Positions 1-64,000 of a stretch of DNA of 64,000 bases are shown piece by piece (the first letter of the stretch is position 1; every line of letters begins with the position of its first letter). The position numbers and the translations under genes are program-made. The stretch spans positions 244,783,741 through 244,847,740 of the forward strand of contig CM041465.1 of the NCBI GenBank assembly GCA_023213395.1, written 5' to 3'. The stretch comes from Cycas panzhihuaensis. Taxonomy: Eukaryota; Plantae; Cycadophyta. The notes under the pieces are model-generated. The model was not told the origin of the DNA and did no database searches. It saw nothing but the letters and a program-made list of their open reading frames with translations.

Positions 1-864
1 GTTAAAAGAAATGATAATTAAAAACACCCATACAAAAAGAATAACAATAATTATATAAAAAAAATCTTCACATTGAATTTTAAAAAAATATTTACAACTC
101 AAACTCACCAAAATAAATTTAATAATTTCTTTCAAAAAAATTAAATTAAATGTTAAATGTTAAAAAATGAATCAATTTTAAATTTGTCAAACATTTATCA
201 TCTTCTCATTTTGTTCACCCCTTGAAACATTCTTTACACTCCATTCAATTCCCTTTAAACTCACCAAAATAAATTTAGTAAGTCCCTTTGTTTAATACAA
301 CTAAACTTCATATTAAACATCCTTAACCCTTTTTCTTCTTCCTCAAAATAAAATTCTTTTTTTATATTTATATTAAAAAACATACCTTTATTTATCATAA
401 TCATCTCCCTTAATTTTAATTTTATTTTTTATTCAATCAAGTCACCATATAACAACCATATAACCTTTTCTACTAACCATTTGTCTAAAGCCAAACACAT
501 TAACCCACTCATTTTAACTAAACTTTTCACTAGTCCTTGCATATCCTTTTCCATTTTAACATTTTATATCAAATCACCTACATTTCTATTTTATTAAAAT
601 AAAATAATACAAAGCTATATCATATACAAATTATTAAATAAAAATTAATCATTAAATCCATTAAAAATTAAATAATATTATATCAATTATTTACCACAAA
701 TCTCTCTCTCTCTCTCTCGTGTTATGTGTGTGTACATGTGTTATGTGTGTGTACATGTGTGCAATTTTAAAAAAGGGTTTATCTTTTAACTTACACTAAA
801 TAACATCTACCCAATGTTGAACACATTAGCATACACTAAATTATCTTCATTAATTTTTTTCATA

Positions 865-1200
865 GCAACATTAAACTCCACTAACTTGCACCAACTTCCA
901 TCCTAACTTCTCACATTTCACCACCCACATTTTTAAATATATAAAATAAAAAATAATCCACTCTAAAAAAATAATTTTATCTAATTTAACCTTTTTTTTT
1001 TAATTAACATTAACTCCACTAACTTACATGGACATCCACCCTAACTTTCCACATTTCACCACTCACTTTTTTATATATAAAATAAAAACTAAATCCATTA
1101 TATAAAAATCTAATTTAACATTTCACCACTTCCTTTTTTTTCTTTTATATATATATATATATAAAATAAAAACTATATCCATTATATTAAAAAAATTACT
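865..1200 (+). repeat. Local imperfect tandem duplications (about 140 bp unit plus a partial third copy)
   Basis: aactccactaactt...cacatttcaccac...tatataaaataaaaa recurs at about 875 and 1012, and partially at about 1120-1185. Confidence 0.7.
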
Positions 1201-1324
1201 TAATCTAATTTAATTATAAAAGATGTTATTTTAAAAAAACCACCATAATTACTTTTCATAAATGTGCCACATAAAATACTTGATAATATATATACTCCCC
1301 CTTCTCTCATCTCTCACATTCCCA

Positions 1325-1520
1325 TGAATCACTTAGCACTTTCTTACATAACTACAATTGAATGAAAAATGAAAAATTACACATTCAACAACATTTAACT
1401 AAAAACACTCAAATCGTGTCCTGAATCACTTAGCACTTTCTTACATAACAACAATTGAAAAACGAAACATTCAACCACATTTATTCGTGCATAATCAACT
1501 AAAACTACTTAAATCATGTA
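1325..1520 (+). repeat. Two-copy tandem repeat, about 97 bp
   Basis: tgaatcacttagcactttcttacataacNacaattgaa at 1325 and 1422. Confidence 0.8.
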
Positions 1521-2124
1521 TTTGCATCATTTCTCTCTTTTAATCCATTTCAAATCCTCTCCCTTTTTAACCCAAACAGCACAAATCCCGCCATTTCTCT
1601 CGTCATTTACCCCTATCCACCCTTTAAATGCCCTCCCTTTTTTTTTCTTTTTTTGTTTTTTTTTTTTTTTTTTTTGTCCTTTTTCTTCGGTTGCTTTTCC
1701 GCGCTTCAACCATCGATATTCCTCGTTTAGGTTGTTGCATTTACACACGCTTCCTTAACCCAGAGTCCCGACGCTTTGACCCTGGGTTAACTCAAATTGC
1801 AACCACGCCACTTCGGCTTCAATGCTTCTAAATAATCTTCTCACCTTTACGCAGAGAAGCCCCAAGCCATAGCCAGGTGAATATCACATCACATACTCCA
1901 CATCATCTTAACAAAACATAAAATAAAGATATAAATGCAAACAAACAATCCTCACTGACGAGGAATATATAAATATCCTTCCATATTCCCGACATTTCCA
2001 AAATTAAAAAATTATTTATAAGAAAAAAAAAAAAAAGGAGACCTCGCGGTCTTGGTTTCTACAGCGCTCCCCCCGCGCTGTCGTTCGAGTAACATCAGTC
2101 TAATGACACAATCTCGTTCATTCT

Positions 2125-2687
2125 CTAACTAACAGAAACCTCAATCGTCTTGGACTTCACCATGGGTGGGATCTTTGGCACGCTAACCGTCAAAACACCG
2201 TCAACACAGCTACCAGAAATACCATCTACATTGGCGTCTCCCGGCAAAGAGAATTTCCTCACAAATTTGGGATTCGCCCTCCTTTCCATGCGAACATATT
2301 TGCACTCCTCCTCGTTCTCCTCGCGCTTCCTTTTCCCCGCACTCTTGATGACCAGAACCTTGTCCTCCTCCACCTGAACCTGCAAAGTTCTCACAGGTTA
2401 AACCTCCAAAACCTAAACGCCCGTAAAGTGCTCCCTTAACAAGATTTATTGCCGTCAATTACCTGAATGTCGGACTTGCTAAGCCCCGGAACGTCCGCGT
2501 AGAATATGTACTCCTTTGACGTTTCTTTAACGTCCACCGGCACACTTCCCTTAGCGTCCGGTTGGCCATACGACCGTGGGGGGGAAGGATTCACCGCCTT
2601 CTCCAACTCTTCGGGGAAGTGGAGAAGCTGGTTAACGGTGGCAATGATATGACCGTCCTCCAGGGCGTGCTCCAAAATCCCCATCAT
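2125..2687 (-). CDS. HSP17.4-CIII: Small heat-shock protein, cytosolic/nuclear class CIII-like, 159 aa; exon 1 2687-2463, exon 2 2379-2125
   Basis: Joining the two minus-strand ORFs at a GT..AG intron gives MMGILEH...FPEELEK...[26 protein letters not shown]|[21 protein letters not shown]...KYVRMERR...[13 protein letters not shown]...[13 protein letters not shown]...KTIEVSVS*. This is an alpha-crystallin domain with a KRKR NLS and an intron after SDIQ, as recalled for Arabidopsis Hsp17.4-CIII. Both exons are in frame (225 + 255 nt). Confidence 0.93.
2380..2462 (-). other. 83-nt phase-0 intron of the sHSP gene
   Basis: Donor CAG|GTAATT at 2463/2462 and acceptor TTGCAG|GTT at 2380/2379; removal restores a continuous ACD. 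Confidence 0.9.
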
Positions 2688-3006
2688 TCTTCGAAACTTC
2701 TGTGTCAATAAGTCCACGAAAAGAGCTCAGGCCATACACGACATAAATCCTCCAAAAACGCATCCATTCAAACCGCATCTACAGACATTATTAAACTTTC
2801 AAATAAATAAATAATTTCACAAGCAACGCATACCTTACTAATTTATTTCCTTTGCTGCCGCCGAGGCAGGGAGGCTACCCAACTTGCAGATGATGTATGG
2901 TAAACCCTCAAGCTAAGCTCTCCAAACCAAATTTAAAAAACTTAAAAGGGCTCGTCCCCTTACTAAATCGTATGGATTGAAACGTGGTAGATTTGTAATG
3001 GCGAGT

Positions 3007-3021
3007 CGAAAATTCCAGAAG
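3007..3021. promoter_or_regulatory. Heat-shock element (perfect nGAAnnTTCnnGAAn), proximal
   Basis: cGAAaaTTCcaGAAg, about 320 bp upstream of the sHSP ATG; TATA-like TTACAAAT on the minus strand at about 2991-2998. Confidence 0.85.
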
Positions 3022-3022
3022 C

Positions 3023-3059
3023 AGAGAGAGAGAGAGAGAGAGAGAAGGGGGGGGGGGGG
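3023..3059. repeat. (AG)11 GAGA tract plus G13 run between the two HSEs
   Basis: Read directly from the sequence. Confidence 0.9.
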
Positions 3060-3060
3060 A

Positions 3061-3075
3061 TGAATATTCTGGAAG
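3061..3075. promoter_or_regulatory. Heat-shock element (perfect), distal
   Basis: tGAAtaTTCtgGAAg. Confidence 0.85.
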
Positions 3076-6000
3076 CGCTCGGATATTTTCCGATGGCGCC
3101 TTAACGCGGATGCCTATGATTATAATAATCGAACTTTTAAAAATGGGTTCCGAGAGGAAGGTCACATTGGAAAGGGGGCCCAACTTAGCCGGTGATTACG
3201 CCTATTCTTAATGGTCTAGTTGTGTGGATGTTCACAATTGAAAGTAATTGGCTGCGAAAATTAACAAATGTACAATTTCCATTTTGAATTGCATGCCCCT
3301 CGAGATGCTCACATCTAATGGGAGGTATGATACGATTTTGGGGATCACTGAATTGTGAGTAACAAGTGGATCATGGTCATGAATATTTGAGCATCATTGA
3401 TGAGAATGCTTACAAGTTGATGCCATTCACATATTCACTCTATGAAACAAACTTGGAGCCATAAGGAGTACTTCAAAGAATCACTTTAACATCAATTGTC
3501 AATTACTTAGGCCTCTTTTATAAGGGAAAGATGGATTATAGCCATGAAGGTTTTGAAATTTTATGAGACCCCACAATACAAATGATTCTCATTTTATTAA
3601 ATTTGATAGGAAGGTAACCGATATGTTGGAACATATGCATCAGTTAAATAGCAAAGGGGAGGGACTTTTTGTTTTCTCTCAATGATTGTCAGTACTCTAC
3701 ATTGATCTTATCATGCGAGGAGTAAGTTAATTAGGCTTAATAAATGTTTTTTTTTTTTAACCATCAGAATATTATATTCAAACGTTTAATTACATATAAC
3801 ACCCACTCATGTAGCAAATGATTAGTACATGCTAGTATGCACAGATGGTAGGTGACCACAGATAACTTCATTGAGATGGGGCAAGGTTATGGAGATGAAT
3901 TCTTTCAAGGCCTTGGAAAATACTACTATCATCTTGACTCATACACACTTATTACTACTTTAAAAGATTAATTAAGGTCAACGTTCAACCTTATCATATC
4001 ACACCTAAAAATTTTCCTTTCTTGCCTAGAAAGAGAAAGATGGATGTAGGATCCCTTTATTTCATTACAATGAAAGAGGAGGTATACACTTTGTTCTTAT
4101 TATATGTTCACATGATATCCAACGATAATAAGCCCTAGCTTTAATTTCATATGACCATGTGAAAACATTTTTGTAGTTCTAGAACCAAATCTACCATTTA
4201 TGCCCTCTACATGGCTATTCTCAAGGGCATCACATTTCTAATGTCCACATTTATATTTAATAGGTGCATTAAAGCGCTTTCCAATTTTTTTGGAATTTAC
4301 TTTAGCCCTTAGATTAGGGAATTAAATGTAAAGGTGCACACTAGAAATTCCACTCCCTCTTGAAGTATCCTTGTATGGTATAATATTTGACACAATGATG
4401 ATTAATCATTTAAATTCTAGAAAGTTGAACATTCCCTAATATTTGAAGTATTAACCACTAATATTTAACATGCCATAACTCTTAGGAGTGTGCACCACCT
4501 ATGTACATTAATTATAAATTAAAATAGTAAAATTATAAATAAGAGTCCACCTTCCATAAAAATAAGAATCGTGTAAGTTGTGTTTCTCATATATTTAAGG
4601 CTTTGTTTCCCTATGCACACAGATAATCAATCATTAGTATTCATGACAAATATATGCACCTTTTATACTAAAAAAATATTCTAATAAAGGGGATATAAAA
4701 TGATGTTTCTTGGGATCTTTATATTTTCATCATAACTTTATAAAAATGTCATATTAAAGCTTTGTTAGCAATGTTTTATATGAGCACAAAGAAAGAATAA
4801 TAAATGTTATTAAAAAGTATGTGTAAATTATGTTATCGTAAACTACATACTAAAATATGTGGGAAACTTCAAATTAAAATAAGCATGACACTTGCTCAAT
4901 AGTATAGTGAAATGTGACATAAAGAGTTAATCACAAATAAAGGTGAGAAAGGGAAGGGAGCATACTTTTGGACTTTATTTTTTAAGGACCTCGCCTCTCC
5001 GATAATCGCACATGTGATTCAAGCTTCCAATCAAAGTTTAGAAGCACAAGCCTCTAATAAGAATTCATTCTTAAAGAGCTTTAGAGAGACTTGACAGTGA
5101 GATGTATATCTTTATATTATAATAAAAGGGTAATAACCAAGTTATTTAAACTATGGCATTTTAATGACAATAAATATATCATGATAACAATGTCTTTGTT
5201 GCCATGGTGTTCATGGGTTATATTATAGTTAACAATATTGTTATAGTTGTAGGAAGTAATTCAATTACTATATTGATCTTACTAACCTAGAAACAAATGT
5301 TAAGGGTTTCTTAGGTAAGAGGAAGATGAGTTCTCAATATTTAAGGCCCTAAGGAGTTGTGTCGCTTTGTTCGTAAAAATAACAAAATGGTTCTAAGGTT
5401 CAACCTTCACACATAATAACATAATCTATAATCAATATATTTTACATATTTTCTTTTTCTTCCTTTGCCTCTATAATTTTCTCCTTAAGAATAGTATATT
5501 TCATTAAGAAAAATGGAGTCTAATAAATATCTATGGCTCTTTTTAACATAATGAAAGAGTGATATTATGGAAAATTTTAACATAATATATAATTGGTAAA
5601 CACTAAGGATAAGAAAGAAGTCATAGTAAGATAGGATTATAACTTTATGGAAACCTTATATTCTACCTTAAAAAGAAATATGAAAGGACCTACAATAATG
5701 CAATACCCTAATGGTGTAAAATAATAAAGAAAATTATCTTCTCTTTTTCTTTTCTAACACTATAGATACTACCTTCTCAAGACTACCTAAGCTCAATCAC
5801 CAAAGTAATAACAATAACAATAATACACAATGAACCATAAGACTAGTAAGTCTAGATCACGCTATGTAATTCTAGTGTGCATTGACTTTACTCTTTATAG
5901 TAGGATTAAAACATATAACCCAAGTATAAATTTCCACATATGTAATATAAAATTAATATTTATTTCATGACACTTTTATAATATTTGCACAAGATTAAGA

Positions 6001-6461
6001 TAGAATGAACTTATCTTTAAGTGAAAATTTCGGATTACTTAGAGGTATTCATTGTGCAACCATTCAAAAACTCTATATAAGAATCTACCCCTAAGTTAAG
6101 ACACACGATATGAATGTTAGGGTGCTTCCTTCTAAGTCTTCACTAATAAGCCGACTCCTAATTCAATATTTTAAATCAACCAACCCATTGCTATCAAATA
6201 GACTATCGCTTAATATAAAATCTCCAAGGCTCATTTAATAGTATCACACCACATCTAGCTTCTTCTTGTACTAACATGTTAAGACTAAAATATTAGCAAC
6301 TCATACCCATAGGTCCTAGACCAAATCATTAGTGCATGGTTCTAGACCAAGCCATCAATATGTAGGATTGACGCAGGGTTTAAGACTGAGTCATTATTAC
6401 AAGCCATAAAACATATATTTCCTTACCATGGAAAAATTTCCTACATATTAACCATGGGAAC

Positions 6462-9400
6462 TATTGGAAATATAAGTGAATTAGAGTAAAAAATAATAAG
6501 TAAATAAGAGCAAATGACTTGATCACAATTATACAACAATTTATAAGAAATAATCTTACATTATATCATAAATAAATATAATAGCTCTGAGTATCTACTC
6601 TTCTTGCATCAAATAATTAATTTAATCAATTGATTAGAGTAAGATCACTCCGCCCCTAATAATAATAGTGTGAGTAAAGAATAAAGCAGTAAAACAAGAA
6701 AACATCAAGATACATCTTATGCATGATCTTGCATATGAGAGAATAAATATAAAAATATAACTCTTGAGAGAACCTATCTAATGTGGCTCATTAGTTAATT
6801 TAAAGAAAAGAATGAGTAAGAATTAGACATTATTTTTAACGCCCTCTTATAATGTATGATTCATTATTTATTATAAATAAAAGAGTTATAAGCCTCTCAA
6901 AATTCTCATGACTTAATGCCTAAGTGAGAGTATCAATAAGTTTATCCTCTATTAAATAATAAACCAACTTAAATACTCAGCATTATACCTACCTCTAAAT
7001 GGAGTGATGATGAACTTCCACGTGCTTTATCTTAACGTGGAATATTAGATTCTTCAAAAGTCAGATTGCATTATGATTATCATAAAATAATAGTATAGGA
7101 TCATCCTGTAGAAGTTCAAAGTGACCAAGTAGCCTCCTTAGCCAAATTTCTTCATAAATAGCTATAATTATTGTCTTATACTCTACTTCTATGGAAGATA
7201 ATGAGACTATAACTTGTTTCTTTCTACCCTAAGAAACCATACAAGAATTAGATACAAATACATCTCTTACCCAATTCAAGTCTATATAGTAATATAGTAT
7301 GAACTCATTAGCTCTAGAAAATAAGAGTCCAAATCTAATAATGCCCTTAACATACCTCAGTATGTGTTTTGTTGCATTATAATGAGAGATGGATGGAACA
7401 CTCATAAATTAAGTTATAACACCAATAGTATAACTAATACTAGACTTAGTGTTAGTAAGGTGGATGAGACTACCCATTAGTTACCTATACAAGTACCATC
7501 AATAGTCTCATCATCAGCTTCCTTAGTCAATTTGAAGCCTATTTCTATGGGAGTTAGAAATTGGCTTTAAATCTTCTATATGGAAACATCTCAATAAACT
7601 ATATGTATACTTGGACTAAGAAATAAAAATGATATTACCTTTATATTAAAATTCTATACTAAGAGTTGTGAGACAACCATAACAGAATTAGTATCTACTT
7701 ATATTACTTTTGAATTTATAATTTAATGATGTTCATTTTTACCTTAAAAAAAAAATCCATACCAAGATAGTAATGCAAAAGGCTAAGATTAGACATCTCA
7801 AAATCTTTAAAAAGATGCTTCTTAAGAAAGTTGATTTGAGAAGTGTTACTACTTATAATAATGAGATCATCAATATAGAGACTTATAATAAGTATCTCAT
7901 AATCCTCGTGTTTTATATATAATTTGTTATCAGATTTATATCTAGAAAACATAAAAGAGATGAAGTAATTATCAATGTAGAAATACCATCACCTTGGTGC
8001 CTACTTATGCCATATAAGATTTTCTTCAACCTACATATAAGATGCTCTTTACTAACCTACAAAAAACCTTTAAGATACTGCATATAGACCTCCTCATCAA
8101 GAATGTCGTGAAGGAAATCACTCTTAACATCTATTTGGTGGAGTTCCTAATCAAAATGAGATGCAAGATTCACAAGTATTTGGATGGTAGTCATTTTGGC
8201 TACAAGTATAAAAGTCTCTTCAAAATCTACACCTTTTGTTTGCACATATCCCTTTGTTATAAGTTGAACCTTATATTTATTAATAGTACTATCAAATCAA
8301 TACTTTACTTTATATACCTACTTGTAACCAATAGCTTTCTCATTTGATAGAAGTTCAACAAGATTCTATATGTCATTTTCAAGAATGAAGTCATACTCCT
8401 CTTGCATAACTAACTACTAATGAGATGTATCCTTAACTTCAATAAATGACTCAGGCTCATCACTATTTAAGACATTTGATATCAAGGCATAATTGACCTT
8501 TTTATGTATTTAAACACTTGCAATAGTATTCATGTCACCAACCTTAAAGTCTTTAAGTATAGCACTTGGATAACTTTTTAAGATGAAAGGAGAAAGATGG
8601 AGCATCTATAGGAATTTCATCACTCTCTTTGACCTTTTTATTAGTTTCATTCTTTACTTCTTTAATATCAACATTTACAATAGGAATAATTCCCTCATTA
8701 AACTTATCAAACAAAACATCCATATTTATTATGATCTTTTTCTCTAAGGGATCTCAAAGCCTATATGCTTTAGATGACTCATTATACTTAATAAGAATAC
8801 ACTTATGAATTTTGTCATCAAGCTTTTATCTATAAAAGTAGTACATCCAAATACTCAAAGATTACAAAGGAGAGTTTTCTGCTTGTCTAAGCTTCTTTAG
8901 GAGTTATGTTTTGAATAGTTATAATTGGAGTTCTATTTAAAATATATATAGTTATATTCATAACTTATCCCAAAAAACCATTTAAGATATTTTTGGCTTT
9001 AAGCATATATATAACCACCTCAACAATGGTATAATGTTTTCTTTCAAATACATCATTTTGTTATGGTATATAAGATGATGTAAATTATCATTGAATGCTA
9101 TGATCTTATAGAAAGGTGTGAATTTAGTTGGTAAGTATTCACCTTTGTTGTCACTACTCTTCACTTTGATCTTCCTTTCAAAGAAGTTTTCTACCCCAGT
9201 CTTGAACTCTTGAACTTTATAAATGCTTCTAACTTATTCTTTAGAAGGTAGACCCAAGTCCTCCTTTTTAAGTTATCAATGTTATGAAGTACTTTGTGCT
9301 TCCAAGTGAAATTAGTATAATTGGTTAATATAAGTCATATTGTGCCAACTCTAATTTATCCTTAGACTACCATTTAGACTTGACAAATTTCTCCCTATGT

Positions 9401-12027
9401 TGCTTTCCTACTATACATACACTGCAAATTTTATCACACTTCTAAATTAGAGGCAGGTAATGTAGTATTTTTAACTAATTCAATAATTGAAGACTATAAT
9501 AGTTTAAATGACTAAAGTAGTCATGCCATAAAGTATCAAATGTGGTTGTAACAAAACCATACTTAGGTGTACTAAAGAATTTATATTATCCATTCTCTTT
9601 AGTTCCTTAAATAATTATAAAATCACCATCGTTTATCATATACTTGATGGTGTCGAACTTAACCTTTAATTTTAGTTTAGCCACATGGCTTACAAAAAGT
9701 AAATTATGCTTAAAATATGATACATAAAGCACATTAGAGATCTTAAACTTATGGCCGAGTTGATTGAGAATAATTGAATCTTGATTGACCACTTTATGTT
9801 GACTATCGTCACCTAGAACAATGCTTTGATTATAACCTTCCTTGAGTTCATTGAACCATTCTTTATGAAAAGTAATATATTTTCAGACATTTAAATCAAT
9901 GTACTAAGTATCATTTGTGTAAGAAATAACACCAAACACATATACTTTCTTATCATTTATATATAGAGTAGTAATTTACCAACTTTATTTTTATTTACTT
10001 TCTTCTTCAAATGATTATTTTCATAATGACCTTTTGTATTATAATAAGTATATGCGACATCTTTTTTAGGCTCGTTGTAGAATTCATTTGCATTGTGAGA
10101 AGGTGGCTAAGTTTATTTAGGAGTATTTATCTAAAGCTTCTTCTTAAATTAAGAATGTAACGATATACTACTACTACTACTACTACTAATGTAACCTCCT
10201 ACGCATTGTTCCTCATGTAAGAGAAGTCTAACTAACTCCTCAAAAGTAAGAGGTTATGCTCTCTCAACTAGATACAAATTGGTTGCAAAAATATGATAGC
10301 CTTCATATAAGCTATTAAGTATAATGCTACATATCTTATATTTCCTCACATATTATAATTAACTAATCTCTTATCTCCTTTAATTTCTATAAATGCATGG
10401 GCATAAAGTTGTCTACAATCATTTTACATGAATAAAGCATGTTTATTAAGTATGATACTCTTATCTCATTCTCGATCTCACACATTTCTTATAGAGTCTA
10501 CCATGCATATTTTGGTAAAGTCTTATCTTGAAGATATGTAATGAGATTATCAATAATAAAAAGACTAATGATTATTAATACTTCTTTACCATTATCCTCC
10601 TAATCTTTAACATCCTTAGTTATCACAGTTGAGGTAGATGGAGTAAATATGGTTGTGACTTGAATGGAGGCTATGATTGTCTTTGGTTCCTTACCTTTAA
10701 CAAGTTTCATTTATTTCTTAAGGGCCAAATTATTAGAATTTTTAAATTACATAATTCTTATCATTAAGCTTGTATGCATCTAGTACAATTGATAATGTTA
10801 AAACTAAACATTATAAGAAAAAATACATATGACCAAGATTGTAAGTGTGAGTTTATAAAGTAACTTAGTGGTTGTAAGTCTCATTATAATTCTTTATCCT
10901 TTAAAATAAAAAGTACAAAAAAATAAGGAAGTTAGAATAAAAATCATTGAAAATAGGCTTCAAATAATAAAGTTATAATGTTTAGCTCTTTTCTAGAGTC
11001 TTAAAGCTTTACTGTATGTGACTAACATCTAAGAATAAAAGGTGTGAACTTCAAATAGATTATAAATCATTTAAATTTCTTTGAAACATTAGATAAAATA
11101 AAAATAAAAAGGATTTCACAAACTTGTGTTGAAATTTTTATGGATTTTTCAACACTATTGCCATTTAGATATCATTTGTACAACTTTGTGGAGCTTAATT
11201 GAATATTTTTAAGTAAATTTTAATGTATGATAGTCAAATCAAATTGATATCTACTTGATCCAAGTAGTTATAGAGGAAATCAACAAAAAACTAAGCTAAA
11301 ATATGTTATTTAAGAGCAAGAGATAGGGTTTTGGAGGCTATCCTAATTTTCAACATTTTGAGGCAGTTATACACTAAAAGATCTCATTCTAAAGGAAAAA
11401 ATGAATGCCATATGGATCTTAGACTTGTTAGAAATAAACCCATGAGTAAGAAACCAACAAAAATAAAGGATTTAAAGTGACCAATAGGGCCAAAGATGCT
11501 CCTACAATAGAATTGATACCCTTTTCACTGATAAATCTTTTGTAGGCTACTGTAGAGACTACAAAAATAAGTAATAATAATATCCATAACTAAAATATCA
11601 AGCTCATAGGCAGAAATGAATGCTAAGTCTTAGAAATTTCCTATTAAATAAATTATAGCCTCTTATACCATGTTAGAAATATGAATGAATCAAAGTTAAG
11701 AAAAAAATAAATAAATAAATATCTTGATCACAATTATATAATGATTTATAAGAAATAATCTTGTATTAGATCACAAATAAATATAGTAGTTCTCAATATC
11801 TATTCTCCTTACGTTAATTAATTAATTTAATCAACTGATAAGAGTAAATTTGCTCATCATTAACAATGAGAGTGAGAGCAAAAAATAAAGTAGTAAAATA
11901 AGAAAACAGTAAGGTATAATATATGCATACTCTTGTATGTGAGAGAACAAATATAGAAATATAACTCTTAAGAGAACCTACCTACTCAAATAAAATAATG
12001 AGTAAGCATTAGATATTATTTTTAACA
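6462..12027 (-). mobile_element. Full-length degenerate Ty1/Copia inserted in the 3' LTR of the Gypsy
   Basis: LTRs 6462-6841 and 11671-12027. Perfect TSD ggaac (6457-61 / 12028-32). PBS reverse complement gcctcttatacca at 11659-70. RT relic LIISLYIDDLII...FEMSNLSLLHYYLG (7716-7952), integrase relic SDNKGEY (about 9150) and pre-integrase ISNVLYVSYFKHNLLFV (9607-9792) occur in Copia order. Confidence 0.93.
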
Positions 12028-15000
12028 GGAACAACTAATATGTTCATAATTCCTTTTAATAAGACCTCCACTTATATTAATGTCATACATTTATTAATAA
12101 TATAAATTCAAATATAGTTATCATAAGGAAAATCAATAATGCAAAAGTGAGTATTATCTACTAGTAGATCTCTACTAGATTCCACCCTATGATATAAGCC
12201 ATCCTTAGTAACTCTCTCCTTTCTACCTTTCTTGAATGCACTCTTCTCTTACCAGAAAATAATGAAAACCCCCTCCTTCTTCTTTTTTCAAAGATGCTCC
12301 TCCTCCCTTTTAATAACGAAGAAGTCTCTAAAGCAAGTCTCTTTAAAGTAAATGAAGATTCTTCTAAAATAATTGAAATCACACTAAAATCCATACTAGT
12401 TTGAAAGTAAGTATTTATTTTTTCCCATAAAGTTCATATCGTTAATATTATCTTAAAAGTAAGACTTTATTTTTTCCCATAAGTCTCCAATCATTAGTAC
12501 TAACCTAAAAGTAAGACTTTTTTTCTTTATAAGACTCCTATTATTAATACTAGCCCAAAAGTAAGACTTTTTTTCTTCCCACAAGTCTCTTATCATTAAT
12601 ATCCCTTTTCTATTATATAAATGATTTAAGATGGAAAGTGGAATTATTAAATAGGATTAGAAATAAAAGTCATGGATTCTAGAATTTTCCCTTTCATTCA
12701 TATCATATATCCTCTTTTATTTACCTTTATCCCTTAATCAATCTAGCCATATTTATTTAATGGAATTAGTATTTATATCATTTACAATGTATGGGTATGT
12801 GGACCCTAAAATATTTGTAAGTACATAACATACGCACATATACTTTCCAACTTTAAGGTTATATAATACCATATTCTAATGTGAAAGGTGCATCTTACAC
12901 ACTTAGTGGGGCTTCTAGTTAACTCCCATTTATATCAATGGGTGATTACATTAAAATACTAAGTGAAAACATAAAAATGAGAATATAATGAGGTATATAT
13001 AATAAATACAAATGGGGTATTATATCTGATCTTCCTCAAAAGAAGCATCAATGCCAATGTGACCATGTGATATAAAAATATATGGATATTGCTATTGCAT
13101 AGTCTTTATTAGCTCCTAAGTTGCTTCATCAAGTTCCATATGGTTCCATTAGGCCATTACTTACTCTATGGCTTGGTTTCATATATTTACCCTTCAATCT
13201 AATATCTATATGGGTTCCACCTAAAATTACACTCTAGACTCAACCTGAATAATTAACTAGTTAACAACATTTAAATTATATGATAATATAAGCTTATATG
13301 CAATGCAACATATTCTCTTTAGGATTTCAAATAGTATATAGTATCTTGTTGCTAATTTTCTACATCTTCATAACTTTAAAGAACTTTTCTTTAGTTTCAC
13401 TTGAATAAATATGTGGTCCTTAATACTAAATTCTTTTATTATCCTTTTTAGATCTACATAGCCTTTCCATCAATATTGAGTTACCTTCAAATGCTTCGTA
13501 ATCCTAGTGACATGCTCCTCCATTTCTTATAATATTTTTGGTTCAATCATATAGTCATCTTCTAAATTATCCTAATAGTGTATTATACCTATGTCCATAT
13601 AATGCTTCGAATAGGCTCCCTTAAGAATGCATGTTGGTTATCGTTACAGAAAAATTCTACTAAATATAAGTAGTCATCCCATATAGATGGTTTTCCTATT
13701 AGATATATCCTAAGCATATCCTTAAGTTCTTGGCTAACTCATTTGTTTTCCTCATCTGATTTTGGATGGTAAGCAGTATTAAATTTTAATTTAGTTCCTA
13801 TTAATTTGAATACTGCCTACCAAAACTTAGATATAAACTTTGCATCTTGATCTAAAATTATTACTTTTGGTATTTTATAGTGTCATACTCTATTCTACAT
13901 GAAGATTTATACTATGTTAATCACTTTATATGTTAAATGCATAGGAATAGAATATATTAACTTTATTAGCTTATCTGCTATTAGTATAATACGATCATTT
14001 TTTCTTACATTTTAAAAAAGGCTTGTAATAAAATCCATGGAAATTACCTACCATTTTTATTGTGGAATTTCTAAAGGTTGTAATAATCCTATAGGGTATT
14101 GATGCTCTACTTTGACCTTCTAACATTATAAATAATGAGCAACATAACCCACTACATCCTTCTTCATACCTAGCCAAAATAAATCTTTCTTTATAGTTGC
14201 AAGAGTCTTTTGATATCCCATATGACCTATATAAGGAACATTATGAGACGACTCTATAATTAATATTCACATTGAAACATCATTTGGAATATAGATTCAA
14301 TATTAGAACATAGAGAATCTATCATTTAAAATATGATAGTCTATATACTTTTGTGTCAGCCTTGCATTTACTTGTTTATTTTGGGACTAACTATCTAAAA
14401 AACCCTTCACTTATCTATACTAGTCATCATCAAGTAACTTCTATATGATGGTAGTTTTTAAGTCAAGTTAAGTAATACTAATTGTAGCAACATAAACTAA
14501 TCTCAAGCTAGGTTGAGCTAGACTAGTATAAGCAACATGTCTTCTATGACTTGATGCATTTACAATTCTATTCTCCTTCCCCCTAATATGCTTTATATCA
14601 AAGTCATACTCTAATAAGAAATCCATTCATCTATTTTGTCTTATATTCAATTATGGTTCTATAAAGAGATATCTTAAGTTGTCATGGTAACTTTTTAACC
14701 TAAACTTCTTTCCCAAAAGGTAATATCTATATATTTTTAATGCATGCACCACTGTAACCAACTCTAAATCACGCATTAGGTAATTTATTTTATGATCCTT
14801 TAATTTTAGTGACTCATAAAAAATTACATTACTATTATGCATGAAAACTTTTCTAATTTCTTCTACTTAAGTATTAGTACAAATGACATAGTTTGCATTA
14901 GGACCTGGTAATATAAGAATAGATGTAGATGTGAGTAAAACCTTGAGTTTCTAAATTTTTTCTTTACATTTGAAAGTCCACTCAAACTTTTCACCCTTCT

Positions 15001-17969
15001 TCTATAATGAAGTAATTGGACATGTATTTTTAGAAAATCCTTTAATATACCTTTGATAATAACTTACAAGATCCAAAAAGCTCCTTACCTTAAACATATT
15101 CCTTAGTGTAAGCTACTTCATAATAGCCTTGACCTTTTGTGGATCAACAAAGATTCTTTCTTTTGATATAACATGACATAAATAGTATATACAATCTTAG
15201 TAGAATTAAAACTTACTTAATTTAACATATAACTCATGCTCTCTTAAGAGTTATAGTGCCCTCCTCAAGTATTCTTCATGTTCTTATTTTGAATTAGAAT
15301 AAATCAAAATGTCATTAAGAAAAACTATGACAAACTTGTCCAAGTGCTAACAAAATATATTCTTCATCAAATATGTAAATATGGTAAAATCATTCATCAA
15401 GCTAAATGATAATACCACATATTCATAATGGCTATACCTAATTCAAAATGTTATCTTACACATGTCATCTTCCTTGATCGAATTTGATGACAACATAACC
15501 TTAAGTCAATTTTAGAGAACATCTTAGCTCCTTTTATTTAGTTAAATATATCATTGATCCTTGGAAGAGGATATATATTCTTTATTATCATCTTATGGAC
15601 CTACTTGTAGTCAACACCTAATCACAATGTTCTATTCTTCTTTTTCACGAATAAAATAGTTGCTCCCCATAGTGACACACTTGGTCAAATAAAGTCTTTA
15701 TCCAATCATTCTTATAACTAAATCTTTAATTCTAACAATTATGGTGTAGACATATAGTATGATGCTTTAGAAATAGGTTATGTCCCTAAAACTAGTTTAA
15801 GAGCACAATCCACCTATTTTCTAGATGGTAAACTAACAAATTCTTATAGAAATATATCAAAGAACTCTTGTAGTAATGGATAATCTCCTAACCTAGTCCC
15901 CCATTAGGCTACCCTTATTACTAATAAATGTTGCATAAAATTAACAACCTTTTAATAAACTCTTATTCACTTACATGGATAAAACCTATATAATAGAGAT
16001 AGGTGACTTTTTCTCTTGGATGATCCTAGGATATCCTTCATCTTCTGCATACTCCACAACCTTATTATAATAATCAATTTTACCTTAATACTCTTCCAAA
16101 TAATCAAGTCTAATTATGGCATCATAATCCCTAAGTGGAATTACTTGAAATGCTTCATGACTATTCCACATTCCCCATTCAAATTTAGAGTTTCAGATGA
16201 ATTTAATCACTATCTTCTTACTTCTATTTACTATAAGAATATCTCATGTATCATAATATTAGTTAGGCTTAAATTTACACATTCCCATAATTCTGGGTGA
16301 TATAAAATTATGACTAGTACATGAATAAATCAACGTAGAAATGACTTGGTTAGAGATTTTTCCTCATGTTTATACCATGGTAGATTAGTAATTTAGATGT
16401 CAACCATCCACCACTATATACACTCGTATTGCCCCTCCATGGTTGCATCCATCATTATCGGTTACATCTCTATGTTGTAAGATCTTCTTCCTACATTTTA
16501 CCTCTTTGAACACTCTTGTGCATAATTCCCTTTTTCATTGCATTAAAAATAAGTACTATGAGGGGTGTCTCTTGAAAATTTGCCATAGGTGTGTCTAGAT
16601 CCTTACACCCTTTGGAACTAATTAGTGTTCTTAGTACCTTATTAAGGAGGGGCCTATTAAAATCTTCTCTTCTATTATTCATACTTATATGGAAGCTTAT
16701 CCTTCCATCCAAGGTAGTTATTTTATCACTTGGTTAGTCTTTTATACACCTCACCTTCCTATTTACTTCTTCTAAGGTTTTAAGCTCTAAAATCTCAATT
16801 TGGCCTTGGATTACTTAATTTAAGCCACTTATGAATTTGCCCACCTTCATACTTTCCTCTTGTATATAATGTGAATATTTTAAAAGGTTCATAAATTCTT
16901 TCTTATATTCTTCAACCTTCATTATAACTTGCTTTATCTCATGGAAGGCATCTTCTTTCTTTTCAAAATAGTGTTTTGAGAGGTATTTTTATTAGAAGTA
17001 TTTATAGAACTTACTCTGCTATAGCTCTCATTCTCTAATGTCTCTTACCTTCTTGTAGTATTCTTATCACAAAGATGTACTTCTTGTAAGGTTATAAATT
17101 TCTAATCTTATATTTTTATTAGAAGTAAAACTATTAATCTAAAAATACTTCCTTATACTTACCAATCATGCTTTAACTTCATTACCTTTCTTGGCTTTCC
17201 TACTAAAAGTGGGTGGTCTTTCCTTCTAAAATTCGAATTAAAAATTTCTCCTCCTAGACTTATTTCCTCCTAATCTCTTACATCCCAAAGATGATGTAGA
17301 AACTAAGAGCTTAAATCCCCTAAATGTATGCCTCCTTTTGCTTCCACTAGTCCCATCAGTATTATGTCTCTAATCCTTTTTACTAGTATTTTTTCTAGAT
17401 GAGTGCTTTTATATCTTCCCTCTTTTGCCATTGCTATGGGTATTCTGTGTGTCTCTTTCTAATTGATTATGTTATAATATTTTTTCAATGTTCATGAGCA
17501 TTATATTTTGCTCATTCAAGATTTAGTCATTATCCTCTTTATGGCTTTGAACTTCTTATAGACTATGAAATATCATAACTAGTTGTACCTAGGACATCTT
17601 AGCCAAATCTTCTTCCTCTTATTGTTGTTGAATTACTACCGATGTCATTTCTTCATCCTCTTGGTCACTTTAACTAAATTGATTATATTGTGTATCTCCC
17701 ATCATCTTAATTTCCTTATTTTCTTTATAATCGTGGTTTTATAAGAAAGTGTAAGATGGTGCAAACTTAGGTTTCACATGTGAAATAGAAAAAACTCTAA
17801 AATATTATAGTTACTCATAATGTTAATTCATGAGGTTGATTAAGTATTCTCAAAGAAGTTAGTTGAACTTCATATTTTAGGTTTTTTTAAGGATTATTTT
17901 TTCTTCAACAAAATCCGTAAGGTCAATTAGGATTCCATCCCTTAGTACTTAGCTTTATTGAGTTGATAT

Positions 17970-20181
17970 TATTGGAGGTATTACCCAATTACATAATTAT
18001 CCCCATTTATACTCTTTCTAAGTTTATTTGTATTTTATATTTGAGGTTTTCTTAAGATGTGTGCTACATAGAAATGTATGTCAGCCTATAACATTGACTA
18101 ATAATGGTTCTTTCATAAGTGGTAAGTTGCACTAAAAGTATATACATCATTCTTTATTCTAATTTAAGGTTTGACCATTATTATATTTCTTTATGTTAAC
18201 TTATATATGCTCAATATCTATCAAATCTTATTACTTTATCATTCACCCATCATTCTTATCTTTTGTTATTCATAGTAGATCCATTTTTCTAATATGGCAT
18301 CATATCTCCATGTTCATTTTCTAACATGGTATTAGAGCCCAAAGTTTGAATCCTTGAGGATAATATTTTAGAGCCTACTTTTATTCATCTTTTAGAGCTA
18401 TTTGAAATTGTTTTAGGAACTTGTTTTGTGCCTAATTAGTGACCTATCTTTTTAGACATTTTAAAAAAATTTAAAGCTATATTGTAGTGCATTTTTTTAA
18501 CGCATATTTTTGGGACTATTTTCATTATCATTTTAGATATATTTGGGATTATTTTCATCACTATTTTTTCAAATTTTAAGGGGCTATTTTGATGCTATTC
18601 AAGGTTGTTTTAAAGCCTATTTAGAGATACTATTAAAGGCTATTTTGAAGCATTATTTTGAAGTTGTTTAAAGGTTATTTGAAGCCTATTTTGGAGATTT
18701 TGAAGCTGAAGCTATAAAAAATATAGAGAAGTTTTATAAAGAAAAAAAAAGTAGATTTATATACCTTTTGTGACCAGTTTTCTTGTTGCATATGGGTTGA
18801 TTTTTTAAACATGCAAGTGTGTTATTTGAAGTAATAGAAATGGCACTTTAAAGCTACTATTTTGAAGAAAAAAATGAGTAGATTTTAGCACTAGTTATAA
18901 CCCTAATCATCCTACAGATGATGTAACTATATTATAATTTTCTTTTTTTAATGGTTGTTTAAGCCTCAATCTAGAGGACTTTGCAGGTGTCCTACATAAG
19001 GATCTACTGCTAGATTTAAGGTCATAAATATTGAAAAATATCTTAACTATTAGCTTATTATTTATGCAATAATAGAAAAAAAAAAGGATTCTGATATTTA
19101 GAAATAGAGGTCCTAATTTGGCCATTATAAAGATTTTTTTCTTCTTTATTCTAAAATCTGCCTACTTTAAAAAAGGGGAGGGATTTTAAAAAAGCACAAT
19201 ATCTACCTATGCATATGAAAAATGAGTTTATTTTTAATTTCCTTTTATCAATTTGTATTAGTATGTAGCTATGGAGTTTATGGTGATTAGACTCATATTT
19301 CTATGCAATGGAGAGAAGTGCAATGCCCTTAATATATCTCTATAAGAAGATATATATATGCCAAAAAGCTAAAAGAATAAAAAAAGGGAGAGTACATATG
19401 CAGAGGACATGTTTATGAGTAAGAGTATAATGAGATCTTAAACTCAATTTTCTTTGCCTATAGGAGCAAAGTAATTTGTACAAATACTTTATCTATCTCC
19501 TTTTTTTTTTTTGTCTTTCTTAGATAAACATGGTTATGTTACTTGTGATGTCTCATTTAGAAGTTTGCTTCCTATTAAGGCTCTTAAAATTCTAGAGCAA
19601 ATACTTCAAAAGGCACTAAAGAACCTAGAGGAAAGAACCTTGGATTCCACTAAAAGAAAATGTAATGATGTTGTATTATAAAAGGAAAAGAGAAGGTGAA
19701 ATTACTACCACATTGGGCATCATTGCAACTCCCATGGTTCCTATCGATGCACAAAACTCCACGTTATGCAAGTAGAGTAGAAAAGAAAAATGATCACAAA
19801 GGAAAGGGAATATTCAAACAAAGGTATGATCAACATGTATCTCTAAGAGTGCCATACCCTAGCATATATACTAAAGAAAATAGGCACATAGGACACATTT
19901 AGGCATTGCATCATTATTATGGGGGCCTGGATAAACATGCGAGTTGGATATCAAAGCTGAGCTACCCTGCATATGAAAATCCTTTTATTTAGTGATAGCG
20001 AATGTAGACCCTACAACACAGCCCCTCTCCACTGCATATGAAGAACTAAAGATGATGTTATCAAAGCTATTGGCATGCCTCTACACTAATATCCCTTACC
20101 ATAGATCTACGATAGTCTCCTTTGCCACCATTAAGATTCACTATGGACTTGCAAACAAATGGTGACCAGACTAAAGAATTT

Positions 20182-20267
<86 letters not shown>

Positions 20268-21836
20268 GAAGAACCTTAAATTAAATTTAGGGTATTTTTT
20301 ATTTGATTAAAAAAAATTAATGGAAGATAAATATTTTTAACATAAAGTTTTTACAGACATAAATCAAATTATAATGAGTTAAAAAAATTGAAAAGTCAAA
20401 AAATAAAATAAAATAAATTTTATAAATTATTTAGTTTGCAAGCCCCCCTAATTCATTTAGCCCCTAGTCATATGAAGTGATCGTAGGACCACTTGTTAAC
20501 TAGTGAAAGAGGTTAAGCTCATAATTTTTTTTTTCTAGGGTCATTATCACTCTTTTACCTATAATTTGAGCTAAGAGACTCTTTTTTCAGTCTTGTCAGC
20601 TATGTTGGACTCATAATTAAGAGATCTTCAATTTAACAGGTCATTTGATAATATTTGGAGTTGATTTGATGTAGATATTTCAGCTTAAAATTAAAAGTTT
20701 TTTTAAAATTTCATCTTTTTTCATTTTTTTAGCATTTTAGGCATATACATGTACTTTTTAAGGTTCCATGTCATTTGTTATATATTCTATTGATATAATA
20801 TACCCCAAATGGTGAGGTAATATATAAAATGTATTATATAGGTTCATTTTAGACTCTAGGGAACCCATATTTATTAAAAAAATCATTAAATTTTGTCATT
20901 CGAGAGAGTCATTCATATTATATTTTAGTCACATCTATTTTTTAATCATAGTAATGGCATTTATTACTTTTTTTTTAGCCCACATAGGCTATTGTAAGCC
21001 CATAATAATATGTGCAAGCCCATAAAGGCATGATGTAGCCTATAAAGGCATGATTTTAGCCCATAGAGGTAAGTTGAGACTATAGTGCCCTTGTAAGGCC
21101 TTAGAGCCATTTGTTTTCTGGTCATTGAAGTTGAAGAAGTTACTTATATTGTCTTATATATATAAGAGGTGGAATCCATTTTTAGTTACTCTTGCACATT
21201 TCTTTATAAGCTTACATATTTGGCCACACAAGATGATGTATTCCTAAGGTGAAGTTGACTTGGCATTGATTATACCATATATATAAAGGAATATCATAGC
21301 TAACTAGTGGTCACAACAGTTGGTTATCCATGTAGAGCGATGGATATAGTTCTCTTTATATAGACATCAATAGTAGATTATGTTATTACAGTAGGTTATG
21401 ATTTCAATATTTATTTGAAGATAAATTTTATATCTTTGATGTGATTTTATTTTATATAATTATTTATTATATAGAAGAATATTTTGTGTAATAATCAATT
21501 ATATAATTATCCCTATTTACACACTCTCTAGATTTATTTGTATTTTATATTTGAGGTCTTTTTAAGTTGTATGCCACATAGAAATATATGCCATCCTATA
21601 ACACTGACCAATGAGGGTTCTCTCATAAGTGGTGAGTTGTATTATAAGTATGTATATCATACTTTATTCTAATTTGAGATTTGACTATTCTTCTATTTCT
21701 TTATGTTAACTTGTACATGCTTAATCTCTATTGTGTCTTATTGCTTTATCTTTCACTCATCATTCTTATCTTTTATTATTCATACCAGATTCACTTTTTT
21801 AACATGGTATCAAAGCTCCATGTTCATTTTCCAATA
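17970..21836 (+). mobile_element. Non-autonomous LTR element (about 357-bp LTRs, no recognisable gag/pol) inserted in the Gypsy leader
   Basis: Direct repeats 17970-18326 and 21480-21836; PBS tggtattagagc at 18327-38; TSD gatat/aatat (one G>A difference). Confidence 0.8.
20184..20264. repeat. Compound microsatellite (AT)n(GA)n
   Basis: Read directly from the sequence. Confidence 0.95.
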
Positions 21837-22012
21837 AATATATGAAGCATACTTCACCTTCCTATAAATTCTTAGCTCATATAACACTCAAATCCATGGT
21901 AATATTTAAGATACTAAAATGGCCCATAGATTAAGAGAGGAATTTTATCTTATAAATTAGCATTATAACTTGGGTTCTATTAAGATTTAAACCTTTTTGC
22001 TCTAATACCATT

Positions 22013-23660
22013 TGTGATAACCTAATACTCTAATGTTATAAAATAATAAAGAAAAATTTCTTCTCCTTTCTTTTTTTGACATCAAGTATATTACCTTCTC
22101 AAGCTTATCTAAGATAATAAAAAAAATAACAATAATAATAATAATAATACGTAGTAAACTATAAGACTAGTAAGATATATGCTAAGTTGACAATTTAAGG
22201 GTCTTAGAATATAGATCACAATACGTATCATTAGCATGCTTGCACTTTACTCTTTATAACAAGATTAAAAAATGTAACCTAGGTATAAATTTTTACACAT
22301 GTGATATAATCTTAATATTTATTTTATAACTTTTATAGAATATTTATATAATATTAAGATAGAATGAACTTATTCTAAGTGGAAAAACTAGATTTCTTAG
22401 AGGTATTCATGACCTAACCATTTAAAAACTCCACATAAGAATTTGCTCCCAAGCTAAGGCATGTGATATCAGTGCTAGGGTATTTTGCTTTGACTCTTTA
22501 CTTGTGATTTAAGTCCTAATTCAACATTTTAAATCCACTAGTTTATTAATATCAATCAAATTATGGCTTAATATAGAATCTCCAAAGCTCATATGATGGT
22601 ATCACAATATATCTAACTTCTTCATGTGCCAATATGTTAGGACTAAAACTAATGGAAACTCAGAAATATGGTCTTAGACCAAATCATTGATATATGGTTT
22701 TAGGCCAAGCCATCATCATAGATTACTTATGTATGGTCCTAGACTAAGCCACTTATATATAGGATTAATGTAAAATTATAGACCAAGTTATTGTTATAAG
22801 CCACATAATATATTTTCTCACCATGGAAGAAGTTCATATATATTGAGCATATGAGTAACTAGTATGCTCATAATCCTTTTCAATAAAGCCTCCACTTATA
22901 TTTTTATCATATTCTTACCAATAACATAGATTCTAATAGAGCTAATATAAGGGAAATCAATAATATAAAGATGAGTATTACCTAGTAATAGATCTCTACT
23001 AGATCCCACCCTATAATACAAGTCATCCTTAGCAATTCTCTCCTTTATTCCTTTTTAAAATGTTCTTCTCTCTTCTTAGAAAAGAATGAAAACCTCTTTT
23101 TTTCTTTTAGAATGTGCTCCTCCTCCTCCTTCTCACTTCTAAAGATAAAGAAGTCTCTAAAGTAGGTCTCCTTAAAGTAAATAAACAGTCTCCCAAATTA
23201 AGTGAAATGATACTAATGTCAATACTAGTATAAAAGTAAGACTTTATTTTTTCTCACAAGGTTCTTATCATTAATACTAACCAAAGTAAGAATTTTGTTT
23301 TGCTCAAAAGGATCCTATCATTAATACTAGTCTAAAAATAAGACTTTTTTTTTTTTTTTTCCCATAAGGCTCTTATTATTAATACTAACCTAAAAGTAAG
23401 ACTTTTTTTCTTCTTGCAAGCCTTCTATTATTAATACTCTTTTCTTATCATAAGAATGGTTTAGGCAAAAATGTAGAACCACTAAATAGGATTAGACATA
23501 AAAGTCATAGATTTTAAAATTTATTCCTTAGGAATTTCCCTCTTGGTCATGTTATATGCTCCCTCTTATTTACTTTTGTCCCTTAAGCAATCTGTCCATA
23601 TTTATTTAGTGGACTTAATATTGACATTAATTATAATATATGGATATGTGGACTCCAAAA

Positions 23661-23701
<41 letters not shown>

Positions 23702-23908
23702 CATATATATGTAGATTTACCAACTCAAAGGTTACATAATATTATATTCTAATATAAATTACAAACTAAGGTACATCTCACACACCAAATAGAGGTTTAA
23801 GTTAGATCTTATTTATATCAGGGAATGATTACATTAAAATACTAAGTAAAAACATAAGAAGAGAGTATATAACAAGGTGTATACAATAGATATAAATAAG
23901 GTATTACA
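22013..23908 (-). repeat. 5' LTR of the Tekay-like Gypsy (about 1.9 kb)
   Basis: TG...CA ends; aligns to 5691-6461 plus 12033-13024. Confidence 0.88.
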
Positions 23909-24089
23909 AGACCAACATAAAGGGAAATGATAAATTCATCCAACTTTTTTCAAACTATAGAAGCTTTATACTTATAATGCTATAATTATATAAAGTACAC
24001 CTAGTTAAATAGATGCATAACTTTCAATAGAATAGAGCAGTAATTAAATGAATTCTATATATATATATAGATATTAATTAGGTTTAATT

Positions 24090-24986
24090 AATGGGGGTTT
24101 TGGAAGGGCCCTAACCCCTTTATATCATCTGCCAATTAGGCCTCAAAACTGTCGTGACAAGCCCATGGCCTATATAATCCCTAGCTTTAATCATACTACA
24201 TGCCCTCCCTTACCATCAACAAGCTCGATGGCTAGCTGAAAACTACCTACCCAAGGCTAACAAACCTGCCTAGTATCCAAATTGTCTATACCCTTCCTGA
24301 CCAAATCCAGAATCCCATCATGGATCGAGTCCTTCCAAAGCTCATACCTTTTGGCCCAAACTCCCTAATTGGCTAGCCCATCCGCAACCCCATTACCTTT
24401 TCTATATATGTGGATCATTTGGTAATTAACTCTTCTTTTTGGAATCTCCTTGACATCATTTATCTGAGTTCTATATCTCTAATCTAGGTTAGAATCCCCC
24501 TTGATTAACTTTATTATATTCAGCAAGTGACCCTCAAGAATGACCCTGTCATGACCTTCCTTCGAGATCAAATCCACCATTTTACACATAGCTTCTAGCT
24601 TAGCACGATGATTAGTTTAGGAGTTACAGTAGTCTGTTAAAGCCCAAATCACCTTTCCTTCTATATTCCTGTACACCCCATCTTCCCTTGCTTCTCTAGG
24701 GTTACCTTTCGCAACTCCATCAAAATTGACTTTCACCCATCCTATAGGTAGGGGGATCCATTTGCATTTCCTAGTTGATTTTGGTTTAACCTTAAAGCTA
24801 ATCCCCCATTTTTCCAAAACCCTTCTTTCTTGAGGGAAGTCTAGATTATCCTCTTCCTCCTTCAAATTCTCTTTCAAGCCCCCAAATATAATCTTAAAGA
24901 GTTTAAATTCATCCATATGCTTATCTTGAAAGATTCTTTATTTCTTTCTTTCCACAGATTCTACATCATCACTAGATGAATCCTAT
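24090..24986 (-). mobile_element. 5'-truncated plant L1 LINE fragment (C-terminal RNase H-like domain)
   Basis: KWIPLPIGWVKVNFDGVAKGNP... followed by VILEG and HIYRKGNGVADGLAN, motifs typical of the plant LINE RNase H. Boundaries are approximate. Confidence 0.8.
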
Positions 24987-25853
24987 ATATCTGATGGAAA
25001 TAATGTTGCATCAAAACATGGCAGAACATATATCAAATAATCATAAATCAATATTGCATCAATATATCAATGTATCATAATCACAATAGCATAAACCATG
25101 AAAGCATTATTGTTCAATCCATTGTAGCAGAAAAGAGTAATATAAATTTTCAATAAGGAGGCGGTGTCTAAAAGACATTAGGGTTACGCACTCCTTAATA
25201 TTTATAATTTGGGGGAGGAGGGAAACTCCTCAACCCCTGAATTTAAAATAATAATAAAATAATATTCACTTAACTCAAATGAAACTAACTTAACTTAACA
25301 TAAATCAAAGTTAAACTTACCTTGACATGCTGAGTATCACATGTCTAAATTGAAGTTGATGAGGTGTATAATCCTGGTTGGAAAGGTGGGAGTGGAGTGA
25401 TGATGATTAACTCTAACATTCTCCCCCTTAATGTCATCACGAACACTTGTATCTTTTCCTTGAACTTATGGAACTTGTACTTAAAAAAAACTTTAAAATT
25501 TTGATCTTTATCATCATGCTTCAACCTTCTTACAACATATGTCTTTATATCATGAAGTAATTCAAAAAAGCTATGAGTAAATGATGCTTGATCCAAGTAT
25601 GTATGTATAGATAGAACTTTGACTTTGTCAACTAGAACATTGAGAAAAATTTGAATTTAAACTTGTATGCTGTCAACAACTGTCATATCATAAGATTCTT
25701 TTTTGTTATATCAGATTCATTTTCCATCATGTCATAGGATTCATTTTCATTCTTCCCCTCAAATGGAGGATCAAATCCTTGTGTAGCAAGTTGGTCACAT
25801 ATTTGATCTGAATCTTCATTGATTTTGTCATCATAATCCATCTGTTATGTCAC

Positions 25854-26156
25854 CTATTTCACATGCTCAATAAAAATATTATCAAATACATGGAGGGTAT
25901 CTCCCCCATAAGTAGAAATCAATACATTCCAAACTGATTTAGAAGTTGTTAATTCAGAAACCTTTGAAAAAACATCATCATTCATAGTGCAAAATAATAA
26001 TCCTAATGCTTCATTATCCTTTCTAATGTTTTCCTTAATACTAACATCATAGTCATGTCGTAAATACTTCCATAAATCATGTGCAATAAAATAGTTTTTC
26101 ATAACCTTATGCCATTCTGAAAAATTTTGCCCATCAAATATAGGTAATTGTGCCAT
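25854..26156 (-). pseudogene. Copia-type gag N-terminal region (DUF4219/UBN2-like)
   Basis: LPIFDGQNFSEW...MKNYFIAHDLWKY...KDNEAL...FSKVSELTTSKSVWNVLISTY. Confidence 0.85.
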
Positions 26157-27711
26157 GTTATAAAAAACTTTAGAACATATAAAGTATGCTTTTACTAAAT
26201 CAAAAAAGTCAATAAGTAACTAAACTTATATGATATCAAATATATTTTTTAAAAGAAATATAATGCCTTTTGAAAATAAATGAACTAAATGCAATAAGGA
26301 AATAATGAATATAGAAGCAACTTTAAAATTATATACTAATATTCTTATAACGATAGAAATCTAAAATAAGACTTTAACCTTTAGATTTTCTTCAAATGAA
26401 TAAATGTAAATTCTTAATGCAATAAATCCTTAGCCTTGATAATAATATATAATGTTAAAAAATATGAAATATATGTATATTTTACTTTGAAAAATAAGGA
26501 GTATGAAGAAACTTTTTAAAAGAAGGGTTAGAGGATAACCTTAAGTTTGACAGCTTCAAAAATATAACAAAGGATATCAGAATGATGTGAAACTTTACGA
26601 ATATGAAGATAAACAAAATATGAATCCAACTGAACTAACCATTTTAAAAACGGGTTCCTATAAGTCAAGTTTTAATGATCCAAATTAAACAGACCTTGTT
26701 TTGAAGCCTAACAAGAGACGAGGCTCAAAATTGTATAAAAATGCTAATAAAACTTTATAAAATGTTGAGAAATAATTAAATATTATTTAGAAGACTACTC
26801 AATATACCTTTAGCTAAAAATTGTTGAGAAATATATATAAAAATGTGTAAAAAATAGCACATTTAAAATGATAAAGTACCTATATTTTGAGCGATTTAAA
26901 AATTAGTAAAAATACGTTAAAATGTATAAAAAACTATATCAAATCAAAGAGAATTGACCCAACAAAACTAACAAAACTAAATTTGGATGTCAAACAAAAA
27001 AGTTATTGCAGAAATAGTAATAGGTACCTTTATAGTAAAATGTTAAGAAAAATACTAAAAACCACTAAAATGCCACTTTCAGCGATTAAAATAGTGGTTA
27101 AAATGAATTCTAAAAAATAAAATAAAAGGTGGGTAATGAATTTTGTTGAATGTAGATTACTTTAGAAAAAAATCAGGCAAAAAATAGTTTCCCGGTAATA
27201 AAATACAATTAGTTCAAAAAGCGATTTTGTAAAATGTTGTAAAAAGGCTGAAAAAAAGGGTTGATTGACTTTAAATCGACTGAAACGGGGTCAAATCAGC
27301 AGTAAATTAGTCATATGACTAGTCAAAATTAATCTAAAAAAAATTTCTGATCTAATGGAATTGATTTCGTCAGAAACTGATGCTCCAGCGAGGAGTTATG
27401 ATAAAAAAACTCCAATAACCTTATGTAGGATTAAAAAATTAGAAAAAATAAAAGAAAGAAATTTTATAAAAGTGATGAAACCCTGTTTAAAATGAATTAA
27501 TGGTCACATGGCTGAGGGTTGAGTATGCAAGGGTTCTAGGGTTTAAAAACCTTGGATTGAAAATCTTATAGAATTTATTTAAATTTTTTTAAACTTTATA
27601 AAAAAAATAAATGAAACCTAAAAAAAAGAATGTTGTTGTCACACCTCACTGCTATCCCTGCACCCGCGCTATTGCTGCACGCGGCCTGTCACGTGAACAT
27701 GCGAAGAAACG

Positions 27712-28228
27712 AAGCTACGAAGAGAGCGTGAATATGATGTTGTGTTAAAGGAGTTACAAGACTCTCAGATTCAGGTTGTCGTGCTTCTAAAGGAATGCAG
27801 AGATGTTCAGCTTTGCTTTGGAGTTGATCATGACATTTCTAAAGATGATACTAGAATTGATATTGGTCCTTTAGCTCCTAATGGCACTATGATGAGGCAA
27901 CCTTTAAAGTTGCAGCTGATTGAAAGAGCAGTCCAGCACGATCGAGTCACTTCAAGGCACTGTTGGAATGTATAAGAGGCTTTATGAGGAAGAACTCAAA
28001 TCTCATTCATTTTTCCAGTATTCTACAGAAGTTTCTCCAGATGATGGAAGGAAGGATCTTAGGAGGCTTGTAGAGATTTCTCAGGAAGATTCCCGTAAGG
28101 CACAGGAGCAGGCTGCTGAGCGTGTTAAACATCTAGAAGAAGACATAAAGAATGCCCAACATGAAGCCTTTGCCTTGAGAGCTGAGAGAGATCAACTTGT
28201 GTTGGAAGCAAGCTATGCACGGGAAAGG
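27712..28228 (+). pseudogene. NUA: Intronless fragment of NUCLEAR PORE ANCHOR (TPR/Mlp homologue) with internal deletions and frameshifts
   Basis: LRRERE...QVVVLLKECRDVQL, DEATFKVAA, and EQSSTIESLQGTVGMYKRLYEEE...DGRKDL...RKAQEQAAERVKHLEED...LRAERDQLVLEASYARER match recalled plant NUA motifs (LLKECRDVQL, MYKRLYEEE, RSERDKLAMEANFARE). Confidence 0.88.
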
Positions 28229-28663
28229 AGGATTTTATACAAGTTGTAGAACACTCTATTACTGTCACACTTCTGTATATTGCTTTGGTTGCTGGTCTTC
28301 TTAATCGATTTCCAATGAAATTTACACAGCATTCAACTGGTCACTTGAGAAATCGTAAGGCTAGGGGCTCTAGCAGATCATCATGGAGATATTGTGATGT
28401 TTGCTAATGTTACAGGAGTTGATGAAGTAAAGGAGGAGCTTGAAGAAATTGTTGAATTTCTACGAAACCCAGATAGGTATGCACACCTTGGTGCTCGTCC
28501 TCCCCAAGGAGTCCTCCTAGTTGGGCTGCCTGGGATAGGAAAGACTCTTCTAGCAAAGGTAGTAGTTGGGAAAGCTGATGTTCCTTTCATAAGCTATTCA
28601 GCAAGTGAGTTTGTTGAACTATATGTTGGTATGGGAGCATCTCGTATGCGCGACCTCTTTGCA
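28222..28663 (+). pseudogene. FTSH9: Intronless, permuted fragment of the chloroplast FtsH7/FtsH9-type AAA protease
   Basis: LLYIALVAGLLNRFP...TGHLRNRK, a frameshift, then [51 protein letters not shown]...[22 protein letters not shown]. The LVGLPG and YVGMGASR signatures fit the FtsH7/9 clade. It stops before Walker B. Confidence 0.92.
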
Positions 28664-31600
28664 GGACCAAGCAATGTCTAAGGTTCGTTAGGGGTGAACC
28701 TCGACCAAAGACTATAGTGTGAAGCCAAACCTTCAGCATACGACTCAAAGAATTTTCTCTTTGTGATTATGTTACAGATTCAATTGTTACAACCCAGGTG
28801 ATAACTCAGCAGGTAGAGCCGGCTTTAAGGTAGTGATTCCCTAAAAATTTGCTTAATGTGCAAAAAATTGAAAGCAGTCATATCCAAGTCATGCAAGCAG
28901 CAATGAAGCTTGAGATTCCTATCACTATGACTCAAGTGGAAAGCAATGACTGTAATAAAAAAACTTGATAAAGTGCCCTATATACTATTGAGGATTTAAA
29001 ATTTTAGTAGGAGATTTGGAATGTAGATGGCTAAATCCCAAATCTTCGTTTATGTAATATGTGGAATATTGTATTCTTTTTGTAAAGGATGTACTATTTC
29101 AAAAAATCATATATCTGTATAAAGAAAATATGAAAACAATGTTGAGTTTTTCTGTTGAACAGGAATAGTATTCATACAAATTGTATACCATGAAAAAATA
29201 TTTCAAACATATGTTGAGCTTTTGGATATGAGATAATGACTGCAAAGAATATTTCAAAAAATATATAGATATTTTTGTACAAAAAATATAAAAAATGTTG
29301 ATTTTTTTTTTGTTGATTCAATAGAGCACAAATGAAAATAGAAGATTTCAAATATTTTGACAGAAATATATCAAGCAAATAAGATGCATGTATATGTATC
29401 TGAAATCTTTTCAAATATGTTGCAACAGATGTATCAAAAATATGTGTTTAAAACTGAAAAAAATAACTAAAGAACCTGGTAAATATGGTTGTAACTGACT
29501 TGCATAAGTGAGATCTGCTGTTTAAACTTTTGCAGAAGGTTGAATATGCCTCAAAAAATTGTAGATCTAGTAATGTAATTGATTTGTAGACAAAAATAAG
29601 CTTCCAATAGATAAATTTTCTTCCTCACAAGTTGAATATAGGAAGATCTGTAGATCTGAAAGGCTGAATATGCAAAAAAAAACTGTAGATCTGTAACAAA
29701 CTTGAAAAAATATCATCAAATATATGATGAAAAAATATAGATCTAAAAGAGAATATAACAGATCTAAAGAAAACTTGAGAAAATATTGCAGATTTTAAGC
29801 TAAATATTACAGATCTGACGTGAGTATAGTAGATCTATAGCCAAATATTACAGATCTAAATGAGTATACTAGAGAAATGGTCAAATAACTGGTAAAACAA
29901 GTAGATGTGTATACTATGTAGCAGATCTGAAGTGAAATGTAGTAGATCTAAAAAAAATAACTCAAATATGAGAAAAAACTTGAATATATATAACTTATTG
30001 CTAAAAATAATGATGAAATATAAGATAAAATGTGTAGAACTGAAGAAATATGGATCAAAGCTGAGAAAAAACTTGAGCAAATATGGCTTGCTACTGAAAT
30101 CCTATGTAGATATGCACAAATCTAAAAATATATCTGAGAAACATTTGTTAAACAAAAAATATAACTCAATAATAGTCAAAATCTACTGAAATAATATATA
30201 AAACTTGCTGAAATTTTTTTAGAAAATAAATATTGTTAATATTTCTTGCTTGTAAGAAAATCTGTCATAGAATGCTAGTAAATCCTATTGCTCTTCTTCA
30301 AAAAACTTCACCAATGGAGATGCAATAGCCCAAAATCTCGCTCTGATACCAATTGATGGAAATAATGTTGCAGCAGAACAAGGCAGAACATATATCAAAT
30401 AACCATAAATCAATATTGCATTAATACATCAATGTATCATAATCACAATAGCATAAACTATGAAAACATTATTATTCAATCCATTGTAGCAGAAAAGAGT
30501 AATACAAATTTCTAATAAAGAGGCGGTGTCTAAAAGACACCAGGGTTGCACACCCCTTAATATTTATAATTTGGGGGAGGAGGGAAACTCCTCAACCCCT
30601 GAATTCAAAATAATAATAAAATAATGTTTACTTAACTCAAATGAAACTAACTCAACTTAACATAAATCAAAGTTAAACTTACCTTAACTTACCTTGACAT
30701 GTTGAGTATCACATATTTAAATTGAAGTTGATGAGGTGTACAATCCTGGTTGGAAAGGTGGGAGTGGAGTGATGACGATTAACTCTAATAATATCTAATT
30801 CTATATTAAATTTAATTAATGTTTATTCTACAAAGTAAATATAAAGATGGAGAGTAGGGATTTTCTAATGTTAAGCTCTGAAGTTATACTACCTTAAGTT
30901 TGAATGAGATTTAGATAAACTTTTTGTTTTCAACATACTTTTAATCATTCTATTATACCAATTATTTATCACTATATAATAGCCATTAAGAAGCCATTTT
31001 ATTATCCCTTAGAAGCAAGTGTGGTGGTTAGTATAGTAATTATTAATTCCTCATGTTTGAATATTATTTTAAATTTATTTTATAAATGGACATTTATCCT
31101 TATTCTAGTATAAATAAGGTTAGGTTTAAATATATTGAGAGCTATGATTATGCTAAAATAGCCTAGAAAAATCATTCTTAATATTAAAATATGGTACAAG
31201 AAAACATATTCCCATACCACATGTAAGACACACTAACCAATCACAGGTCTAGGATTCACAACAACACATTATTATGTCATGTTAAATATTAAAAAATCAT
31301 CATAAGGATATGTACACAAATATTATGAAATATAAGAAATAAATCATATCAAATATATGAACATGCATAAACATCACCGCGAGATGCCATATATAAACAT
31401 GGAAAACCCAAACTAGGGAAAAACCATAGGAGAAGGTTGAAGGCTAGCTTCACTCTATTAATTATATAATAAAGACACCCCTTCCACTCTCAAGTTTTTC
31501 AAGTGGGTATGTACATATTTATAGAACAATCTACCTCATGATGAGCCTATCACATTACAAAGCCTTCTAACTTTCCAATAAGAGGTTACTATTAATAATT

Positions 31601-32099
31601 GTGCATTTGTTACATTAAGCAATATTATTATATGAGAGAATATTAAACATTAACCATGTGAATAATACCATATTCTAATACTTAAAAGTATATTATTATG
31701 TGAGATTCAAAATATTATTACAAAATTTAAGTTTTTTCTTAAAGAAGTTACTTCTCAAGCAATGATCAACTACTTTCTTTGCTACACCCCTTTTGAAATT
31801 ATGGCTAAGACTCAACATTGAAAAAAGGAGGATATTTTTTCTTAAAAAGATCCATATACTTCATGTTTAAAGGTTTCTTTACAATATAATTAAAATTATG
31901 AAGTAATGCAAAAATGCACTATTGAGAGGTCCATTGCCCTCTAAAAAAAATCTTGATATACTAGCATAATATCTTTAAAATTCCTTAATGGTTTGAGTTT
32001 TCTTTAATGCCTATGCTGTATGAAAAATTTTTAAAGGAAATTACAAGCTTACAAAGTATATTTATATGTAAAGGACATACTTGATTACTCAATCATTAG

Positions 32100-35000
32100 C
32101 TTAATATTAAGGATTATGTCAAAGTCAGTTTGTTTATGGAGCTCAAGGACCATATTAATGGTTAGTGTGATAAATAGAAGCTAATTTGAAAGGCGGTATA
32201 TTGATGTTGGAACATCACTATACACATGTATTTTTTGTTATAACTCTTAAGAGATTTTGATTGAAGTATAGTTTAAGTAAAGGTAATAATCTTAACACAC
32301 TTTGCAGGCTAGCACTTTGTTGACAGATGAATTTGGATGGGTCCTTAGAAGTGTGCTTCAGCGAGGCTAAATTTTATAAAGTACACATGTTAATAAGTTA
32401 CTGGCTATGGGATTGGGAAAGTTCATGGAATTAGCATTTGCAAGTTGGTGTCTCATTATATATAAAGTTTAGAGTGGACTCCATGAGAGGAAACATTAGT
32501 GGTAGAAGAGCTTATAAATTTAAAGATTCATGAAGTAGATATATTATAGTTTTACAAGATTCATGAGTTATGCTCCATGAGAAGTAACTTTACTTAAATG
32601 AGTGTTAAGGTGATTGATCACTACAAATTGAATATTCATAAAGGAGTAAGGTGCAGAAAGAACAGTAATTACCAAATCACCTAACATGTGTCATTATCAT
32701 ACGGGTTCATAAAATAGTTCTAGCTTGTTTAAGTTACTAGAGAATTATCAGAGATTAAGTGAAGTTGCAAGGTAGAAAGACATGAAGTGAACCATAGCCA
32801 TAGGGTTGAGGCTATGCGGTAGTATCAAAGGGAGTTTGAGAGATAGTGTTTCACTTCTTTAGGTCACTACAAAAAGAAAAATAAGAAATCAATAAAGTTA
32901 AAAGAAATCAAGCAAGTGATGATTTAATAAACTAGTGGTATGTGAGGTCACAAATTGATGAGGTGTAAAGTGAATCAAATCATGACATGTGGTAGGTTTC
33001 TAAAGTTAAAGTTTGTTAAAATGAAGAAGTTATAGAAAAGGAAGGAAGTTCACAAAATAGTAAGTCCTAAACTATGAAATTTATAAAGTATGCAAGGGAT
33101 AGAATCTCACAGAGAATAATGAGAAAAAAATGGTATAACTAATTGTGATGATTCATGCTCCACTAATCATGTGAAGCTCACTAAAGGCATTGATAGATTA
33201 TGCATATTAATTTATTCCTAGTGACATTTAAGAATAGGCATTCTTACTCACATGATATGCACTATAAATTATGAGTGGAAAGTAGTAGAACATCATGATG
33301 GCATAAAGGAAACTTTATGAAGGAGGTTAAGGTAATGATGACAATTAGAGTAGAACCTTGGGCTAGCAAATTATAATGTCATGAGGAGAAAGGAAAGAAT
33401 TTATTTAACTTAGACATGATTCCATAGGAACTCTTTAGTAATTGGTAGGTCTATAAAGAAGAGGAGATGTAGAGTAGTAAAAAGGTAGTAAAATTTTATT
33501 TTCCTATGTATCATAATATTAGTTTCTTTTGGTATTTTCCTTTATAATGTGATCATTTCTTTATAATATAAAAATTATTTCTAAGAAAATTTTAGTTATA
33601 ATGATGTTGAGCTCTTGTTCTATGTGTGTTATCTGATTCTTGGTTATAAACCATCCTTATCCTTCAAGAGGCATATAGTCATTTGGTATCAAGGCATTAT
33701 TAAGAGAAAAGCATTGCATCATATATTGTCAGAGTGAAGGTTGCCAAAGAGTTGGATTATTGAAGAGTCAAAGAAAAGGAACTATCTCCACCATCTAAAA
33801 CTTGAGTATAGGTTGAGAGAGAACCCTAATAGAATGGTAAGAAGTATGAGAGGAGAAGGGGTAGTAAACAATAGATAGTTAGAATCCTTAAGGAAAAGAG
33901 AAGAAGAGATGACAAGTAGATCAAGGTTAGGATAAGACCAAGAATTATAACTAACAAAGACTAGAGATGAGGAATACAAATAATAATAGACTAATCTCAA
34001 AGAATTATTAGTTAAGTTACTAAGTAAAAAGAAGTAAGTTACTAAGTAAAAAGAAGAGATCAATGAAGATTAAGATTTTAAACTTTAGAGGGATTCCAAA
34101 AGCTCAAGAATTATTATATTTAATGACTTCCATGGAAAAGTACTTTAAATAAGAGTTGATGGAATACACCAAGTAAGTGAAGTTTGCAATCATGAGGCTG
34201 AAAGGATATGCAACTTTATGGTAGAAGCATTTACAAAAGGATAGATTGAGGAATGGCAAGACGAAGGTTACTAGGTAGAGTAATATAGTAGCCAAGATAA
34301 AGAAGAAATTATTGTCCATGGATTATGAACAAGATTTGTTTAAGAAATATTAGAACCTGAGATAAAGGGAGAATAGTGTCTAAGAGTATACAAACGAATT
34401 CAATAAGTTATCCATCAAAATTGGGCATAATAGAGGCATGGAGTAGAAGATATCCAAATTTATAAATATCCTAATTTTTTCTATTCAAGATGAGCTCACC
34501 TTACACATGGTGAGAATTATTAAAGAATCCTACTAGATGGCTTTAATAGTTAAAAAAAAAAAAAAAAAAAAAAAAGAAGGCCAATGGTAGGAAGAGGAAG
34601 AGCATCACTATAGGAAGCTCATGGAGGATTAAGACCTATAAATCATGAGGGCAATCCAAAAATTGAGAGGACAGAAGATTCTAAGATGTATATACCATCT
34701 AGAGGAAGAGGTCAATATACCACTTTAAGAGGGAGGTGTTGGCATAATTATATTCTACTAAGATGATGAGGTTTTACGAGTGGATTTTCTACACCAAGAA
34801 GAACTTTAAGATGTTATAGATATAGATAGTAAGGTCATACGGAATACAAGTATGCCTTAATAAATTAAGACTAAGTAAGAAGTCAATATGTTAAGTCAAA
34901 TCTAATGTAAGAAGGAGAAAAGGTAGGAACTTTAGCACCTTCCACTTCTAAATATTCAAAAGGATTTTTAGAATGTTGTTAGGTGTGAGCAATATAAGAA

Positions 35001-36253
35001 AAGGAAAGTAGGTTGATGGAGACAAATTAAAGGAGAGAAAGTAAATCTTTAACACCTAATGTGATTTAAGACATAAGAATTGTAAAGTAATTATTAATAG
35101 TAGAAACTATGAAAATACGATAGCTCTAGGCATGATATAAGAGTTGAAGATTCCATGTCAAAAGCATGAATTATCTTATAAAATTTTATGGTTTAAGAAA
35201 GGAGGTAAAACTATTATTGAGGGGAGATGTTTGGTATCACTTTAGGTTAGTGATTATAAAGATAAGGTTTAATGTAGTGTCCTCCTAATAGATGCTTGTC
35301 ATGTGCTATAGGGAAGGCCATGGAAATTTAATTAGAGAGCCATACATGATGGTAGAAGGAACTCTTACACTATATCCAAAGAAGGTAGAAGATTTGAGCT
35401 TTTTTTTTGTAAGACATGAATATCATGAGGTAGTAGCTATTTTAGGGAAGAAATTTATGAAGAAGGTATAGATGATGGGTGTATCCTTTGTGCCTAAATT
35501 AAATAAGGTTGACGATAAACCATGTGGGTAAATACTTGAAGAAGTGGTGAGACTCTTAAGTAATTATAAAGGCATAACACTAGAGGATTTGCCATCAATC
35601 ATTTCAAATTAATCCTAAGATCAAGATTGCCCAAACAAACAATATATAAAATGAGCCCTTAGGAGAATGAGGAAGTAAATAAGCCAATGCAATAACTATT
35701 GCAGAAGGGTTTAAGAAGAGAGAGTATAAGCCCTTATGTTACACCTACACTCCTCACCCCAAAGAAGGATGGAACTTAAGGGATATATGTCAATTCAAGA
35801 ATATTATAATAAAGTATTAACTTCTTTTACCAATGATGGATGACATTATAGATATGCTCAAAGGAGTAACTTATTTTTTAAAGATTGATCTTCAAAGTGG
35901 ATATCATCAAATCTTCTTGTATAAGTGGCTATTTATGTTATTTGGACTTTTAGTCATGTTAAGTACCCTCATACAATTGATGAATGCAGCATTAGAACCA
36001 TATTTGGGTAAGTTCATGATTATATACTTTAATGATATGCTAGTGTTTGGCAAATCTAAGGAGGAGCATTTAAAACACTTATAGATGGCCTTTAATTTTC
36101 TCTAAAGGGACAAGTTATACGTGAACCCTAAAAAGAGCAATTTCATATAGAATCATCTAATGTATTTAGGTTTTGCACTGTCAATATATCTCAAAAAGGT
36201 GAGAGTGATAATTGAATGGCCAATTCCAACCATCATAATAAGGGTTAAGAGTT
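32100..36253 (+). mobile_element. Old CRM-like Gypsy (5' LTR, PBS, gag-PR-RT), truncated by the LINE
   Basis: LTR end and PBS tggtatcaaggc at 33684-95; relic DACHVL.GRPWKF...HDGRRNSY (about 35290-35370); RT YFLKIDLQSGYHQI (35833-36084). The left boundary is uncertain. Confidence 0.75.
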
Positions 36254-39200
36254 TTTTTTTTTCTTTTGTAGGGGTTAGGAATAATGCTTTATTATATAAA
36301 AAATATATATATACAACATGATACAACAAAAAATCTAGGGAGAAAACATCATCCCCACCATCCTATGGATGAGAATAAAAAGGATCAAACCTATAAAAAG
36401 GTATATGAAAAGGCTACATACCTAAATTAATCTACCTCCCAATCTCCTCTAATAAAGAGGTAATATTTGAACCCCAACCATCATCCCCCTTATTTGGGGG
36501 ATCCTCTCATAGTTTTTAGTCCTTACATATTATTGGATTAATAGTTATAAAGACAAGCATTTAAGTGGCATGTTCAATCATCATAGGGCTAGCTAGGCAA
36601 AGTGTTGAGTGTTGCTTCTACTAGGATAGGCTAGGATGGATGTGGCAAGGTCTACTTCTTACTCTAGGGCAACTTTAGTGTGGGTTGACTAACCTCAAAC
36701 TACTCTCATGGGATAACACTCTAGATATTATACATGGGCAATGCCTAAATGATTAATTAGCTTAAGTAGATAGCTAAGTTTAACCAAGCTCTTCTACACT
36801 TGGGCATTAATATATAAGATACATAATTAAATTATCATTAGAAACACATCAACTAGGAAGGTGTATGTGGGTGCTTTTTGTTAAAAACCTATATTATTTC
36901 TAATTTTTCAAATGGAGTAAAGCACTTTTATTCTCAACATTCCCCAAGTTAAGTGTAGGGAAGAGGGGAGGAATTTGATGTTTAAAAATAGGGTTATATT
37001 CTAGTTAATCATAATAAAGGTGGGAGGTAAGAGGAAATGGATAACAAGGTACCATGCTAAGTTGGCAAAGGAACACCACCAAAATAAGAATAGTGGGATT
37101 TCTCTCTATTTATAAAACATGCATGCCACATCGACATGACCCATTTTGGGTAATTGGTCTTTGACTACAAAGCCTTTGTAAAGAAGAGACTAGGCACAAA
37201 AAAGCTTCTTTGATTCCACTAATGCTTGTCTAAGTCTTTTAAACTACCACTTCTACATTAATTCACCATAGTTAACTTTGTAGATGGTATTAAGACTACT
37301 AGTTATCCCATCATTAGCTATGAGGTGCCTATATGCATGTGAGTCTATAAACCTTTTGGATGGCTTTAAGTGGTTCTAGGCTCATTTATGCCATCAATTA
37401 TTGCACCTAGTCATGGCTAGTTTTAGGATTAACTTCATTGTAAGATAATCATAGATCTCCTTGATGATATACTTGTTAGAGATTTTAAGGTTGAGTTCTT
37501 GCTAATATCTAGGCATGTCTTCTACCATATTTAAGTCTTATCATATAATTGCCCTACTTTAGCAAGCCCCCTTTTAGATAATCAAATAGCTCCAAATCAT
37601 TAAATTTACTCTAGGCATTTATGATCTTATTTTAATAGTTGAGACCATCAAATTAAGTGATTTGAGAAATATAAATCTTTATATGGTTCATTTCTTCTTT
37701 AGCTTAGTAATGCTTTACAACTTTCCCAACTCAACTAAATCAATTTGAAAGGGGTGAACCTACAACCTTGACTTGTATTAGTGTAATTAGAGTGTCATGA
37801 ATGGTTAGCATAATTTTTTTGTTATTATCAAATAGCCTAAATTGTGTTATATTATGCTTGATGAGGATTTTCTAGGGATCTTCCCCATTGATGACCTTAA
37901 TTAGCCACTTGATGCACAAAGCTTGACCTTGGAGTTTGATATTAATTAGTCTGAAGTCCCCCTGACATTTAGGTTTACAGGAAAATTGCTAGTTAACTCC
38001 ATAAAATGCTTTTTATTCCCTTTAAGGTTTGGCCACATATAAGCTTTATGTAACCTAATAAGCCTATAGTAGATTGTATTTAAGGGCACCTAGCATGGAG
38101 AGTAATATACATGAGTGATAGTGAAGATATTATAGTAGTCTTGAAACTTACTTACCAAAGATAAATATTTGGATGACTATGAGTTGAGCCTTTTTTAGTT
38201 CTCCTAAGCATATACTCCCACATCTCCATAAGAGATACACTAAACCTAAAAGGAATGCTAAGGAATCTAAAGAACTCATTGGTTATAATCCATTTCTAAT
38301 TAAAGGAAACAAGCTAATTAGCTAGATCTCTTATATATTGTAAATAATAATATGTTTTCTTCTAATTTATGTTGGAACTAAAGGCTTCATATAAGACATC
38401 CACTGCCTTAAGGGCCTACTCCATAGATTAAGGCTCTACCTTGCTAGTAAGAAAAGAGTCATTAATGAAGTGTCTATTGATTAATTATTTATCTTTACCT
38501 AGTAGGCTAATACCCCTAGGTAAACCAATATTGAATTTATCTTAGAGCAAGTAACCCAAAGCATTAGTAATTAACACATATAAAGAAGGGGCAAGAGGAC
38601 AACCTTGTTATGTTTATTTTTATAGATGGATTGGCTAAGAAGGTGCCCCATTAATTAGAATTATAGTTGAGGCATCTTTAAAGAGAATTTATACCATCCA
38701 TATGAGCCTATCACCAAAGCTCAAGGCCCTGATTATGTCTAGGATATAACTACACTCGACTTAGTCATTTGATTTATCAAAGTCTCATCTCATAAATAGT
38801 GTGTCTTGCCTAGTGGATCTGTCCCACTCTATTCCTTCACCTATGCCAATTATGTTGTCTAAAATAAATCTCCATTTATTAAAATTAGTTTGCTTTAGGT
38901 GGATAATATCTACCAACTGATGTTTAATTCTAATTACTAAAGTTATAGCTAGGATCTTATAAGTTATATTTAGAAGGGTAATAGACCTCTAACTACAAAT
39001 GGATTATTAGTCACCACCTTTTAGGATGAGCTTGATGGAACCTTGATTGATAATCCCCTCAAGAGATATTATTTGCAAGACCTCTTGGTATACTTTTAAA
39101 AGGATCAAGCTTATGAAGTCCCATGTGGCTTTATAGAATTTACATGGGAACCATTAAATGTTAAGGATTTGCCATTAGCCATCACATGGACAATTTCAAT

Positions 39201-41864
39201 TAAATTTTCTAACCTAATTATGGCATCATAATTAATTGTCTAAGTGTTTGTCACCTTCTTAGGGATCATAGTTAAGCACTTTTGTCTTGTAATCTTTGAT
39301 TCCACTTACCTCACTTAGGCTTTGAATAGTTATATATAGTGGTTGACAAGCTCCTCTATTATGGTTGGTATGTATGCTACCCTTACATTCTTAGTCTTCA
39401 AGGCTAGAATTTTTTCCTTATTTTATTTACTTTTAATAGTTTAGAAAAAAAAAAAATTGAACACTTATGTCCATCTTTTAACCAATGCAATCTACCCCAA
39501 ATTTTGGCCCCTTTGGATTTTCTTATCTTAGAGCTCTTGAGAGCTTATGAGACTTTAGTTATTACTTTTTAGATGTGCTCATCAAATGGGTTGTCCTCAA
39601 GCTTTTATCTTAGAACAACTAGCTTATTAGAGTTAAGTCTATCTAATCTTCTCCTGATATAAGCCACTTGCTTTCCATAACCTCTTAAAAAGGATGTAGC
39701 ATGTGCCACCACTTCTTTCCATTAGGTGATCCATCCCTTATCCCCTAAAGGTATTAAGCTAAGATATGAAACTTATTTGATACTTGATAAACATAATTTA
39801 AATTTAAGATAGGAGATATTTAATTTGAAGACCAAATGATTCAAGATTGACTTGGTCTCCCCTAAGTAATACTAAATGTAATAGGGTGATGATCCAATAG
39901 TAGGATATCATTAAGGACTTTAACAAGCCTGAAGTAGTGTTATGAGATTTTAAAGAAATCATTATATGAGACCATAGCCTTATTAAGCTTTGCTAGAATC
40001 CCTCCCTTCTTAGGTCTAATATTAAGTGACATAAACCATGGATCATGTCCCTTACCTTTCCTGAATATATTTAGATCATATAGGCTAAATTTATTTTTGA
40101 AAGATAAATAGCCATATCATTCCTTTTGGTGCCACCTAAAAGGTCTTCCTTCAACCCTATCAAAGGTTGCTTCTATTATATTGAAATCTTTATAGATAAT
40201 CCACATAACATTTAGTAAGTTCAAGATGAGACAACATGAGAGTGTGGCCTTATCTTTGGGTGGATTAGGCATATAAATATTGAGAATTCCTAGTAGTTTA
40301 TTCTCAAGCCTTATAATAACCCAAGCACAATATTTTTGGGGATATGAGTTATGAATAACCACAATCTTATCTTAGTATGCCTTAAGAAGAAGAAGAATGC
40401 CACCTTGCCCTTCATTATGGAATGTGTTAAAAGATAAGGCATCATTCCAAATATATATAGCTACAAACTTAAGATATTACCAAAACACTTAATTCCTACA
40501 GATATTGTATGTCAATGTCTGTAAAATCACTACAAAACTTTTTGATCACCATCCTTCTAAACTAGTGAGATAGTCCCCTCATATTCTAATTAATAATATT
40601 CATCATGATAATCCTCTATCTCCATATTGCATCCCTCCTCATTAGGTCTATCTATCTTTTAAGAGGGAAAATTTATTAGACTTTAGTGAACTATTAGAGG
40701 ATTTAGGGCACTTAATAATGGGGTTAAAAAAATTCTTACTCAATACCTCCTTCTTCTCTTCCTTTACCCTTCCTTGACCCTTAGAGTCTTGAGTATATCA
40801 AATGGGAGACTAGTTTTAGGGTGACAAGTGGTGGCTTAATAAATGATTATTCAACCATCTTACCCTTGACCTTCTTAGAGGTTGAGTTTGACACTTTTTC
40901 TTTTCCTCTAACTTGGCCTAGACTTGAGTCTTAACATGCTACTTCTTTAGCTTGGAAAGTTTATTTATAACTATTTTGCTATGGACCTTAACCCCTCCAT
41001 TATAACATTTAACTAATAACTGGGGATTTTTTAGCTTGTCTAGACTATATGGTTAAATGGGTTTATTCAAAGGGAAATCCTATATCCTATACTCCTAGAA
41101 GTGATATTTAAAGCATGAGTTAGGGATATTCATATAAATAACTTTTTATTTTAACATCGTATCTCCGTGCTAGATTTAAATATACTCAAGAAAATTATTT
41201 TGATAGATCTACCCTTATATAAGCTTTAATATTTGGCTTAGGTAAGAATTCCCCATGAGGCTCTAAAGATACAAAATCCCTTAGGGGCTTAGATAATTCT
41301 TTTACAAATGGTTAATAATACATAAGAAAGCCTAAGAACTCAATTAATATAAGGAATTCAAATGCCATGTCTTGATTAATAGAGAAGTTAATATCTTAGT
41401 GGTTAAAAATCACCAAGTTCCTTTTCTACATCCATGGACCTCTACATAACACTTGTTACAAGGCTTCTTAGGACTATAAAAATAAATCTTAAAAAAAAAA
41501 AGACTTCAGGTAAATTCTAGATAGAGATTATCTTCCATTGAAAGATTTATATGGTACACTTGGCCTATTACTAATAACCACCTCTAGAGGGGTTCGATCA
41601 ATAAAGTATGATATTAACATATAAGAATAAACATTATTTAATGCATGAGAAATAATACTAATATTCAAGGAAATTGCATGTAGACCTAACTTATCTTATC
41701 AAATACTTTAGAATGAATTTCCTCATGCATCTAGAGGATATTCTCCCCCTACAAACTAAATAAAGAAGATGATAGAGGTCTAGCATGGTGCTCTTAGACT
41801 GCTATAGAGAAAAAATAATTATTTCTTAAGATATCCATATTGGCACCTAGTTATGTAATAGGTT
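36254..41864 (-). mobile_element. Near full-length degenerate L1-clade LINE
   Basis: Poly(T) and tttatt (poly(A) tail and signal on the minus strand) at about 36254-36293; RT QGCPLAP (about 38590-38610); endonuclease NIYMPN...DFN (40117-40362); ORF1-like GPW motif at about 41435. The 5' end is approximate. Confidence 0.85.
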
Positions 41865-41916
41865 GAGTTAACAAACTAATGCAAACAGTATGATAGTACC
41901 CCATAGGTCTACTAAA

Positions 41917-44408
41917 TGTAAGGCATATGAGAATGATTACCAAGAATAAATCACACATATAGGAAATTTAATACATGGCTCTATTATAGGATATGACTAT
42001 CCCACTTTTGCTCACACATAAAATGGAAGATGGAGAAACAAGTAGGAAAAAGTAATACTTATATTATTAAGAGAAATTAATTACAAAATTGAAGGACACC
42101 AAAGAGAACAAGTGGATAGTAAATAAAACTAAAGAGTATTGAAGTACTAATCTCTCAAGAAAAAAAATGATTATACCACAACCTTCCTTTATAAGTCATG
42201 ACCCTTAAATAGATAAAAGAGAACCTTTTTCCTATAATTGTATTGGTAGGCCAAGTGGCCTTATATTTCATTGGTGGCTTTAATGGACTACACACAAAAG
42301 TTAATGATTAACACTTAACATCTTAGTACCTTAACCTTGAGTAGTAGTATCCTGGTTCCACTAGCCACATGTGGTTATGTAATATATCCCCTCCCTTTAT
42401 ATGCCGAGTCTCCAAAGTAAAGGAATTATGGATGCTGCTTGATAAAATTTATTGATTCTCAAGTCACCTCATTCACAATTGACCCACTATACCAAATACT
42501 TAGTAATTATCTTATTTTAAAGGAGGCATTGTATGTTAACCAAGATACATTCATGGGGAATAATGAGAATTTGCACTTTATTAAGGATGGGAAGGATTAT
42601 TTGTGGGGTCGTGCCATTACTAAGGTATTTCTTAAGGTAGGAAACTCGGAAGAGATTATGAATCTTAGTATTGGGTGGGAGTTCCAAAGCATATGCTACT
42701 TCCCCAACATATTAGACGACTTTATAAGGGCTATAGTAGTGAGGAATAAGCTTGTGGTTCTTATTATGTTTGAGTGATTATTGTTTATATGGTTAAAGGT
42801 GTAGGAATACAAGATCACTAATGTTAAAGGGGCGATTCAAATGGTGGTAGTCTACTAATTGCTTTATTTAATTCTAGGATACAACTAGGTTTTGCTTAAA
42901 GATATTTAGAATTTAGTCCATATATTATAATTTTTGTTATACTATTATAATGTAAAAGATAGTTACTAATATATAATGAGATGGTGGTAGGCACCCATAA
43001 TGTGCCATAAATGGGGACATCCCTATAGTTGAGTGGTTAGAGGAATTATACTAATATTTTGTTAGGGCTAGCCATGAGGACCATCTTGTCTAGTATTCAG
43101 AAGCATAATAAGTAAGTTTTTAATGTTTTGTTAAGAACTTCTATTTGGTCATCCATTTGGGGATGATAGGTAGAACTCATATTAAGTGATATACCTTTGG
43201 CTCAAAAGAGCTCTTGTTAAAAGGAGTTAGTGAATTTTGGATCTTAGTTATATATTATGGTTGATGAAAAGCCATGTAAACAAAATATCATTTAAAGATG
43301 ATGATCTATGATGCTCAATACTTTATATGAAGTGTAGATTGGCAAAAAGTATACATATTTTATCAAGCACTTAATAACCACTAATATAAATTCATACCCG
43401 ATAGATAGAGAGAGACCCATAACAAAGTCCATGGTAATATTTTATCACTTTCCTTATGGAATATGGAGTGGTTATAATATACATAGTTAGGATTTGGTAT
43501 CAACTTTATTACATTGACATATATCATATTCTAAAATAAATGTTAAACTAGATAATTTTATGTATGGCCATAAGAAGTCAAAACAAATTCGTCAGTAGTT
43601 TTTGTTGAATTCAGAATTGCCACCTAATGGAGTAGAGTGGTATTTTACTAAGATTTGAGTAATAAATTTAGAAGTTGGTTCGATGAATATATGGTTTCTA
43701 TATAGAAGGAGATTGTTTTAGATGGACCAATTTTTTTGAGTATGAACTTTATTAGCTTATTTATCATAATCTAATTAGGACTAGTTTTCTCGAGCCAAGT
43801 CTTGTGCTCATATAGGATATGGAGTGGAGATGGTATGGATGGAGGATTCATGTAAAGGAATGAAAGACAAGTCAATTGGAAGGTAGGAAAAAGTATTTAT
43901 TACTATATTATCTTGGATTTTCTTATAAGTGATTATGAAATTGAAAACTTATAGGTGCTCCACTCATTTGATCTATTTATTAAATATAATTAGTTAGTCT
44001 AATAGGTGATGGAGACTATGGTCATCGATTAGGATGGTGAACTTTAATCCAATGAGATATTATTGTCATTTCTCAATAGCATGGAGAATGGCCTCCATTT
44101 CTTTTTGGTACGTAGATAACCTATATACATGGTCTTTAAGTTTTTAACTTTCAAAAATAATAAGGTGTAGGTTTTACATAAGGACTGCACTTAAGCCAAA
44201 ACCTAATGTATCACATTTTAGTTAGAAAGGTTAGGAGAAGTTTGATATGGTAAAGTCTAGAGTAAAGGACATTACTTCTTTGAGATAAATAAAGGCATAA
44301 TTATTATTTAGTGACTATTAGAAAGAATCTTTCTAGAGTGAATTGGTTAACGGTGTCGTTAAGGTTGTATAATTATGAATGAACTACCTATAGAATCTTA
44401 TGAGTCTA
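41917..44408 (-). mobile_element. Truncated Gypsy: putative 3' LTR plus integrase/RNase H relic
   Basis: The minus strand shows SSTYHPQMD (about 43150-43175), MDFVMGL (about 43415-43432), AILHAIEK (about 44070-44095) and FYR.FIHNY...PLTN (about 44345-44400). LTR limits are uncertain. Confidence 0.75.
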
Positions 44409-46870
44409 TTTCCCAGCTCCCAGGAATGACATCAATATGATAACATAAATAAGTATATATATGCATCTCCATCTCATCTCCTATCACATTTGTTATGATA
44501 TTTTACTGTATGTGATGTATAATTGATTGTTAGACATATGCTTGCCTTACTTGCTTGGTTTACCTATGCCTTCTTGCATGTTGATGACGACCATGACTCT
44601 GATCTAGTGGCCTTATAGCCTCCTTATCAACCTGTTGGTTGTAAAGGGAACCTCTCCACATACCTACAACTCCCTCTTTTGGCTCATTCTTGTTCTTTTG
44701 GTATTGTTTCTCCTACATGGTTACCGGTTCCCCTTTACTTTAGGTCTTGAGACTAGCTTTTGGGAATTTAGTGGCCTTAGGACAAGGTTTTAGGCCCCCT
44801 TTTTGCAATCTATTGCTGCACTGCTACCATTTTTGGTACAAAAGGTAATAATATAGAGTTATTTGTAGTACTATAAAATTATCTGCGGTATAATTGTTAC
44901 ACCTCCCCACCACTACCCCAATGGCTAAATGACTCTTTTGCTACCTTGTTTAGTGGGCTTGGGGTACCACATCAACCTAAACCAACTCGTCATGCCTTAA
45001 GGAATATAATTGGGCCTCTAACTTCATTGTTTATTTTTTTTTTTTAAGATTTGAATCTCCTCCACCTTGGCACTATTTATTGTTTTGGGTGATGGTTTCT
45101 CCACCTTGTGGGCATGAAATCACCATCCTTTCACCTTGTTTTTTTCTATAAAAACCCTTCAATTTAAGGGTAAAGACATAATACATCTTCCATACTAAAA
45201 TTCTACTAAAGCTTTGCCACAATAACCCTTCTACTTTAGACACAAATTACATGCTTTGGGAGTCAAGGTGAAGAAGTGGAGATCAACCCTAATATAAACA
45301 AAGGAGTATTGGAGAGCATTACATTGGGTGGCTATCACTACCTTCTGTTTCTTGGCCATCAGGAATGGCCATGAGCGATATCTCACAGGTAAGGTCAGGT
45401 ATTATTCTATCATCTCCATCTTATTTAAATTTCTTTACATTGATAAGTTTAGGATAAGATTATGGAGTGATGTTGCATTTAGTATGGTTGTTTAATAGTC
45501 TGATGCATCTACTTGCCACCCTTTACTTGTGCTTGTATCCCAACCTATAACGATCGAGATTGTGGTCCTAATGGCATTACATAGCATCCAAGCACACCCT
45601 CCTAGGTCCTATGGGTACCCGTGAACCTCTGTAGCTCATCTTTCTTTATTCCTAACTTGTTGCATAACTTCTTTAGCTCATGTTTCAGGTCTTTGTGCTT
45701 GCTGACTCCCTTTTACGATGACTTTTGCACTTGAGTCATGGCTTTTTATGCATCATTGCCCTTTTTTCATTTTCTTTTCTCTCCTTAGGGAACTCCATTT
45801 ACCATTTGAATCCCCCAAGATGCTGCAACAACTCTTTTGGCCCTTTGTTGACTGTTCCTTTACCCTTTTTTGCACTATTTTATGTTATTTTATTTTATTA
45901 TTTTCTTTTTTTTCTCCTGTCTGTCTTTGCCCCATGTCAAAATTTGTGGCACTGCATTAAACTTTGTGGTACCATAAATATTATTGCAATGTAACTGTTC
46001 ATAAATAGATGCGGTTAGAAAATGGTTAAATTTATATTTATTACAAATTTAACATGTGGCTAGCACATCATTCCCACCCAAATTGGGGCCCAACATCTTT
46101 GAAACACTCTTTAAGACATAAAACTAAAAATTTAAATTCATTTGGGGATCTAACAGTAAAAAATTGTCTATGATTTTGCTCTCTTTTCCTCTCATCTTCT
46201 TGCTCCTCTTGCTCCTAGCTTAGATTCATGTAAAAACTTAACTAGCATGTCTAAAAATAGGGAGATCAAGGGTTATCTCAACTGGATTACTTTCATCTCA
46301 AGCCCAACAAGGCAACTACATTGATTTTCTTGGACTTAAGGCTCTCCTTCTCTTAAAAAGAGGCCAACTTCATAAAGAAAGGAGAGTTTTAGTTACCATT
46401 CTTCTTGATTATGAGGTAACTTTAAACTTGTATAGGTTTTTATGGTTGAAAACATGCTTCTTTTTTCTGTTCTTCTTTGAATGTGCCTTATTTCATTTTG
46501 TTGCATCTCTTAGCATATGTTTAGCATATATATTGCTCTATTTTGCTAAGTAAGGAGAGGCAAAACCTCTCATTTCCTCTTGCTATTATTGTTCCATATT
46601 AGGGTTTCCACTACCCAATGGTAGGACGTGTCTTGGGATCCTCTTAAGAAGGCAAGGGAAGGATAAACAACTAGAGTTCTAACCCCTAATGCCACTTCCT
46701 CTAGGGCGACCCCCACTTCTCAAGCTTTCCTTGCAGCATACCCACTATATACGCTAGTGCATCCCGTAGGGTGTGACCCTTTCAACATTTGCAATGTTTG
46801 CAACACTTACTTCATTGTCAGCACATTCACATCTTGCCTTACTAGCAACTCCTACTATTTCTATAACGTC

Positions 46871-46978
46871 TTCTACAACATCTGTAGCTTTTACAATATT
46901 TACAACTTTTACAATATTTGTAGCTTTTACAACATTTATAGTTTTTACAACATTTATAGTTTTTACAACATTAATAGC
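46871..46978 (+). repeat. 18-bp minisatellite x6 (ttttacaacatttRtagY)
   Basis: Six contiguous units read directly, with no spacers. Confidence 0.9.
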
Positions 46979-47721
46979 TTATTTAAATCCTTACACTTAT
47001 TTTACCTAGATCATTCGTTGCCGTCCAACTCACCTACATGGCACTTAGTTATCTAAGAGGTGCCTTCATCCATAGTAGTTAGCCATCCTGAGGCTACCTC
47101 TCTCTTTCTCCTAATCTCCCCTTCTCTTCATGGTTGCATGGAAACATTAATGTGTAAGAGGAAGGAAACATATTATTGATTATTATTATTTTCTTACCAT
47201 TATATAAAGTAAACTTTTATTCTCACTCTTGATGAGGCACACACACATATGCATACCTATATATGCATATGTTTATTGCTTGTGAGGGTTTGCTTGTGTT
47301 CACTATAGTGTAAGATCAGTTATCCTCTCATGCAAGTGAAGTGTTATCATGGCAAAGAGGTATCTCTCTATCTCTCTTTGTCTCTCTCTCTTCTGAACTT
47401 ACTTTTTTTAGTTCTATCATTTCATTTTGCTTTCATTTTTATTACTTTAAAGTATTTTGGGGAAGGTAAGGAATCCCCTCCCAAGCTTCACCTATGACAC
47501 CCACTACAGTAAGGGAAGCAAGGTTATCTATAAGGAGGACATGAAGAGAAGGGTCATGCTACTCCTCCAACTGATGTGTTTCTAGGTGCATTTCATCCAA
47601 CCCTTCTTCTTTCTACTCCTTTACCCTTTATCCTCGAAAGGAAATATATATATATATATATATACATATAAATAGAAATTTTCTTTTTATACATTTGCAC
47701 TTGTAGGAGAAGAAAAAGGAA

Positions 47722-47763
<42 letters not shown>

Positions 47764-50700
47764 TGTACTCTCACCTTCCTTCTCTTTCCCTTTACGAAAA
47801 GAGTAGAGTAGGAAGGATCCCCTTCTTTCACTTGCATATATATACATTCATAAAAGCGTAAGTAAAACCTTAAGTCAAACTTTTCCCTTGCATTGAAAAG
47901 CACCATATAAATATTCTCTTCTCTTTCCTCATCTTACACACATGCACACACATAGAAACGTGGTATGAATAGATGTAGTTTCCTCTTGTAGAGAAAACAA
48001 TAGATTAGAAAAAGATTCTTCCTTTTATAAACATCATCTCTTCTTTTCTCATCTTGCATATATACATGCATGTAGGAATGTGATTGGGAAGTATAGTGTA
48101 AATGAATGCATTCTCTTTTGTATTGGAAAGAAAATATCAAAAAGGAAAAGTGACATAAGTCATGCACTTTCTCCCTCTCTTTTACTTCCCTAAGTTAATT
48201 TCTTTGGATAAAAAGGAAAAGAGAGTGAGCCTGAAAGTGAGTGTTTATAATTTGCATGCATTGTTAAAACAAAGATCTTGACTTGTTAACCTTACAATTA
48301 CATTACACGTTGGAACAAAGAAAACAACTTTGACCTTTTACATAACCAAATGAAACCACAAACAAAACCTTACATCAAAACCAAACCCTAAAGGCAACCC
48401 CTTTAGATGACAAAGAAATAACTCAAAACCTCACCTGTGCAAGCTCACTTCATGCACACATCACACTTCCTTTTCTCCAAAAGGGCCTTCCATTCCTCCC
48501 CTTTTAAACGAGGGTGGGAGAGCCTAACTACGGCTACTCAATGATTCGAGAACACCCAACATCCTTCCATTCTATTCCACTTCATTTCTCTATTTAAATC
48601 AAGCAAAGCATAGGAAGTTAGAGGTCCTAGTTTAGTTGTGGTTCCTTGAACCCATGTTCTAACATGTAGATGCCCCTTTAGAGGTGTTTCTCACTATCTT
48701 CTCTACCTTCTACCTCTTAGCACCTAACTCTTGTAGTTAGTTAGATGAAGTTTAGTACTTCCCGGAGCAAGGTGACTCCACCTTCCTCTCTATTAGATTG
48801 GGCATCCCCCATCTAACCTTAGTTTGTCATTGTATGAGACTCCCTCTCACCCTTCTCCCCTTTACTTTGTTGTTGTTTTTGTTGCATAACTAGGGTTGTT
48901 TGGAATTTGGGTAACTTTTCCTCATGTTGTAATAGTAGAAGGTAGGATTAGGTTACTGGGTCTTTCCTTCATTCTTTTCTATATATTTTCCATTGAGTTA
49001 CAGGTGCATGGTGGGAAGGCTCTCCTTAGTACAACTAAGGGAACCACCCTTGTAGGCGAGGCTATGCCACTCCAAGGCACTCCTCTTCTCCTTACCTCAT
49101 ATTCACTTTTGTTATCATTCTACCATATGTCGCATATGTTTGTACACATGTTTCTTGATCATGTATATTGATTTTTCTATGTAAGTAGATTTATTAAAAT
49201 ATTATCAGGATAGCCTCTATTCCTTTTAAATCTAACTTATAGGTATAAGAAGGAGCAACCCTCTTCCATCCGTGTTAGGGTTTGGAGAAGGTGCATATTA
49301 CCAAGGTAAGTATTCACCATTTCTTACACTTTAATATTGTATAAATTTCTTTTATTACTTCCCTTTCTTTGCTTTCCATGTATTACTTTTATTTATTTGG
49401 GGTAGGTAAGTGGAGCCCCCATCATATGCTTCAACCAACAATCTCAGCATCCAAAAAGGAGATCAAATAGAATCAAGGAGAAGCAATTCCATTAACTGTC
49501 TTCTCTTCCTTTGCTATTTTATATTTTTATCATTATCCTTACGCTACACCCTAGAATCACGTCTACGGGATGGTCTTCTATGCTTAGGAGGGTATAATGA
49601 ACTAAGGTGTGGTCGGGCTATAAATGGGACCTTAACATCAAGAAAGAACACCACGCAGGGTGTCCGTGCACCGGAGCGCAGATTTGGGACCCACGAATGG
49701 TGCCCAATTGCCTTAGGGAAATCTTCAGAAAAGGACACAAGGCGAGGCCTTGGGTCATCCCAAAAGAGGAGGCCCTCCTACCCCTTGGATGGTCAGGAAG
49801 AGGAAGAGGGGCTCTAAGAAGTCGTGCCTTCTCGCAGGAAGGAGAAGGCAACGTGCGAGCAAATGTGCATGAGATATGATGGCCTATGTGTGGGCTAGAT
49901 GGGGTGTAAGAAATGTGTGGCTCACACTTAAGACCTATCTACACACGATATAAACAACTATAAAAAGAATTCGTAAATGCAAGAATGAGTTCTTTCCCTT
50001 TTTGCTTCTTATGTGTCTTTAGCATGCGACGTGTGCATAAAAGAAACATAGCAGAAAAAAGGACAAAAAGGGGACAAGGAATACCTAAAAAAGAAGTGTG
50101 GTTGGGACGTTGCGCCCTCCCACTCTTTACGCACTCGTCCACTCGAACTCGTCGCGTAGGTGTGGGGCTAGTCGATGATGATTACCGTGAACGGATGAGG
50201 GGCTACCTTATCTCCCTTAATCATGTGAAAGCAAAGTAACAAAAAAAAAAGCGCAAAGAAGGAAAACGAAAGCACTACTAGCTGGAGACTAACCTATCAA
50301 GAAGTCCGGTGGAAAATGAAAGCACGACTAGCTGGCTTCTAATGTTGTTTTCAAAACTTGGAATAAGCTCTCAATATCCGTGGCCCAACTCCAGAGAGAG
50401 GCATGAAGTGGAATAGGAAGGAAGGGAAGGGTAAAACCCTTGGGGAGAAGGCCAACAAGGGGACTGATCCCTCCTTTCTCCCTTCACCCATCCTTATGCA
50501 GCCCTCTTGCACAGCCACCCTGGAGTGAGCTTACAAGAGAAGAGAGGAGGAACACTGTAAAATAAGGAGCAACAGGCAAGCTCCTATGAAATGCAAAGAC
50601 AAGAGCAAGGATTGACTGAAAACTGCTTACAAAAGAAAGGAAAACATAAGGAAACTTAAAGGACCATTGAAGGAGTACCTTACAGCAGAAGGAAGGAGCT

Positions 50701-52963
50701 TGGTTCTGCTAAAAATCAGAGGGAAAAGCCTATGCCAAATAAGATTTTCAGACCTAGGCTGAAAGAGAGGTAAACATGGATGTAACTCTGAGATCTTGGA
50801 GCTTACTTGTTGAGATGCTTTGAGTGCCCTCCTTCCACGAAATAGACCTACAAAAAGGGAGCTTGAAGCTATTGGAGCAAGGCCTGAGATGTAGCAGGTG
50901 TCCTGTGGATGAGGAGCCAGAGCAGAGGAGTAGATCTTGTGAAGGTTGTAGAGTGGGAGCTAGAGTAGAGAGCAAAAAATGAACCCAGAAGAAGAGCAAA
51001 TGGCTTAGTTTTTTAGTTTTATACTCACCCCAATCCTAAACAAACGTTTAGGGTTACGGTGGGGGTGAGTACTCGATGGCACCATGTGGCAATTTCGTAG
51101 AAAGAGTGGGAATCGTTGAGGCAGTTTAAAAAAATGAGTTTAAACAGCAGTTGCCGCGACAAACTTTATGCACTGATTAAATTTGCAGTAGTACGAGACT
51201 AAAAGTCAAAATTAAGGCAGAACTGAGGCCTAGAGCCAAACATAAGGGGTGCAGAGGCTGGGCAGGCTGGGAGCTTGTGCCAAGGTGGCTGGCAAGTGGT
51301 CGAAAGAGAGAGACGAGTCTCAAGGGGAGGGGAGGGAGGGGTCCTATCACATCTAGAAGGAGACTCAAAGTGATGACAGGTGTATTGACGTAAGCGGGTC
51401 GTGACCAACGAGATGTTCGAGGAGCTGTGGAGGTGTTGCGGGTAGCTGAGTGCCATATGGAGTGCATGACTCACTGAGGAGTGCCCCATGATGGGTCATC
51501 ATAGGCTGAATAATATGTGGCAGGCACAAGCAATGTGATCAAATAAAGAAGGCAATGCGATCACACAAACGGCAAGCAAGTATGCATCAAACAACACTCT
51601 AAACAACTCTTACTAAGTGATAGCTGAAGGTGAGAAGTATATACCTATGCTTACTTGAGTCGACCCATCTCAAGTCCATTCCCAGTAGCTAGGAAACACA
51701 CCCCCATCGCAAGAGTTCCTCCCCCTTATTAATTTTCTTCTTTCTTAGTTGCATGCTCATTAAAAAGGGAATAAGAGAGTAGATAAGGGTTTATCTTACA
51801 CTGTGGGAAGTAAAAGGGAGTTAATTCATAAGAAAGGGAATAGATTTATTCCTCATTTTATTTTAGCAAGAAAAATATCAAAAGTAAGGGTGTTTTTGGG
51901 TTAGTATTGCATATAGGAAAAGATTCTCTACCTTTCCCCCCTCTTTATTTTCCCCCTTGCTTGCATCTCTTTCTTTTCCCTTTAGTTAGCTTATATATTA
52001 TTTTAAAGAAAAAAAAAAGAAAAGAGAGAATAGAGTGATAAAGAAAAAGAGAGTGAGGTATTTGCTTGCTTTGCATTCCTCTCTTGTTCTTTTTATTGCT
52101 CTTATTTCCATATAACCTAACAACATAGTAGATAAACCCAACCACACCCTTCTTACCCAACCAAATGGGTTCAGGCTTATTCCCTTCTTTACTCTCTCTT
52201 TTCTCTTCTTCCTCTCCCCTCTATTTTTGCCATATTGTCCCCTTACCAAGGGTGATTACCCAATTATGCCTCTTTTCTCAAAAACCCTAAGCCAAAGGGA
52301 AGGGATTATGCCTATGCATTCCTGAATCTATACCTCCATGGTGAATGAGCACCGTATGCAGTTTGCTCGAGACTCCATTACACCCACATACTAGGTTCCA
52401 TACCCTAGACCTAGCCCTTAGTGGCGTTTGTTGTATTAGGTACCCCTGACATGAGTGATCTCATTAGCAACCATACTAGGGAATACTAGTTAGAATGCTT
52501 TAGGCCTCTTTTAGACTTCTTGTGCACACTTTGTCCCTTGCATAAGGCCTACCAGGGTATCCTTCTTTTATATATTTTATCTATTGATCTCATTCCTCTT
52601 CTATTCTCTCTACTTCCTTATGCATAGTGTTTCACTTGCATATGTGATGCTTCTCAATTTTCTTACATGGTTTACCTTCCATTGAAGTAGAGCCCATCTA
52701 CTCCTATATCCCCTCATCTCACCAATAGTCTCTAATTGAGGGTTATTGATCCAGGAGGATCTACCATATGTTTACAGGATGCAGAAAATGCTAGGCAATG
52801 GAATAACTGAAAGAGATATGGCCAAATGGTATCAAAATTATATGAAATTTTGTGTAAAGGAAGAAGTCACATCCCACTACATGTGTGCAAAAGGTGGGGT
52901 TCAGAAAATGTCATTTGATTAGAGTTCAAGCCTTGTTTTGCATAAACTTAATCCCACAGCTAG

Positions 52964-53353
52964 CAGAAAAATAACAAATACATATTATAATTAAATGAAT
53001 TAAAATATAGTTTAATGATATCCAAATGAGCTACAATTTTGAAGAAGAAGACGAGATATATGTTCCTATATGTGTACCAAATTTGAGCTAAATTGGAGTC
53101 AGTTAAGGTTAGTTACAAGATGAAATGTTTAAGAATTACATGAAGGCCACTTGGACAACAGAAAAACAACAAATACATATTATCATTAAATGAATAAAAA
53201 TGTATTCAAATGACATCCAAATGAGCTAAAATTTTGAGGAAGAAGAGGGGACATGTGTTCCTATATGTGTACAAAATTTGAGTTGAATTAAAGTTAGTTA
53301 AGGTTAGTTACAAGCTACAACATTTAATAATTACATGAAGGCCACTTGGACAA
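52964..53353 (+). repeat. Two tandem 195-bp units inside the 5' LTR (also at about 58654-59043 in the 3' LTR)
   Basis: cagaaaaa(t/c)aacaaata...gaaggccacttggacaa repeats at 52964 and 53159. Confidence 0.92.
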
Positions 53354-53940
53354 CATGCATTCTGGTGGTTAGTGGTTATACTTGCATGATTGCCACTTAT
53401 TAAGTAGGAAATTTAGGTTTCTTTCTATAAATTAAGCCCTATTATGGGTTGGAGAGGTAGTTCTTGGAGGTGAAAGGCATTTAACTTGGGAAGCATCCTT
53501 GGAGAAGCATTTTGGAAGGTTGGAGTCCCCTTTATGGTATAATTGTATCATTTATTCCTTATAATTTAACTATTCTTTTGCTAGTTGATTTCTCTACCAT
53601 CAAATGGATATTTTCATAGTTTAATAAAAGTACTACTCCTCATACTTTTGGATCAATGTCAAGAATAAATGATTTGGTGTAGAATTTCCTTTTGTGGGCT
53701 CATTGTTATTTTTGATGTTATTAAGATTTCTACACTAACTCCCAGGATCTCAAGGAGAAAAGGTTGATAATTGACTTCTTCATCAATTAAGCTCTATTTT
53801 GGGATCATATTTTGGTATTAGAGCATGTGATCTTTGTTGTAGGGACTTGAATGGTATAAACAAGGAAAGGATACAAAGAGAAAGGTGAAGCTTTTCTTGT
53901 GTTGCAATCACCAAGAAGACAAAGAAAGAATCCAAGCACC

Positions 53941-56900
53941 ATGGCTGAAAAAGAAGATGGAGAAATTAGATTTGAAAAGCTTGAGAAGAACATAGAAGTA
54001 TTGATGTAAATGATGACCCAACTTCTACCTCTAGTCAAGGAAAAGGCAAAGAGAAGGAAGTTGAAGGAGGATCCACATATGACCACAACCATGAAGAGGA
54101 AGATGAGGAGACCTTAAAGCACTCATTTGAAGAAAGCAAGGGTACTTCATCTCATCAACCCTTCAAGGTGGAGGAAAAGCAGGATATTCCAACTTATGAT
54201 GGAGAGGTAAATACTAAAAAGTTGGACCATTGGTTGGATCAACTTGAAACCTACTTCACAATTTATGCTTATAGTAATGCTCAAAAGCTTTCATTTGGTA
54301 GGTTCAAGTTGTGTAAATATGCATTGACATGGTGAAATGCATATTTGAAGACTCATGATGTATCTTCTTTTTCATGGATGGATTTTAAGAAAAAAATAAA
54401 GAAGTAATTATACCCCATAGGTCATGAGGAAGACCAATGGGTCACTTGGCAATATTTACACCAAGGGAGAGGTGCATGTGTCCAAGACTATACTTCTTTA
54501 TTTTTTAGGCATGGCATGCTACTTGGTATTAATATGGATGAACATATCACTCTTATGAAATTCATTGGAGGATTACATAAATACATAAGGAAGGAACTAA
54601 GGATTTTTAAGGTTCAATCCATTGGAGAAGCAAGTAGAATGGCTATGGCAATAGAAAGTAAAAGGAAGAAATCTACATTCATATCTAAAGATTCTACTTT
54701 TACTTCTAATAAGTATGAAAAGAATCCTAAATTGCACTCATCTAAAAGGCAAGAAGGAAAGAAGAAAAGAACTAATTTTGTTAAAAGTTCTAACCATTGT
54801 GAGCATTGTGATATTAGTGGTCATATTGCAGCAAAGTGTTGGAAGTTGCATCCAGAGCTAAAGCCAAAGCATATCAAGGATATGGAATTAAGAAAGAAGG
54901 AGAAAGGGAAAGCACTACTTTCTGAGGTGGAGATTCAAAGTGAAGAAGAAGAAGAGAAGGTTACTCTACTTACAAATTATGGAGATGATGCTACAAGGGA
55001 GGAACTATTTCACTTGAAGCTTCAAGTAGGAAATAGTATTATTGGTGCCATTATAGATCCGGGGAGCCAAAAGAATTTGATCTCAGAAAATTTGGTAAAG
55101 AGTATTGGGTTGGTAACTACTCCTCACCCTCACCTATATCCTCTTGGTTGGATCCATAAAGATGTGGAAATGCAAATATCAATGTAATGTACACTTAAAA
55201 TTCCCATCACTTATGATTTTGTTGATGAAGTAATATGTGATGTGGTGCCATTAGATGTATGCCATGTTGTGCTTGGAAGTCCCTACTTATGGGATCGAGA
55301 TGCACTCTTCTATCGAAGGGAGAGAAAGTATCGGTTGATGAAGGATAACAAAGGCTTCATCATAAAGGCCACAAAGAAGCACTTGGATAAGATAGCATTA
55401 ATTTCAGCCACTCAAGCAAAAAGGATGATCAATGCATATGGTAAATTCATCATCTTAATGGTAAGGAGAAAAAAAGAGCCAGGAGATGAAGAAGGTCCTT
55501 CTACTCACACTCTTCTTATATCACCTAAACAAATGCAACAAATTGAGGAGTTAAAGACAAGGTATGATATTCTATTTCAACATGTTGATGGGCTACCACC
55601 AAAGAGAGAGATAGAGCATGAAATCACTCTTGTAGGAGATGCACCATTGCTTAATGTTGCTTTATATAGGCACTCCATTGTAGAGAATAATGAGATAAAG
55701 AGGCAAGTTGAGGAGTTGCTTGATCAAGGGGTCATAAGACCTTCATGTTCACCTTGTGGGTCACCAATTGTCTTGGTGCCTAAGAAGGATAGAGGATGGA
55801 TAATGTGTATAGACTTTTGTGCTTTGAATAAAATTACAATTAAAAATTGCTACCCTTTACCTCGCATAAATGATTTGCTTGATCAAATTCAGCATGCTTG
55901 TTATTTTACTAAGTTGGATTTGAAAAGTGGTTATCACCAAGTTAGGGTCAAGGAGGAGGACACATGGAAGACGGCCTTCAAAATAAAGCAAGGACTCTTT
56001 GAATGGATGGTTATGCCTTTCGGATTATGTAATGCTCCTGCAACATTCATGAGGCTAATGAATGAAATGTTAAGGCCTTACTTGGATAATTTTGTTGTTG
56101 TCTATCTTCATGACATTTTAATTTTCAACAACACATGGGAGGAACATTTGCAGCACATAGAAGAAGTTTTAAAGACTATGGCTAAGCATCATTCAAAGAT
56201 TAATGTGAAGAAGTGTGAATTTGGCAAGGAGAACTTGATCTTCTTAGGCTTTGTGGTTGGAGGAGGAAAGTTGAGCATCGATCCACTCAAGACTCAAGCC
56301 ATCCTCAAATGGCCTAGGCCAACAAACATCACAGAGGTGAGAAATTTTTTAGGAGCTTGTCAATACTTGAGGAAGTTTATTCTTCATTTCTCATAGGTTG
56401 CAACACCTCTACATGGATTGACAAAATCAAGTAAAAAGTTTACTTGGGGTTCCAAGGAGGAAGAAGCTTTTCTTCTTTTAAGGAAGAAAATTTGTGAAGC
56501 ACTGGTTTTGGCAATGCCAAATTTTCAAAGGCCTTTTGAAGTAGAAGCCGATGCAAGTGGAAATGCGATGGGAGCTGTCCTTATTCAAGATGGGAAGCCT
56601 ATTGCTTACCATTCAGAAGTCTTCACCCCTCAAGTGAAAAAGTACCCAACATATAATCGAGAAATATTCACACTTCATCAAGCATGCAAGCATTGGAGGT
56701 CCTACTTACTTGGAAAAGAGGTTGTAGTTCATACCGATCATAAGCCTCTTCAATTTTTACAAACCCAAAGTAAATTATAGTAAGCAAGACACATGAAGTG
56801 GATGAGTTATTTACAATAATTCAATATTGTAATTAAGTATAAAAAGGGATCTACTAACAAAATTGCTGATATATTATCTAGACCACCTTGTTCCACTTCT

Positions 56901-58390
56901 TCTTCTACTTTTGTTTATAGTTCTCTTATAAGTTTGTAGGTGGAGCCAATGCATCATGAAGAGTAAAAAGGCTTGTACCATGAAGATGAAGCTTTGAAGG
57001 AAGAATTAGAGAACCTAGCGAAAGGAAGACCTTCCCATCTTGCTTAGAAGGATGGTCTACTTTTCAAAGGGGAGCAGCTTTATGTTCTATCAAAAGGAGA
57101 CAAGATCAAGTGGCTTAGAGAAGCCCATACTTCTAAAGTAGCTGGTCACTTTGGTATAGAGAAGATTTTAGCAAACTTGAGAAGATATGTTGTATGGCCA
57201 AAAATGTAAAATGATGTAAAAAAATATGTAAAAAGATGTGTAATGTGTACTACTTCTAAGCCTTCTTCTAGAAAATTAGGATTGTATACACCACTTCCTA
57301 TTCCCACTAGACCTTGGGAAAGTATCTCCATTGATTTCTTAGGGGGACTTCCCATGACTAGGAAGGGACATGATTATCTCTTTGTTGTTGTAGATAGGTT
57401 TAGTAAAATGATATGTCTAATACCTTGTAAGAAGACAATCACGAGAGCAGGGCGGTGAGTTATTCTTTAAGCATGTATGGAAGAATTTTGGCTTGCCTTC
57501 TTCCATCATTTCAGATAAGGATATTCCTTTCATCATTTTGGAAGTCACTATGGGAGATGATGGATACCAAATTTAAGAGGAGTACAAGTTTCCATCTTCA
57601 AACAGATGGACAAACCGAAGTAGTGAACATAACTTTGGTACATTTATTGAGGGGATATAATTCCAAGCATCCAAAGACTTGGGATGAATCATTGGATTTT
57701 CTGCAATTTGTATTTAATAGAGCAATGCATGCATCACACTCTAAAGCACCTTTTGAAGTTTATTTGGGATACTTGCCTCAAAGTCCATTTGACTTAGAGT
57801 TTTCCATGCAAGTTAAGGAAGGATCCGTCAAAGAGAAGGAAGAGCATGACAAGGCTTTAAGATACTTGGAGAAGATCCAGAGAGTCCGCAAAGAAGTACA
57901 TGATTAACTTCTAAGGACTCAACAAAAGTACAAGGAAAGACATGACAAGCATAGGCAAGAGTATACTTTTCAAGAAGGAGATTTAGTATGGTTATACTTG
58001 AGCAAGGAGAGGTTAAAAGGAGAAGGCAAGAAACTCAAACCTATAAGGTATGGACCATTCAAGATTTTGAGAAAAGCAGGTGGCAATGCTTTCCAACTTG
58101 ATCTTCCACCTTATATGCAAATATATTTAGTAGTAAATGCTGAATATTTAAAACTATTTGAGCCCTTTATGCTAGATGAGGAACATGACTAGTTCACTTT
58201 ACCTGTAGTTGATGACTTGTATTTGGAAAGTGAGGAGCCTCTCAAGGAAGATTGTATCTTGGAGAGAAAATCTACCAAAATAAGATATATGACACATGAA
58301 TCTTTTAGGATTGAAGTAGCAAGATAATTGCCTAGTAAGGCCAAGTGGTTTAGTAGGCAACAAGGAGAACAACACTTCCCCCATCTCTAA
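53941..58390 (+). pseudogene. gag-pol polyprotein broken by stops and frameshifts
   Basis: Zinc knuckle CEHCDISGHIAAKC, protease IIDPGSQKNLIS...HPHLYPLGW, RT FTKLDLKSGYHQV and VVYLHDIL, RNase H EADASG, integrase WESISIDF...VVVDRFSKM and HLQTDGQTE. Confidence 0.95.
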
Positions 58391-61215
58391 TTATAAGCTA
58401 AATAGGAGTTGGCTATTTTCCAAGGAAGGGGAGCCATGATCCAGGAGGATCTACCATATGTTTATAGGATGCAGAAAATGCTAGGCATTGGCATAACTAA
58501 AAGAGATATGGCCAAATGGTATCAAAATTATATGAAATTTTGTGTAAAGAAATAAGACACATACCACTACATGTGTACAAAAAGCGGGGTTCATAAAATA
58601 TCATTTGATTAGAGTTCAAGCCTTGTTTTTCATAAAATTAATCCCACAGCTAGCAGAAAAATAACAAATACATATTATCATTAAATGAATAAAAATATAG
58701 CCAAATGACATCCAAATGAGCTAAACTTTTGAGGAAGTATAGGGGACATGGGTTCCTATACGTGTTCCAAATATGAGGGAAATTGGAGTCCTTTAAGGTT
58801 AGTTACAAGCCATAACTTTTAAGAATTACATGAAGGCCACTTGGACAACAGAAAAATAACAAATATATATTATCATTAAATGAATAAAAATGTAGTCAAA
58901 TGACATCCAAATGAGCTAAAATTTTGAGGAAGCATAGGGCACATATGTTCCTATAAGTGTACTAAATTTTAGATAAATTGAAGTCTGTTAAGGTCAGTTA
59001 AAAGCTACAACTTTTAAGAATTGCATGAAGGCCACTTGGACAACATGCATTCTGGTGGTTAGTGGTTATACTTGCATGATTGCCACTTGTTAAACAGGAA
59101 ATTTCGGTTTCTTTCTATAAATTGAGCCCTATTATAGGTTGGAGAGTTAGTTCTTGGAGGTGAAAGGCACTTGACTTGGGAAGCATCCTTGGAGAAGCAT
59201 TTTAGAAGGTTGGAGTCCCCCTTATGGTATAATTGTATCATTTATTCCTTGTAATTTAACCATTCTTTTGCTAGTTGATTTCTCCACCACTAAATGGAGA
59301 TTTTCATAGTTTAATAAAAGTACTACTCCTCATATTTTTGGAGAAATGTCAAGAATAAATGATTTGGTATAGAATTTCCTTTTGTGGGCTTATTGTTGTT
59401 TTTGATGTTATTGAGATTTCTACACTAACTCCTAGGATCTCAAGGAGAAAAGGTTAATAATTAACTTCTTCATCAATTAAGCTCTATTTTGGGATCAGTT
59501 ATCCTTATGATTGGGCTAATGACCCTTGCATTTTAGTTTGACCTTATTTTAAGGCCCCTTCTTCTTATTATGACCCCACCCAAGTTTTTGGGGATCCTAC
59601 ATGTTACCATACCAAATCAGTTGAAGGTTGCCAAGATCCTCAATTGCTCCCAATATATGTCATATGGAGTTGTCATCTTAGGGACCCTACTTCATGCCCT
59701 AAAGAGGTTCCCCCAACCTATCCATCCCATTTTGGTCAATAAGGAGAAGCATTTACCTTTTACAACCATTCGTATGTTTCTTATGGGGAAGTAGTTGAAG
59801 CCCTACAAGAATGCTTCAAAGTTGCAACTGTGTAACCATTTCCTAAGTGGTTGCATAGGTTTATTCAGACTTCAACTCCATTTTCTTCCATAATCCCCCC
59901 TTTTTCATCTCATCCTTCTACTTCCTCTACCCTCTAGGAAGTAGTTTTAATAGGGCATATGTCCACATACCCCTCTCCTAGACAACTTGCCACTTTGGGT
60001 ATACAAACTCCTTAAGCGTTGGTAAGTATGCCTTCACTTTCGAATAACATGCCCTAACATATTACTATACCTACCCTTTCTTATCCCTCAATTGTGCCCT
60101 TTCCCTTACACTGTGTGGGATATGGGGGTAAGGCCTCCATCCATCTATGACCATATCCTATGGACCCTTCACTTTACATTCCTCTAGGGTATATGTATCA
60201 AGCCTGGGGATATGGGGGACCGGATCCTTTTCCTACATATGGTGTTGATCCCCTTCAGCCTTATGGGATTGCCCTACCTCTTGGGGGACCATATAGGTAA
60301 AACCCCATTCCCCATCCTACATTTCATCAATCTTGCTCTATGCCTCATATAAGTTTATCTTCATATGCCTACTCATTCACTCCCGTGGGAGCATGTCCTT
60401 AACCTTTACATCCTTATGCAGCTCATCTCCGAGGTGCAATGAGACCCTATTGCCCACCTCCTTATCTATCAACATCCCATTTAGAGGTCATATACTCTTG
60501 TTTATTAGGAGGGGTAGCCTACCCTCCTACCTCCTATGCCCCTTGTTAATAAGGGTATCATCCTTGCAATGCCACCTCTTACTTGCCATATGTTGGGGGT
60601 GGGCATCCTTATACTACAATCCCTTATTCTCAGGTTGACACACTGATCTAACTGGGGACTTGTCCCTTCATCGATTATTTGTCAACTCCATTTCCCATCA
60701 AGATATTAAGAACTAACTTACCACCTCATCCTCCTAAGGTGCCTAAGTTTGATGGCATCCCCTCCTATAACCCAATTGAGCATGTTGGGGCATTTGCCAC
60801 AGCATGCATAGACTATTGGGCCTATGACCATATTTTAATGAAATATTTCCCTAGATCCCTCTAGGGAGATGCCCTTAAATAGTTTTATCATCTCTCTTGC
60901 CACTCTATCTTAACCTTTTAGTAATTGATTAATTAATTCATCAACCATTTCAATATTACTTAGCCGTTTGAAAGTGGGATCAAAGCCCTACTCTCACTTA
61001 AATAAGGCCCTAAGGAACCAAACTGTGACTTCGTATGGTTGTTTCATGACCTCCTTCACTCTTCTAAGGCCATGTTGCCTAAAGAGTTGAAGCAAGATCT
61101 CTTTGTTAATATGTTGCACTCTGAGGTGTATGCTAAGGTCCTTAAAATGGAAGTGACCTCTTATGATTCCACCATAGCCAAGTGCTTATAGTTAGAAGTT
61201 ATTGAGATCCAAGTC

Positions 61216-64000
61216 TGTAATATTACCTCACCTCTATAAGTAGAAAGAAGTATTAGCATATGGAATCTGTCAAAGGGTTATGTGATCTTGTGAATATTCT
61301 AAAGTACTTGCTTATTTAGTAAGTGCCTAAATAGCTGCAATCGCTTATTTAGCAAGTACTAAAATAGTGGTGCTTTTGTATTGCACGTATATTTAGTAAG
61401 TAGTTGTGCTCACTTATTTAGTAAGTGTATTACACATATATTTAACAAGTAGTTGCACTTTTGTATTACACATGCATTTAGCAAGTAGTTATGCTCACTT
61501 ATTTAGTAAGTGCTTAGATTAAAAGTAAGCTTTAGTAGTTGAAGTACTATATTTACCCTCTTGAGTTTTCATTCAAATCCATTCTTGGATCATATTACTT
61601 AAGAGAAAATAACTTCAGTTCTCTTTGGTAATCAATTGTCTCTTTTGGATCTCTTTGGTGCTTAACATTTCTCTTATTTCTCTCTTTGGAGTTGTTTATT
61701 GTAGAAGATACATTACAAGTGATATCAGAGCCACCTTTTAGGGCCAATTTGGTGCAATTTTTTTTCTCCCTTTCACACTTACCTATTGTATGCTCTCACC
61801 TCACCCACTTGGATCTTGGTGATCAGAAAGTAGTGAAAGTGTTGGGTTACCTTATTTTTCAGGTGGAGATTTTTAACAAAGTTCAACACTCGATAGGTCT
61901 AATTCTATAATAAATTCTTCTTATTCTTTTCTGACCAAAACACTGTATTGCAGATCTGGATAAGGAAAAATCTATGTCTGCTTAACTGTGGAATATACTT
62001 GGGCATAAGCCCTAAAACTCATTGTGAGAAGTACCACAAAAACCCCAAAGCAGTTGGCCAGAGTGTTTGCTAGTGAATCAGGCAATGGCCCCATCCCAAA
62101 TTAGATTTTCCTTCCTTGAGTATATATAAAGAGCTATTGTTTTGAGGTAAATATGTGGCTGGGGTTTTAGTAGTTATTTTCTTCAAGAAGTAATTGTTGC
62201 AATTCTAGAGAGTGGTACTCACTTAGACAACATTTGTGGCTAGTGAGATTGACTGTAATTCCCTAGGAAGCCTTCTATCGGGGCTTGCTACCTATTCTAG
62301 TCAATGTTGCATCGGTGCTCTAAACGCTCATAGTAAGCAAACTAGTATTAGCACATAACAAAATAGATAAAAGAAAAAAGAGCTTTTATTTGTTCCTAAA
62401 AAAAAAAATAGAGCAAAATTTTTGGGGACAACTGTCTATAGACACCCCATTCCCTCTCCTTTCCCTCTCATCTTTTCATCCCAATTTCTTAGAACTCCCA
62501 TTCTATCTTACTCATCCCTCTTTGTGGATTTCTTTCTTCTAACTAGTCCCCTCTTCTTTAAATACCTTCTACAATCATCATGGCTCCAACTCAAGGTGAT
62601 TGAATCTCACTTTTGAAAAATCAATTTATCACATTACAACAAGAAGTTAAGATAGAAGTGTAAGAGGTAAAAGCTGATATGTTAAATTTAGCATCAAAAT
62701 CTAACATGACTTCTAGTATATCCCAGATGGCATAGATAATAACACAAATCACTTTAAATCAAAATTAGATGGTACAAATTGCAGCACAACTTTCCTCTCA
62801 TCAAGTAGGTCCTATACCACCACCACCGCCACTGCCGCCCCTGCGCCAATAATAATCATTTCACCATTAAATTAATATTCCAACTTTTGATCCTGATTTG
62901 AACAAGGAAAGCACTTGCAATTAGATAAGTAAATTAGAATCCTACTTCGCCCTCAATCCAATGACTAAATATGATCAACTATTGTATGCCTCTATTCATT
63001 TAGATGGGAAATCACATCATCGGTTTAATTAGTGGAAAGAAGAACACCCTTCAACCCAAACATGGTAACATTTCACAAACAAATTTTTTGAGCTGTATGA
63101 GGATACATGGAGTCAATCATTCTTTACTGAACTGACCAATCTTAAGTAATCATTATCTATAGAATCATTTATAGATGAATTCCAAGCATTATTTAATGAA
63201 TGTTCATAACGTCAAAATCTGGATAAGAAAACATTAATCGATACCTATATAGTAGGGCTCTAGGACCATATTCAAATACGTCTCAAGACATTATCCTTAC
63301 CTTCTCTCAAGGAAGCTATTAGAATAGTAAAGGCAGTATAGGTAGAGTTTGTATCTGAAAGATCCGTGTACACCCAAAGAGACATCCCATGGTCCTTTTG
63401 ATCTCGACAGATAGACTTCTAGTGGCCCCATCCTCTGTTTGATGATGCAACTTGCCCTCAGATGGACTTTCAATGTTCCTGACCTCGACTGAATGATTCA
63501 TCTCATCCTCCAATAGATTGACAGGTAGAGGGACCCCAACAAAAAAAGTCTAAATCTCACAAGATGAAGCATAATGACGAGTAGAAGCAGGCCTATGTAT
63601 ACAATGCTTAGAAAAATGGACTCCTGGGCATGGTCGCATTTGTTTAGTGAGGCATATAGTCTTTTCCATTGACCCTATAGATAACCCATCCGACTCATAT
63701 TCTGATGAAGAAGTTGATGAAGGAATCCAGGTAGACCCCAACCTTGACCCCCAACTAGAAGTCTCCCTATCAACCATAACTTCTATTGCCTGTCCTGAAT
63801 CCTTATAAGTTAGAGGTATTCTTTGGAAGACCCCAATGTTAATCTTGATTGATGGTGGTGCGTCTTTGAATTTTATCGATATCTCCTTAGCTATGTAGCT
63901 AAACCTATATATTATCCCCAAGACTGGTTTCACTTGCTCTCTACTAGGGTATCAGAAGCTCCATTGTGCAAGTGTTATAAAAAAGCTACATGTCCAAATT
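61216..64000 (+). mobile_element. Gypsy chromovirus (Reina-like) 5' part: LTR, PBS, gag and protease, running off the window
   Basis: LTR ends cattaca at 61717; PBS tgatatcagagc at 61720-31; plus-strand relics INIPTFD...SKLESYF, GLCIQCLEKWTPGH..C and ILIDGGASLNFID (about 63840-63880). The LTR start is 61216 or 61235. Confidence 0.8.

What the first reader, a model, noticed from the sequence alone, without database searches (positions are those of the whole stretch)
28222..28320. Back-splice-like junction in the FtsH7/9 retrocopy: candidate circular-RNA-derived pseudogene captured by an LTR element
Seen: one open frame reads GKEDFIQVVEHSIT|VTLLYIALVAGLLNRFP, with the junction at 28263/28264. 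Knowledge: in FtsH7/9 the motif DFIQAVERSIA lies after the AAA domain, just before GIEKK, whereas (I/V)xLxYxAxxAGLLxRFP is the transmembrane segment before it. Three transitions (GCT>GTT, CGC>CAC, GCT>ACT) convert AVERSIA to VVEHSIT. A downstream segment is therefore joined in frame to an upstream one with no intron sequence. Inference: if both breakpoints are exon ends (my recollection of FtsH9 introns suggests so, unverified), this is a fossil back-splice of a circRNA or trans-spliced RNA. Such pseudogenes are reported in mammals; I know of no LTR-borne plant example.
Basis: partly seen in the sequence, partly recalled or inferred. Interest (0 to 1): 0.92.

Follow-up and report, generated by a model that had tools for sequence, protein, structure and literature searches.

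The report
Ring-RNA copy inside a plant retrotransposon
A broken copia-type jumping gene in this (probably gymnosperm) genome carries pieces of a chloroplast protease gene joined last-exon-to-first-exon, the mark of a DNA copy of a circular RNA, something so far described only in mammals.

Summary
Window 28221-28263 and 28264-28663 both match one FtsH7/9 mRNA contig of a related organism. In that mRNA the 44-nt piece lies 434 nt downstream of the 400-nt piece, so the order here is permuted and implies an 888-nt ring.

Host genomic DNA could not be fetched, so I took exon boundaries from gene models of the alga Closterium. Those models put phase-0 introns exactly at both breakpoints (P0041 L290|V291 and A586|G587). 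The neighbouring Q312| boundary is also seen in a seed-plant-like genomic reading frame. The 400-nt piece crosses three ordinary exon joins without introns. Its far end is mid-exon, and its join to the neighbouring NUA-like piece shows 5-8 nt of microhomology. So 28263|28264 is most likely a splice-made back-junction that a reverse transcriptase copied while hopping between RNAs.

The carrier is a gag-only copia element on the minus strand, with LTRs, a 5-bp target-site duplication (TSD), a primer-binding site (PBS) and a polypurine tract (PPT). Its cargo is antisense and is a mosaic of at least six transcripts. DNA contigs from another organism bridge the same junction.

This scan noted similar cases elsewhere in this genome (SelO, CSN6, and a full 893-nt FtsH turn); I did not test them.

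Still open: intron positions in the host itself, and RNA evidence for the ring.

The parts
24987..24991 (.). Target-site duplication ATATC, left copy
   Evidence: the same 5 bases flank both LTRs.
24992..25418 (-). 3' LTR of the copia element (the element reads on the minus strand); TG...CA ends
   Evidence: 91.5% identity to 30354-30788. Ends read.
25419..25429 (-). Polypurine tract (minus strand AAGGGGGAGAA) abutting the 3' LTR
   Evidence: read directly.
25857..26156 (-). N-terminal copia gag fragment; the only element protein left, no pol
   Evidence: PF14223 Retrotran_gag_2 E 1.5e-10 and DUF4219; no long ORF elsewhere in the element.
27721..27889 (+). NUA/TPR-like transcript piece 1 (positions 1729-1897 of a 7385-nt transcript)
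   Evidence: record 25. Weak Pfam TPR hit. The gene name is not firmly tested.
27924..28228 (+). NUA/TPR-like transcript piece 2 (2108-2412 of the same transcript); 210 nt of the mRNA are skipped and 34 other bases stand in between
   Evidence: record 25 and the joints table.
28221..28263 (+). FtsH7/9 'downstream' piece, the 3' end of the exon that ends at A586 (P0041 numbering). It overlaps the NUA-like piece by up to 8 nt (28221-28228).
   Evidence: record 26 (record 977..934)..
28263..28264 (+). Non-colinear exon-exon junction (A586 codon joined to V291 codon), the candidate back-splice junction
   Evidence: Exon boundaries from Closterium models.
28264..28663 (+). FtsH7/9 'upstream' piece, residues 291-427: second membrane helix and the start of the AAA domain. 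Spliced. Ends mid-exon after DLFA.
   Evidence: record 26 (record 1822..1412). PF00004; the seed-plant exon runs VGLPG...FIDE.
28329..28330 (+). Ordinary exon join Q312|313, crossed without an intron
   Evidence: Closterium P0060 runs into an intron after MKLPQ. Genomic reading frame P0277 starts there.
28379..28380 (+). 11-nt deletion relative to the mRNA; it shifts the frame and makes the copy a pseudogene
   Evidence: table 4: X7 has 11 extra letters behind 28379. Searches show the frame change.
28453..28454 (+). Ordinary exon join EEIV|EFLR, crossed without an intron
   Evidence: genomic reading frames P0279, P0280 and P0282 begin ...Q|EFLR.
28519..28520 (+). Ordinary exon join GVLL|VGLPG, crossed without an intron
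   Evidence: about 40 plant genomic reading frames begin ...Q|VGLPG; P0280 reads through that intron.
28740..28997 (.). Four more short pieces (33-117 nt) from four other transcripts; 28664-28739 is unassigned
   Evidence: records 27-30.
30340..30351 (-). Primer-binding site (minus strand TGGTATCAGAGC, initiator tRNA-Met type), 2 nt from the 5' LTR
   Evidence: read directly.
30354..30790 (-). 5' LTR of the copia element
30791..30795 (.). Target-site duplication ATATC, right copy

Best explanation
A circular RNA made by back-splicing of the host FtsH7/9 pre-mRNA was one of several cellular RNAs copied by the reverse transcriptase of a copia element. The ring comprised the exons from V291 to A586, 888 nt, bounded by two phase-0 introns.

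The enzyme hopped between templates. It entered the FtsH template mid-exon and ran across three normal exon joins. It then crossed the back-splice join, copied 44 more nt, and left for a NUA-like mRNA at a short microhomology.

The resulting mosaic of at least six transcripts lies antisense in the leader of a gag-only, non-autonomous copia element. That element integrated with a 5-bp TSD and the family later multiplied.

Shown here: the permuted order; the spliced state; the LTR carrier and its orientation; the mosaic; sharing of the junction by other copies; and agreement of both breakpoints with orthologous intron positions.

Inferred: that the host has these two introns; that the RNA was a ring; and that the copying happened inside the particle. 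The antisense orientation suggests plus-strand synthesis on RNA, or minus-strand synthesis on a first-strand cDNA.

The copy is a dead fragment, with an 11-nt deletion and stop codons.
For:: one linear FtsH transcript gives both pieces in reversed order, with a 1-nt overlap at 28264. DNA contigs 11 and 12 of run X2 bridge the junction, with 122/114 and 41/117 nt on the two sides.

Closterium P0058 diverges into intron read-through, starting with V (GT), right after ...NTIS and right after ...ERALA. P0052 starts ...SQ|STLLY. P0157 is the canonical model. These points align without gaps to L290|V291 and A586|G587.

the Q312| boundary is seen in a seed-plant-like genomic reading frame, and the intron before EFLR is shared from algae to angiosperms, so old introns of this gene are conserved.

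the exit at 28663 lies 14 codons inside the VGLPG...FIDE exon.

the NUA-like and FtsH pieces overlap at 28221-28228.

All FtsH sequence in the window lies inside residues 291-586.

LTRs, TSD, PBS, PPT and gag.

PMC4897178 defines the same signature in mouse and human and notes LTR enrichment around such copies.
Against: The host's own FtsH7/9 gene was not read. The two intron positions come from a zygnematophyte alga, and only the neighbouring boundary was seen in a seed plant.

No RNA data show the ring.

This copy holds only half a turn (443 of 888 nt), so circularity is not shown by this locus alone.

The parent sequences share CTGGT around both breakpoints. A reverse-transcriptase jump with little homology is therefore not impossible, though an in-register jump there would leave two G where the window has one.

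The antisense orientation is not what the simple LTR template-switch model predicts.
Confidence: 0.68

Rival explanations
1. The junction was made by splicing but not in a ring. Either trans-splicing or exon repetition between two FtsH pre-mRNAs produced it, or a tandem duplication of the V291-A586 exon block in a host FtsH7/9 paralogue was spliced normally. The linear RNA was then copied.
For: It gives the same exon-end to exon-start join and the same in-frame 888-nt unit. This locus holds only half a turn, so a ring is not required.
Against: The one assembled FtsH transcript of the related organism is colinear, with no repeat (record 26). None of the 120 best plant FtsH7/9 proteins shows a duplicated block in this region. 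Unchecked notes of this scan describe a full-turn FtsH copy with redundant ends elsewhere in the genome, which a ring explains better.
Confidence: 0.14
2. An ordinary reverse-transcriptase template jump within or between linear FtsH mRNAs, like the other joins of the mosaic. The agreement with exon ends is chance, or the host's introns lie elsewhere.
For: The cargo is plainly a product of many template switches: at least six transcripts, in pieces of 33-400 nt. Such chimeras are known for LTR elements (PMC5131818). Both parent sites share CTGGT.
Against: Both breakpoints fall to the codon, and in the same phase, on orthologous intron positions. My estimate of chance is about 1e-4. Only 1 nt is shared at the actual join, against 5-8 nt at the neighbouring NUA-like/FtsH join.
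Confidence: 0.12
3. A DNA-level rearrangement (deletion, inversion or unequal exchange) of a once colinear FtsH retrocopy, after integration.
For: The insertion is old (LTRs 8.5% apart) and carries small deletions (the 11 nt at 28379).
Against: Contigs of another organism share the junction at 5-11% divergence, so it predates the spread of the family. A rearrangement would not land on two exon ends, and a deletion cannot reverse the order.
Confidence: 0.03

Closest known systems
CircRNA-derived pseudogenes of mouse and human (Dong et al. 2016, PMC4897178)
   Same: The defining mark is the same: an intronless copy with an exon-exon junction in reversed order, made only of exons inside the ring, with no poly(A). 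The mouse copies are enriched for flanking LTR sequence.
   Different: Here the host is a plant, probably a gymnosperm. The copy sits inside a fully defined copia element with TSD, PBS and PPT. It is one tile of a mosaic of at least six transcripts, lies antisense to the element, and covers only half a turn. In mammals the carrier and mechanism were left open.
LTR-mediated retroposition chimeras (Tan et al. 2016, PMC5131818; maize Bs1; rice retrocopies inside LTR elements)
   Same: Spliced host gene fragments from several genes replace internal parts of an LTR element. There is microsimilarity at a fusion point. The chimera multiplies as a non-autonomous element.
   Different: The published model has sense-oriented cargo copied from linear mRNA. 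Here the cargo is antisense, and one internal join is a splice-type back-junction rather than a microhomology join.
Other 'ring' cargoes noted by this scan in the same genome (SelO s1-822533, CSN6 s1-838454, FtsH full turn s1-829080)
   Same: Permuted host gene segments inside copia elements. One follow-up reached the same reading for SelO.
   Different: These are different loci and, apart from FtsH, different genes. I could not read their sequences, so it is unknown whether the FtsH full-turn copy shares this junction or is the ancestor of this one.

Membership tests
circRNA-derived pseudogene (sense of PMC4897178) | Two segments of one gene joined in reversed (non-colinear) order | tested here: met
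   on one linear transcript, window 28221-28264 lies 434 nt downstream of window 28264-28663.
circRNA-derived pseudogene (sense of PMC4897178) | The reversed join is exon end to exon start (a back-splice site) | tested here: inconclusive
   Met in the Closterium orthologue, to the codon and phase, at both sides. The neighbouring boundary is confirmed in a seed-plant-like reading frame. The host gene itself was not readable.
circRNA-derived pseudogene (sense of PMC4897178) | Intronless, and containing only exons that lie inside the ring | tested here: met
   Three normal exon joins are crossed without an intron. The only FtsH matches in the window are residues 287-427 and 568-586.
circRNA-derived pseudogene (sense of PMC4897178) | The matching circular RNA exists in the organism | not testable with these tools
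No RNase R data were available.
LTR-mediated retroposition chimera (PMC5131818) | Cargo lies between two LTRs of one element that has a target-site duplication | tested here: met
   LTRs 24992-25418 and 30354-30790, with ATATC on both sides.
LTR-mediated retroposition chimera (PMC5131818) | Microsimilarity at fusion points | tested here: met
   the NUA-like and FtsH alignments overlap at 28221-28228 (5-8 nt). The other fusion points could not be examined because the parent letters were not shown.
LTR-mediated retroposition chimera (PMC5131818) | Cargo in the same orientation as the element (minus-strand synthesis switching to mRNA) | tested here: not met
   PBS, PPT and gag are on the minus strand. 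The NUA-like and FtsH pieces read on the plus strand.
Ty1/copia LTR retrotransposon, non-autonomous | TG..CA LTRs, 5-bp TSD, tRNA-Met PBS, PPT, copia-type gag; pol absent | tested here: met
   There is no ORF of 150 aa or more inside the element.

The most novel reading that the evidence does not exclude
In this large plant genome, copia particles repeatedly reverse-transcribe host circular RNAs and fix them, antisense, in non-autonomous elements that then multiply. This FtsH junction, the full-turn FtsH copy, and the SelO and CSN6 cases would all be products of one process. That would give a genomic fossil record of plant circRNAs, and a concrete carrier for the circRNA-to-DNA route whose mechanism was left open in mammals.
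Probability: 0.45. Interest if true: 0.85.

Novelty: new variant of a known kind. Interest (0 to 1): 0.72.

Why it matters
DNA copies of circular RNAs are documented only in mouse and human, and how they are made is unknown. I found no plant report: three literature searches turned up none, and a 2026 review of gene capture by plant transposons does not mention circRNA.

Here the copy lies inside a complete LTR element, next to joins that carry the marks of reverse-transcriptase hopping. That names the likely enzyme and setting. It also dates a plant back-splice event to before the spread of the element family.

The element's transcript would carry several hundred bases antisense to two host genes. 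That could matter for silencing, but this is speculation and was not tested.

Tried and rejected
- The search for related loci with P0041 on metagenome contigs: all 80 loci were bacterial FtsH at 39-56% identity, with no plant DNA.
- The search for homologous proteins with the 61-aa junction frame: no candidate. Given the length window and a degenerate query, this blank says nothing.
- Looking for annotation indels or isoforms at exon ends among the 120 best plant FtsH7/9 proteins: none fell in residues 270-640.
- N-terminally short plant models: all start at internal Met and are uninformative.
- The look-up of sequencing runs: no run holds more than 28% of the words, and none is on record as RNA.
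- Considered and rejected: that the 14-aa match is chance (the DNA match to the same transcript rules this out); that the end of the 400-nt piece at DLFA is an exon end (it is mid-exon); and that the cargo is a separate nested transposon (no terminal repeats, poly(A) tail or own TSD were seen, and other genomes' contigs continue across the cargo borders).

Full report
**1. The observation**

Frame 1 from 28222 reads GKEDFIQVVEHSIT directly followed by VTLLYIALVAGLLNRFP. After a frame change, an AAA-ATPase segment follows (Pfam PF00004, E 9e-12).

As protein, the short first part is not significant alone (tblastn E about 1). The DNA evidence settles it. I laid the contigs of four public runs on 27600-29000. 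The transcriptome-like run X7 gave one 3222-nt FtsH contig that matches two window stretches:
- window 28264-28663 (17 differences and an 11-nt gap), and
- window 28221-28264 (4 differences).

In the linear transcript the short piece lies 434 nt downstream of the long one. The order in the window is therefore permuted. A ring that closes the two ends would be 888 nt, or 296 codons.

The best named relatives are plant 'FTSH 7/9, chloroplastic' proteins. The nearest are gymnosperm sequences (Wollemia, Cryptomeria and unnamed transcript-derived proteins).

**2. The carrier**

Direct repeats at 24992-25418 and 30354-30790 are 91.5% identical. They begin with TG, and the left copy ends with CA (TA in the right copy). 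Both are flanked by ATATC.
- On the minus strand, TGGTATCAGAGC lies 2 nt inside the right repeat (30340-30351).
- A purine run abuts the left repeat (25419-25429).
- A copia gag fragment reads on the minus strand at 25857-26156 (PF14223, E 1.5e-10).
- There is no pol: no ORF of 150 aa or more lies inside the element.

So this is a non-autonomous copia element on the minus strand, and the gene fragments are antisense to it.

**3. The cargo is a mosaic**

One search assigns these stretches:
- 27721-27889 and 27924-28228 to one 7385-nt transcript. It is NUA/TPR-like by a weak Pfam hit; the name is not firmly tested.
- 28221-28663 to FtsH.
- Four further stretches of 33-117 nt, between 28740 and 28997, to four other transcripts.

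The NUA-like and FtsH alignments overlap at 28221-28228. That gives a microhomology of 5-8 nt, the usual mark of LTR-element template switching (median 6 bp in PMC5131818).

The three DNA runs each laid 158-204 contigs on the stretch. Two contigs of run X2 bridge 28263|28264 with more than 31 nt on each side. The junction is therefore shared by diverged copies in another organism and predates the spread of the family.

**4. The decisive test: are the breakpoints exon ends?**

I used two indirect sources instead.

*(a) Short reading frames called on plant genomic contigs.* These run from exon into intron, so they show exon ends. They give introns before EFLRNP, between GVLL and VGLPG, after IFIDE and after NQLLT. 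One frame (P0277) begins at the residue after Q312.
- The window sequence crosses Q312|313 (28329|30), IV|EF (28453|54) and LL|VG (28519|20) without introns. It is therefore a copy of spliced RNA.
- The long piece ends at 28663, after DLFA. That is 14 codons inside the VGLPG...FIDE exon, so it is a mid-exon break.

*(b) Four NCBI gene models of the FtsH7/9 orthologue from four Closterium strains.* They differ only where a model ran into an intron:
- P0157 is colinear with the plant proteins.
- P0058 departs right after ...LVNTIS, and again right after ...AVERALA. Each departure begins with V (a GT donor read in frame). The second runs to a stop within six codons.
- P0052 begins with a repetitive stretch ending ...SQ (a CAG acceptor) directly before STLLY.
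- P0060 departs after ...MKLPQ.

In an ungapped alignment these points are L290|V291, Q312|R313 and A586|G587 of P0041, all phase 0. The first and third are exactly the two breakpoints of the window junction. Joining 'codon of A586' to 'codon of V291' gives the observed ACT|GTC, with one G and in frame.

Within the stretches I inspected (about 130 codons) there were three such boundaries. The chance that two arbitrary breakpoints hit two of them, to the base, is of the order of 1e-4. This is my estimate, not a tool result.

This gene keeps old introns. The one before EFLR is shared by algae, a bryophyte-like contig and angiosperms, and Q312| is shared by Closterium and a seed-plant-like frame. 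The simplest reading is that the host has both introns and that the junction was made by the spliceosome.

**5. Contrast between the joins**

The FtsH/FtsH join has at most 1 nt of shared sequence and sits on two exon ends. The NUA-like/FtsH join has 5-8 nt of microhomology. The other FtsH end is mid-exon.

The parent sequences do share CTGGT around both breakpoints. An in-register jump there would leave two G, whereas the window and, as far as shown, the other copies have one.

This pattern fits a reverse transcriptase that hopped between RNAs by microhomology and, while on the FtsH template, simply read across a join that was already in the RNA.

**6. Mechanism**

The most likely source is an exonic circular RNA of FtsH7/9 (V291 to A586) that was present with other cellular RNAs where the copia reverse transcriptase worked. 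Half a turn (443 nt) was copied.

The antisense orientation is not explained by the standard model, in which minus-strand synthesis switches to an mRNA. Two alternatives would give it:
- plus-strand synthesis switching onto RNA templates, or
- minus-strand synthesis copying first-strand cDNAs of those RNAs.

This step is inference.

The fragment is dead. An 11-nt deletion after 28379 shifts the frame (table 4), and stop codons follow.

**7. Rivals**

- Trans-splicing, or a tandem duplication of the exon block in a paralogue, would give the same join. The related organism's transcript is colinear, and no plant homologue shows such a repeat. The host itself was not checked.
- A chance template jump is disfavoured by the exon-end agreement.
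- A later DNA rearrangement is disfavoured because other copies share the junction.

**8. Context**

PMC4897178 defined circRNA-derived pseudogenes in mouse and human by exactly this reversed exon-exon junction. It noted LTR enrichment around them and left the mechanism open.

Three literature searches found no plant case. A 2026 review of gene capture by plant transposons does not mention circRNA.

Notes of this scan list further permuted cargoes in copia elements of the same genome: SelO (with a follow-up that reached the same reading), CSN6, and an 893-nt FtsH 'full turn' about 67.4 Mb away. These are unchecked leads. I could not read those loci.

**9. Limits**

Exon ends come from an algal orthologue. 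There is no RNA evidence for the ring. Host identity is only 'nearest to gymnosperm FtsH7/9'. 

Noticed in passing
window 27890-27923: Between the two NUA-like pieces, 210 nt of the transcript are missing and 34 unrelated bases stand in their place. Contigs of runs X1 and X2 carry about 10 extra bases here. This could be a skipped exon plus filler, or two more template switches.
   Followed up: no
window 28664-28739: A 76-nt stretch between the FtsH piece and the next assigned tile matches none of the transcripts shown for run X7. Its origin is unknown.
   Followed up: no
window 26157-30339 (minus strand): The cargo lies in a 4.2-kb AT-rich stretch between the PBS and the gag start, not in place of pol. 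Near 29500-29950 this stretch holds many short repeats built around AGATCT.
   Followed up: no
window 52747-59045: A second LTR-bounded element. Its repeats at 52747-53355 and 58437-59045 each contain a tandem pair of about 195 bp. It holds the only long ORFs of the window (54516-57907, plus strand).
   Followed up: no
window 27721-28663: A transcript of the element (minus strand) would carry about 470 nt antisense to the NUA-like gene and 443 nt antisense to FtsH7/9, so it could pair with the host mRNAs. This is speculation only.
   Followed up: no
window 5853-6642, 12033-12687, 22212-23522: Three dispersed copies (74-79% identity) of another repeat family, upstream of the element.
   Followed up: no
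proteins P0052, P0058, P0060, P0157 (Closterium, NCBI): Four strain annotations of one FtsH7/9 orthologue disagree at intron borders. P0157 is fused to an upstream gene, and P0058 and P0060 contain translated intron.
   Followed up: partly
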